Made by a program: the position numbers and the translations under genes. Positions 1 to 64,000 of a DNA stretch of 64,000 bases are shown in pieces (within the stretch, counting starts at the first letter, position 1; each line of letters opens with the position of its first letter). The DNA is from Anthoceros angustus (lineage: Eukaryota > Plantae > Anthocerotophyta): positions 1 to 64,000 of the forward strand of contig MU008228.1 of the NCBI GenBank assembly GCA_010909165.1. The letters run 5' to 3'. Below the pieces are notes generated by a model. That model was not told where the DNA came from. It was given only the letters and a program-made list of their open reading frames with translations, and did no database searches.

Positions 1-530
1 ACCGGAAGAAGGTCTTGGATGCCTCGTGGGCAATGCGCAGGGATGTGGGAATTTATTAGGAGGTGTGATGCGTCGAGGGTTGGAAGGCCCACTTTGTCAA
101 CAAAGGGCCTCTCACCTACATACTACCTTTGGCACCATTTGAGAAGTGGGGTATAGATTTTGTAGGTCCAATCAAGCCACCCACACAATGGACAAGGAAG
201 CAATATATCTTGGTGGCGGACTATTGTACAAAGATGGTGGAGGTCAAGCAACAAAGGACGACGACTGCAGAGAAGTTTCTCTGAGAACATTATAACGAGG
301 TATGGATGTCCTTTGAGTTGGTCTGATGGGGAACTCATTTCCTCAACTCGATCGAGACTCTCACCACCTACTTCAACATTCGATCGAAAGACAACTCCTT
401 ACAATCCCAAAGCGAATGGTTTGACGGAGAAAACGAATGGGCTGTTGTGTACAATCTTGACCAAGGTAACGTGGACTCACATGTATGATTGGGACACTAA
501 GCTACATTCAAGGGCTTACAGAAGCAGAAG
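1..530 (+). mobile_element. Degenerate Ty3/gypsy integrase (rve core) fragment
   Basis: Translation across frameshifts gives PFEKWGIDFVGPIKPP...YILVADYCTKMVEV (from 135) and TPYNPKANGLTEKTNGLLCTIL...DWDTKLHS (ORF 313-534), typical retrotransposon integrase motifs. Confidence 0.85.
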
Positions 531-902
531 GTGACAACCAAGAAGCCCGAATCGAGGTTAGAATAGGAGGAAGAGGATGAGGAGATGAGAAGATGAGTAG
601 AGGATTAGAGGTGTAGGTGTTAGTGGAAGGCCACAGCAGAGCCTAAGGGACGAATCCCAACTGCAAGTAAAAGAGCGCCCCGAGTGGAGAAGAGTGGTCT
701 TAGAAGTAGGGACGAAATCGCTGTGTGGACTGGGGGGTCCCCGGCGCCTGTGATAGGCTCCTCGCCGAAAGGTGACCGCAATTGTTTTGTGTCGTTGTAG
801 GTCGAGGATTGGCGATTTTTCAAGAAGCAGGAACGTGAAGAGGGGGAGTAGAGGGCGCCTGCTTGTTTAGAAGGCCGAGTGTGTCTCGCAGTAGCGATCG
901 CA

Positions 903-1049
903 TCACAAGACCTCGAACTTTCACACAAGTCTCATGGGACGATCAAGAGGAAGCTGCAAGTGTGGAGGGAGGAGAGTGCCTTGTTTGTTGAGAAGAGTGT
1001 GCATCGGTGTCACAAGGCCTCGAACTTTCACACAAGTCTCATGGGACGA
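903..1049 (+). repeat. ~40-bp direct repeat, two copies 107 bp apart
   Basis: TCACAAG(A/G)CCTCGAACTTTCACACAAGTCTCATGGGACGA at 903-942 and 1010-1049. Confidence 0.85.
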
Positions 1050-1129
1050 AACCCAACGACGGACAAGGATAAGTGGCCGCTTATAGTGAGGACCTCGAGT
1101 GCCCGCTTTTCCTACCATGTACCGGGTTC

Positions 1130-2049
1130 GGGATTGATGACCCGACGCTTGCTCACCGCGAGAATGCATGATCATGTTGGTAATGACCGGTGTGCAATCA
1201 AGAAAAAATGATACAAGTAGTGGACGATGTCGCTTTGTTGCAAGGAAGTGTGTGATAGCTAGACTCGAGCGACTTGGAGAGAAACGAGGTGCGTGGTGCA
1301 CGCCGTTTTAGTTGCAATGATACATAAGGGTGTGTGATGTGGAGACGTATAATGGACGCGCCGGTGGTCAGAAATGCGTGAGTTTGTGGCGGCCGAGATC
1401 GAAAACGATGCTCATCAAATGGATGCACTGCTTGCCTCGCTATTCGCCGGTCAAGGGCAAGGGCCTCTTTTGAATGCGCTTTCCGATCGGATGAGGGGCG
1501 ATTTTTGCCGCTCCCTCCGCCATCGCTGGATTGCTTGTCGGGAATGATGAACATCCGCTTGAGGGTTCTCATTGCTGCGCCAATACATAGTATGGCACCT
1601 CAGAAGCGGTCGCAGCGACTGGACACGCGCTACCACGGTTTTTTTTTTGCGATTGCTAGAAAATGGTGCTATGAGGTACATATGGTGCATAAGCACGATT
1701 CTATGGTGACGCCGGATTTGCAGATCGGGTGGATCAAGACGGGTCACAATCAAAGACCGCACTTCTTGCTGATTGTGATAGGACGCCTAACTATGTACCA
1801 ACCGTGGACAAGGAATAGCTACACCGCATGCCTTCTGCTGAATCAGTGGTGCACGATACAAATGTGATATTTTGGCACCAAGGAGGGTCATCTTGGATCT
1901 CTCACATAGCGCTTATGGAATAAGAGACCTATGGTCCGGACTTCAAAATCCTTCCATGGGATTCGGACTTTAACATCTCTCAAACATCATCTTTGTTGAA
2001 ATGACCTCACCATGTGCAAAATTTTGCATTTATGCGATGTAGTCTAGAT

Positions 2050-2050
<1 letters not shown>
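1130..2050. repeat. Divergent copy of an unidentified repeat (X), also at ~5100-7110 and ~13600-15607
   Basis: Shared blocks include CAAGGGCCTCTTT...CTCCGCCATCGCT, ACAAATGTGATAT...CCAAGGAGGG...GGATCTCTCACA, and a common end TTTATGCGATGTAGTCTAG followed by TATC repeats. Confidence 0.75.
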
Positions 2051-3600
<1,550 letters not shown>

Positions 3601-6600
3601 CCAAGAGAGAGTTATGTTCCCTATGAGATCCATGAATTTGCCCTTTGTGTGCCCATAGATTGGTGCTTCTAAATGATGTTTATCCATCCCAAACATCCCA
3701 TCGATGAACTAAGTAAATCTATTCCTTCAATGTTTACGTAATACTAATTTGTGAAGGAATTTTTATTGATTTTATTTATTATTTACCCTTTATTATTTTC
3801 TTACTAATATGGTTGTTTTCCTTGATTTTTGAGATAAATTTTAATTCAAGATAGTCTAATATGTATGCAGGTTTTATTTGTCTTTTTGGATAATAAACTT
3901 GGAAGCGTGATGTTTACATAAGTATCTTTCATATGTTTTGTTTTTGACCTTAGAGAGGTGTCTAACCCATAAAAATGCACCATTAGACTCTTGATAACTA
4001 TGGAGTGAATAGAATATGAATATGCTTGCCTTTTTCCAATGGCTATCACCTTTTATTGGTAGAAGGACATAGTGCCTTACCCACTTGGGCATATTATAAT
4101 TAACACCTCATATGGGCCATGTGTACATTTATGACCTCGGACCTTGTTTCACTTTTAATATATACTACTAGGCTATAAATGAGGGATCGACCTATGTGCA
4201 TGTTTGTTAAAGATGGGTTGATTCCTTGTGGGTTATCATTGGTAGGAATGGCTGCCCAATAGGATTATATAACTTGTGAGCGGTTGGATAGAATTTGCTA
4301 CCCAATGAAATCCCTTCCTCCAAACTTTGGTTGGGGTTCCTCCCTTCCTCTCCTATGCTTAGCCTCTACCTTTGATGATTGTCATTCTCTATTGCTCCTC
4401 TATTTGCGTGATCACCTTACTTAGTACCTTGGTCTCTTTGTCGTTGCCTCCCCAAGCTAGCCATGGCTACCAAGGTTGAACCTTTTCTCCTCTACTTCAC
4501 TATGCAACCTTAGAATTAGTGGATGTGCAATGGATCCCGTCTCACCAAGGATCCAAACGGGCCGATGATCCCTTTTGGTGGTCAAGAAGGAAGGGGAGGG
4601 GTGTTGACCAACACCATCTGTGCATCCAAGAAGCTAGACCTTGATTTGGTCATCCATGGTCTAGTCTTCTAAACCTCAAGTTTTTTTTCGATGATCTAGA
4701 AGCGGATAGATGACTCAATGATCGCTAGGGTTTGTGTCTTACGGATTCAAAATACTGGTTTGATCAACACAAGATACTTCGTTCGCAGTGACGTGGCTAT
4801 GAATGTGTCGTTGTTCGCTGCAATTTTTGTCGGATGCCTCGTATTGGATGCATGTACCGGAATCGTCATCCTTTGGGATCGACTCAAGGTCCCGCTTAGG
4901 TGAAGCATCATCGCATCTTGCGTAGGTTTATCGCATTGTGAGGGATATTGATGTTTGATACATGTAGCAAGGACGGTGGGTGGGAGGACAACGACGCAGT
5001 TGAATGAGTAAAATAGGTGGTATGTCGCTTGCTTCAGGACGATCTACCGAGCACAAGATTGCATGTGAATGGCTTCAAGATAGCATGCGATAGATATTGT
5101 GCTACCCGGATGCTCGCTTAAGCTTGCGATCGGGATGTCGATCTAGTTTTGCATATCGCGTTACCACGGTTGGATGTACCGCTTGATCAGACTTGTAAGA
5201 TTGCATCGAATATTGGGAGTCCGCCGAGGACAAGGGCCTCTTTGGACGCGCTTTTGATCGGACGGGTTGGACGACTGGTTTTGCCGCCCCTCCGCCATCG
5301 CTCATGGATTGCTTGCTAGGAATCATTATCTCGCTGAGGGTTCCACGGCTCGCCGTGCTTGGAGCCATACAAAGTGGCGCGTGCAAGTGGTGCCGCAGCG
5401 ACGCTGGTTTTGCTTCCACGATGGCCGCTTCCGTTAACCGCTGAAATTGATGTCGTGGCGGTATAGCATGACGCGTCGCAGCTGGTGGGTGCTGGATATG
5501 CAGCCGGTGGATCGAGGGTTGTACGTCGATCTAAAACGTGAACGGATGACCATGCCTACCAAGAATTTGCTTGGTGACCCGTCTCACGGAGAGGTGTGTC
5601 TGACGCCCACCGAGGATCGACTATGGGCAAGAGAAAATGGGTACTGATTGTCACCGGCCTCTTTGGACGCGATTTTGACCGGACGGGTTGGAGGATTGTT
5701 GGTTTTTCTGCCTCCGCCATCGCTCATGGATTGCTTGCGGGAATGATGACCATATGGTTTGACGGTTTTGCTGGCTCGCCGCTTGGAGCTACAAGTGGCG
5801 CGCAAGCGAGACGACCCGATGGTTTTGCTACCACGGTGGATGTTCACGTTGATCAGGAATTGGTGTCTGTGGTGATTAGCATGATGTCACGCTGGTGGAT
5901 GCCGGATGGTGATGGGTGGATCCAGACGGGTTGTCGATCTAAAACTTGGATGGATGCTACCGCCAACTTTTTGTCACAACCCCGGGATCGTGATGCGGCC
6001 GGTCGCACGTGGGCTTGTGATGGCCGCGATCGCGCGGCCCGGAGAGAGAAAACGATCGGGCAATAAACGCACGCTTTGCTTACCGCGAGAATGCATGAGG
6101 ATGTAGTGATTGAGATTGGTGCAACTTGATGAGAAAATGATATGGTAGTCACGCAAGGAAGTGTGTGATGACCGGTGAGCGACTTGGAGAGAAAAGATGC
6201 AGTGCGAGGTGCAGCCTATTGGTGACAATGATACCGTGTGTGATGATGGAGATCGCGATGTCGATGGACGACGCCGCTTGTTTGCCGTAAGGATGTATGA
6301 AATTAAGACGGCCGAGACTAGTGAGCGACCAAAAAAGCGATCCTCATCAAGTGGATGCACTGCTTGCTTGCAAGCATGTGTAGGTATGTAATGGTTGAGA
6401 CTCATGAGCGGAGAAAACGATGTAGGTGGATGCACGTTGTATACTTGGCAAGGATGCATGTGGTGTTTGATGATTGAGACGGAACGGCCTAGAAAAACAA
6501 TGCAAGCAATGATGCACACGTCGCTGCCGGATGCATGTGGGTTTGTGATATTGAGACCGCCGCAGCTTGAGAGAGAAAACGAGACAGCTATAGATGCACA

Positions 6601-7120
6601 CTACTCCTTGCTACAAGGATGCTTTGTAAAGGTTTTGATAACTTTGTGGTGACATACCAACCATGGACCACAAATGGTGAACTAGTCTGTTTCGCTACTT
6701 TGACAACCACGACGAAATTAATGGTGACATGCATGATTTTTCTCTCATGAACAGATGTTCCTATTTGCTTGATCCGTTGCTAGCATGCTGAAAAATGGAA
6801 GAGTGCTTATAGACATCTTGGTTCACTTCTCGATTCGATGTAGTCTAACTACTTACCAACCGCCGACGGAAATTGCCGGACACATTGCATGCCTTTACAC
6901 AATCATCCGTGCACGCTACAAATGTGATATACTCATACCAAGGAGGGCGGATCTTGGATCTCTCACACATGGGGTTTTTATTAGGAGACCTATAGTCAAC
7001 TTGGAAAATCCTTCCTGGATTACGGATTTTAAAATATATCTCTAAAGCAGCTTTGCTTGAAATGACTGCTAGGTCGTGCATTTTACATTTATGCGATGTA
7101 GTCTAGGAAATCTATCTATC

Positions 7121-10100
7121 TTGCTCTTCTTGGTTTGGTCACCAAGAATCCTTTCAACCTTTGCTGGGTTTAGAAAGTCCGCAGTTCAAATCTCTTGTGG
7201 ATTAATCATGCCGTGGTGTTCACAAATGTGTTGGACTCACTAAGGTTGGAAATTGGCTGGTGTTCGTGGCAATCGAGTTTCTCCTGCCTCATTCATTACA
7301 CATCTTGGTTTTGATCCCCTTCTCGTGGTGCTGTCATGATTGCTTCCATTGTCCCCCTCCATTCATGCTGAAATTCAATTGCACGATAGCGCAGTTGATG
7401 TCTTGTGGTGATGGATGGCACCCCCATCCGCTGGAGGTCCTCTCATTCAACGATTGGTAAGCACACCCAATTGTGATGATGAAGGGATGAAGCTTCTTCA
7501 AACCATAATGGAGCAATGTGTCACAATGACGGTATGCACAAGCAACAGCTTGACGAGGAAAGAGTTCGGATTGCCAAGGCTCAAGGTTGCAAGGTCAAGA
7601 TGAGCCGGCCCATGCTTCACAGAGGCCGGATTCAACCATCCCGGCTTCCCACCGCCAACATGACGGAGGAGGACCGCACCTTCATGAATATGTCCCAAGC
7701 ACAAGAAACAAGGCAGAGCGAGGGTTTCCTCTCATGAGCAATGTCCCATTCCTCTGTTGCACCTAGGGACATTGAGGTGATTGCTGCCATCTCCCACAAG
7801 AAACAAAGGCAACAGCGGCGAGGGTTTCCTCTCATGAGCAATGTCCCATTCCTCTTGTTGCACCTAGGGACATTGAGGTGATTGCTGCCATCTCCACAAG
7901 ATGTGGTGCTCTAACCTCTCTTACTTGGCACCCTTCAAAACTTTTCAAGTCCTTTGTAGGCTAAGTGATGAAGAAATGGCATCGTTGAAGGCCGTGGATG
8001 GAAATGTGGCTTGGGCTGGGTTTTTGCAAGTAACAAAATCTTGCTTTGATGCTACCAAATGCCGAATCGATGAGATGATGTTGTGTAGGGTAAAAGGCTG
8101 GAAAACCGGCAGGGGAAGGACCATGACAAAACATGGTGGAATTGGCTCAGCCTTACATCAAATGCATCCGCCAAGATTTGTTGAATGATGGTAGGGCTGC
8201 TCGCAATGGCGATCATCTGGTTTGACCAAGCCTCGTTCATGGTACAAGATTTGGATGAGTTCTTTCTGGAGCCTCGTGTTCAATGGTTGCCTTCACGATT
8301 CTGAATGCTGGCCAAAACCGTGATTGTGTGAAAGCCCACATTTCCTTCATGTATGTACGTGAAATGATGGATGGTGCTGCATTTGCCACTAACCCCACCC
8401 AAAGGCTCCTTGTTGCATTCTGGATCAGAAAACTCATGATAGAAAATGATCAAGCCTCCTTCCTTCACGGAAGAATGCGATCGCTTGATGAAACAGAGTT
8501 GAGGTCCAATCAAAAATCCTATATGCGCAAAGCAAAGTCCGATGGGGACAAGCACGAAAAGTCCTCACGAGGCACCCGTGGCAATAGGCAAGGTGGCCCT
8601 ATGATGCACAATAGGTTTTCTAACAAATATGCTAGCCCCGGTAGGCCCCTACTATCGAAAGAAGACTCTCCTATGGCTCGGACATTCAGCTAGCAACCTT
8701 AGCTCCACCTCGATCCGACACCGGCTCCTTCCAACACACATGGTGACGGCACCACCTTCCGGCCTCTTCTACCTCTAAGCCTCCTAGTGGACTACGGGAA
8801 TCAAACTCGGTGATTTTGTAAGTTCGATGACCCTCTTTTCTTCGTTGTCCCGCTAATTTTTCCTTGGTTGCCTTTTCCGGTGTCATCCCCGATGATCCGT
8901 GCCCGATCGCATGTTGCTTTTGACATGACCGAATGGCATTAGTGAAGCATGCACCGATACCAATGCGTTCACCACACGTTGTACCGTAATAGACTGGAAC
9001 ATTTGCAAGTGAAAGTTTGACCAAGCTACTAACATGCTTGGTGATGCCTCCTTGATGCACTAGTCTTGGAAACTACCTTTGGATGGAGACATGTTGCCTC
9101 CTTGAGGCAAGAGGTGTACAAGCCTCGGAAAGTTTTGTGGATTTTCTTTTGAACACGGAGATAGTGTGCCCAGAGACACTTATGTGCCCATCACAAAAGC
9201 GCTTCCAAGCTTTTGTGGATCCTTTGACCATGGATCCCAATGATGGGGTGGCTCATGTTCTGCTGCTCGTGAGGGACCGTAACCTCCAAGCACAACTCAA
9301 GATGGGACTGAACCAGATCCCCTTGCCTCCTCAACGTCCCCGATCGTGGAGTGTTCGGATTCTTTGCACAACTTGTGGAAATTTTCTTGGCACATGGGTG
9401 CAATCTGGATGAGCATGTTTTTTGGCCCAAAATTGGCTTCGTGCTTCCAATCTTTGAGACAAGCCAAAAACAAAGGCTTTGGTCCCATGGTAGGACTCAT
9501 GTTCGGAAAATTCATGCGCAAGGGATGAGCTCTCATGGCTCCTTAACCACCTCTATTGTTCCGGCCTTGATAAAGCCAACACCTCTTTTCAATGCACCTT
9601 CTATGTCGAAATGTGCCTTGAAAAGACTTTGTGATCCGGACTTTTCACCCCGGCTGGAAAATGGCACTTGGTTGCCTATCTCACATATCTGAGTAACATT
9701 CAATTCCAATGGAAAGCATACTCCCGAGATTCCGGTGGACCAAGACTTTGGTCTCCTACCTCATGGGAATTTTTAAACAGCATAAATTGAAGCAGTGGTT
9801 AACCAATGGACATGATTGTGTGTTCTCTATCTTGGCACCTACTCACATTTGCCACAAATCTTATTATTCCAATTTTAAGGGATTGGACCCTTGGGCTTCA
9901 AGAGGGCTATAAAACCTACTTGGAGTGGATACCTCAATGTTTTGGATCACGGAATCCGTGGTACAAGTGGCAATCAATCTCCCGCTAAAATACATTCCAT
10001 TTTAGTCGGATATTACGCGATGCTATGAGGCTATTCCCACACAGGGAAGACTCCTTGCTGAAGCCATGGCTTTTGTCTTAAAAGGCATACACTCATGTCA

Positions 10101-11162
10101 ATGACACGTGAGCAAAACTAAAACCTTATGGGTGAAATACTCTCACCCGCAAGTTTTTGTGATTACAAGTGGGTTTATGATACACCTAGTTGCACCACTG
10201 GACCATGGATCCCTCTCCCATACGAGAGACTCCTAAGTCTCCACTTATGGCTTATGCAAAACTGCAATGTCCAGCTTGGAAACCACGCCTGGTTGCAAAC
10301 CTCGGGCATCCCAATGGGCTTTTCATGCTCTCCACTTTGGTGCAACTTGTACTTCTTCTCCTATGAATGCCGCTTCATTCAACGCCTAGCACGACTAGGA
10401 AGAACCGATCTAATGGCACTGCTCAAAGAAGCTAGAAGATACATTGATGATATCGGCTCAACCGCCACCGCTCACGAATTCTTGGACCCTAATGCTAAGC
10501 GTGATCCCGACAATCCCTATTGGATCTACCCCTCCACATTGTTGAAATCCAACAAGAGGTGGATGAAACTTACCTAATCCGAGGGCATCACACTTGGAAA
10601 GTCGGCCCACTTTCTAAACATGCAAATTCATATTGAGGATCCCATCCTTGGAATTTATAAGACCTATAAGTTTGACAAACGAAGGGCTCTCCCATTCAAA
10701 TATGCACAATACATCCACTTGAACTCTAATAGACCAATTCGCCAAGCATACAATGTAATTGTGTCTCAAGTGTTCCCTATCCTCTATGTATCTAGTGAGG
10801 CCTCACTAGCCTACATAGAACTCATGGAACTTATTAAAGCCTTCATCAACAATGGCTTTAGGAACACAAGCTTAAAACCATTGTTAAAAATGCTTAATGC
10901 TTGGAACCTTCCTGGTCTTAAGTTCCCAATTGAGGATCTTGTTAGCATGTTCAATTAATTTCCCACATAACTTCTCTCTATGGGATGGTTAGATAGATTT
11001 ATGTATATGATGCTTCATGCATCATGTTTTTTCTGTCATTTTATTACAATTATATTTCCTTTTGGCGGTGGTATATATCCTTGGATCAAGGGCATTTGTA
11101 TACCTCATTTGCCCCCGATCCAAAAGGAATATATTTGTAAATTCAACCACGGAGAGTGGAGG
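7121..11162 (+). mobile_element. Penelope-like retroelement (probably Naiad/Chlamys-type), frameshifted, flanked by short TATC tracts
   Basis: RT motifs: L-DKAN (~9568), YLMGIFKQHK, DITRCYEAIP (10009-10038), QTSGIPMGFSCSPLWCNLYFFSYE (~10296), RYIDD (~10436), thumb FDKRRALPF...SNRP...YNVIVSQ (ORF 10620-10958). TATC tracts at 7110-7120 and 11163-11190. Confidence 0.85.
9540..10958 (+). pseudogene. PLE reverse transcriptase core and thumb, frameshifted
   Basis: ORFs 10128-10577 and 10620-10958 plus upstream fragments carry the RT motifs in the expected order. Confidence 0.9.
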
Positions 11163-11867
11163 TATCTATCTATCTATCTATCCATCTATCCAAGAGAGAG
11201 TTATGTTCCCTATGAGATCCATGAATTTGCCCTTTGTGTGCCCATAGATTGGTGCTTCTAAATGATGTTTATCCATCCCAAACATCCCATCGATGAACTA
11301 AGTAAATCTATTCCTTCAATGTTTACGTAATACTAATTTGTGAAGGAATTTTTATTGATTTTATTTATTATTTACCCTTTATTATTTTCTTACTAATATG
11401 GTTGTTTTCCTTGATTTTTGAGATAAATTTTAATTCAAGATAGTCTAATATGTATGCAGGTTTTATTTGTTTTTGGATAATAAACTTGGAAGCGTGATGT
11501 TTACAAGTATCTTTCATATGTTTTGTTTTTGACCTTAGAGAGGTATCTAACCCATAAAAATGCACCATTAGACTCTTGATAACTATGGAGTGAATAGAAT
11601 ATGAATATGCTTGCCTTTTTCCAACTCGGCTATCACCTTTTAATGGTAGAAGGACATAGTGCCTTACCCACTTGGGCATATTATAATTAACACCTCATAT
11701 GGGCCATGTGTACATTTATGACCTCGGACCTTGTTTCACTTTTAATATATACTACTAGGCTATAAATGAGGGATCCCTATGTGCATGTTTGTTAAAGATG
11801 GGTTGATTCCTTGTGGGTTATCATTGGTAGGAATGGCTGCCCAATAGGATTATATAACTTGTGAGCC

Positions 11868-13660
11868 GGGTTGGATAGAATTTGCTACCCAATGAAATCC
11901 CTTCCTCCAAACTTTGGTTGGGGTTCCTCCCTTCCTCTCCTATGCTTAGCCTCTACCTTTGATGATTGTCATTCTCTATTGCCCCGCCCTCTATTTGCGT
12001 GATCACCTTACTTAGTACCTTGGTCTCTTTGTCGCTGTTGCCTCCCCAAGCTAGCCATGGCTACCAAGGTTGAACCTTTTCTCCTCTCTCTACTTCACTA
12101 TGCAACCTTAGAATTAGTGGATGTGCAATGGATCCCGCCTCACCAAGGATCCAAAGCCGATGATCCCTTTTGGTGGTGAAGAAGGGAAGGGGAGGGGTTG
12201 ACCAACACCATCTCTGGGCATCCAAGAAGCTAGACCTTGATTTGGTCATCCGGTCTAGTCTTCTAAACCTCAAGTTGTTTTTTCGGTATGATCTAGAAGT
12301 TGGATAGATGACTCAATGATCGCTAGGGTTTGTGTCTTACGATTCAAAATACCCGGGTTTGATCAACACAAGATACTTCGCTGCTCAGTCGACGCGGCTA
12401 TGAATGTCGTTGTTCGGCTGCAATTTTTGTCCGGATGCCTCGTATTGGATGCATGTCGGAATCGTCATCCTTTGGGGACTCAAGGTCCCGCTTAGGTGAA
12501 GCATCCGACCGCATCTTGCGAGGTTTGACCGCATAATCGTGAGACCGATATTGATGTTTGATACATGTAGCAAGGAATGACGGTGGTGGGAGGACAACGA
12601 CGCAGTTGAATGACGATAGGTGGTCGCTTGGTTTCACTGACGATCGCGAGCACAAGATTGCATGTGAATGGCTTCAAGATAGATAGATATTGTGCTACCG
12701 GATGCTCGCTTAAGCTTGCGATCGATGTCGATCTAGTTTTGCATATCGTTACCACGGTTGGATAGAATTTGCTACCCAATGAAATCCCTTCCTCCAAACT
12801 TTGGTTGGGGTTCCTCCCTTCCTCTCCTATGCTTAGCCTCTACCTTTGATGATTGTCATTCTCTCTATTGCTCCCCGCCTCTATTTGCGTGATCACCTTA
12901 CTTAGTACCTTGGTCTCTTTGTCGCGTTGCCTCCCCAAGCTAGCCATGGCTACCAAGGTTGAACCTTTTCTCCTCTCTTCTACTTCACTATGCAACCTTA
13001 GAATTAGTGGATGTGCAATGGATCCCGTCTCACCAAGGATCCAAACGATGATCCCTTTTGGTGGTGAAGAAGGGAAGGGGAGGGGTGTTGACCAACACCA
13101 TCTCGTGCATCCAAGAAGCTAGACCTTGATTTGGTCATCGGTCTAGTCTTCTAAACCTCAAGTTGTTTTTTCGATGATCTAGAACCGGATAGATGACTCA
13201 ATGACCGCTAGGGTTTGTGTCTTACGGATTCAAAATACCGGTTTGATCAACACAAGATACTTCGTGCTCCGCAGTCGACGTGGCTATGAATGTGTCGTTG
13301 TTCGTGCTGCGATTTTTGTCTGGATGCCTCGTATTGGATGCATGTCCGGAATCGTCATCCTTTGGGATATCGACTCAAGGTCCCGCTTAGGTGAAGCATC
13401 CGATCGCATCTTGCGAGGTTTGACGCTTGTGAGACCGATATTGATGTTTGATACATGTAGCAAGGAATGAGGCGTGGGAGGACAACGACGCAGTTGAATG
13501 ACGTAAAATAGGTGGTATCGCTTGGCTTCACCGACGATCTGAGCACAAGATTGCATGTGAATGGCTTCAAGATAGCATGCGATAGATATTGTGCTACCGG
13601 ATGCTCGCTTTGCGATCGGGATGTCGATCTAGTTTTGCATATCGCGTTGCTACCAGTTGG
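11868..13660 (+). repeat. ~890-bp internal tandem duplication within unit 2
   Basis: GGTTGGATAGAATTTGCTACCC occurs at ~11869 and again at ~12756. The duplicated segment matches ~4282-5175 of unit 1. Confidence 0.9.
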
Positions 13661-15617
13661 ATGTACCCGTTGACCGCATGTAAGATTGCATCGAATATTG
13701 GGAGTCCGAGGACAAGGGCCTCTTTGGACGCGCTTTTGATCGGACGGTTGACGACCGGTTTTTTGGTCCTCCGCCATCGCTCATGGATTGCTTGCTAGGA
13801 ATCATTATCTCGGTTGAGGGTTCCACCGTGGCTCGCCGTGCTTGGAGCCATACAAAGTGGCGCGTGCAGCCGCAGACCGCTGGTTTTGCTTCGGTCGCTT
13901 TGTCGCCGCTGGAAATTGATGTCGCGGCGGTGCATAGCACGACGGCCGCTACAGCTGGTGGGTGCTGGATATGCAGGTGGATCCGACGGGGTTGTACGTC
14001 GATCTAAAACGCGTGAACGGATGACCATGCGCTACCGAATTTGTTGGTGACCCGTCTCACGGAGAGGTGTGTCCGACTCCCGAGGATCGACTATGGGCAA
14101 GAAAAAGGGGCGTGGGCTGATTGATCTGTCACGCCTTTTGACGCGATTTTGACCGGACGGGTTGGAGGATTGCTTTTTCCGCTCCCCGCCATCGCTCATG
14201 GATTGCTTCCGGGAATGATGACCATATGGTTTGATTTGCTGTCGCCGCTTGGAGCCATAGTCCTAAACGCGGTGAGACGACCCGATGGTTTTGCTACCAC
14301 GGTGGATGTTCACTTGATCGGAATTGGTGTCTGTGGTGATTAGCATGATGCCGCTACGTGGTGGATCTTTGGATGGGCGTGATGGGTGGATCCACGGGTT
14401 GTCGATCTAAAACTTGACCGGATGGCACGCCAATCCTTTTGTCACAACCTGATCCGTGATGTGGCGGCCGACCGCACGCGGGCTTGTGATGGCCGCGTGA
14501 TCGGGCGTGGAGAGAAAACGATGCCGGCAATAAACGCACGCCGTTTGCTTCTGCGAGAATGCATGAGGATGTGTAGTGATTGAGATTGGTGCAACTTGAT
14601 GAGAAAATGATGTGTCACTGCAAGGAAGTGTGATGGGGACCGGTGAGCGACTTGGAGAGAAAAAGATGCGAGGGTGCACCGCCTATTGGTGACAATGATA
14701 CTGGGTGTGTGATGATGGAGATGCGATGGCGCGGGACGACGCTTCTTTAAGGATGTGTATGAAATTAAGACGGCCGAGACTAGTGAGCAAGAAAAAACGA
14801 TGCTCATCAAGTGGATGCACGCTTGTTTGCCGCATACAGTAGGTAATGGTTGAGACTCATGAGCGCCCGAGAAAACGATGTAGGTGGATGCACGTTGTAT
14901 ACTTGCAAGGATGCATGTGGGTGTTTGATGATTGATGAACGGCCTAGAGAAAATACAATGCAATGATGCACACTGCTGCTGCGCAAGGATGCATGTGGTT
15001 TGTGATATTGACGGTCGCTTTGAGAGAAAACGAGAGGCTATAGATGCACACTACCTTTGCTACAAGGATGCTTATGGTAAAGGTTTTTGATAACTTACTG
15101 TGGTGACATACCAACCATGGACCACAAATGGTGAACTGTCTGTTTCTGCTACTTTGACAACCACGAGAAATTAATGGTGACATGCATGATTTTTCTCTCT
15201 CATGAACAGCTGATGTTCCTATTTGCCTGTTGATCCTGGTTGCTAGCATGCTGAAAAATGGAAGAGTGCTTATAGACATACTGGTTCACTTCCTGTCTGA
15301 TTCGATGTAGGCTGTCTAACTACTTACCAACTGGCTGACGGGGGAAATTGCCAGACACATTGCATGCCTTTACACAATCATCCGTGTGCACGCTACAAAT
15401 GTGATATACTCATACCAAGGAGGGCTGGGCAGATGCTGGATCTCTCACACATGGGGGTTGCTTACGAATTAGGAGACCTATGGTCTGAACTTCGGAAAAT
15501 CCTTCCCTGGGATTCTGGATTTTAAAATATATCTCTAAACAGCAGCTTTGCTTGAAATGACCTGGCTAGGTCAGGCAGCTTGCATTTATGCGATGTAGTC
15601 TAGGAAATCTATCTATC

Positions 15618-18600
15618 TTGTTCTGTTCTTGGTTTGGTCACCAAGAATCCTTTCAACCTTTGCTGGGTTTAGAAAGTCTGCAGTTCAAATCTCTTGTGGA
15701 TTAATCATCTTGGTGGTGTTCACAAATGTGTTGGACTCACTAAGGTTGGAAATTGGCTTGGTGTTCGTGGCAATCGAGTTTCTCCTCGCCTCATTCAATT
15801 GGGCTACACACATGCTGGTTTGATCCCCTTCTCGTGCTGTCGTGATTGCTTCCATTGTCCCCCTCCATTCATGCTGAAATTCAATTGCACGATAGCGCAG
15901 CAAGATGCCGCTTGTGGTGATGGATGGCACCCTCCCATGCCGCCTGGAGGTCCTCTCATTCAACGATTGGTGCAAGCTTGCCAATTCACTAACTGTGATG
16001 ATGAAGGGATGAAGCTTCTTCAAACCATTGAGCGTAACTTGGAGCAATGTGTCACAATGACGGTATGCACAAGCAGCTTGGACGAGGAAAGAGTTCGGAT
16101 TGCCAAGGCTCAAGGTTGCAATCGTCGCATGAGCCCGGCCCATGCTTCTGAGGGCTGTGGATTCAACCATCCGGCTTCCCACCGCCAACATGACGGAGGA
16201 GGACCGCACCTTCATGTGAATATGTCGCCCAAGCACAAGAACAAGGCAATGATGAGGGTTTCCTCTCATGAGCAAAGGTCCCATTCCTCTTGTTGCACCT
16301 AGGGACATTGAGGTCGATTGTGCCATCTCCCACAAGATGTGGACGGTTCTAACCTCTCTTACTTGGCACCCTTCATCAAAACTTTTCAAGTCCTTTGTAG
16401 GCTAAGTGATGAAGAAATGGCGCATCGTTGACGAAGGCTGTGATGGAAATGTGGCTTGGGCTGGGTTTTTGCAATCGGTAAAGCCCCGCGCCTTGCTTTG
16501 ATGCTACCAAATGCCGAATGATGAGATGATGTTGTGTAGGGTAAAAGGCTCTGTGAAAACTGGTGGCCACGGGGAAGGACCATGACAAAACATGGTGGAA
16601 TTGGCTCAGCCTTACATCAAATGCATCCGCCAAGATTTGTTGAATGTTGATGGTAGGGCTCGCAATGGCGTGATTATCCGGTTTGACCAAGCCCTCGGTT
16701 CATGGTACAAGATTTGGATGAGTTCTTTCTGGCGAGCCTCCGTGTTCAATGGCTTCCTTCAAAGATTCTCGAATGCTGGCCAAAACCGTGATTGTGTGAA
16801 AGCCCACATTTCCTTCATGTACGTGAAATGATCTTTGGATGGTGCGCATTTGCCACTAACCCCACCCAAAGGCTCCTTGTTGCATTCCTCGGATCAGAAA
16901 ACTCATGATAGAAAATGATCGCCTCCTTCCTTCACGGAAGAATGCGATCGCTTGATGAAACAGAGTTGAGGTCCAATCAAAAATCCTATATGCGCAAAGC
17001 AAAGTCCGATGGGGACAAGCTGAAAAAGTCCTCACCAGAGGCACCCGTGGCAATAGGCAAGGTGGCCCTATGATGCACAATAGGTTTTCTAACAAATATC
17101 TAGCTCAGTAGCGGCCCTACTATCAAGAAGACTCTCCTATGGCTCGGACATTCACCGCTAGCAACCTTAGCTCTCCACCTAAAGATCCGACACCCGGCTC
17201 CAACACACATGGTGACGTGCAGCCTCGGTGCCTCTTCTACCTCTAAGCCTCCTAGTGGACTACGGGGAATCAAACTCTAGTGATTTTTGTAAGTTGCTGA
17301 TGACCCTCTTTTCTTCGTTGTCCTGGCTAATTTTTCCTTGGTTGCCTTTTCCAGGTGTCATCCCTGATGATCTGGTGCTGCCTGATCGCATGTTGCTTTT
17401 TGACACGACTGAATGGCAATTAGTGAAGCATGCACCTGATACCAATGCTGGTTTCGTTCACACGTTGTACTGTAATAGACTGTTGGAACATTTGCAAGTG
17501 AAAAGTTTGACCAAGCTACTAACATGCTTGGTGATGCCTCCTTGATGCGCCTAGTCTTGGAAACTACCTTTGATGGAGACATGTTGCCTCCTTGAGGCAA
17601 GAGGTACAAGCCTCGAAAGTTTTTGTGGATTTTCTTTTGAACGGAGATAGTGTGCCCAGAGACACTTGTGTGCCCATCACAAAAGCGCTTCCAAGCTTTT
17701 GTGGATCCTTTGACCATGGATCCCAATGATGGGGTGGCTCATGTTCGACCGCTGATTGTGCTCGTGAGGACCGTAACCTCAAGCACAACTCAAGATGGAC
17801 CGAACCAGATCCCCTTGCCTCCCTCAACGTCCCGATGCTGTGGAGAGTGTTCGGATTCTTTGCACAACTTGTGGAAATTTTCTTCGCACATGGGTGCAAC
17901 TGTTGGATGAGCATGTTTTGGCCCAAAATTGGCTTCACAAGTGCTTCCAATCTTTGAGACAAGCCAAAAACAAAGGCTTTGGTCCTATGGTAGGACTCAT
18001 GTTCGGAAAATTCATGCGCAAGGGATGAGCTCTCATGGCTCCTTAACCACCTCTATTGTTCGCCTTGATAAAGCCAACACCACGTGCTTTCAATGCACCT
18101 TCTATGTCGAAATGTGCCTTGAAAAGACTTTGTGATCCGGACTTTCACCGACTGGAAAATGGCACTTGGTTGCCTATCTCACATATCCCGAGTAACATTC
18201 AATTCCACTGAAAGCATACTCCCGAGATTCCGTGGACCAAGACTTTGGTCTCCCTACCTCATGGGAATTTTTAAACAGCATAAATTGAAGCATGTGGTTA
18301 ACCAATGGACATGATTGTGTGTTCTCTTCAAGTGCATCTACTCACATTTGCCACAAATCTTATTATTCCAATTTTTAAGGGATTGGACCCTTGGGCTTCA
18401 AGAGGGCTATAAAACCTACTTGGAGTGGATACTCAATGTTTTGGATCACGGAATCCGTGGTACAAGTGGCAATCAATCTCCCCGCTAAAATACATTCCAT
18501 TTTAGTCGCGGATATTACGCGATGCTATGAGGCTATTCCCACACAAGGGAAGACTCTGAAGCCATGGCTTTTGTCTTAAAAAGGCATACACTCATGTCAA

Positions 18601-18693
18601 CAGACACGTGAGCAAAACTAAAACCTTATGGGTGAAATACTCGTTCACCCGCAAGGCTTTTTGTGATTACAAGTGGGTTTATGATACACCTAG
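15618..18693 (+). mobile_element. Second PLE copy, 3-prime truncated
   Basis: Starts after ATCTATCTATC (15607-15617). Contains IVRLDKANTT and VADITRCYEAIP but lacks the GIPMG and YIDD region. Confidence 0.85.
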
Positions 18694-19349
18694 TGTGGAA
18701 CGCAAAAGTTTGGGCAACCAGCCCAAAAGAGCCCGAAGACGAACAAGTTTGATTTTTTTTGGCTAGGAACGATTGAAGAGGAGCATGCCAGGAAATTTTC
18801 GAGAATCTTGAAGCCGGAGTTGTAGGATATTGTTAGGAAGGCTAAGAGGATATCCGAGGAAGAAGAACGGGTCAAAACGACCCCGTGCAAGGCGTAATGG
18901 CTCAAAGGGCGGTCGGTAGACTACCAGAGGTCGCCACACCACGCCGGTAGGTCGAGAGGAAGGGCGACTACCGGGTAGGTCAGATCGCCAAAAAGGGAAA
19001 TTAGGATAGGGAGATATCCACTATATATGCCCACCAATAGTGGACTAGATAAATGGGTCGTAATAGGAAATTAAAAGCTAGATTGGGCCGTTAGGAAACT
19101 AGGGGAAATAGTATCTTAGTATAAGAGGAATTGGGAAACCCAATCAATCAGAAAAGGTGCCACGTGGTGCATATCCAAGGGCGTAGTAGATTGGTAGTTA
19201 CCATTCCTAACCCCAAGTTATCTTTATAATCACGCATGTGTGTAGGAGGTCACAACTTGAAGGTGAGGAAGCGCCAACACGCAGAAGGCGCCGCCACACC
19301 AAGAGTCAGAGAAGAGCCCCACACAAGATTACATGTACGNATCCATGCC

Positions 19350-20240
19350 AGCGATGCCCACCAAACTAAACCACCCGACCCACCTGGGCCGGACTTCGCC
19401 CGGACGACCACTCACGGACCTCTCAAGGACGGACCACCTCGACCTCGCGACGGACCACCGGACCTCGCCGGACGACCACCCGCTGACCTCGCCCGGACGG
19501 ACCACTCCGCCGGACCGCCCGGACGGACCACCCGTCCGACCTCGCCCGGACTCCGGACCGCCCGGACGGACCACTCCGACCGCCCGACGGAGACCACCGT
19601 CGGACTCGCCCGGACGGATCACCGCTCGGACCGCCCGGACGACTCGAATTACCGACCTCGCCGGACGGACTCATCGACCGCCCGGACGGGATCGAATTAC
19701 TGCAATTTAAGTGCAATCGCCGAAATGGCCTTATTACACAACTCCTCCCTATCCTCTTAACAAGAACGACCAAAAGCAAAACAAGCCGCCAAGAGTACGA
19801 TGTGGTTTGGCACCACACAGACCACTCCGTCGGACTCGCCTCGGACGGACCACTGCTCACGGACTCTGGCCTTTACCGGACCCTTTCCGTCGGACCTCGC
19901 CGACGGACCACTCCGGCCGACCGCCCTGGCCGGACGGACCACTCAAATACGGACCTCGCCGGATTCCCGCCGGACCATAAAATCTGACCGGACCTCCGCC
20001 TCGGACGCAGTGACCACTCCGGCTCTGACCTCGCCGGACGGACCACTCGAAAATTGACCGGGGCCTTGACGGATAGATCTCGAGGGTCTTATAGAGATGC
20101 AAATCAGGAAGTGCAATCCGCCGAAATGGCCCTATTGGCTAACTCCTCCCTATCCCTCTTAATAGAATGAATGTGACAGAAAAAAGCAAAACAAGCCGCC
20201 AAGAGTACTGGGACATCTGGATTCGGCACCCACGTAACGA
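19350..20240. repeat. GC-rich array of short CGGACC/GGACGGACCAC units, arranged as two larger ~420-bp copies
   Basis: Dense CCGGACGGACCAC motifs. The block GTGCAATC(C)GCCGAAATGGCC...AAAAGCAAAACAAGCCGCCAAGAGTAC is repeated at ~19710 and ~20110. Confidence 0.85.
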
Positions 20241-20589
20241 TGTAACAATTTCTTCACCACAGTGACGTGGCCAACACCGATCTTCCATTGTTAAATGTGC
20301 CTGCAGCATGCAACATGACCGCCGCTGCGGTCACTTGGATTCCTCAAACCCCATCCTCATCACATACTCCATGATGAAACCACCTTTGTCATTGTTTACA
20401 TTTGTCTTGTCCACAACTAAATGAGTCCCCCTTACAGCACCACTTAGCATAGCCTCCTCACCAAATGGTGTCTTCAACACCATGCATGATTATCATCCGA
20501 TATTGATCCACATCTCGTTAAACCATGGAAGGCGTGCAAAACATTTCCCACTTGCCGTCAAGCGCATCAAAGCGCTGGCCCTTCGACCT

Positions 20590-21010
20590 CTCAAAACCAC
20601 GGCACATCCATCCTCAGCAAAACAAAGAGTACCTTCTCTTCCTCGCGTGCCCTTTCGTATGTCGAGGATATCTCTTCCATGTAAATTGACGACACGACCT
20701 TTTCTCCGTGACCACGCCTCGGTGGTAGTCGCAAGACCTCCTTCACCTTTCCATTGCGACGGATGACGGAACTCACCAAGTGTGGTGGAACAGTGAATTG
20801 AAGGAGTCCGTCCTCTATGTCTCGGTCTGCTAGTTGTCTTTGCTCATCTTCTAAGCCCTTCCATGTATTCACCTCATAAATGAATTATTGAAAATCATAG
20901 GCACTTCGCCCGTGACCATTTCCTTAACATCCTTCCGCCGCACACATGACGGGAAACCAATATCGGCATTACAGGTCTTCATCCTCGGATCCAGGAAGAT
21001 GCTTAGCATC
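20590..21010 (-). mobile_element. Possible hAT transposase fragment
   Basis: Only the motif MLSIFLDPRMK (LDPR-like). No C-terminal dimerisation motif was found. Confidence 0.3.
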
Positions 21011-22122
21011 TGTTGCCGCTCCGTCGCTCTACCGCCTCCATTGGAAGCCATGGAGTACGCAGATGCCTACCACCCCCTTCGCACCCCCCTCCGCCCCGCC
21101 CCGATTGGCCTCGCCTAGCCTCTTGGGGCGGTGGCAAAGGCCCAGACAGCCCTTTGGCCTCAAGAAGGGTCCCGAGGGAGGGTGCCGCATTGTCACGCCC
21201 GGCCCTGTGTGAGCCCAACTAGTCAAACCTAGGGTGCGGGGCATCTGACGCCCACCACAACCATGGATCCCAAAGACAATGGTGGGCGCTGCATGCCGGC
21301 CGCCTCCTCAGAGAACCTTTCCTGCAGTTTGAACCACTAGCATATTGAATTGAAATTACCTTGCCCTCAAACGTCATTAATGCTGACCCAGCAACCACTT
21401 CGTTGAGTGTTGAGGATACTTATGTCTCACCATCTCGAAAGATGAACACCCAAGGTGCTTGGCCATTGCCACCTGAATGATATGCAACTTTTTCCTTCAT
21501 GAAAATAATCTACATCTGACATACCTTCTGAAATCGAAATGAATAGACCAACAACACTTTTTCGGCCGCATTGATAAGCATTTCCGCTGCTTTCTCTGGA
21601 ATGCCTTAAAAGCAACGTCAAGGCCCAATCCTAGCTCGGCAGCAGACCCAAGCGGATGATCCGGGCGGGCCCCTTCCTTCGAGACCCCCTTCGTTGAGCC
21701 ACCGGCGGCGGCCTGACAACGGCGGTCACCACCAAGTCCTCCTCTTCTGCACTCGGACTTGGGCATTCCGATACCGAAGTGCACCGATACATAAAACTTG
21801 GCAGAATGCCCTTACACAGATTGAAACCTTCCCACGTGGTAGCTTGTTCACCCATCCAGTCACCATACCTGTTTCCTCGTCTTCGACAACATCAATCAGG
21901 TCTTGCAAATGCTGTTCCTACTCTCCTTTTGTCATAAAAAAAAAGGACACAACAAAGGGACTTCAGCCTGCCATTTCCCAGCCTTGCTAAACGCAGCTGG
22001 GGAGGCGGGAAATCACCAGCCAATGCTCACACAACAGAAGGACTTCAGCCACGGTAAGATTTAACTTCCTACGGACTACAGGCTGTGATGTGGATGGATG
22101 TGTTTTTCAAAGGAAACGTGGA

Positions 22123-22815
22123 AAGACTATTTAATAGGGAAGTCTTCAACCTACTTGATACATTCACGAAAGAGGAGATTTACATTGAGTATGCCAGGCA
22201 GCAGGCTACAGCAATTACCACTCATGCTTGTTATAGCTATTTTTGCAGCCGCCATGGATTCGCATTTGTAGGCATCCGTTAAGATTCCAAGATGCAACCG
22301 TTTTCTGGTCTATGCTGACTGTTAGAAGATTGAAGCGAAAATTTAAAATGCCGAAACGCACAGGAAAGCAAGGTACTAAGTATGAACCGCTTTCTGCCTT
22401 TTTGTAGTTAACGGATGTCCTATGATTGTAGGTGTCCATTTTGTGGCTTGGATGGAAAACCCTAAACCATATTCTTTAGGGTTTTGTATAAAGTTTGATG
22501 TAGGTCAGCGAGCAAGGACTTTGGAGATGTGCTGTATGTAGGCTATTTGATGAGAATCTCTCTAAGCAAAACATAGCGGATAGTAGAAAGCTTTGCACAA
22601 AGAGTTGTATGCATTAATTATAATAGAAAGTACAAAGCCTTTATATAGGCTGGGTGGTTATAACCATAAGGTGGTTGTAACCATAAGTAGTTCTAACCTC
22701 TAGGTGGTTGTAACAACTAACTACAAAATAAATTACCTAAAGCCCTAAGAACTAAATTAATTAATAGTCTTAGGTGCCCTAGTGAAGAGTGCCCTAAATA
22801 GGTCATATTTCATCA
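22123..22815. repeat. ~690-bp direct repeat copy 1, containing a 320-bp TGATG...CATCA LTR-like unit (22496-22815)
   Basis: Matches 25754-26440. The unit has 5-bp terminal inverted repeats and CCTATATAAAGG on the minus strand. Confidence 0.8.
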
Positions 22816-23649
22816 CACCCTAAACTCACTATGAACTAGGTGTGAAGAAATAGCTTCAAAATAAGCCTAAAAAGGTTAGTTAGCTCCCACTAACTTGAAA
22901 GCTATTCGGTAACTAAGAAAACAATTAAAAACTGGCTTAAGTTACATTGAAGCAGAATTTAACGTAATCAAAATTAATTACCAAAAGCTTAATTAGGAAA
23001 ATAGTGAATTCCTAAATACGGTAAAAAAGATAAAAGTAAAACTTAAACTAGGTTAATCTTAGTAGAAACTATTGGTAAAAGTTAAAGGAAAACTTGAAAG
23101 AGGTAAAAAGTGAAAACCCATTAAATGGGTCATAGGCCATATGATGCTTCCGTGTGGGGTGGGGGTTAGGTCATCTGGTTAATGTACCCTCCCCATACGG
23201 TTTTGTTACGTGCCCCTTCGCCTCCATCGCTCCCGCTCTGTCGCTCCTCCCCAAAGAAAGCTCCTTGGCTATGGCTCGTGGCCGGATCAGGTCAGAGGAA
23301 AAGTGTGGCGTCCTTTGGCGCCGCCACACATGTACCTGTCTCACCCTGCGGTCGCCAGGCCGATCTTTGCCGAAGAATGGGACGCCGGCACACTGCTGCC
23401 GGGAAGAAGAAATTAGGAGAGGCTCGGGAGGGATCGCGCCTCTGAGAGTGAACGCCCCTCCATGCGTGCCCTGATCCTCTACACCCTGGATTCCAACGTT
23501 TGTTGAGAGCCCACCACGATTTCCTGGTGGTAGGAAGTGGTCTGGCACTCGTGTTGATGTTGAAGTCACCTTTGGAGAGGTGGAAGTCGTCCCTGCAGGT
23601 GATGGAGGTCGCCAATTGATGTGTGAGTGCTGCAAGATGCGGGAGTACC

Positions 23650-25000
23650 TCACTCAGGCTGGGAAATTGGAGAAAGATGCTGCCCCCATGTCTTGTCTCA
23701 ATTTGTTGAAGGTGCCTGCTGCCAATCCCAAGCCTAGGCATGCTCCAACAGCAGCATGTCGTCACCACAGTTGTGTGCACATGAGAGATCGTCGAGGAAG
23801 GTTCCAGAAGGTTCTTGTGGAGAAGAAAACGCCTGAAATTGTTCTCTCTGATTCTACTGCCTTGGAAGAGTGTTCATTGTGCAGAATGTTGGGAGGCTAC
23901 ATTGACGGAATGTGTGGCTCCGACTTTAACTGACAATCTATAGAGTCCATCTTCTAAGATGCCAGTGCAGATATTGGGTGTTCTATTCTTAAGGTAGGAA
24001 AGAGAACAACTATCGGCATATAAAAGGACCACATGTATGTTCTTTGCAAAGACTAGCGACACTAGGTTTTTGCACATGGCGATGGAGGACTTGGTGAAGA
24101 TGAAGAGTCTGACCTGAATCACATCTGAGGACAACAAAACCTAGGCCCGCTATGGGAAGGTTGTGATCATCGCCCAGGAGAACAGTCGGATGTCCTGTGG
24201 CTGGGGTGTATGACTCGAAGGAGTCTTTGTTGTAGCAGATATGTGATGTTGCTCCACTGTCCATATACCAATAAGCGGTGGCCGGCTTAGAGGATGCAAG
24301 GCAAATAGTGAGCACACGTGTTGTTGATGAAGAGTGTTTCTTCGAAGCAACATGAGCGGCGGGCCTCGATCTAGGTTCCCATTCTTCTTCTTTCTGATCC
24401 TTTTCCATGTGATTAGGAATTACGCACCAATTACAAATAATTCCACTCTTTTTGTGACCCCTGGAAGGCGTGGAAGAGTTGGATTCGCCATGAGATTTGT
24501 TTGGTGTGGAATAAGCAAGTTGATTGGAAGGAGAACTTTTGCGCGCCTCTTCCTGCCTCTTCCAACATCACTGCATCGGTGGACTTGGGCTCATGGCGTC
24601 ATGGACTCCTCTGAATCATGGCTCCGATGAGTTCGACAGCGATGTCGGTGGTAAATGCGCCGAGCCCGGTCTTTTGGGCTTGTCGAACCACGGCGTTACG
24701 TGGTGAGAAATGGTGCATAGGAGGGTGGGAGGGAAATCAAGAGAACAAGGAATGCAACAAGTTCGAGGAGGAGGTGTTGGTGGCGGCTTCATATTGAGAT
24801 CTAGCTTCTTTGGAAAGTGTTGATATGGTGTTCGACGGTCGATTCCTTCATCTTGATTGAAGAAGTTGATCGCGTCATCATACTCATCACATCTCTTGAA
24901 GAATATAAGCGAGCAAGGTGATCCCACATGTTTAGAAGTTTTGCTTGACGCATTGTCTTACCATGTTAAGTGCTAGTCCGATCGGAGGTCTTGAGCTTTT
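23650..25000 (-). mobile_element. Ty1/copia gag-protease-pre-integrase remnant
   Basis: Degenerate zinc knuckle CNWCVIPNHMEKDQ, protease WYMDSGATSHIC (ORF 24010-24408), then GILEDGLYRL and a WSMPRLG (WHxRLG-like) motif. Confidence 0.85.
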
Positions 25001-25753
25001 TCATCCCTGGCGTCCCAGGTTTCTTTGCTCTCGGAGCCCCACTGTGGTCTTGGTGTGGACCCACTTACAACGTCCCATAGGTCTCGATTGCGGAAAAGTG
25101 CGCGTTAGCAGCGCCAAAGCGTCATGCCCATTGAATCTGTCCTTCTCCTTAAAACTGTCACCATAGTTGTGATTCACCACGGAAGGTCGTACTTCATCTT
25201 TGGGTGGATCCTTCCTCTCCTCTCTCTCTCTTGTCGTCATGTTGTTGTTTCTCCTCGTTGTCCGGAACCAGCCATTGCGGTGGTCACTCTGTGACTTAGA
25301 GGCTGCGGCGCTCGCATTTCCTCATCATCATGCATGAAATCGGGCAAGGAGCAACAAGGAGAAACCTTTTTCTCTCGGCGTGTTTGTCGGGATGACAAGC
25401 GATGAGGAAAGTTTGATGAAGACATTTCGGCATGTGTGGATCGGTATGCTCAAGGAGGCGCTTATTGAGATCACGCACTTCTCTGCTCCTCTATCAACTG
25501 CGTTTTTGTGTGGTTGCATTGGAGACGAGGAAGAGGACACCTTGTAGATTTGGGATATGATCAAGAGCGAGTTCTATTGCTTTCACTTGACTTAAACTAA
25601 AGATAGTAAGCAAGTTTCTTCTAGCAATTTCTATTGCCTCCCTTGATCTTCTACTTTGATTAGAATAGAGCCAATGAAGTTAGCAATAAGTATGGAATCT
25701 CCTACTATCTTACTAGACTTCCTAGCAATTCTAATCTGCATTCTATATTATAG

Positions 25754-26440
25754 AAGACTATTTAATAGGGAAGTCTTCAACCTACTTGATACATTCACGA
25801 AGAGGAGATTTACATTGAGTATGCAGCGGAGGGCAAATTACTCATGCTTGTTATAGCTATTTTTGCAAGCTGCGGATTCGGCATTTCCGATCTGTTAAGA
25901 TTCCAAGATGCAACCGTTTTTTGGACTATGCTGACTGTTAGAAGATTGAAGCGAAAATTTAAAATGCCGGAAACGATAGGGAGCAAGGTACTAAGTATGA
26001 ACCGCTCTACCTTTTTTTTAGCACGGGATGTCCGGTGATTGGTAGGTGTCCATTTTGTAGCAGCTGTCGGTGGAAAACCCTAAACCATATTCTTTAGGGT
26101 TTTGTATAAAGTTTGATGTAGGTCAGCGAGCAAGGACTTTGGAGATGTGCTGTAGGCTGCTATTTGATGAGAATCATAGCTGCTCTAGGTAGCAAAATAT
26201 AGCAAGCAGATAGTAGAAAGCTTTGCACAAAAGAGTTGTATGCATTAATTATAATAGAAAGTACAAAGCCTATATTTGGTGGTTATAACCATAAGGTGGT
26301 TGTAACCATAAGTAGTTCTAACCTCTAGGTGGTTGTAACAACTAACTACAAAATAAATTACCTAAATCCCTAAGAACTAAATTAATTAATAGTCTTAGGT
26401 GCCCTAGTCAAGAGTGCCTTAAATAGGTCATATTTCATCA
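25754..26440. repeat. ~690-bp direct repeat copy 2, with LTR-like unit 26114-26440; candidate 5-prime LTR of the copia remnant
   Basis: Colinear with 22123-22815 and located upstream of the minus-strand copia gag. No canonical PBS was seen. Confidence 0.7.
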
Positions 26441-26469
26441 CTATTGACGGTGGCATTTGTCTTGTATGT

Positions 26470-26800
26470 GCAGATAGACTTAAAGAACTCGTCAATTACC
26501 ACCGGGATCAACAACAAAGGGCCCTAGGCGGCGAAAATGGCAAAGCATCGTGACAAGTGTATGGCTCAACCGACCAAGTACATGGGGATTGCGATAGATG
26601 GTATGGACCAAAAGAAAACTAAGTTGCCTCATTTCCACAGAGTTCCCAAAGATGTCAATAGTGTTGCTCTCGTCTCTGTCCATGTGGTTGGGGTTTTGGT
26701 GTTTAACAAATACATGCAAACTTCTGTGTACCTAAGCTATCCAAATCTGTGGAATGACCCTAAAGGGACAATTGTTGTAGTCCATCATGTAACATCATAA
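26470..26800 (+). mobile_element. DNA transposase fragment with a DGMDQ motif (Sola-like by recollection)
   Basis: HRDQQQRA...KHRDKCMAQPTKYMGIAIDGMDQKKTKLPHF...VHVVGVLV, followed by truncation. Confidence 0.5.
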
Positions 26801-29604
26801 CATTCATTCCAGCGGAATAAACAAGAAGCGGCTTTTTCACTCATAATACTTGTAATTGGCGGGAACATGGGCACCAAACGGCTGTTCCTCCCGGTTTCCA
26901 CAAAAATTCATCAAAAAGTACGGCTGTTGTGAGACTAGAAAGTCGGGAACATGATATGAGTTGGGCTCAAAAAGGGATATAAAGCCTTGGTAGCCACTCA
27001 TTTAGCTTGAAATAATGCCCATACCTGACACCGTGTTGGTGGCAGCGAAGATGCCATATGAGATGCCATTTGCTATTCATTCATTACATAGATGGTAACT
27101 AGTTTTGGAAATACGGTTTTAAGGCGGGGGTAATAAGTAATGGAGAATACAATGGAAATTCAAAATGCAGTGGTGGGAGTCAGTGTTTTCATGTTCCTGA
27201 AAAATTGGAAGGCGTATGACGTCTTCATGCCGACGGTGTATGTTTTCCAATTGTCCGTTTCCACCTTCTTGGTAAATTAGTGCTATCAAAGGAAAAACAA
27301 TTTGGAGAGGGGAGTAAAGAGCAATGGAGAAGAGATGGGTAATCCGGCAAGGGGGAGATGTGGTCCACTGAAGAGAAGCTTGCCGGAGTAGGTCCGTTGA
27401 AGTATGTGCACAGTTGGTCCGGTTGGGTGAAGTCCTATGAGTGAAGGGATCACTTGGCGGGAGATTGTCCGGGGCGGAGTTGGTCCGGGCGGCATAGTCC
27501 GATGGACGTTTGCTTGGCGGTGCGGCCGGGAACGAGTTACAACACGGTCGCAATGACCTAGGGTTAGGGTACATACATAGACGGGTTAGATTAGGGTATG
27601 GAGGAGGATATAAGGAGGCCTGGGCGCCCAAGGCAGAGAGACTATCCCTTGTGCCAACGTCGTGTTCCATGTGCTCTTGCCCTCTCGTGCTCGAGGAGTG
27701 GAGTGTGTTCCAGCATCACCTTGCAGGATTAATTGGTGGTAGGACGATGTGTCGAGAGCTCTGGTGACGAGCTTCACTAACGCACTTGGTGGGTGCATAC
27801 TAGGACCAGACTTGAGCTCAGGTGGTGCTCTGGAGGTCCCTCAATGCGAGGCCATCCTTGGTGGCTACTGGAACGGAGGCTGTGGGGTTGCAGGCTGCGA
27901 AAACACTACCCTGTGGATCGCGAAGCATTCGAAAGGACCAGGAGGCGCTTGGGGTGATCCCTCCGTGTGGAAGCCATCCCTAGAGGTTGCTGGGCGGAGG
28001 CCGTGGGGTTGCGGGTTGGGAAACCGCTACCTCACAGAACGCGAAGCAGTCGGAAGGAGCAAAGGCGGTCCAGTGTGAATATGTCGGCGTGTTGGTGTTC
28101 CAAATACTAGCGGTGTGGAGTGTGGAGGAAAGAGGGAAGGCGCTGCGGGCCTGAGCATTGTGTTGGAGCTACTGTTGAGTTGAGTCTAGAGTTGTGCGTT
28201 GGAAGATAGAGAGGACTGTGCGCGGAGATGGGTACGCACGGAGACCGACGGAGGACTGTGTCGTTAAACTTGTTCAAGTCCGCCGGACCTTAAACGGTGT
28301 TTTGAGATACCATGAGTGGAGTTTTGTGGGAAGGTTTGGCGGGTTGCGCGTCCGGCCCGTCGAGTTGCGAAGTGGTCCTTCTAAGGTTGTCACGAAAATC
28401 TTGGACATGGGAGTTCCTAGCCGCTAAGTGGCATCCTTCTCACACACCCTAAGGGCGTGCTAATAAAAAAAGTGTCCCAACGGATGATATATGTAGCATT
28501 TCCGATCGTCCATCCGGTTGTCCCAACGGATGATGATGTGGCCCTCCCGTTTGTCCATTCCGGTGTCCCAACATCTTGCAAACCACTCTTTGTGGCGTTT
28601 TTTTTCCTTTCTCCAATTGTATGCCCTAAGTCGTCCCTAGAGTAACACCCCTCACTACGCAGCTAGTAAGGAAGCGACAAGTGCTGGCTTCCCAGCGGTC
28701 TAGGACCTCGCCAATTCACTCCACAAGAGACTTGCACGATTCTCAACGCTCTCAACCTCACAACACATCACTAGGCTCCAAGTAGCCCGCCGTCCACTGA
28801 CGACTCGCAGGCCACCTCCTCGAGGTGCTGCTCTTTATTGCAAGAATACAACGATGGAATCTGGCTATCTACGCCCAATTGGCTACTGCCCTTGATTCCA
28901 TGACAAGCTCACTAGCTAGCTCTCCACATCTCTCTCAACACAAGGCTTGCAGCGCAGACTTGCCTGCTCTCTCAAAGAGTGAGTCCCACTTGTTCCTCAA
29001 AGCCCTTGCTCTAGCCCTTATATATCCCGCAGCCTGACCTTAACTAGGCAGTTGTTAAATCTAGGGATTCTTATAGACCACTGATCACTAAGAGTCCTCT
29101 CTAGGCAGCTCTTCATTTGTGGCTGTAGCAATTCCTTTCTAACAAGAGATTGCATGAAGCATGCAACACATGCATCTTCTTAACAGGGCAGCTACTAACT
29201 TAACTTTTTACCTTTTTCAACTTTTCATCTTTCTACCTTATTTCACCAGTACCATTACTCCTAGGCGGGTTCTCGCGCGTCTCAATAAAACTTGAACACT
29301 TGAACTTGGATGATGATGTGGCATTCCCGATCGTACCAGCCTGACGTTAATGGCCATCGGTATCCATCATGGAAGCACGCCGCAAAAGTTAGCATGACTT
29401 CACATGCCCCCGTTTCTGTGATTCTGTCCCAAACTTCGAAACCGTAACCAATCTCGATAAAAATAACGTTTGTTTGTTTTTTTTTTGGTTTTTGGTAGAG
29501 TAAGCAATGCAAAAAACAGTGTGCTCACTTCGTCAGGGTGGTGTGGTCATCCACAGTACCCGGGGATCATGCCGTAGTCATCTTCCGACACCATTCCCTG
29601 AACG

Positions 29605-31839
29605 ATGGCCGCAGGATGGCAACCGGACCCGTTGTGGACCCAACAAATTGGAACGTGTACATCGAGGTGCACCAGTGTAAGGAGCCCCGCACTTCCACTT
29701 CCGAGAAAATGGGTGGGTGGGGACAGATTTCCGAGCGATGCCGGTCGTTGCCAGGAGCAGGGGCAGGAGCACTTGTGGCAACAATTCTTTCTGGAGCCTA
29801 CCATGTGGTGGGACAACAGACGAGACAAGCAGAGCTCCCGTTCGCCTGACTTCCGGCGCAAAGGGTCCGGCGAGGTCCTGTGGTTAAAGTTTAAGCCAGC
29901 TTGGGTTGATGAGAAGCTCGTTTCCTTGGATATGCACATGGCTCACGGTGCCTCTCCTTCCAAGTCCAGCTCTCCAGACAAGTCTGAATCTGGCAGGCGT
30001 GCAGGGTCGGAAATGGGCGTCGTAACGGCTGGAACCGTGAGCGTGTTTTGTCAGCAGAGGAGGCTTTCTGAGGCCGTTGGAGCCCTGGAATCTCTGGCCC
30101 GGACAGACTCTGCCATTTCTGTTTCTTTGTTTTGCACCGTGCTGAAACTGTGTACAGCTCAGAAGGATTTGGTTGTGGGGCGACGAGTTCATGATCTCAC
30201 TGTCAAACTTGGGTACGAGTCGATTGCATACGTGGGGAATCATATCTTGCGCATGTATGCATGTGGAGGCAGGCTAGAGGAGGCCATGGATGTGTTCATC
30301 AGGGTAGGCAAACCAGATGTTTTCACTTGGTCTTCCATCATCTCTGCCCATGCTAAACACGGGAAACCTAACGAGGCAGTACAACTGTACCATGAGATGC
30401 GAAGGTCAGGAGTGAAGGCAGATCCTCATGTCTTTGTAGCTGCCCTTCAAGCTTGTGCGTTTGCCGCCGACTTGGACTCTGGCAGGAGAGTGCACTGTGA
30501 TATGTTGCAGAGTGGCATTCCTCCCGACTTGTTTGTTGGAAACTGCCTGGTTGACATGTATGCAAAATGTGGCGAATTGGAAGATGCACGCCAGGCCTTT
30601 GACAACTTGGCCACAAAGGATGTGGTGACATGGACGGCCCTGATTGATGGGTATACACAGCAAGGACGCGGCGGAGAGGCGCTTGAACTGTATGGACAAA
30701 TGGAGGAAGAGGGCCTCATTTTGGCTGACCGTGTTATTTTTGCTTGCCTTCTGAAAGCCTGTGCAAGCACGGGTGCCTTACAGAAGGGCAGGCAGCTGCA
30801 CTCACAGATTGTCGAAAGAGGACTGCTGGACAACGTAGTGGTGGGCACGAGCCTGGTGGACATGTATGCAAAATGTGGTGAACTGGGAGATGCACGCCAG
30901 GCTTTCGATAGCATGAACACAAAGAATGTGGTGACGTGGACCGCCCTGATATCTGGGTATGGTACTTGTGGTGAAGGTCATAAGGCACTAGCTTGTTTTG
31001 ATGAGATGTTAGTTGCCGGTATTCAGCCTGATGGTGCTACTTTTACTTGCCTTCTAGTAGCATGCAGTCATGAGGGACTGGTGGACGAGGGTCGCAAGCA
31101 CTTTGATTCCATGGCTGAACAGCATGGCATCAAACCTACTATTGAGCATCACAATTGTATGATTGATCTTCTTGGGCGTGCGGGCCATTTAGATGAGGCT
31201 GAGAAGATGCTATTATCATGTGAGAGCCAAAGTGATGTCGTGGGGTTGATGTCTTTGCTGAATGCCTGCAAAAGTCATGGGGATATAGAGAGGGCGATGT
31301 GGTGTTTTGAAAGCATTGTTAGGCTGGACCCTCAGAGGGCGTCTGCGTATGTGCTCATGGCCAATGCCTATGCAGATGCAGGTAGGTGGAGCGATGCAGA
31401 CAGGATTGAAACACAGAGAATGGTAGCAGGAGCTAACAAGAAACCTGCAGTGGCGACCATTGAGGTGAAGAAGCAGGTACATAGATTTGCGGTGGGAGAA
31501 AAGAGAGATATTGCGTTTAAGGTAGAGAGCACGAATGCACGTCTGAAGCAGGAAGGAGGCCACGTACCTCACACAAAGTTGGTGTTGAAGCCACTGTCTG
31601 AGAAGGAGAAGGAAGATGTGCTGTGTGGGCATGCTGAGAAACTAGCTCTGGCGTTTGGTCTCTTGAACACTCCGAGTGGGACACCTCTGGTGGTAACGAA
31701 GAACCTACGCATGTGTAGTGACTGTCACAGTTCCACGGAGATCATGTCAAGGGTTGAACACAGAGACATTGTTGTAAGGGATGGCTATCGTGTGCATCGA
31801 TTTGCAGCTGGTTGTTGCAGTTGTAAAGGTCGACCGTGA
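29605..31839 (+). CDS. Intact 744-aa PLS-class PPR RNA-editing factor: PDF motif, PLS array, E1-E2, DYW:KP domain ending GRP
   Basis: P-L-S triplets (e.g. VFTWSSIISAHAKHG, LFVGNCLVDMYAKCG), P2-L2-S2, E1/E2, KKPAVATIEV in place of the PG box, HAEKLA, CSDCH, terminal CSCKGRP. No introns needed. Confidence 0.96.
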   Translation: MAAGWQPDPLWTQQIGTCTSRCTSVRSPALPLPRKWVGGDRFPSDAGRCQEQGQEHLWQQFFLEPTMWWDNRRDKQSSRSPDFRRKGSGEVLWLKFKPAWVDEKLVSLDMHMAHGASPSKSSSPDKSESGRRAGSEMGVVTAGTVSVFCQQRRLSEAVGALESLARTDSAISVSLFCTVLKLCTAQKDLVVGRRVHDLTVKLGYESIAYVGNHILRMYACGGRLEEAMDVFIRVGKPDVFTWSSIISAHAKHGKPNEAVQLYHEMRRSGVKADPHVFVAALQACAFAADLDSGRRVHCDMLQSGIPPDLFVGNCLVDMYAKCGELEDARQAFDNLATKDVVTWTALIDGYTQQGRGGEALELYGQMEEEGLILADRVIFACLLKACASTGALQKGRQLHSQIVERGLLDNVVVGTSLVDMYAKCGELGDARQAFDSMNTKNVVTWTALISGYGTCGEGHKALACFDEMLVAGIQPDGATFTCLLVACSHEGLVDEGRKHFDSMAEQHGIKPTIEHHNCMIDLLGRAGHLDEAEKMLLSCESQSDVVGLMSLLNACKSHGDIERAMWCFESIVRLDPQRASAYVLMANAYADAGRWSDADRIETQRMVAGANKKPAVATIEVKKQVHRFAVGEKRDIAFKVESTNARLKQEGGHVPHTKLVLKPLSEKEKEDVLCGHAEKLALAFGLLNTPSGTPLVVTKNLRMCSDCHSSTEIMSRVEHRDIVVRDGYRVHRFAAGCCSCKGRP
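29767..29918 (+). other. OSB-type PDF motif in the N-terminal extension of the PPR protein
   Basis: EHLWQQFFLEPTMWWDNRRDKQSSRSPDFRRKGSGEVLWLKFKPAWVDEKL fits the W..FF..P..WWDNR..K....PDF..K..GE.LWL...P.WV pattern of plant organellar ssDNA-binding OSB proteins. Confidence 0.85.
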
Positions 31840-32209
31840 GAATAATGAATAAATAGTCAATGCCCAAGTGTGTACGCCGGATAAGATAGCTTTTTCCTGT
31901 GGGGTGGGCTGGATGGACATGGCTAACGCTGATCCGCCTCCATCGTCTGTTTCTGGAATGAGGGACACGATCAGAGTCGAATGAATCGTCTCTTTGTCTC
32001 ATTCTGGAACGAGGAAGTTGAAGACTGAATACACCGTGAAGGGAGCGTGACTTCCCATCTGTAGAAACGACGACGTGTGTTCTTTTTGTATGTAACCAAT
32101 GCATAAACAGTCTGATCACTCCTTCGGGTGGGGTGGTCATACACAGTGCCCGGGGGATCCCACCACAGTCTTTTTGGTAAAGTCATCTTCCGACGACGGT
32201 CCATGAACG

Positions 32210-34919
32210 ATGGCCGCAGTAAGGCAACCGGACCCGTTGTGGACCCAACAAATTGGTGTGTTCAGGGATTCTAGAGACTGCTCACCTCACCTCAGGAGAA
32301 CCTGGCAAACGACCAAGCCTCGAGGTGCTGCAGCATAAGGAGCCCAGCACTTCCACTTCCGAGAGAGTTGGGGGGTGGAAACGGACTTTCCAGCGATGAT
32401 CGTCGCCGGGAGCAGGAGTACTTGTGGCAACAATTCTTTCAGGACCCTACCATGTGGTGGGATAACAGACAAGATAACAAGAGCTCCCGTTCGCCTCACT
32501 TCCGGCGTAAGGGGTCCGGCGAAGTGCTGTGGTTAAACAGCATGTTTAAGCCAGCTTGGGTTGATGAGCAGCTCGTTTCCTTGGATATGCAGATGGGTCA
32601 TGGTGCCTCCCCTTCCGAGTCCAGCTCTCCAGATAAGCCTGAACCTGGGAGGCGTGCAACATCGGGAATGGGCGTCGTTACATCTGTTACCGTGAGCACG
32701 TTATGTCAGCAGGGAAAGCTTTCTGAGGCCATTGGAGCCTTGGAATCTCTGGCGCAGGCAGAGTCAGCCATTTCCCAGTCTCTGTTGTACACTGTGCTGA
32801 AACTGTGTACAGCTAAGAAGGATTTGGTTGTGGGGCGTCGAGTTCATGATCTCACTGCCAAACTTGGGTACGAGTCGAGTGCATACTTGGGGAACCATAT
32901 CTTGCGCATGTATGCATGTGAAGGTAGGCTGCAGGAGGCCATGGATGTGTTCACCAGGGTGGGCAAACCAGATGTCTTCATGTGGTCTTCCATAATCTCT
33001 GCACATGCTAAGCATGGGAAACCTAAGGAGGCCATACAACTGTACCATGAGATGCGTAGGTCAGGAGTGAAGGCGGATGCTCACGTCTTTGTAGCTGCCC
33101 TTCAAGCTTGTGCATTGCCGCCGACTTGGAATCTGGCAGAAAAGTGCACTGTGATGTGTGCAGAGTGGCATTCCTAACTTGTTTGTTGGCAACTGTGCAA
33201 AATGTGGTGAACTGAAGATGCACGCCAGGTTTTGACAGCTTGCCAAAGGATGTGGTGACATGGAATGCCCTGATGCTGGGTATGCAAAATGTGGTGAACT
33301 GAAGATGCACGCCAGGTTTTGACAGCATGAACAAAGAATGTGGTGACATGGAATGCCCTGATAGCTGGGTATGCAAAATGTGGTGAACTGAAGATGCACG
33401 CCAGGTTTTGACAGCATGAACACAAAGGATGTGGTGACATGGACGGCCTGATTGCTGGGTATGCAGCAAGGCTTGGACATGAGGCGCTTGTGTATGGACA
33501 AATGGAGGAAGAGGCCTCATTTTGGCTAACCATGTTACTTTTGCTTGCCTTCTGAAGGCCTGTGCAAGCACTGGTGCCTTACAGAAGGGCAGGCAGCTGC
33601 ACAGATTGTGAAAGAGGACTGCTGGATAACGTAGTGTTGGCAACTGCCTGGTGGACATGTATGCAAAATGTGGTGAACTGGAAGATGCACGCCAGGTTTT
33701 GACAGCATGAAAGGATGTGGTGACATGGAATGCCCTGATTGCTGGGTATGCACAGCAAGGACTGGCCAAGAGGCGCTTGTGTATGGACAAATGGAGCAGA
33801 GGCCTCATTTTGGCTGACCATGTTACTTTTGCTTGCCTTCTGAAGGCCTGTGCAAGCACTGGTGCCTTACAGAAGGGCAGGCAGCTGCACTCACAGATTG
33901 TGAAAGAGGACTGCTGGATAACGTAGTGGGCACCTGCCTGGTGGACATGTATGCAAAATGTGGTGAACTGGAAGATGCACGCCAGGTTTTGACAGCATGA
34001 ACACAAAGGATGTGGTGACATGGAATGCCCTGATATCTGGGTATGGTACTTGTGATGAAGGTCACAAGGCACTAGCTTGTTTTGAGGAGATGTTAGTTGC
34101 CGGTATTCAGCCTGATGGTGCTACTTTACTTGCCTTCTAGTAGCATGCAGTCATGAGGGACTGGTGGACGAGGGTCAGCACTTTGATTCCATGGCTGAAC
34201 AGCATGGCATCAAACCTACTAATGAGCATCACAATTGTATGATCGATCTTCTTGGGCGTGCGGGCCATTTAGATGAGGCTGAGAAGATGCTACTATCATG
34301 CGACAGCCAAAATGATGTTGTGGGGTTGATGTCTTTGCTGAATGCCTGCAAAAGTCATGGGGATATAGAAAGGGCAATGTGGTGTTTTGAAGGCCTCGTT
34401 AGGCTGGACCCTCAGAGGGCGTCTGCGTATGTGCTCATGGCCAATGCCTATGCAGATGCAGGTAGGTGGAGCGATGTAGATTGGATTGAAACACAGAGAA
34501 TGGTAGCAGGAGCTAACAAGAAACCTGCAGTGGCGACCATTGAGGTGAAGAAGCAGGTACATACGTTTGCGGTGGGAGAAAGAAGAGATGATATTGCGTT
34601 TACGGTAGAGAGCACGAATGCACGTCTGAAGCAGGAAGGGGGCCACGTACCTCACACAAAGTTGGTGTTGAAGCCACTGTCTGAGAAGGAGAAGGAAGAT
34701 GTGCTGTGTGGGCATGCTGAGAAACTAGCTCTGGCGTTTGGTCTCTTGAACACTCCGAGCGGGACACCTCTGGTGGTAACGAAGAACCTACGCATGTGCA
34801 GTGACTGTCACAGTTCCACGGAGATCATGTCAAGGCTTGAACAGAGACATTGTTGTAAGGGATGGGTACCGTGTGCATCGATTCGCAGCTGGTTGTTGCA
34901 GTTGTAAGGTCGACCGTGA
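32210..34919 (+). pseudogene. Tandem paralogue 2 of the PDF-PPR-DYW:KP(GRP) gene, with an expanded repeat array; frameshifted as assembled
   Basis: Conserved TGAACG-ATG start context, PDF motif (ORF 32368-33177), extra SS and PLS units at 33200-34000, and E/DYW in ORF 34164-34907 ending GGTCGACCGTGA. Confidence 0.88.
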
Positions 34920-35243
34920 GAATAATAATGAATAAATAGTCAAGCCCAGTGTGTACGCCATAAGATAGCTTTTTCCTTGGGGTGCTGATGGACATGGCTA
35001 ACGCTGATCCGCCTCCACATCGTCTGTCAATACGCATCAATCGAATGAATCTCTCTTTTCTGGAACAGAAGTTGAAACTGACTCACAGGAGCTGTTGCAT
35101 CCTGGAAACTAACTGTCTGTTTTCACTGTACCGACGCAAAATGTCTACTCAGTCCTTCAGGGTGGTGTGGTCATACACAGTGGCCGGGGGATCCTGCTAG
35201 AGTCTTTTTGGTAAAGTCATCTTCCGACGACGGTCCATGAACG

Positions 35244-37650
35244 ATGGCCACAGTGGCAACCGGACCCGTTGTGGACCCAACAAATTGGTGTGTACAGGAT
35301 TCTAGGAGGAACTCTCACCTCACTCAGGAGTCAACCCCTGGCAAACACCAAGCCTCCAGGTGCAGCAGTAAGGAGCCCAGCACTTCCACTTCCGAGAAAA
35401 TGGGTGGGGACGGTTTCCAGCGATGGTCGTCGCCAGGAGCAGGAGCACTTGTGGCAACAATTTTTCTGGACCCTACCATGTGGTGGGACAACAGACGAGA
35501 TAAGAAGAGCTCCCGTTCGCCTGACTTCCGGCGTAAGGGGTCCGGCGAGGTGCTGTGGTTAAACAACATGTTTAAGCCAGCTTGGGTTGATGAGCAGCTC
35601 GTTTCCTTGGATATGCAGATGGGTCATGGTGCCTCTCCTTCCAAGTCGAGCTCTCCGGATAAGCCTGAACCTGGCAGGCGTGCAGGATTGGAAATGGGCG
35701 TCGTAACTGAACCGTGAGCATGTTATGTCAGCAGGGAAGCTTTCTGAGGCCGTTGGAGCCCTGGAATCTCTGGCGCAGACAGACTCTGCTATTCTCAGTC
35801 TCTGTTTTACTGTGCTGAAACTGTGTACAGCTAAGAAGGATTTGGTTGTGGGGCGACGAGTTCATGATCTCACTGTCAAACTTGGGTACGAGTCGATGCA
35901 TGTGGGAACCATATCTTGCGCATGTATGCATGTGGAGGTAGGCTAGAGGAGGCCATGGATGTGTTCACCAGGGTGGGCAAACCAGATGTTTTCATGTGGT
36001 CTTCCATAATCTCTGCACATGCTAAAACATGGGAAACCTAATGAGGCCATACAACTGTACCATGAGATGCGTAGGTCAGGAGTGAAGGCGGATGCTCACG
36101 TCTTTGTAGCTGCCCTTCAAGCTTGTGCATTTGCCGCCGACTTGGAATCTGGCAGAAAAGTGCACTGTGATGTGTGCAGAGTGGCATTCCACTAACTTGT
36201 TTGTTGGCAACTGCCTGGTGGACATGTATGCAAAATGTGGTGAACTGAAGATGCACGCCAGGTTTTGACAGCATGGCCACAAAGGATGTGGTGACATGGA
36301 ATGCCCTGATGCTGGGTATAATGTGGTGAACTGAAGATGCACGCCAGGTTTTGACAGCATGAACACAAAGAATGTGGTGACATGGAATGCCTGATAGCTG
36401 GGTATGCATGTGGTGAACTGAAGATGCAAGTTTTGACAGCTGGACATGGTGACATGGAATGCCTGATGCTGGGTATGCACAGCAAGGAGAGAGGCGCTTG
36501 TTCTGTATGGACAAATGGAGCAGAAGGCCTCATTTTGGCTGACCATGTTACTTTTGCTTGCCTTCTGAAGGCCTGTGCAAGCACTGGTGCCTTACAGAAC
36601 GGCAGGCAGCTGCACTCACAGATTGTCGAAAGAGGACTGCTGGATGACTTAGTCGTGGGCACCTGCCTGGTAGACATGTATGCAAAATGTGGTGAACTGG
36701 GAGATGCTCGCCAGGCTTTCGATAGCCTGAACACAAAGAATGTGGTGACGTGGACCGCCCTGATATCTGGGTACGGTGCTTGTGATGAAGGTTACAAGGC
36801 ACTAGCCTGTTTTGAGGAGATGTTAGTTGCTGGCATTCAGCCTGATGGTTCTACTTTTACCTGCCTTCTAGTAGCATGCAGTCATGAGGGGCTGGTGAAT
36901 GAGGGCCGCAAGCACTTTGATTCCATGACTGAAGAGCATGGCATCAAACCTACTATCGAGCATTACACCTGCATGATTGATCTTCTTGGGCGTGCAGGCC
37001 ATTTAGATGAGGCAGAGACATGCTATTATCATGTGAGGCCAAAGTGATGTTGTGGGCTTGACGTCTTTGTTGAATGCCTGCAAAAGTCACGGGGATATAG
37101 AGAGGGCGATGTGGTGTTTTGAAAGCATTGTTAGGCTGGACCCCAGGAGGCGCCTGCATGTGCTCATGGCCAATGCCTATGCAGATGCAGGTAGGTGGAC
37201 CGATGTAGACAGGATTGAAACACAGAGAATGGTAGCAGGAGCTAACAAGAAACCTGCAGTGGCGACCATTGAGGTGAATAAGCAGGTACATAGATTTCTG
37301 GTGGGAGAAAGGAGAGAGGATATTGCGCTAAGGTAGAGAGCACGAATGCACGTCTGAAGCAGGAAGGAGGCCATATACCTCACACAAAGTTGGTGTTGAA
37401 GCCACTGTCTGAGAAGGAAAAGGAAGATGTGCTTTGTGGGCATGCTGAGAAGCTAGCTCTGGCGTTTGGTCTCTTGAACACTCCGAGTGGGACACCTCTG
37501 GTGGTAACGAAGAATCTACGCATGTGCAGTGACTGCCACAGTTCCACGGAGATCATGTCAAGGCTGGAACGGAGAGACATTGTTGTAAGGGATGGATACC
37601 GGGTTCATCGATTCGCAGCTGGTTGTTGCAGTTGCAAAGGTCGACCGTGA
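35244..37650 (+). pseudogene. Tandem paralogue 3 of the PDF-PPR-DYW:KP(GRP) gene; frameshifted as assembled
   Basis: PDF motif (DPTMWWDNRRDKKSSRSPDFRRK), PLS repeats, and ORFs 36382-37047, 37052-37336 and 37390-37650 ending CSCKGRP. Confidence 0.88.
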
Positions 37651-38420
37651 GAGCAAAGATGAACTAGCCAGTGCTGAAGTGTGTACCCCCTAAAATGTTG
37701 CTTTTTTCCCCTTGTGGTTGACTGTGCTGTGCTCCATCCTGTCCAAACTGACAAGGATGCCGAGTACTGATCCACCTCCTAGCATGACACGGATAATTAG
37801 AATCGAATGAAATCTCTCTTTCTGTAGCCAGTTTCGCCACAAAACAGACAATAAATGCGAAACTTTGAGATTGTCCCAATCGGTATGCCATACGTAGTAG
37901 CTTATTTTCATGTTTATACATTTGCATGTCGTGGCGGCTCGCTCGAGGAACCTGAATTACCGTGTGACAGCGGGGATTCCATCTGTCCCAATGGCTTAGG
38001 CCAAATGGACAAACATTTATAGGAACGTGCTTATTAAGCATTCTATGCTTAGATCAGTACTTAGATGGGGTGCTTAAAGGAAGTAGATGCCCTTGGTGCA
38101 AGTAGCTTAGGCACACCATGGTACAAGTTGTTAAGTGCCAAGTCCCATGACGGCAATCCGTCTTTAGTGGGCTTAAACAAAATTCTTCTTCTTCTTCTTC
38201 TTCACCTCCCCAAGCCGAATGCGACTGAATATGGCATGTTACGCTTCTAGAGGTGTAATAAGGCATATTATTAGAAGAGTAATACGACATATTACTCTTC
38301 TAGGAGAGTAATAAGGCTTTCATTAACCTTTTCTCCCATCATACCTCTCTCACCAATATCACAAAGAGCAAGCATCAAGGGTCTCTTCTAAAACTCTAAT
38401 TGATCTCACAGAGGATCGGA

Positions 38421-38544
38421 AGATATTGCATAAGACAGATAGTGTGTTATTCAAAAGAGAAAGATTGCATCAAAACATGAAAAGATATTGCATAAGACAG
38501 ATAGTGTGTTATTCAAAAGAGAAAGATTGCATCAAAACATGAAA
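38421..38544 (+). repeat. Perfect 62-bp tandem duplication
   Basis: AGATATTGCATAAGACAG...CAAAACATGAAA occurs twice. Confidence 0.95.
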
Positions 38545-38625
38545 ACAAATGATCGCTATATACTAAGTAGGAAACACCCCTTCGTATATGTAACCCTAAC
38601 CAATACTAACAATAATATAGGCTAG

Positions 38626-39198
38626 GTGTACTATCTTCCTCTTAAACTACCAATATTGATCACTCGCCTTCACAGCGTAAATGCATCACGAGTCACTGAG
38701 GCTACGCTAGTCTCTACTCAAAAGCTCACGGTTCCCTTACGCTCGAGGACCTTCAATACAAGCGCGATGGCGTTCCAGGGGTTGAACCTCCTCGCTATCA
38801 TAGAGCTCACCGCATTCACTATAATACACCTGCTATTGTTCGAAGCGATGAGGACACGAAGCGGTTCTGAGTATTCCAAAGAGCTCGGTGATGAGGCCAG
38901 CACCAACGACCATCAGACTGCTGAACATCAGAAGATACAAATGCGCAGGGCCCGGGCTCCTGAAAAAACACGGAAGAAGGAATGGGAGGAGAAACACACC
39001 ATCAGCGCAACTGCCCAGCTTGGGGGATTCAGCATCTGTTTGGAGGTCAGTCTCAAGTGGGGCCACCAGGAGAAGGAAGACGCCACAGACATGGACGGAC
39101 CTCTAACCCCTGAGGACGTTGGTGAAGAATCCGACCTTATCTTCCCGCTGAACGAAGCTCTGCGGATACTCAAAGAGCTAAAGGACAAGAGGAAGTGA
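38626..39198 (+). CDS. Hypothetical 190-aa ORF, antisense within the copia 3-prime region
   Basis: Open frame only. It lies between the minus-strand copia RNase H and a PPT-like GAAGGGGG-TGT at ~38575. No family recognised. Confidence 0.3.
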   Translation: MYYLPLKLPILITRLHSVNASRVTEATLVSTQKLTVPLRSRTFNTSAMAFQGLNLLAIIELTAFTIIHLLLFEAMRTRSGSEYSKELGDEASTNDHQTAEHQKIQMRRARAPEKTRKKEWEEKHTISATAQLGGFSICLEVSLKWGHQEKEDATDMDGPLTPEDVGEESDLIFPLNEALRILKELKDKRK

Positions 39199-39427
39199 TT
39201 CCATAAGAGGAAGACTGGACATCTGCAGGCGATTAGGTAAGCTTCAGGGCTTCATCCACCCTGCATCGTCCAAACATCATGCTTTGTCTTGCAAACAACC
39301 ATCCTTATCACTTGGCTTGTGCATACAGGGCCTGTGACTGTAGGGAGAAGGATCTACAACACCTTTCACCCTCAACCGGTGCTCATGCACCACCCCAACC
39401 ACACACACCCAGATAAGTGGTCAGAAG

Positions 39428-39770
39428 TCACATACCCGCAAATGACTGAAAATAGGCTGAAAAATCCTGGAGTCCCATGCTACTCATGTGCTGATAATGT
39501 TTTTGCTTTGGCAGACCCTTGGTCTGGATATCAACTACATTGTCACCTGTTGCTACATAACCAACCTTGACAACTCCGCTTTCAACAACATCTGGTATGC
39601 AATGGTGCTGAATTTCGATGTGTTTAGTCCTTGAGTGGAACTTCGGGTTCGCCACAAGGGCCAGGGCAGACATATTGTCACATAGGAGGGGTGTTGGAGC
39701 ATCTTGTCCTTGTCCTAGGTCCTTCAGGAAACTCCGCTCCCACTCAACCTCCTTCGAGGCATCAGTAAGA
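39428..39770 (-). mobile_element. Ty1/copia RNase H C-terminal fragment
   Basis: KEVEWERSFLKDLG...PTPLLCDNMSALALVANPKFHSRTKHIEIQHH...DNVVDIQTKGLP. Confidence 0.92.
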
Positions 39771-40374
39771 GATCAATGATCAGTCGACTAGACCAGACCC
39801 AATGTGGATTAGTCAAACTAGACTCAGCTAGTTGGTAGTTAGTTAACTAGCAGGCTAGTGAAAGGACACACCCCCTCGTAACCATCCTTATAAGCCAACC
39901 TATGAACCGAACATATTTATTGTTAATAATGCATCTGCTTGATGCAAGACGCTTCCGCATATGCATCTCTAACTTGCACGTGTATTGCGCACCGTCTACA
40001 TTGCAAGGTGGTTGGGGTTAGTAGAAAGGCGCTTAGCAACCTTTGCCCATGAAAGTGCGTGCCCTAAAAAAGCACCAAGCATAAGAGATTGGGGATGCAC
40101 ACAAACCTTCTTGATCCAAGGAATTCAATTTCGTAAGCCCTAATTGTGTTGTAGGTGGAATTTGTGCAGTCACTAACTAAACACGAGCTTGTGTGTAGTC
40201 ACTAACTAAACACCATGTGCGTTGTTAGAGCTTGTGTGCAGCAATACCGCGATGTCGTGTCCGCGACCAAGATCTCGTGGCGTGAGAGGAGGCGGTAAAC
40301 TCAACTTGTGGATCTGCTAAGCAAAGTCAGGCTATCTCAAGCAATCCTTGGAAGCTGCCCTGCAAAGCCAAGTC

Positions 40375-42470
40375 AGACAATCTTAAGCAAACAAGGTGCA
40401 GCGGGCCTTGTGTACGGATGGACGTCCAATAGCATCGTAGATTGGATAATACTTTCTCTTTTCATCCCGTTGGCTAAGAACCGATCCGACGGCGAAGGCT
40501 GAAACGTCGACAAAAACATGAAATTTCTTGCTCCAATCCGGCCCCCTCAGCGTCGGTATAGCTGATGTCATTAGAGATCTGGAATGCCTCCTCACGCCTC
40601 GACGCGTCCATTCCTACACCGATATTTTCGGCGGGCCGTTAGTGGGGCAGCCGTTTGGCAAAATTCGAAGCAGGCGTCACATGTGCGGGCCATTCCAAGG
40701 AACCCACGAAGTTCCTTCAGCGTTGTTGGAGCTCTAAGGGCAGCTATCACCTTTACCTTGTCTGGATCAACTTCTATACCTCGATCCGAAATTCGATGCC
40801 CCAACAGGATACCTTCCGACATGCCAAAGTAGCACTTCTCTGGATGCAAACACAATTGCATGGCTCGACATCGTTCCAGACACTTTTGGAGGTGCATCAA
40901 ATGGTCCTTCTTAGTTCCAAACACGCAAAATTCGTCCAAGAAAACTTTCATAAGGTCCCGGAGGAAGTCCTTGACTATTTTAACAATTGTTCGCATGAAG
41001 GAACCAGGCGCTCCTGTCAACCCGAATGCGCTACGTTTGTAAGCATATGTTCCCCAATCTGTTATAAAGGCGGTTAGTGGCCAGTCACTTTCCCTGAGAT
41101 GCAGCTGGTTGTAACTTGAATACCCATCCAAGAAGGAATATGCCATCCTGCCCGCGACCAGATCTAAAATGTTGTCGATGAAAACGGAAAATGATCCTTC
41201 TTGGTGACTTTATTCAACCTTCGCCAATCTTGGCAAACCCGGATCTTTTTGTCTCTTAGGCACCACAACGATCGGAGCCACCCATTCTGTCGACAATCTT
41301 AAGCAAACAAGGTGCTGGCCTTGTGTACTGGATGCGTCAATAGCATCGTAGATTGGATAATACTTTCTCTTTTCATCCCGTTGGCTAAGAACCGATCCGA
41401 CGGCGAAGGCTGAAACGTCGACAAAAACATGAAATTTCTTGCTCCAATCCGGCCCCCTCAGCGTCGGCGCTGTAGCCAGTGTCATTCGTAGATCCTGGAA
41501 TGCCTCCTCACGCTCTGACGTCCATTCCTACACCTGATATTTTCTCAGCAGGCCCGTTAGTGGGGCAGCCCGTTTGGCAAAATTCGAAACGAAGCGTCTG
41601 TAATACCCGACCATTCCAAGGAACCCACGAAGTTCCTTCAGCGTTGTTGGAGCTCTAAGGGCAGCTATCACCTTTACCTTGTCTGGATCAACTTCTATAC
41701 CTCGATCCGAAATTCGATGCCCCAACAGGATACCTTCCGACATGCCAAAGTAGCACTTCTCTGGATGCAAACACAATTGCATGGCTCGACATCGTTTACA
41801 CTTTTGAGGTGCATCAAATGGTCCTTCTTAGTTCCAAACACGCAAAATTCGTCCAAGAAAACTTTCATAAGGTCCCGGAGGAAGTCCTTGACTATTTTAA
41901 CAATTGTTCGCATGAAGGAACCAGCGCTCACAACCGAATGCGCTTACGCTTGTATGTTCAATCAACTGCTATAAAGGCGGTTAGTGGCCAGTCACTTTCC
42001 CTGAGATGCAGCTGGTTGTAACTTGAATACCCATCCAAGAAGGAATATGCCATCCTGCCCGCGACCAGATCTAAAATGTTGTCGATGAAAGGCAACGGAA
42101 AATGATCCTTCTTGGTGACTTTATTCAACCTTCGCCAATCTTGGCAAACCCGGATCTTTCTTGACTGTCTCTTAGGCACCACAACGATCGGAGCCACCCA
42201 TTCTGTACTGACAATAGGATAGATCACATCCGCTTTGAGATACAGCTCCAACTGATCTTTTACCTTCAATGAGTACTTAGGGTTTAACTTGTACTGCGGA
42301 ATCCTTACTGGAATTGCCCCTGGTTCCAGGTCGATCTTATGCTCCCCCCACTCCTTGGGTATACCCTTCATATCGGTCACCTCGAAGGCAAAGACACCAA
42401 TGAATTTCGCAAGCAGCTGTTTCATGCCCTCCTCAAGCGCTGCATTCATTGTTCTGGAGAATTTGAGCAC
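40375..42470 (-). mobile_element. Athila/Tat-like Ty3/gypsy RT and start of RNase H; the RT C-terminal ~915 bp is tandemly duplicated; integrase missing
   Basis: TEWVAPIVVVPK, VCQDWRRLNKVTKKDHFPLPFID, FLDGYSSYNQ, VFLDEFCVF, LHPEKC, ELRGFLG, FHVFVDVSAFAVGSVLSQ. The segment recurs at 40375-41290 and 41290-42205. Confidence 0.92.
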
Positions 42471-42970
42471 TTTTCCTGGAAGTACCTCAACATCATTGAT
42501 TTCATCCGCCTGTACCCATTCACGCTCTACCGGTGCGGAGCTGACTCCAAACCCTTCCTCTGGCTCTCACGGCTCCTCTTCTCGCATGCCCCATTCTCTA
42601 AACAGATCTTCTGAGGTGAAGCGCGTGATGCCCATTCCATTGTCCTCAACCGGTTGTTCTTGCACTTCGCTCCCTCCTTCTCCCATCAAAATCCTAGTGC
42701 GATCAATGACAAATACACCGTGTGACCCACCAGTTAATCGTGTGGAATATCTCTCCGATAATCCTGTTCCTCATCAGACCATGAGATGTGCGCGAAAGGA
42801 AATTTATCTTCTTCTTCCGTCTGTCCTAACGTGTCCTCAGCTATGGTATACCCATCCGTTTCCGTTGGAGTCTCGCCAGCATACATATCCTTACTCCAGG
42901 ATAAGCAAATCCTACCCTCATTAGTCTTAGGATCCCACTTTAGAGGTTTAAAACCAACTTCCTTTCTTCC

Positions 42971-43807
42971 TCATTTGAGCGTGCATTGCGATCCATACAT
43001 CCATGTTCGGCCAATTAAAACGTTATACCCCGGCAACTTTTGCTTGATGACTACATAATCCATTAGATAGGGAATGGTTCCAATGGTCGTTAGCACGCTT
43101 GTTAGTTCCCCTACTGGCACCATTCTGGACATGTCTGCCAGCCGCAGAACTTTGGAGGTGTGTTCGATTTCCAGCCCCAATTTCCTGGCCGTGTCCTCCG
43201 TCATGATATTCACGCCCGCTCCCGTATCGAGAAGTACCCCTTTGATGACGCACCCTGAGATCTCTACCTGGAGTTCAGCCGGGCCTTGGTCCACCATGGA
43301 TACCAGATTCACAGCAAGTGGCCTTGACCCCGGTTTAGGAAGGCTTCGCTTTTTCTTGGGTTGGGCTTCCTTCAATGCCCTCCTGATCTGCTGCCTATAC
43401 CGCGGGTTGTCTCGAAGGAGTTGTCCGAATGTGATCATGAAATGCTGGTCCATGATGGCCTCCGCTAAGTTAAAAGGAGCACTTGCTCGTTCCTTCCCTC
43501 CACCAGGGTTTGTGTTGATTCCAGGCCCCATCACCGTTATGCTCCGAGGTACGGTGGCTCTCTTAGGTGGGGTGGCGGACTCTGGTGGGGAGGCAGTGGA
43601 AACTGGCACCCCAGATTGCACCACCGTGGTCGTTTTTCCTAACTCCTCCTCGATCATATCCATAACCTCTTCCCGTACGTCTGGTGGAAACCCTAACTCA
43701 GCTTTTTCCTGCTTGGCAGTTTCTACTGGAGTTTGTAAATCCGCACCTTCTACGACTGCCTCCGTCGGCAATTCCTTTCCCTCTTTCGAATTTCCACACT
43801 CGCCCAC
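42971..43807 (-). CDS. Retrotransposon aspartic protease region
   Basis: VLLDTGAGVNIM catalytic motif, followed by LRLAD...PVGEL...DYVVI...VLIGRTW. Confidence 0.9.
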   Translation of the reverse strand: MGECGNSKEGKELPTEAVVEGADLQTPVETAKQEKAELGFPPDVREEVMDMIEEELGKTTTVVQSGVPVSTASPPESATPPKRATVPRSITVMGPGINTNPGGGKERASAPFNLAEAIMDQHFMITFGQLLRDNPRYRQQIRRALKEAQPKKKRSLPKPGSRPLAVNLVSMVDQGPAELQVEISGCVIKGVLLDTGAGVNIMTEDTARKLGLEIEHTSKVLRLADMSRMVPVGELTSVLTTIGTIPYLMDYVVIKQKLPGYNVLIGRTWMYGSQCTLK

Positions 43808-43816
43808 TGGAACACT

Positions 43817-44761
43817 CTATGTTTCTCGCGCGCCGTCTCCCTGCCCAGTTTGTTCCTCTGCCAAAATACCTGATGTGCTCGGGTCCCTTCTGTCCTTAAA
43901 CACCGTTTCTGCAAATTTTGGTATTTCCTCGCTTGACGCGACTGAGACACGCTCCCCCTCATCCGACCCTGTGGTTGTATCGGTCTCCTTCCTTCTTTTC
44001 TTTCCCCCCCGTCTCTTTTCCTTTGCTTTTGAGCTCCGCAACCTGACGACCATGGCGGATGCTTCCCCATAATAATCGCTATCCATGGCATCCAAACCCT
44101 CTAACAACACATAACCCTCCACGTCAATTCCCCTAAACCTCTCATAGAAGGCGTTTTTCAATTCTTCAAAGGTGGCGGATGACTTGAGATACTCGCGCCT
44201 GTCCCACTTTGCCGGACCTCCCCGAAGAACTCCATAGAACAACTGAATGCGTTGTGTATCGCCCCCTTCTTGGTTTGCAAACGTCAGCTGTTCAAAACGC
44301 TCAACAAACTCATCAGGATCCTCATACCCCTTCTCCTCCCCATACAACGGGTAAGGTTGCTTGGAGGTGACAGCCACCGGCACTGTGGTGGACATGACTA
44401 TCGTGGCTGATTCGGCAACCGTGGCTGATTCAGCAACGTGTCCTGCGAGAGTTGATTGGACGGCAACAGTCTGCACACACCCGGGAGAGAGATCCGAAGA
44501 CAAGATTGGACCAAAGTTCCTCGGCCGTGGTACCTCGTCCAAGACCATAGATTGGAGATCTTGCTCCAACAAGATCGTACCCCCGAATCCCGGTCGATTC
44601 CTTACTTCCCTCCCCCTTCCAGCAAGTGCGTCTTCCAATTGGGTCCTCCTCAACTCCCGATTCGCAACCCTTTTCAACCTTTCCAGTGCTTGGCGCTGTC
44701 GCTTTACTTGAGGCTTCTCTTCCCGCCTTGACTCTGAACACTCCGACTCAACTCGTGGCAT
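43817..44761 (-). CDS. Retrotransposon gag
   Basis: DPDEFVERFEQL...IQLFYGVLRGGPAKW...ATFEELKNAFYERF. Lies just downstream of the PBS and upstream of the protease. Confidence 0.88.
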   Translation of the reverse strand: MPRVESECSESRREEKPQVKRQRQALERLKRVANRELRRTQLEDALAGRGREVRNRPGFGGTILLEQDLQSMVLDEVPRPRNFGPILSSDLSPGCVQTVAVQSTLAGHVAESATVAESATIVMSTTVPVAVTSKQPYPLYGEEKGYEDPDEFVERFEQLTFANQEGGDTQRIQLFYGVLRGGPAKWDRREYLKSSATFEELKNAFYERFRGIDVEGYVLLEGLDAMDSDYYGEASAMVVRLRSSKAKEKRRGGKKRRKETDTTTGSDEGERVSVASSEEIPKFAETVFKDRRDPSTSGILAEEQTGQGDGARET

Positions 44762-44843
44762 CCATCTACCAAACTAAGTGCACTCAAAAGCTAGACACCT
44801 AGGCTATGGTTAGTCTTTCCTATAATCCTGGCAACAGTTTCAT

Positions 44844-44861
44844 TCCCCGGCAACGGCGCCA
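44844..44861 (-). promoter_or_regulatory. Primer-binding site complementary to the 3-prime 18 nt of tRNA-Asp(GUC)
   Basis: Minus strand TGGCGCCGTTGCCGGGGA, 3 nt after the LTR end ...TTCCACA at 44865. Confidence 0.93.
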
Positions 44862-46388
44862 AAATGTGGAATGGGGTTTTGCGTCTAAAGACACAAGGAG
44901 GCCACATTTATCCTCTATGTCATTATAGTCCTAGGATTCGATCCCAAGGGAATGGTTTTGTGTCAAGATGTTCCAAAACTATGGACTCTAGCCCTACTAA
45001 AGTCAGTTCCTACCCAACCCTAACCAACTACCGTGTCCAAACCCACCACCGTGGTAAGTTCAGCCACCTCCGTGGTAGGCTCAGCCACCGCAGTAGCTGA
45101 TTCAATAACTGTGGCGGGCCCCACTCATCCTGCGCGTGCGCGCGACGCGACTGGCTATTTGACGCCCAGCTCCTCCGGCGTGGCCCTTAGGGATTATGGT
45201 CTCACACACACAGATTCGCACGTGCTCTAAGTCACACCCAAGGGTATTCACACCCAGAACTCACTGGTGGTACATACCATGGCTACGCACGCTGCGGCGC
45301 CTCACTCTTCACTGATTCGCTCTGACCCCACCATTTACTCCCCAATTCTCCTCATATGCCGGGCTCCCCAGACTCTCGCACTCACCACTTCCTAGACTCC
45401 TCTTTGCACAGCGACTCACTTCCCCTCTTCCTTCAAACACTCTCAGACACCACCACACGCAAGTTGCTCTCACCAATCCCTCTCTCGGGCCACACAGACC
45501 CTCTCCTGGGCCACACAAACCCCTCCCTTAGAGTTAGACACAATCCGGTCAGACAGCGGGTTGGGAAGAAGAGGGAGAAAACGCTGGACAGCATCAGGGG
45601 ATTTGCAGCGATCTCACCCTGGACTCCTGTGGAAATCTTCCCCTTCCGGCATACATAGCGCACCCGTCACCGCTATTCGCCCCAGAAGCGGAGCTTGGCC
45701 ACTCAACTCTCGACCATCCAGGGATCTCCCTGGCCCTCTTGTGACGAGAAGGCGGTGCACCGAATTAGTTCGTTATTGATCGGACGCCTCCAATCAACCT
45801 CGTGCGCAGATTCGACACATGGAAGCTCACACCTGAAATTGTCTATTAAGAGAGACACGAAAAAGGTCTCTTATACATCCAGCTACGGAACACCACAGCT
45901 CACTCTTCCTCAGTGTCTAAAAAAATTATGGCTAACCACAACGAGCGCACCTACCAATTCAGGTAACTACAGCTCCACAGGCCTTTCTAACACCTTATCC
46001 CCTAATCCAAGAAAAAGCCCCTGACCTATGATGCTGCTTCCCTCTAAAATCGCGGCGCCCGTCCATTATTCGCCGCCATGGGTGTTCCCCGCCTCCTACC
46101 ACGCCCGATCCGAACGATTCTCCTCAAAATCTCCACCTCACTTTCGCTACCCGTGGTTCCTTCACCTCTCCTGTGGGTGCCGCCTGCTCACGCCCCATGC
46201 ATGTTGTCCGCTTCTCATCAGCACACACCACAGTCGTTCCTCCCTCCACGCTCGGCCTCCGCCTCATCTCCTCAAGCACCACTTATGAGGGTATGCCCCA
46301 GCCCCGTCAAGGAACAATCAGACACCGTGGCGGTTAGATGTGCCCCGTGGTTACGCCCCCTCCCCTGTCCCAACAACCACATACACAT

Positions 46389-49300
46389 TTAGAGTGAGCA
46401 CCCGCTCACCATGCGAGCAAAGCAGGACCTAAGCATCCTCATCCGTGACGCGCGGCCTAATCGCCCTTCTCTGGAGGTCCTTACCTCTCTTCCGTGGACA
46501 ATCCGGATTGGCCTCCACGGAATCCAGGGAAGTTGCATCCCCGCCTGCAGCGTTCCTGTCGGTGGCTTCCCCCACCTCGGGTCCTCCTTCTGCGACGGTG
46601 GACGGTTTAGCCACCGTGGTAGCTGCTTCCTCAACGGTGGTCGCCGCCCATCGGTGGCCCTCTCCCCTCTTGGCTTGCCTCTCTTGACCCTGGCCCTAGC
46701 TCATCTCTCTCCCGCTTATACCTCTCCGCTAGTTTCTTGAACTTCTCCAGAGGCGCGAGCGTCTCCACCTGTTCTTGGACTCGCGAAACTTCATTCTGGA
46801 GCTCCTCAATTGTAGCATGCGCCCCTTTTACTTGGTTCACCAGGGCCTCCTATTGGGTGGACATAGCCCTCAGCTTCTCTTGTGTCTTGCTTAGTGCCTC
46901 CTCGTGACTCGCCATGTCCCTTGCCTTTTCTCGCCTCCAACCCCTCCAACTTTTCCTTGAGTAACTTCTCTTGTTGCCCCTGCACACTTAGATTCCCACA
47001 TTGGGCTGTCCCGGTGTCCATTCTCTTCCACAAAAAGCCCCGTACATGGGCTGTATCACTTGCCCCCGCTCCAGCTGGACAGGCCAATGGGGTATCTCCA
47101 AAAATGTCCTTGAGCTCCGGGAGAACTCGGCTTGAATTAACCTTCCTCCCTAGGGATTGGTCTGCAGCTGTCTCCTCATTCGTAAAAAACTCCCCAAGGC
47201 CATGCCGTCTCCGCTCAGGAGGGTAAGCCACCGTTCCCTTTCGCCTCCTTCCGCCTTCTGGCGGCCTTCGACTTGGTGATCCGAGGTGTGGTTGTGGGCT
47301 CCTCCTCCACTGCGGCTGTTCTCCCCTTTTTGGTCAACCCCCGTTCGGTCGTTGTTGCCTTCCTCTTCTTACTCCTTGTAGCCTCTCCACCTTTATCCGA
47401 ATCTTCTGGTGCCGCGAATTCCCAACTGCTGGAATCCTTCCCTGAATCTTCCTTGGACTCTTCTTCCTCTACCTTGAGCTCCCTGACCGATTTCCAGCTA
47501 TGAAGGGCAGACACAACCTCCAACTCAGTTAGGCATTCGGAATACGCAAACACATGAATCAGGATGGGCGAGATCAAAGAGGGGCGAGGGGAGGGGGAGA
47601 GCAAATTCGCCCTCTCTTCAGATGCCCTCTCAAAAATCATCCTCCCCCATTCAATCCGTGTGCCCTTAACTACTTTATGAAGGAAGACCAGGAAGTGGTC
47701 CGCCATGTGATCCAATTTCCTGCCCGCAGAAAACACAAAATCCACTTGGCCAACCCCACGAGTTGCACAGACGCGAGTTGGCGGGTCACCCATCCATTGT
47801 TAACCCGCACCTCCCTGTGCTTCATGATTGCTGCAGCCTTTTTAGGGTCTTCTTCCTCTCGGGGTCAATTACCAAACTCCCATCCTCCGATTCCTCTCGC
47901 CCATACACTGCCCGAAAGAGTCCCAAGTCCCAATTTAGTGGCCTCTTTCTCATGTCGCCCTCCTGCGACCTGGCCCTCAATTGGCGGGCGCATTCCTGCA
48001 CCAATGCTGGACTGTCATAACACCATTTCTTCTCCATGAAGCTCAATCCCAACTCCTGCACAAGGCCGCCAGCTCTAACCTTCCAGTGGTCCATATTGGG
48101 CCCTGCGTCAGAGATCTCTGCACCGCGGCAGGCGCCATCTCTCCGCCTCCGCCTGTCCGGTTCAAGCTCCTCAATGTATGCGCCTTTTACTTGGTTCACG
48201 GGGCCTCCTATTGGGTGGACAGCCCTCGACTCTTGTGTCTTGCTTAGTGCCTCCTCGCCTCCCGCTTGCAGTCCTCTGCTGCTTTTCGCTCTCCAACCCC
48301 TCCAACTTTTCCTTGAGTAACTTCTCTTGTTTGCACATAGATTCCCCTTGGGGTCATCCAGGTGTCCATTCTCTTCCACAAAAGCCCCGTACATGGGTGT
48401 ATCACTTGCCTCCACCTGGGCCAGATGATGGGGTATCTCCAAAAATGTCCTTGAGCTCCGGGGAGAACCTGGCTGCTGGAATTAACCCTTCCTCCCCTAG
48501 GGATTGGTCTGCAGCTGTCTCCTCATTCGTAAAAAACTCCCCAAGCAGTTGCGATTCGTCCTCCGCTCCAGCAGGAGGGGTAAGCCACCGTTTCCCTTTC
48601 GCTTTCCCCTCCTTCTCCCGCGGCCCTGCTGGCGTCTTCGACTTGGTGATCCGAGGTGTGGTTGTGGGCTCCTCCTCCACTGCGGCTGTTCTCCCCTTTT
48701 TGGTCAACCCCCGTTCGGTCGTTGTTGCCTTCCTCTTCTTACTCCTTGTAGCCTCTCCACCTTTATCCGAATCTTCTGGTGCCGCGAATTCCCAACTGCT
48801 GGAATCCTTCCCTGAATCTTCCTTGGACTCTTCTTCCTCTACCTTGAGCTCCCTGACCGATTTCCAGCTATGAAGGGCAGACACAACCTCCAACTCAGTT
48901 AGGCATTCGGAATACGCAAACACATGAATCAGGATGGGCGAGATCAAAGAGGGGCGAGGGGAGGGGGAGAGCAAATTCGCCCTCTCTTCAGATGCCCTCT
49001 CAAAAATCATCCTCCCCCATTCAATCCGTGTGCCCTTAACTACTTTATGAAGGAAGACCAGGAAGTGGTCCGCCATGTGATCCAATTTCCGGTTCTGCAG
49101 AAAACACAAAATCCACTTGGCCAACCCCACGAGTTGCACAGACGCGAGTTGGCGGGTCACCCATCCATTGTTAACCCGCACCTCCCCAGGCTTCATGATT
49201 GCGGCCGCTGCAGCTTTTAGGGTCTTCTTCCTCTGGGGGTCAATTACCAAACTCCCATCCTCCGATTCCTCTCGCCCATACACTGCCCGAAAGAGTCCCA

Positions 49301-49640
49301 AGTCCCAATTTAGTGGCCTCTTTCTCATGTCGCCTCCCCGCGACCGGCCTCAATTGGCGGGGCGATTCTCGCACTAATGCCGGACTCATAACACCATTTC
49401 TTCTCCATGAAGCTCAATCCCAACTCGCACAAGGTCAGCCTCTAACCTTCCAGTGGTCCATATTGGGCCACTGCATCGGGATCTCTGCGCAGCCCGAGGC
49501 GCCATCTCTCCCCCTCCGCCCCGTTCAAGCTCCTCAGGCTCTACTTCCAACCACGGTTCGGGGGGAGGATTCTCCTTCGAGCCCGCGATCCCCTCCTCCG
49601 CCTCGGACTTGCCTCACTTCTCCAGTTTGTCCGCCTTGAT
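46389..49640 (-). pseudogene. LTR-embedded accessory ORF (globular N-terminal domain, acidic/basic linker, coiled coil), partly duplicated and frameshifted
   Basis: ORFs 48402-49328, 47822-48442, 47215-47793 and 46631-46840. Homologous to the ORFs at 52793-53697. Confidence 0.75.
46801..49535. repeat. ~1,365-bp tandem duplication inside the LTR
   Basis: 46801-48165 matches 48166-49535. GCTCCTCA is present at all three junctions. Confidence 0.9.
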
Positions 49641-50274
49641 GCGTCGGGCCTTTTCCTCCGCCGCCGCTGTTGCCGACGCGGCGCCCACCCGTGCTCCTGC
49701 CACTAACGCCACCTGCACAGCAAAAGAAAACCCTCGTTCTATGCGCGGCTGCATGCGCGTGTCCTTCGCCCAGCTCCGCTAAAGTCCTGATCCAGTCACC
49801 AACTTCAGCTCGCTCACTCCTTGAAATCTGCAATTTGATCAGTGTGGTCTTCCTTCGATTCGCGCTCAGGCTTGCTCAACTTATCACAACCTCGGCTCCG
49901 CCACTAGGGTTGTTAACTCCCCCTGGCCTGTACAACCCATTCCCGGCCACCGTTGTGGAAGTAACCACCTCCCCACTTCTCTGCACCACTGTTGCCAGAT
50001 GAAGGGTACCCCTAGCATATATAGACACTTTTTATTTCTAAAAATGCCAAGGTCTAAGGACTTTCTAACCTGGCCTGACATACCCAGAGTCGAAGTCCAA
50101 GGATTAATTATGTATAAAAATATTATTGCCATGGCCAAGGATCACTTTTAGTATAAAAGGCCTTGCCCCGGACGATTTCTAAGCGTTCTATCACACCAAA
50201 CATTAGAAAAAACAAAAAAAATCATTTAAACCGACAGTTGAGGGAAGGGTTAGTGTACATGTGGTCTCCCACAC

Positions 50275-51459
50275 AAGCTGATAACACCAAGTACTGAGCC
50301 ACTAAATTCAAAAGTGATTGACTGGCAGACTGGTGAAGAAGGTATAGTGTTAATGGAGTTGTTTGGAGGGATCAGCGCTGGCTTGATGGCCATGCTACGT
50401 TGTGGAGTGAAGATACAAAAGTACGTGTATTGTGATGTGGATCCAATAGCTCAGCAGTGTCCGCAGTATCACGATGCAGACATGTGGCCCGAAAGTTGTA
50501 AGGCACCACTCAATTTCCAAAAGCAACTACCAGCAAATGTACGACACATTGGTTGGGATCACATTGAGAGTTTGGAAATGCCAGTGGATCTGGTTATAGC
50601 AGGATGGGAGTGTCAAGGGATGTCTGGCAGCAGGACGTGGACAAGGGCTGGATGATGCGCGATCTGCGCTATTCTTTGAGTTGGTTAGGATCATGAGGCT
50701 CATTCAGCAGAAGCAAGAGAAGCCATGTCGTTCTTTGAAAATGCCCCACCTGGTTTTGATAGAAGAACGCAGGTGAAGGAGAGTATGCATATGGTCCGTG
50801 GAATACTAGGTATGGAGATATACATGGATGCCACACAAATGGGATCCCTAGCTCATAGGCTGCGGAGTATCTGGACTAACCTTGCACCAACAAAGCATTT
50901 GATAGCATGTAGAGATGTCACAATCCTAGCGAAAAGATGTGTCAAGGAAGTCTTAACACCCGATAGGTTTCCAGCTGAAGTGCTGAGAAGAGAAGTGATG
51001 CCACAATTTGCAGTCAATGAAGTAGGGCAGCCCAGGGCTGCATGGCCAACGTTTGTGAGTGCCAGTAAGTCATTTGCTTTTGGATATCCAGGTGCACTAG
51101 GAAGAATTATGAACGCTGAGGGTGAGGATGAAGGAGAGCCTAGCCCCATAGAAAGGGAAATGGCTATGGGCTATGCTTGGGGACATACAGCTATTGAAGG
51201 TATCACGGTTAGAGAGCATTGTAGATTGATTGGACAAGCGTTAGATATGAATATGCTAATCTAGTTGTGTAGTACGTGCATTGTATATCAATGGAGCATG
51301 CCTGGTGACAAGAAAACTGTCAAAGCAAAAAGTGCTACTTATGGTAAATGCAAGAAGGGAGAGAAGATAAGTATCAGGAGCTTACGTTGGCATGAAACCA
51401 TGGTAGCTGAAGCAGTGAAAGAAGTAAAGTTTAAAGAATTCAAGTGGGATCAATCCTGA
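50275..51459 (+). pseudogene. C5-cytosine DNA methyltransferase domain (DNMT3-like, non-permuted) at the head of a Ty3/gypsy pol
   Basis: Motif I LMELFGGISAG, II YVYCDVD, IV DLVIAGWECQGMS, GLDDARSALFFELVRI (+1 frame), VI FFENA, VIII DATQMGSLAHRLRSIWTNL, IX EREMAMGY, X RLIGQALD. Two frameshifts and one TAG. Confidence 0.9.
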
Positions 51460-52103
51460 ACTCTCAATAGATGAGCAGCTGGCAATGCATAAGCTGTTGG
51501 AAGCTAACCGAGATGCATTCGCCTTTTCCATGAGTGATCTAGGCAAATGCACACGACGGAAGTTTTCTGTTCAGCTTACCAATGATTCACCTATCTACAG
51601 AAGGAGGCATAAGCTTAGCAAAGCGGAGTGGGATATCATGGAGGAAAGGTGTCAGGATTTGTTGAAAGCAGGATTAATCCGCATGTCCAAGTCACCATGG
51701 GCAGTAGCTACAGTGCTGCCTTGGAAGAAGAATGAAGAAGGACACCGGGATGATAGCCGCATGTGCGGGGATTATCGCCCCTTGAACGCTGTAACCATCA
51801 TGGATGGATATCAGATGCCCACTCCTAACAAAATTTTTGATGTAATAGGAGAAGCTGCTTACTTTTCGACGCTAGATTTGAGGCAAGGCTTCAATCAAAT
51901 TGAAATCGCTGAAGAGGACAAGGGGAAAACAACGTTTTGGAGACGCGATGCGAAGTATGAGCGGAATCGTATGCCGTTTGGCATGAAGAACTCTGTAGTG
52001 GAGTTCCAGAGAACAGCCGATGAAATGTCTGCAGATTTGTCGCAAGTGAGGTGCTATGTAGACGATGTTCTTATCTTCACCAAAACATTTGAGGATGAGC
52101 TGG
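51449..52103 (+). mobile_element. Ty3/gypsy RT, N-terminal half, of the methyltransferase-bearing element
   Basis: INPELSIDEQ...LLEANRDAFA, SKSPWA, RMCGDYRPLN, YFSTLDLRQGFNQI, RMPFGMKNS, CYVDDVLIF. Confidence 0.95.
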
Positions 52104-55100
52104 TGTGGACCACGGACTCTCCCCGGGGGTAGGAAATGAGTTAGGTTTTGTTTTTTTTCGTAGGAACGGAGTGCAAAATAAGGCGGAAATGAAGAAATAA
52201 GCCGGACTGCACTCCGGAGTAAGGACTCCGGAGTGGGTGGAAGGACTCTGGAGCACACTCCGGAGGCACTCCAGACCACGCACCGGAGTATTGGGATAAG
52301 TCCGGACCACACTCCGGAGGAGGACGGGATAAGTACGCCAAGTAAAGTAACTTAGAAGTTGGGGCGTGATTTAGCAGCCACGTGGGCGGATCTTGAGTGG
52401 TGAGCGGGCATGCAGCGAGACCCGGGACGCAGGGTTGCGATGGGTTATAGCGGTATTCACGCTCAGTCACGATTCGGTAATGAGTTAGAGTCTGCAGCGT
52501 AAGGCGAGTAAGCGGGCGTGGGCGGGAGTAGGCCATGCGAGACCTCGGCGATTCACAGGCAGCGAAGGACACCCCCAGCTCGCGACTACTCCCGTCGCGA
52601 CACGGAGGGTAGACCATTTCTCTTTGTGACCTCACGACGATTTTCGCAGTCTCTCGCGCTCCATCACCCCGCTCTTTGGCGCTATCTCTTTGAGCGCTCA
52701 GGCACCTTCTCATGGCTCACCTTGTGGTTGGAGCGGAGCAGCGAAGAGGGAGCATAATAACGCCATGACAGCGGAGCAAGAAGAAGGCGGCGATGGGACC
52801 CAAGAAGGCCGCGGAGGTATGGGAGCCATGGCGCCTAGTGGAGCGCAACATTGTCACCAGGAGATACCCCGACTTCGGACCTTGGCTGGAGGAGGCAGAG
52901 GACTTGGTGGAGAAGTGGCACGTGGACATCTTCAACACGGTGTGGACATTCGACAGCGTCACACTTGTCAGGGAATACGCCCGGAAGATGCTGGCTGTAG
53001 CCAACAAGGAGGTCTGCTCCAAAAGCTTGAGGGAGGACCCTAGGAGGTGGACCGTGGAGGTCCTAAGGGCAGTGTACAACCGCCCGGTGGAAGAAATTGG
53101 GGGCGTAGTTCCGGAGCCTCTCAAGGTGAGGGGGAAGGTAGAACCGGCGAAGGCGGCGATGCTGCGACCAGGGACGCAGCGGTCGTCAAATGGCTGGCTG
53201 ATGTCAGACCTGCTGGATAGGCGGGTGAGGGCAGTGGCCATTGGAACATGCTCACCAAGATGGATCACCTTGGTGATAATCTTTTGGTGTTCCTGCACGC
53301 CCTGCTGCGGGGCAAACGGGCCGACTGGGGACGTATTATCCTCGCCCGGATCAGTCAGGAGGCCAGAAAGCTACGGAGCGAAAAGCCGCCTCCGTTAGCA
53401 CTCTCCCCATTCCTCATTCATGTGTGGGGACACCTCAACCTCCTAAAGGAGGGAGAAGAGGAGGCGCTGACTCGTTTACGTCCGGGCGAGCTCGGCTGCT
53501 GCCCTATGGCGGGTTCTTGGGCGCGAGCGTCGCCGATGTGGCTCCTCCGTGGTGCTCCGTCCAGTAGCAGGACATCCGCCTCGGGACCCGGAAGGAGGCG
53601 GTATATCCTCCCATACCTCTCGGGCGGCGGGGTCCGCTCACGGCGGATAGAGTCCGAATCCTCCCAATCATCGTCCTCCGGGCCGCTTTGGCCTTAGGAG
53701 GCGGGCCTCCGTCTCTGCGCCTTCGCCTTCAGCTCCGCCTCCGGCAGGGCTACCAACGCGGAAGGTGGCTCCCACCAACGAAGCGCCAAGGAGCGTACCA
53801 GTGCCTCTGCCCCTACCCACGGAGTGGCAGGAGGCAGAGGAAGCATGGGAGGCGGAGAGGGGCGCCGCCCGAGGCGGGCCAGCAGCCACGAGCCTATCTG
53901 TCTCCGACAAGGAGAGGGAAACGTGCCAGCTCCCGGACCCCCTCGCCGCCACCAAGCCCAAAACGAAGACGGGCGGCGAAGGAGGTAGCGGCCAAACGGG
54001 CCAAGGAAGTGGAAGGGCCGGACCAGGGCACCCAGGACCTGAGGGTCCTGATTAGGTCCGGAGAGCCGAGTCCGGACTCACTCCGGACCGCAGTCTGGCA
54101 GTCCTTAGCGGACCGAGAGATGCCCGCACCCACGACGGACTTCTTGGGTGCCTCACTAGCGGCGGCCGTGGAAGGCACACGACGAGTTTTGGCTACCATC
54201 ATGGACGGTATGCTTTGGGGTCTCTGTGGGACTGCAGAGAAGACCCAGGAGGTGGAGGCAACAAGGAGGCGCATGGTGCTCCTCTAGGAGCAGGTGGAGG
54301 CGGCCCAGGAGGCGAAGAAGAAGGCAAAATCCCTCGCTCGAATCGAGGAGGGAAAGCGCCGGGAGGCAGAGCGGGAGGTCTGGTCTATTCAGCAAGACCG
54401 GACCAAGGTCCTTCAATTTGTCTGAGCAGTGAGCGAACCTGAGGCCAAGCCCGGCAGAGGACCTCTGCAGGCGGAGGCCGAGGCTTAGAGGCAGGAGCCA
54501 GGCTCGAGACCTAGAGGCGGCTAGGCGGGAACAACACCAAGCCGCGGAGGCTTAGGTGAAGACGGCTGAGAAGCGGCGGCTAAGACCGACCGAGATCACT
54601 ACCGGCGGGATCGAAACCGGTGGAGGGAGAGCGAGGGGCAGCCATGGCTAACACAAGGCCCAGGCAGGAGCGAGCGGGCGAGCGTGTGAGAGAAGAAGGA
54701 GGCCAGCAACAAGGAGATGGAGGATCTCCGGACCCAGTTGTGTGCAGTGGAAGAACAACGGCAGGAGATGGAAGACCGCAAGGAGACCTTGGAGCTGCAG
54801 CTCCAAGATACAATCGAGCGGAACGGGGCTCTTCGGGGCATGATCGCGGATCACGAGCGAGAGATAGAGCGACTCCAGCTCTGTTGGCGGGTCGAAGAAG
54901 TAAGGCGGTGGAATAAGGAGCAGGACATCGCCGAAATGGAGAGGAACCTGGATGAAGCGCGAAATCGGGCAGAGTTGCCGGACCGCCTGGGAAGGGAGAT
55001 GGCGGAGCTTCAAACCAGAATGAACGGAGGAGCAAGGGCCTTGGACGCAGAAAAGAAGCTGCTGGTCCAGTTGAGAAAGGCGGAGGGGGAGCATTGCGTC

Positions 55101-56867
55101 ATGGCGAGGCGGTAGCGAAGCAGCGGAGGCTGGGCAGCGAGGCAGCCAGGCGGAGGTTGCAGGAGGTAACGGAGGCCGCCCTTGTGGCCTCGCGAGACTC
55201 GGCCCGGCTCCAGCTGACAAACTTGGCAGGAGAGACGGACAAGCAAGCCGGACATCACGCTCAGCTTCCGGAGCACCTATGGCGAAGGGAGTAATCGGGT
55301 GCTTAGGGTTTAGGGAGGAGGCAATCCAACAAATTGACTCGGATTTTGCCTACTACCACGCCGAGCTCCTCAAGGCGTTGGAAGTTTCTCAGCGCCCGCT
55401 GCAACTGGATGGACCTCCGGAGGGGTCAGAGGGAGTGGAAGGGGAAGAAGGACATGGGGACAACGCGGGGGCCTTGGTGGCCTTTTTTGGTGATGAGGGC
55501 AGTGGTGGAGAAGAGCCCCAGGAGGAGCAGGACGCGGCCAATGTAACGGCCCTTGAGGTAAGTCCGCCGCAACCAGCCAGGGAGGATAGGGACGAGGGCC
55601 CCGAAAGAGGTGAGGAGGGAGAAAACCAACCGGACCCTAGCCAGGGAAGGGGCCAGGTGGCGAGATGGACCCTAACAGAGGCGGTCCGAGATTGGGGTCG
55701 GGACTTGAGGACGGACCACAGTAATAGTCGGACCTTGAGGTCGAACCCGAAGGCAGACCGGACCACGAGGTCCGGACTCGAAAATAAGGCAAACTCACGA
55801 AGATCGGACCCCGGAGTCGAGACCGGACCCCGAGGTCCGGACTCAGGAGGAGAGCCATTCCCGACGTGCTCAGGAGGAGCAATCAACCGGTGGTCCTACA
55901 GGGCGGGGACCCACTCGAAGGCCAGGAGAGGAGAATGTGGTGGTTACCGCGGTTGTCAGACCGCCGCCGGTAGCCCAACCTGACAGGGTCTCGGGAAGGG
56001 TAAGGGGTCCCGCTTCGCGGATCATCCGATTGGGTGCGCCGCAGCAAACAGGGCAAGGAGTGGGGTCATCGGCGCCGAAGCGGAACCAAGGGCATTCCCA
56101 GGCCCACCGCCGACGACGGAGATAGGGGGAGGGGCGTAAGATGATAGGCGGCCGATTAGGGCATACTGAGCTGGCCACCCGCTCAAAATAGGAGTGTAAT
56201 AAAGACGCCGACCTTGGGCGTAGTATAAGAGGGCCGAAGTTGCCCTAGTAAAGTATCTTTCTCTTGGTGTTGATGTCGCGTTTCCTTGCAGACCCTTGTG
56301 CGTCTTCTTGCTAACGTGAGTCAACAGTGGCACTGCCCGGCTCGGGAGGCGATCGAGTCACGGTAGCGGACCCTAACGTGTGGTGGTGTGTGCAGGGACG
56401 AACGACCGGGGACCCTTGCTCGTCAGGCGGGCGGCGTTAGGCGGACGGGCGTGTGGCCGGAGGAACTCGGGAGGGCATGTAGAGCCGGACGAGAGGCTCG
56501 GACAGCGGAGTCCATTCACCTTCATTTTCCCAAAGGACGATGAGTGATGCGAGAGATGTGGAGATTTTAGCATGAGTGATCTTAGATGAGTGTAACGAGA
56601 GGGGTAAGAGGGACGGACTAGAAGTATGAGGGACGTTGGAGATGATCTGAATGACGAGTCCTTAAGCGTTTGGCCTCCAAGGCACATTCGGTGGACATCA
56701 CGGAGTTAATAGTAGCGGAAGCAGTAGCGTATGTGTTTGAGTCAAAGCGGTCGAGAAAAACGATTGAATCGACAAGCGGGCCCATCATTCTCTTGGGAGC
56801 GGACTCCTTACTACAACGACATGGGATTGTGCGCGCCCGGCTGGCCATCAGTGAAAGTCGCGCCACA
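52104..56867 (+). mobile_element. 4,764-bp solo-LTR-like insertion (TGTGG...CCACA) with a 5-bp TSD
   Basis: Flanked by GCTGG (52099-52103) and GTTGG (56868-56872). Removing it restores the RT frame FEDELAELTKVFQRMREWDLKGHPKKC. No gag, pol or terminal direct repeats inside. Confidence 0.88.
52793..55700 (+). pseudogene. Accessory ORF inside the solo LTR (globular domain, low-complexity linker, coiled coil), frameshifted
   Basis: ORFs 52793-53398, 53248-53697, 54717-55115 (heptad-rich) and 55279 onward. Aligns by eye with the minus-strand ORF at 48402-49500. Confidence 0.75.
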
Positions 56868-57697
56868 GTTGGCAGAGTTGACCAAAGTATTTCAGCGAAT
56901 GCGGGAGTGGGATTTAAAGGGGCACCCAAAGAAATGCACGGTTGGATACCAAAAAGTGTTGTATTTGGGCCATGAAATCACTCCGGCAAGTATAGCTCCT
57001 TATTTAGCCAAGGTTGATGCCATATTGAAGCTGCTTAGGCCAACATATATCTCTAAGTTGAGAACATTTTTAGGTTTGGTAAGCTATTACAAGAAGTACA
57101 TTCCAAATATGAGTGCATTGGTTCATCCACTGACAATGTTATTGAAGCAAGGACAATCATGGATATGGGAACAGGAGCAAGAGATGGCATTAATGGACTT
57201 AAAAGACAGACTGTCCAATAGTCCGGTGCTGCGGAGGCCTGATTTTAGCTTGCCATTCTTGTTGTATACTGATTGGTGCAAGCTGGGACTTGGTGCAGTG
57301 CTGGCACAGCAGTTTGCCGATGGAGAGGGACATCCGATTGCCTATGCTAGCGGTAATGCACGAATCTTTGCAGGCCAATTATGGTTCCTATGAAGGAGAA
57401 GCTGGCGGTTTAAGTGTCTTGCATTTTCGAGTATACCTTCATGGTAGGAAGTTTGAGTTAGTGACCGATCACCAACCCTTGTATTGGTTGATTACCAATA
57501 CTAAACTCGTAGGTAAACTGGCCAGATGGGCCATGATCTTACAGGAGTTTGATTTTGTGGTTACACATCGAGCAGGAAAGTTGCAAATGAATGCTGATGT
57601 GTTGTCACGTAATCCGGTGGCTAGCAGCAGCGATTTCACTGAAGCTCAATGGGATTGGACGGATGAAGTGCATCAAGTCATCTCAAGTCGCGCTTAG
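56868..57697 (+). mobile_element. RT C-terminal half, connection domain and RNase H of the methyltransferase-bearing element
   Basis: HPKKC...YLGHEI, LRTFLGLVSYY, PVLRRPDFSLPFLLYTDWCKLGLGAVLAQ, FELVTDHQPL, LARWAMILQEFDF, NADVLSR. Confidence 0.95.
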
Positions 57698-57919
57698 CCA
57701 TGTTGACACTCATCGAGCTTGATGAAGAACTATATGTTATGCAAACAGCTTGTATACGAGATGCTTGGAAGGATGCTCCACTGCTTGCTTATGTGCGGGG
57801 TCAATTTCAGCGATTCAAGCAGACAATTTGAGCAGGGCCAAAAGATACATGTGGGAGGCAGGACAATTACAGCAAATGGCGGGGAAGAAAATGGTGCCAG
57901 CACACGAGCGAGCAACTAA

Positions 57920-59030
57920 TTAAATCAGTGCATGAGGAGTTAGGGCATTTTGGTGTCAAATGAACCTACAACATGCTCGCACCTAAGTATTGCTGGGTTG
58001 GCATGCACAAAATGGTTCAAGATGTGGTCGCCAAATGTGTGCACTGCGATCACATCAAAGCTCGATTCACAGCCAATGATACGATCTTGCATTCTTTGCC
58101 GATCAAAGGCTTGTTAAATCGCTGGGGGGTTGACTTGTTACCTGAATTGCCCAAGACTTCCAAAGGCAATAAGCACATCATGGTGATGGTGGAGTATTTT
58201 AGTAAATGGATAGAAGTTGTCAGATTCCGGAGAAGACCAAGAAGAACACTACCTGCAGCCTTCCCCGCAGCAGGTGTGTTCTTTCCAGGTTTGGCACATG
58301 TGCTGAGGTCGTCACCGATCAAGGTTCGGAGTTTCAAGGTGATTTTTAGCAACTCATGGATAGGGCCTTAATTGATCATCGTGGCACAAGCCGTGATCAC
58401 CCACAGGCCGATGGCTTGGCTGAACGCAATGTGCAAACCATTAAGAGGGCTTTGCGGAAGTACTGTTTGCAGAAGGGCTCCAAAGATTGGGATGACATGT
58501 TGCCCTATCTGCTACTTGGTTATCGGGTCAGCAAGCAAGCTGCGTTAGCCAACTTTTCACCATACTTTTTGTTGTTTGGCCGTCACCCACAACTACCTAA
58601 TGTCAAGCAAGCTGCTATGGAGCAGCCCTTGTCTTGGACTGACCTGGATAATTGTGTCAAAGAGCTGCAGAAGCGTGCTACTTTGTTCCAACACATCATT
58701 CCAATGGCCATGGACAATCTCGCCATTGCTCAGCATAGGGACAAATTGCACTATGCGCACACACGTGGAGGGAGTTGGAAACCCAAGGCTCGTCGTTTTG
58801 AACCAAGTGATTATGTGTACCTTGCTCAACAGCCTGTTGACACATTGGATGTAGGCACGGGTCGCATCACCATGCGAGTGGTTGCTGTACGTGATTCTGG
58901 CGTTGTGGAGTTGGAAGGCTCTGATGGACGTACATGGCATGAGCATTTGAAGAATTTGGCACCTTGTCATCTGCCTAATTTAGATCCAGAGATTCACCCC
59001 ACTATGTGGCGACCGCCCCCGGATTTAGCA
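57920..59030 (+). mobile_element. Integrase (HHCC zinc finger, DDE core, C-terminal extension)
   Basis: HEELGHFGVK*TY...CVHC, WGVD, VTDQGSEF, HPQADGLAERNVQTIK, SPYFLLFGRHP. Confidence 0.95.
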
Positions 59031-59178
59031 TGTGAAATTTGCAGCCGGGTGGACGATGAAGATGCTATGCTGCTATGTGACCATTGCAACAGAGGCTTTC
59101 ATCTCTTCGCTTGCGCCCTAATCAAGTTCCACTGAAGCTTGGTATTGCTCAACTTGTTCGGCCCGTCGTGCAGATTAA
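59031..59178 (+). other. PHD finger at the integrase C-terminus
   Basis: CEICSRVDDEDAMLLCDHCNRGFHLFAC, then after frameshifts QVP and WYCSTC, giving the full Cys4-His-Cys3 pattern. Confidence 0.9.
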
Positions 59179-59345
59179 TCTCTGCAGTTGGGTGCTGTTG
59201 TCAGCCATCTTGTTTTGTGTTTGTACTCCGGTCATTACCTTGCACGGTGCTCGACCTGCTGTACTTGTGTGTTGTGCTGGCTTTTATTTGTTTTGCTTAT
59301 CCTGCCGCCGCTTTTGCTGTGGCCCTTTCGGACAGCTAGGAGGGG

Positions 59346-60917
59346 AAGTCTAGGCTACAGTCTATGCAAGTGTGTGTAGTTTGCTTTTGGTTTGTAGCAT
59401 TCTTGCTAGCTTGTAGTAACTAGTCTTTGTGGTATTCAGGACGCTTAGTGGCACTCGCACGACAACTGTCATGAGTCGTCATAGAACTAGGTTACTCATC
59501 CTTAATTAGGTATTTGTGTAACGGATGTCTTGTCATCATGTATTGGAGCCGATGCAGCAATGTATGGCAGCCCTTATTCTCGGGCAAAGGTAAAGGTGGG
59601 GAGTTTTAGTGGGTGAGGGAGTTCTTCCCAAGTCCCACATAACTGCGATGGTATCTAGGCACGCATCAGATGACCTCGGGAAGAGTAAAGTCTCTTCTGT
59701 TGGGATGATAATGATGTGTAACATAGGGGAATCGAACCCTTCTTGAAGATTTCTCCTGTGGTTGTTTTGATTTATTTTCAAAATACCAAATTAAAAAAAA
59801 AAAAATCATAGCTGTACGCATGTGTACGGTATGAAAATAGGTCATAGCCATAAGCTTCATGTGCGAGCAACAAGTAGCAAAGTAGGAAAACGGTCCTGGA
59901 AGACGAGACGAGACGAGCCCCGCCTTGAAAAGGCTGAGATTCAACTTGTACAACAAGCTATTGCTGGTTTGGGTCTGAAGGCAATAAACGCGGTGTGTTG
60001 TGTGTGCAATATGCGTGTGACGGATTGGTCATTGCCGGCCGTCACGTGAAAGGTGTGGATATTGCAGTGCAGGCAGTTAGATCGAAGTTGTTTTGAAGTC
60101 TAGTCTGCAGTCTATGCAAGTGTGTGTAGTTTGCTTTTGGTTTGTAGCATTCTTGCTAGCTTGTAGTAACTAGTCTTTGTGGTATTCAGCTTAGACGCTT
60201 TCATCGACAACTCATGAGTCATAGAACTAGGTTACTCATCCTTAATTAGGTATTTGTGTAACGGATGTCTTGTCATCATGTATTGGAGCCGATGCAGCAA
60301 TGTATGGCAGCCCTTATTCTCGGGCAAAGGTAAAGGTGGGGAGTTTTAGTGGGTGAGGAGTTCTTCCCAAGTCCCACATAACTGCGATGGTATCTAGGCA
60401 CGCGTACTCGGATGACCTCGGGAAGAGTAAAGTCTCTTCCTGTTGGGATGAATCTGATGTGTAACATAGGGGAATCGAACCCTTGTCAAGATTTCTCCCG
60501 GTTGTTTTGATTTATTTTCAAAATACCAAATTAAAAAATCATAGTCAGACGTATGTATGGTATGAAAATAGGTCATAGCCATAAGCTTCATGTACGAGCA
60601 ACAAGTAGCGAGGCGGGCAGCAATGGAAGGAGGACGATCGGCCGAGCCTTGAAAATAGATTCAACTTGCAACAACAAGCTATTGCGGTTTGGGTAAGGCA
60701 ATAACGCGGTGTTGTGTGTGCAATATGCGTGTGTGGATTGCTGACTGAAGCGGTCATGGCCAGCGGTGGCGTGGTGTGGATATTGCGGTCGATAGATCGT
60801 TGTTTTGAAGTCTAGTCTGCAGTCTATGCAAGTGTGTGTAGTTTGCTTTTGGTTTGTAGCATTCTTGCTAGCTTGTAGTAACTAGTCTTTTTGAGACTTA
60901 GTGGCACTCGCATGACA
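59346..60917. repeat. Tandem ~740-bp LTR-like units (TGTCATG...CATGACA): a partial copy, then 59467-60209 and ~60212-60917
   Basis: The block GAAGTCTAG...AGTCTATGCAAGTGTGTGTAG recurs at 59346, ~60095 and ~60806. Terminal inverted repeats are present, and the right end coincides with the Harbinger truncation. Confidence 0.8.
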
Positions 60918-61560
60918 ACTAGGATGAGTGCAACACACATTAATGAATTTTTGTCAGCATAACATATGCCTTGTAAGACACCAGAATGAAAATCATGGCG
61001 ACACCAGTATGCAACCGGGTTATCTGTCTTGTTAGGCTGTGCAGCCAGATCGATGTGAGAACTACTGTCTATAGCTCCAACCACGTTGGGAAGACCCGTG
61101 AGTTGCCTGAACTTCAATGTTGTTTGCTCTAATTACATCCCTGTAGGCCAATGAACCAATTTGAGAAATAACTTTTCCTGATTGCTTAGTATCTCTGAAA
61201 TGATAATAGTCTATTGAGCCACAGTCGAAGCTCCTACCCCATACATATCTGCAACAATATGAGGCGGCAACCCCCTAGCAAGACGATGGAGGACCATGGC
61301 AACTGCATGTTGGTGTTGAAGAGGCTCCCTAATAGATGTGTGAAGCAAGTACGGGCGTAGCATATCAACCAAAACCAGAAAGTTAGGACATGACATTCTA
61401 TAAGCAAATCGCCATTGAGCATCCCGCATCTTAGCTCCATTACTATGCCACGCTCGCATATGCATATTTCTCCATAATGTGATTTGCTGAGGAAACTTCC
61501 ACCATACCCTCTTCCGCTTCCTAGATGATAATTGTTCCAAAACTCCACTCATTGCGAATA
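60918..61560 (-). mobile_element. PIF/Harbinger DDE transposase, N-terminal part, truncated
   Basis: FAYRMSCPNFLVLVDMLRPYL...AVAMVLHRLARG...YGVGASTV and GLPNVVGAIDSSSHI...YWCRHDFHSGVLQGIC. The frame is cut at the HP(G/S) motif. Confidence 0.92.
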
Positions 61561-61989
61561 AAAAAAAGCGACAATGAAAATGGAATTTGACAACAAGTCA
61601 TTGTCAAATCCAAGAGGTACATGATAGTGAGGAGACCATAACAACATGGTTAGAAAAACATATAATAATCTATCCATAAATACATAAAAAATTATTTAGA
61701 AAAAAGACTCTAACTTCCCCACACTCAAGTCCACAAACGAAAGATGAAAGGAGACGCAGCACAAAGAAATGGAAGACGAAACACGAAATGGGAGACTGGG
61801 CCACTGGACACGGCCCGCTATGTAGTTCCTAAATTAATAATTAAACTACTAAACTGTTTGCCCATCTTTGGACCCGGCCCAGTTCTTGCGCCGACACGGC
61901 CCGCTCCTCACGCTGACTCTTAACTGGGGCCGCAGTTCCCCTCACGGCGCCGTGAGGGACAGTTTCCTACAGTTTTCCTAATAATTATT

Positions 61990-62105
61990 AGCCGCTGAGG
62001 TCATGAACTCGTCACCCCACCACCAGATCCTTCATGGCTGTACACAGTTTTAGCACAGGGTGAAACAGAGACTGAGAAACAACAGAGTCTCTCTGACTCC
62101 CTATG
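61990..62105 (-). pseudogene. Orphan fragment of the first PPR repeats of the same gene family
   Basis: SQRDSVVSQSLFHPVLKLCTAMKDLVVG*RVHDL matches ARTDSAISVSLFCTVLKLCTAQKDLVVGRRVHDL of the 29605 gene. Confidence 0.8.
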
Positions 62106-62255
62106 ATGAGGTGAGCGGGAGCTTCTGGCATAAGCCCATCGATGATGGGCCCCACTACTTCTGGAGGAATAAGCCTACAAAGCACATGCACCCCGACAAG
62201 AAAATGCAATATTCTCTGGGGTATACACTTAGCCCTGGGTAGTCCACCATTATTC

Positions 62256-64000
62256 TCACGGTCGACCTTTACAACTGCAACAACCAGCTGCGAATCGATG
62301 CACACGGTACCCGTCCCTTACCACAATGTCTCTATTTTCAAGCCTTGACATGATTTCCGTGGAACTGTGGCAGTCGCTGCACATGCGTAGATTCTTCGTT
62401 ACCACGAGAGTTGTCCCACTCGGAGTGTTCAAGAGACCAAACGCAAGAGCTAGCTTCTCAGCATGCCCACAAAGCGCATCTTCCTTTTCCTTCTCAGAAA
62501 GTGGCTTCAACACCAATTTTGTGAGAGGTACGTGGCCTCCTTCCTGTTTCACACGAGCATTGGTGGCCTCTACCTTCAGCGCAAGATCTTCTCTCCTTTC
62601 TCCCACCAGAAATGTATGTACCTGCTTATTCACCTCGATGGTCGCCACAGCAGGTTTCTTGTTAGCTCCTGCTACCCTTCTCCGTGTTTCAATCCTGTCT
62701 ACATCGCTCCACCTCCCTGCATCTGCATACGCATTCGCCATGAGCACATATGCAGGCGCATCCTGGGGGTCCAGCGTAACAATGCTTTCAAAACACCAAA
62801 TCGCCCTGTCTAAATCACCGTGACTTTTGCAGGCATTCAACAAAGACCTCAACCCCACAACACTCTTTTGGCCCTCTAATGACAACAGCATCTTCTCAGC
62901 CTCATCTAAATGGCCCGCACGCCCAAGAAGATCAATCATGCAGGTGTAATGTTCGATAGTAGGTTTGATGCCATGCTCTTCAGCCATGGAATCAAAGTGC
63001 TTGCAACCCTCGTGGACTAGTCCTTCATGGCTGCATGCTGCTAGAAGGCAAGTAAAAGTAGCACCGTCAGGCTGAACGCCGGCCACTAACATCTCCTCAA
63101 AACAAGCTAGTGCTTTCTCACCATCATCACAAGTACCATACCCAGCTATTAGGGCATTCCATGTCACCACATCCTTCGTGGCCAAGCTTTCGAAAACTCG
63201 GCGAGCATCTCTCAGTGCACCACATTTTGCATACATGTCCACCAAGCAGGTGCCCACCAGTATGTCATCCAGCAGTCTCTTTTCGACAATCTGAGAGTGC
63301 AGCTGCCTGCCCTTCTGTAAGGCACCAGTGCTTCCACACGCCTTCAGAAGGCAAGCAAAAGTAACATGGTTCGCTACTATCAGACCCTCCTGCTCCATTT
63401 GTCCATACAAAACAAGCGCCTCATGGCCAAGTCCTTGCTGTGCATACCCAGCAATCAGCGCTGTCCATGTCACCACATCCTTTGTGGCCATGCTGTCAAA
63501 AACCTGGCGTGCATCTTCCAGTTCACCACATTTTGCATACATGTCCACCAGGCAGGTGCCCACCACTACGTCATCCAACAGTCCTCTTTCAACAATCTGT
63601 GAGTGCAGCTGCCTGCCCTTCTGTAAGGCGCCAGTGCTTGCACAGGCCTTCAATAGGCAACCAAAAGTAACATGATCAGCCAAAATGAGGCCCTCCTGCT
63701 CCATTTGTCCATACAGAACAAGCGCCTCATGACCGAGCTCTTCCTGGGCATACCCAGCTATCAGGGCATTCCACGTGACCACATTCTTTGTCTTCATGCT
63801 GTCAAATACCTGGCGTGCATCTTCCAGTTCACCACATTTCGCATACCCAGCAACCAGCACCGTCCATGTCACCACATCCTTCGTGGCCATGCTATCAAAA
63901 ACCTGGCGTGCACTGGTCATTTCGCCACATTTTGCATACATGTCCACCAGGTGTAACAAACAAGTTAGTGTGCCTCTGCACCACATCACAGTGCACTTTC
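62256..64000 (-). CDS. Fourth PPR-E1-E2-DYW:KP(GRP) paralogue; 5-prime end lies beyond the window
   Basis: 577-aa open frame with S-SS-P-L-S-P-L-S-P2-L2-S2-E1-E2, KKPAVATIEV, HAEKLA, CSDCH, CSCKGRP. An apparent frameshift lies near 63955. Confidence 0.93.
   Translation of the reverse strand, partial: KCTVMWCRGTLTCLLHLVDMYAKCGEMTSARQVFDSMATKDVVTWTVLVAGYAKCGELEDARQVFDSMKTKNVVTWNALIAGYAQEELGHEALVLYGQMEQEGLILADHVTFGCLLKACASTGALQKGRQLHSQIVERGLLDDVVVGTCLVDMYAKCGELEDARQVFDSMATKDVVTWTALIAGYAQQGLGHEALVLYGQMEQEGLIVANHVTFACLLKACGSTGALQKGRQLHSQIVEKRLLDDILVGTCLVDMYAKCGALRDARRVFESLATKDVVTWNALIAGYGTCDDGEKALACFEEMLVAGVQPDGATFTCLLAACSHEGLVHEGCKHFDSMAEEHGIKPTIEHYTCMIDLLGRAGHLDEAEKMLLSLEGQKSVVGLRSLLNACKSHGDLDRAIWCFESIVTLDPQDAPAYVLMANAYADAGRWSDVDRIETRRRVAGANKKPAVATIEVNKQVHTFLVGERREDLALKVEATNARVKQEGGHVPLTKLVLKPLSEKEKEDALCGHAEKLALAFGLLNTPSGTTLVVTKNLRMCSDCHSSTEIMSRLENRDIVVRDGYRVHRFAAGCCSCKGRP

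What the first reader, a model, noticed from the sequence alone, without database searches (positions are those of the whole stretch)
50275..59178. Ty3/gypsy retrotransposon encoding its own DNMT3-like cytosine methyltransferase upstream of RT, with a PHD-tipped integrase
Seen: C5-MTase motifs I, II, IV, VI, VIII, IX and X in non-permuted order, with the catalytic Cys kept in a WECQ variant of PCQ. A ~65-aa linker follows, then the RT entry INPELS..EQ; a single-base shift (EFKW/INPE) separates the frames. After excising the solo LTR, RT, RNase H, integrase and PHD follow colinearly. Knowledge: plant DRMs are circularly permuted, so this is not a captured DRM; MTase-bearing retrotransposons are known from dinoflagellates and charophyte algae but are not a standard feature of land-plant LTR elements. 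Inference: an MTase-RT-RH-IN-PHD polyprotein that could methylate its own cDNA or insertion site. This copy is decayed (frameshifts, TAG at 51262, TGA at 57961).
Basis: partly seen in the sequence, partly recalled or inferred. Interest (0 to 1): 0.92.

Follow-up and report, generated by a model that had tools for sequence, protein, structure and literature searches.

The report
Dead methyltransferase-carrying gypsy retrotransposon copy
This is a broken, front-truncated copy of a jumping gene (Ty3/gypsy retrotransposon) whose own protein includes a DNMT3-like DNA cytosine methyltransferase and a histone-reading PHD finger. The element type is already known from the green alga Klebsormidium, and here it turns up in a land plant.

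Summary
Window 50275-59178 (+) reads colinearly as DNMT3-like C5-methyltransferase, linker, RT, RNase H, integrase, PHD. A 4,764-bp solo LTR (52104-56867) interrupts the RT.

The methyltransferase (MTase) belongs to the element. Both halves match a family of at least 414 protein clusters (best E 9e-26). In the MTase tree and in the RT tree the window falls in one well-supported lineage with the order PR-MTase-RT-RH-IN(-PHD).

- That lineage holds uninterrupted single ORFs from metagenomes (2188 and 2358 aa), Closterium proteins and Klebsormidium nitens GAQ80425.1. I take the last, by species and domain order, to be one of the published KnitGypsy-Dnmt3 copies.
- It also holds a near-complete copy in the liverwort Calypogeia fissa and a remnant in Marchantia.
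- A larger sister lineage carries the MTase between RNase H and integrase.

The family profile and an AlphaFold model both hit DNMT3A/B/C first.

- WECQ is a family polymorphism (Glu 28, Pro 20 of 51).
- The MTase holds two further frameshifts.
- The 5.4-kb LTR upstream belongs to a different minus-strand gypsy that cuts off gag-PR.

This copy is dead, and enzymatic function is untested. The scan has noted the same family on other DNA of this genome (15 notes). Verdict: new member of a known kind, of moderate interest.

The parts
50275..50628 (+). MTase N-terminal half: motif I (FGGISAG), motifs II-III, motif IV (AGWECQGMS, catalytic Cys kept). It starts directly at the end of the neighbouring LTR.
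   Evidence: Translation. hhalign against family profile A1 gives E 6e-25 over columns 5-113. Weak direct PDB hits to DNMT3C/3B/3A.
50627..50740 (+). Middle piece of the MTase read in a different frame (GLDDARSALFFELVR block, between motifs IV and VI). It is bounded by two frameshifts.
   Evidence: Three-frame translation. It fills the gap between profile columns 113 and 149. The family consensus has the same G.RS..F..L.R block.
50725..51261 (+). MTase C-terminal half: motif VI (FFENA), motif VIII (AHRLRSIWTN), target-recognition region, motifs IX-X (EREMAMGY...LIGQALD).
   Evidence: phmmer finds 414 clusters, best E 8.7e-26. hhalign E 1e-37.
51262..51264 (+). In-frame TAG that ends the MTase reading frame.
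51265..51484 (+). Linker between MTase and RT, with a frameshift near 51460-51485.
   Evidence: The distance from MTase end to RT Pfam start is about 158 codons here and about 134 in intact P0085.
51485..52103 (+). Reverse transcriptase, N-terminal part through the YVDD motif.
   Evidence: Pfam RVT_1 5.4e-18. tblastn with P0183 residues 1347-1566, 42% identity.
52104..56867 (+). Nested foreign insert: a GC-rich 4,764-bp solo LTR (TGTGG...CCACA ends, flanking repeat GCTGG/GTTGG) that splits the RT. It is not part of the MTase element.
   Evidence: Junction sequences. GC 0.60-0.65. It shares only a protein-level ORF similarity, in opposite orientation, with the LTR at 44865-50273.
56868..57697 (+). 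Rest of the RT and the RNase H domain. One frameshift near 57355-57370.
   Evidence: Pfam RT_RNaseH_2 1.3e-17 and RT_RNaseH 1.9e-12. tblastn with P0183 residues 1554-1822.
57760..59030 (+). Integrase: H2C2 zinc finger, DDE core and C-terminal region. In-frame TGA at 57961, frameshift near 58265, further damage in 57700-57960.
   Evidence: Pfam Integrase_H2C2 1.9e-4. tblastn with P0183 residues 1866-2324, 36-51% identity. Stop confirmed.
59031..59178 (+). C-terminal PHD finger. The first five zinc ligands are in frame. The last Cys pair (WYCSTC) follows a frameshift and a TAA.
   Evidence: Pfam PHD 1.4e-5 over profile positions 1-26. Comparison with family PHDs. Frames.
44865..50273 (-). Context, not part of the element: the 5.4-kb 5' LTR of a different minus-strand gypsy. 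That element has gag at 44761-43817, PR at 43807-42971 and RT at 42512-40691, with no MTase. This LTR ends the MTase element at 50274 and removes its gag-PR.
   Evidence: TGTGG...CCACA ends, with a TGG-starting primer-binding-like site 4 nt beyond the LTR on the minus strand. Pfam aspartyl protease on the minus strand. RT similarity on the minus strand at only 25-36% identity, with about 550 bp between PR and RT.

Best explanation
Window 50275-59178 is a dead, 5'-truncated copy of a Ty3/gypsy LTR-retrotransposon lineage of streptophytes. In this lineage the single gag-pol ORF encodes, in order: protease, a DNMT3-like C5 cytosine methyltransferase, reverse transcriptase, RNase H, integrase and a C-terminal PHD finger.

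Shown:
- The MTase is an inherited domain of the polyprotein, not a neighbouring host gene. It co-segregates with the RT in trees.
- It sits in the same position in uninterrupted natural ORFs.
- Its catalytic residues are invariant across the family.
- It evolves under purifying selection.
- The lineage is the one holding a K. nitens protein that I take to be a published KnitGypsy-Dnmt3 copy. It also includes Closterium and liverwort copies.

Inferred, about 35-40% likely: in active copies the MTase methylates the element's own newly made cDNA, or the DNA at the integration site. The PHD finger, which resembles readers of unmethylated histone H3K4, tethers the integrase to non-promoter chromatin. 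The new copy would then arrive with a host-like methylation state.

This particular copy does nothing. It has about seven frameshifts, at least three in-frame stops and a solo LTR inside the RT, and it has no gag-PR.

The confidence given (0.85) is for the identity and architecture, not for the inferred mechanism.
For: Anatomy:
- Colinear match of 50266-59105 to residues 924-2324 of intact P0183.
- Pfam RT, RNase H, integrase and PHD.
- MTase halves against the family profile, E 6e-25 and 1e-37.

MTase belongs to the element:
- P0085 is a single 2188-aa ORF with zf-CCHC, protease, DNA_methylase, RVT_1, RNase H and integrase.
- P0183 is a single 2358-aa ORF with protease, DNA_methylase, RT, RNase H, integrase and PHD.
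- P0041 and P0070 show protease followed by MTase; P0041 and P0033 also carry the gag zinc knuckle upstream of the MTase.

Trees:
- In the MTase tree, one branch (SH-aLRT 98) separates all RT-RH-MTase-IN rows from the 35 rows that hold all nine MTase-RT rows, including the window.
- In the RT trees, the MTase-RT rows form one side of a branch with support 99 and 100/99.
- The window's RT is 46% identical to P0085 and 53% to P0182.

Hosts:
- Closterium sp. NIES-53, -54 and -65.
- K. nitens GAQ80425.1.
- Calypogeia fissa, with a 643-codon open protease-MTase stretch that passes the Pfam DNA_methylase cut-off.
- A Marchantia polymorpha remnant, OAE24016.1.

DNMT3 affinity:
- The profile hits DNMT3A at 1.5e-22, DRM at 1e-13 and M.HhaI at 3e-9.
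- The AlphaFold model has pLDDT 94.7, and its top 47 Foldseek PDB hits are DNMT3A/B/C at TM about 0.8 by target.

Constraint:
- The motif IV Cys, the ENV Glu, and Arg179 of the R-x-R pair are invariant in 51 sequences at about 35% identity; the ENV Asn and Arg181 are in 50 of 51.
- Between two intact copies, pN is 0.158 and pS is 0.767 in the MTase.

PHD: the nearest solved relatives are KDM5 PHD1, PHF12, CHD4 PHD2, KAT6A, BAZ2A/B, ATXR5, PHF21A, AIRE and UHRF1. From my own knowledge, these bind the unmodified H3 tail.
Against: - No gag, protease, LTR pair or primer-binding site of this element is visible in the window. Its classification as an LTR element rests on relatives.
- No enzymatic activity has been shown for this lineage. 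The K. nitens domain gave no methylation in yeast, though the authors called this inconclusive because human DNMT3B also failed (PMC5890265, section 10).
- More than half of family members, including this copy, have Glu instead of the canonical Pro before the catalytic Cys. The effect of that change is unknown.
- No sequencing run was listed for this DNA, so neither expression nor methylation could be examined.
- CpG depletion of the remnant (o/e 0.54) is no stronger than in the neighbouring PPR genes. It says nothing specific.
Confidence: 0.85

Rival explanations
1. Chance adjacency. A pseudogene fragment of a host DNMT3 gene happens to lie next to an unrelated gypsy pol, and the two were never one protein.
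For: In this copy a stop (51262) and a frameshift separate the MTase from the RT. The upstream part is missing.
Against: Intact ORFs elsewhere carry the same order with a comparable linker. Both the MTase and the RT of the window fall in the same architecture-defined clade. The MTase has no introns and is colinear with P0183 across the junction.
Confidence: 0.02
2. The MTase domain is a real part of the element but no longer methylates DNA. It would act as a DNA- or SAM-binding or host-factor-recruiting module, or act on RNA. The common Pro-to-Glu change before the catalytic Cys would reflect this.
For: Glu replaces Pro in 28 of 51 family members. The K. nitens domain produced no methylation in yeast (PMC5890265). 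The authors raised RNA methylation as a possibility for the LINE-borne DNMT in the same paper.
Against: The catalytic Cys, the ENV Glu and Arg179 of the R-x-R pair are invariant, the ENV Asn and Arg181 are in 50 of 51, and motif I is well conserved. Members with Pro and with Glu are mixed in one family. Purifying selection fits either role. The yeast negative is uninformative because DNMT3B also failed there.
Confidence: 0.2
3. The MTase acts mainly on host chromatin or on competing transposons rather than on the element's own cDNA. It might, for example, spread CG methylation around insertions or silence rivals. The PHD would guide the enzyme rather than the integrase.
For: The PHD belongs to a class that in host proteins, including DNMT3 partners, reads unmethylated H3K4 (own knowledge). 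Both domains are kept together in two deep lineages with different domain order.
Against: The PHD is always at the C-terminus of the integrase, far from the MTase. In one lineage RT, RNase H and integrase separate the two domains. One sublineage (P0085, P0177, P0180) keeps the MTase but lacks the PHD.
Confidence: 0.15

Closest known systems
KnitGypsy-Dnmt3 of Klebsormidium nitens (de Mendoza et al. 2018, PMC5890265)
   Same: It is a gypsy pol ORF with an intronless, non-permuted DNMT3-like domain. K. nitens GAQ80425.1 (P0088) has the MTase followed by the RT, and it falls on the window's side of the MTase tree. Purifying selection on the MTase is reported there (Ka/Ks < 0.2) and seen here.
   Different: The host here is a land plant. 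The MTase is under 45% identical to any database cluster representative. The paper's text does not mention a PHD finger and describes DIRS-like repeats. Terminal repeats could not be examined in this truncated copy. That GAQ80425.1 is one of the published copies is my inference from species and architecture, not a check against their sequences.
Sister lineage with the order RT-RNase H-MTase-integrase-PHD (public metagenomes and assemblies, e.g. P0008, P0024, P0151)
   Same: It has the same DNMT3-like MTase family (GW[EP]CQ, EN, AHR.R.[YF]W.N signatures), the same integrase and a PHD tail.
   Different: The MTase sits after RNase H instead of before the RT. The two orders are separated by well-supported branches in both the MTase and RT trees. 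This order is the commoner one among the hits (about 68 against 8). Its hosts are not identified.
Catalytic domain of animal DNMT3A/3B/3C
   Same: It is the best sequence-profile match and the best fold match. It shares the motif VIII stretch (AHR.R.[YF]W.N) and the C-terminal LLGR-type motif.
   Different: No PWWP or ADD domain is seen in the family proteins whose upstream parts were scanned, and in this copy the upstream part is missing. The target-recognition region is longer. Trp-Glu or Trp-Pro stands in place of Ser-Pro before the Cys. The domain is embedded in a retrotransposon polyprotein.
Plant DRM2
   Same: It is a DNMT3-derived plant de novo methyltransferase. The family profile matches it partially, at 1e-11 to 1e-13.
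   Different: DRM matches only through its C-terminal block carrying motifs I-V (chain residues about 225-354), as expected for a circular permutation. The element's domain has the unpermuted order I to X. It is therefore not a captured DRM.
SymbioDIRS-Dnmt3 of dinoflagellates (PMC5890265)
   Same: It is a retrotransposon pol with a DNMT3-like domain. In that case de novo CG methylation was shown in yeast.
   Different: It has a DIRS backbone with a tyrosine recombinase rather than a gypsy backbone with a DDE integrase. The authors consider it an independent acquisition.
Chromoviruses and PHD-bearing retrotransposons (cited in PMC6673714: Gao et al. [quoted passage not shown] 2005)
   Same: A chromatin-reader domain is attached to the integration machinery.

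Membership tests
Ty3/gypsy (Metaviridae) LTR retrotransposon | Pol domain order RT, RNase H, integrase, with the integrase after the RT | tested here: met
   Pfam hits in that order on one strand. Colinear with P0183.
Ty3/gypsy (Metaviridae) LTR retrotransposon | Flanking long terminal repeats, primer-binding site and target-site duplication | tested here: not met
   No direct repeat pairs flank 50275-59178. The 5' end is cut at 50274 by another element's LTR. This reflects truncation of this copy. Relatives were not resolved either: L006 is a perfect 8,262-bp concatemer and L008 shows no LTR pair.
Ty3/gypsy (Metaviridae) LTR retrotransposon | gag with zinc knuckle and aspartic protease upstream of pol | tested here: not met
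   Absent from this copy. Present upstream of the MTase in relatives P0085, P0041, P0070, P0183 and Calypogeia L008.
Streptophyte Gypsy-DNMT3 lineage (KnitGypsy-Dnmt3) | DNMT3-like domain inside the gypsy pol ORF, inherited together with the RT | tested here: met
   Congruent, well-supported splits in the MTase and RT trees. K. nitens GAQ80425.1 lies on the same side.
Streptophyte Gypsy-DNMT3 lineage (KnitGypsy-Dnmt3) | Open, selectively maintained MTase reading frame | tested here: not met
   This copy has two frameshifts and a TAG in the MTase. At family level the feature is met: intact ORFs and pN/pS about 0.2.
DNMT3-type C5 cytosine methyltransferase | Motifs I to X in unpermuted order, with the motif IV Cys, motif VI Glu-Asn and motif VIII Arg-x-Arg | tested here: met
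   FGGISAG, AGWECQGMS, FFENA and AHRLRSIW are present in order. The same positions are invariant or nearly so in the family. The canonical Pro before the Cys is Glu here.
DNMT3-type C5 cytosine methyltransferase | Closer to DNMT3 than to DNMT1, DNMT2, DRM or bacterial enzymes | tested here: met
   Profile against PDB and Foldseek. No phylogeny with host plant DNMT3 sequences could be made, because none was obtainable as a tool sequence.
DNMT3-type C5 cytosine methyltransferase | DNA cytosine-5 methylation activity | not testable with these tools
   The only published assay of this lineage was negative but inconclusive (PMC5890265).
Plant DRM | Circularly permuted motif order (VI-X before I-V) | tested here: not met
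   The order is I-IV, then VI-X. DRM chains match only over profile positions 5-141.
PHD finger (unmodified-H3 reader class) | Cys4-His-Cys3 ligand pattern | tested here: inconclusive
   The first five ligands are in frame. The last Cys pair follows a frameshift and a stop, and the His-to-Cys spacing is off by one. The pattern is complete in relatives. Histone binding is not testable here.

The most novel reading that the evidence does not exclude
Land plants still harbour, and may still mobilise, a retrotransposon lineage inherited from streptophyte algae. That lineage would write 5-methylcytosine on its own DNA and read unmethylated H3K4 through its integrase tail. If so, part of de novo methylation in bryophyte-grade plants would be transposon-encoded. 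Host 'true' DNMT3 genes and these elements may also have exchanged the domain. The evidence here shows the lineage in a land-plant window, in Calypogeia and in Marchantia, and shows selective constraint in algal or metagenomic copies. It shows neither activity nor any intact land-plant copy.
Probability: 0.2. Interest if true: 0.7.

Novelty: new member of a known kind. Interest (0 to 1): 0.45.

Why it matters
Retrotransposons that carry their own DNA methyltransferase turn the usual host-silences-transposon picture around. Published examples are confined to dinoflagellates and a charophyte alga.

This window, together with the Calypogeia and Marchantia loci found here, places the charophyte lineage inside land plants.

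The database survey shows that the family is large (at least 414 clusters at 50% identity). It comes in two domain orders and usually pairs the methyltransferase with a PHD finger of the unmodified-H3 reader type.

That gives epigenetics and transposon researchers named, publicly available genomes, and naturally intact ORFs, in which to test what a transposon-encoded DNMT3 does.

For genome annotation there is a practical warning. Fragments of these elements are deposited as 'hypothetical protein', and could be miscounted as host DNMT3 genes.

Tried and rejected
- Pfam on the window's MTase pieces, even at E<=10, found no methylase. I treat this as a false negative of broken fragments, because the profile and phmmer searches are decisive.
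- A word-indexed protein search with the 179-aa C-terminal half found nothing at 98-313 aa. By the tool's length rule, this is uninformative.
- I looked for this element's gag-PR, LTR pair or other copies inside the window and found none.
- I considered the upstream 5.4-kb LTR as this element's 5' LTR and rejected that. It abuts minus-strand gag-PR-RT of another family and has no partner downstream.
- DNA similarity between the two large LTRs is absent. Only an oppositely oriented ORF is similar at protein level.
- No sequencing run was listed, so read laying was not used and expression is untested.
- CpG depletion is not discriminating.
- The 123-aa ORF after the PHD in metagenome locus L006 has no counterpart in the window and no Pfam family.
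- dN/dS proper could not be computed. One pair is identical and in the other the synonymous sites are saturated, so only pN/pS is reported.
- The ESM Atlas look-up added only 'Eukaryota, commonest Streptophyta'.
- Literature searches for a land-plant Gypsy-DNMT3 found none. The library is incomplete, so this is not proof of absence.
- Hosts of the RT-RH-MTase-IN lineage (for example assembly GCA_006365115.1) could not be named with the tools.
Full report
WHAT IS THERE

On the plus strand from 50275 to 59178 the three reading frames together spell one pol-type polyprotein.

The first part is a C5 cytosine methyltransferase:
- 50272-50628 holds motif I (FGGISAG) and motif IV (AGWECQGMS).
- A short piece at 50627-50740, in another frame, holds the GLDDARSALFFELVR block.
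- 50725-51261 holds FFENA, the AHRLRSIWTN stretch and the C-terminal EREMAMGY...LIGQALD block.

Pfam does not recognise these broken pieces. Against a profile of 51 family domains, however, the two halves score hhalign E 6e-25 and 1e-37 and cover profile columns 5-113 and 149-328. phmmer of the C-terminal half against 1.84 billion proteins returns 414 clusters at E<=1e-3, the best at 8.7e-26.

Downstream come a TAG at 51262, a linker, a frameshift, then RT (Pfam RVT_1 5e-18), RNase H, integrase and a PHD finger. The stated TGA at 57961 is in the integrase frame.

The RT is split by a GC-rich 4,764-bp insert at 52104-56867. The insert has TGTGG...CCACA ends and a GCTGG/GTTGG flanking repeat. 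Insert plus one repeat copy is 4,769 nt, which leaves the two RT halves in one frame.

The whole stretch 50266-59105 is colinear with residues 924-2324 of an uninterrupted 2358-aa polyprotein, P0183. I count about seven frameshifts and at least three in-frame stops.

SURROUNDINGS

The 5.4-kb unit at 44865-50273 that abuts the MTase is not this element's LTR. Immediately to its left, on the minus strand, lie:
- a TGG-starting primer-binding-like site;
- a gag-sized ORF and an aspartic protease (Pfam);
- an RT only 25-36% identical to the plus-strand one, with about 550 bp between protease and RT and so no room for an MTase.

It is the 5' LTR of a different, minus-strand gypsy. That element's arrival, or a later deletion, removed gag and protease of the MTase element. 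No partner LTR and no other copy of the MTase element exist in the window.

The flanking ORF at 62256-63989 is a PPR-E-DYW protein. A PPR gene at 29605 has its best named relatives in lycophytes, ferns, liverworts and mosses, at no more than 50% identity. The window therefore comes from a land plant without a closely related annotated genome. A hornwort is my guess only.

IS THE MTASE PART OF THE ELEMENT?

Yes. Among the hits, two domain orders occur:
- The commoner order is RT-RNase H-MTase-integrase-PHD.
- The rarer order is the window's: protease-MTase-RT-RNase H-integrase(-PHD).

The rarer order is seen in uninterrupted single ORFs:
- P0085, 2188 aa, with zinc knuckle, protease, DNA_methylase, RT, RNase H and integrase.
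- P0183, 2358 aa, with the same domains plus a C-terminal PHD.

In a tree of 151 MTase domains, one branch (SH-aLRT 98) puts all rows of the commoner order on one side. On the other side are all nine rows of the window's order, with 26 fragments. Fragments on that side have protease, or in one case only the gag zinc knuckle, upstream of the MTase. RT-RNase H trees give the same split, with support 99 and 100/99. The window's RT is 46% identical to P0085 and 53% to P0182. MTase and RT have therefore been inherited together, and chance adjacency is excluded.

WHO CARRIES IT

Names attached to cluster members place the window's lineage in the following hosts:
- Closterium sp. NIES-53, -54 and -65;
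- Klebsormidium nitens (GAQ80425.1);
- the liverwort Calypogeia fissa (CAM6104272.1);
- Marchantia polymorpha (OAE24016.1).

The Calypogeia locus is a near-complete gag-protease-MTase-RT-RNase H-integrase-PHD element. It has a 643-codon open protease-MTase stretch that passes the Pfam DNA_methylase cut-off and reads GWPCQ at motif IV. The Marchantia locus is a remnant with gag-protease and half an MTase.

De Mendoza et al. (2018) described KnitGypsy-Dnmt3 in K. nitens as a DNMT3-related domain inside a gypsy pol under purifying selection (PMC5890265). A 2026 preprint refers to it as the streptophyte 'Gypsy-DNMT3'.

I found no paper reporting it in land plants, but the library is incomplete.

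First-stage notes of this scan mention the same kind of element on other pieces of this genome. Fifteen notes hold the words 'DNMT gypsy', and two others describe gag-protease followed by the MTase. I did not check those.

WHAT KIND OF MTASE

The family profile hits DNMT3A at 1.5e-22. It hits plant DRM at 1e-13 to 1e-11, only through the block that the DRM permutation moves to the C-terminus. It hits M.HhaI at 3e-9.

An AlphaFold model of the P0085 domain (pLDDT 94.7) has DNMT3A/B/C as its top 47 Foldseek hits in the PDB, at TM about 0.8 by target.

The motif VIII stretch and the C-terminal LLGR-type motif are DNMT3 signatures (alignment).

Across 51 domains at about 35% identity, the catalytic Cys, the motif VI Glu and Arg179 of the Arg-x-Arg pair are invariant; the motif VI Asn and Arg181 are in 50 of 51. 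The residue before the Cys is Glu in 28 and Pro in 20. WECQ is thus a common family variant and not a peculiarity of this copy.

Between two intact copies (P0085 and P0177), non-synonymous difference in the MTase is 0.158 per site. The synonymous value is saturated at 0.767. That places the MTase between gag-protease (0.204) and RT-RNase H (0.107). The domain is maintained by selection.

THE PHD

In the window, the first five zinc ligands are in frame. The last Cys pair follows a frameshift and a TAA.

The finger is present at the very C-terminus in both deep lineages and is lost in one sublineage.

Its nearest solved relatives are KDM5 PHD1, PHF12, CHD4 PHD2, KAT6A, BAZ2A/B, ATXR5, PHF21A, AIRE and UHRF1. 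From my own knowledge, these read the unmodified H3 tail. The assignment is an inference.

PHD fingers in retrotransposons are not new in themselves (PMC6673714).

HOW IT PROBABLY WORKS

Shown: the anatomy, the inheritance, the DNMT3 affinity and the constraint.

Inferred: in active copies the MTase methylates the element's cDNA or its integration site, and the PHD steers the integrase to H3K4-unmethylated chromatin. I give this reading about 35-40%. Two rivals remain:
- a non-catalytic or RNA-directed role, about 20%;
- action on host chromatin or on rival transposons, about 15%.

The only published assay of this lineage was negative but inconclusive (PMC5890265).

This copy itself is inert.

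VERDICT

The element is a new member of a known kind, extended to land plants, and not a new kind.

No sequencing run was listed for the stretch. Expression and methylation remain untested, and read laying was not used.

Noticed in passing
window 40376-50273 (minus strand): A second, unrelated gypsy element lies on the minus strand. It has a 5.4-kb LTR (44865-50273) that contains a 1.37-kb internal tandem duplication and an ORF with no Pfam family. It is followed by a primer-binding-like site, gag, protease and an RT that is itself tandemly duplicated (40376-41290 and 41292-42206, 92% identical).
   Followed up: partly
window 52104-56867 and 44865-50273: The two large LTRs share no detectable DNA similarity. 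They do carry a homologous ORF of unknown function in opposite orientations (about 46% identity over 67 codons by tblastx). A scan note reports a similar solo-LTR-like insert inside the RT of another DNMT-gypsy copy elsewhere in this genome. That could mean duplication after insertion, or a target preference.
   Followed up: partly
public proteins P0008, P0024, P0151 and others; locus L004: There is a larger sister lineage of gypsy elements with the MTase placed between RNase H and integrase (RT-RH-MTase-IN-PHD). It accounts for about 68 of the classifiable hits. Its hosts are mostly unnamed metagenomic eukaryotes. One NCBI assembly (GCA_006365115.1) could not be named here.
   Followed up: partly
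L006:1-18357: The metagenome contig carrying intact P0183 is a perfect head-to-tail concatemer of an 8,262-bp unit, about 2.2 copies at 100% identity. It is either a collapsed assembly of LTR plus internal region, or a circular or tandem form. A 123-aa ORF with no Pfam family follows the PHD in each unit.
   Followed up: partly
L008:7382-13902 (Calypogeia fissa, GCA_965154635.1): This is a near-complete land-plant copy of the same lineage. It has a 643-codon open protease-MTase stretch (GWPCQ), while gag carries nine stops. An unrelated gypsy RT-integrase lies head-to-tail on the opposite strand at 13882-15903.
   Followed up: partly
L007:8752-10645 (Marchantia polymorpha, LVLJ01002688.1): The annotated 'hypothetical protein' OAE24016.1 is a remnant of this element family (gag-protease and the C-terminal half of the MTase). 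Such fragments could be mistaken for host DNMT3-like genes.
   Followed up: partly
protein P0204 (EukProt, Tetraselmis striata): This is a Copia-type polyprotein (RVT_2, gag_pre-integrase) that also carries a DNA_methylase domain distantly related to this family (E 2e-16). It fits the mention of Copia-borne DNMT3 in PMC12344493.
   Followed up: no
window 59337-60893: Just downstream of the PHD there are two to three tandem copies of a unit of about 745 bp (86-100% identical). Whether they belong to the 3' end of the MTase element is unknown. Minus-strand ORFs at 60824-61552 have no Pfam hit.
   Followed up: partly
window 62256-63989 (minus) and 29605-31839 (plus): These are PPR-E-DYW editing-factor genes, with DNA-level paralogues at 30.5-37.7 kb (about 87% identical). 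They mark the window as land-plant nuclear DNA.
   Followed up: partly
loci L003 and L009 (ENA samples ERZ19026226 and ERZ19031371): Intact 2188-aa and 2327-aa polyproteins from two different metagenome samples are identical over their shared length, apart from about 0.2% non-synonymous difference in RT-RNase H. This suggests a very young, possibly active element in an unidentified eukaryote. This sublineage lacks the PHD finger.
   Followed up: partly
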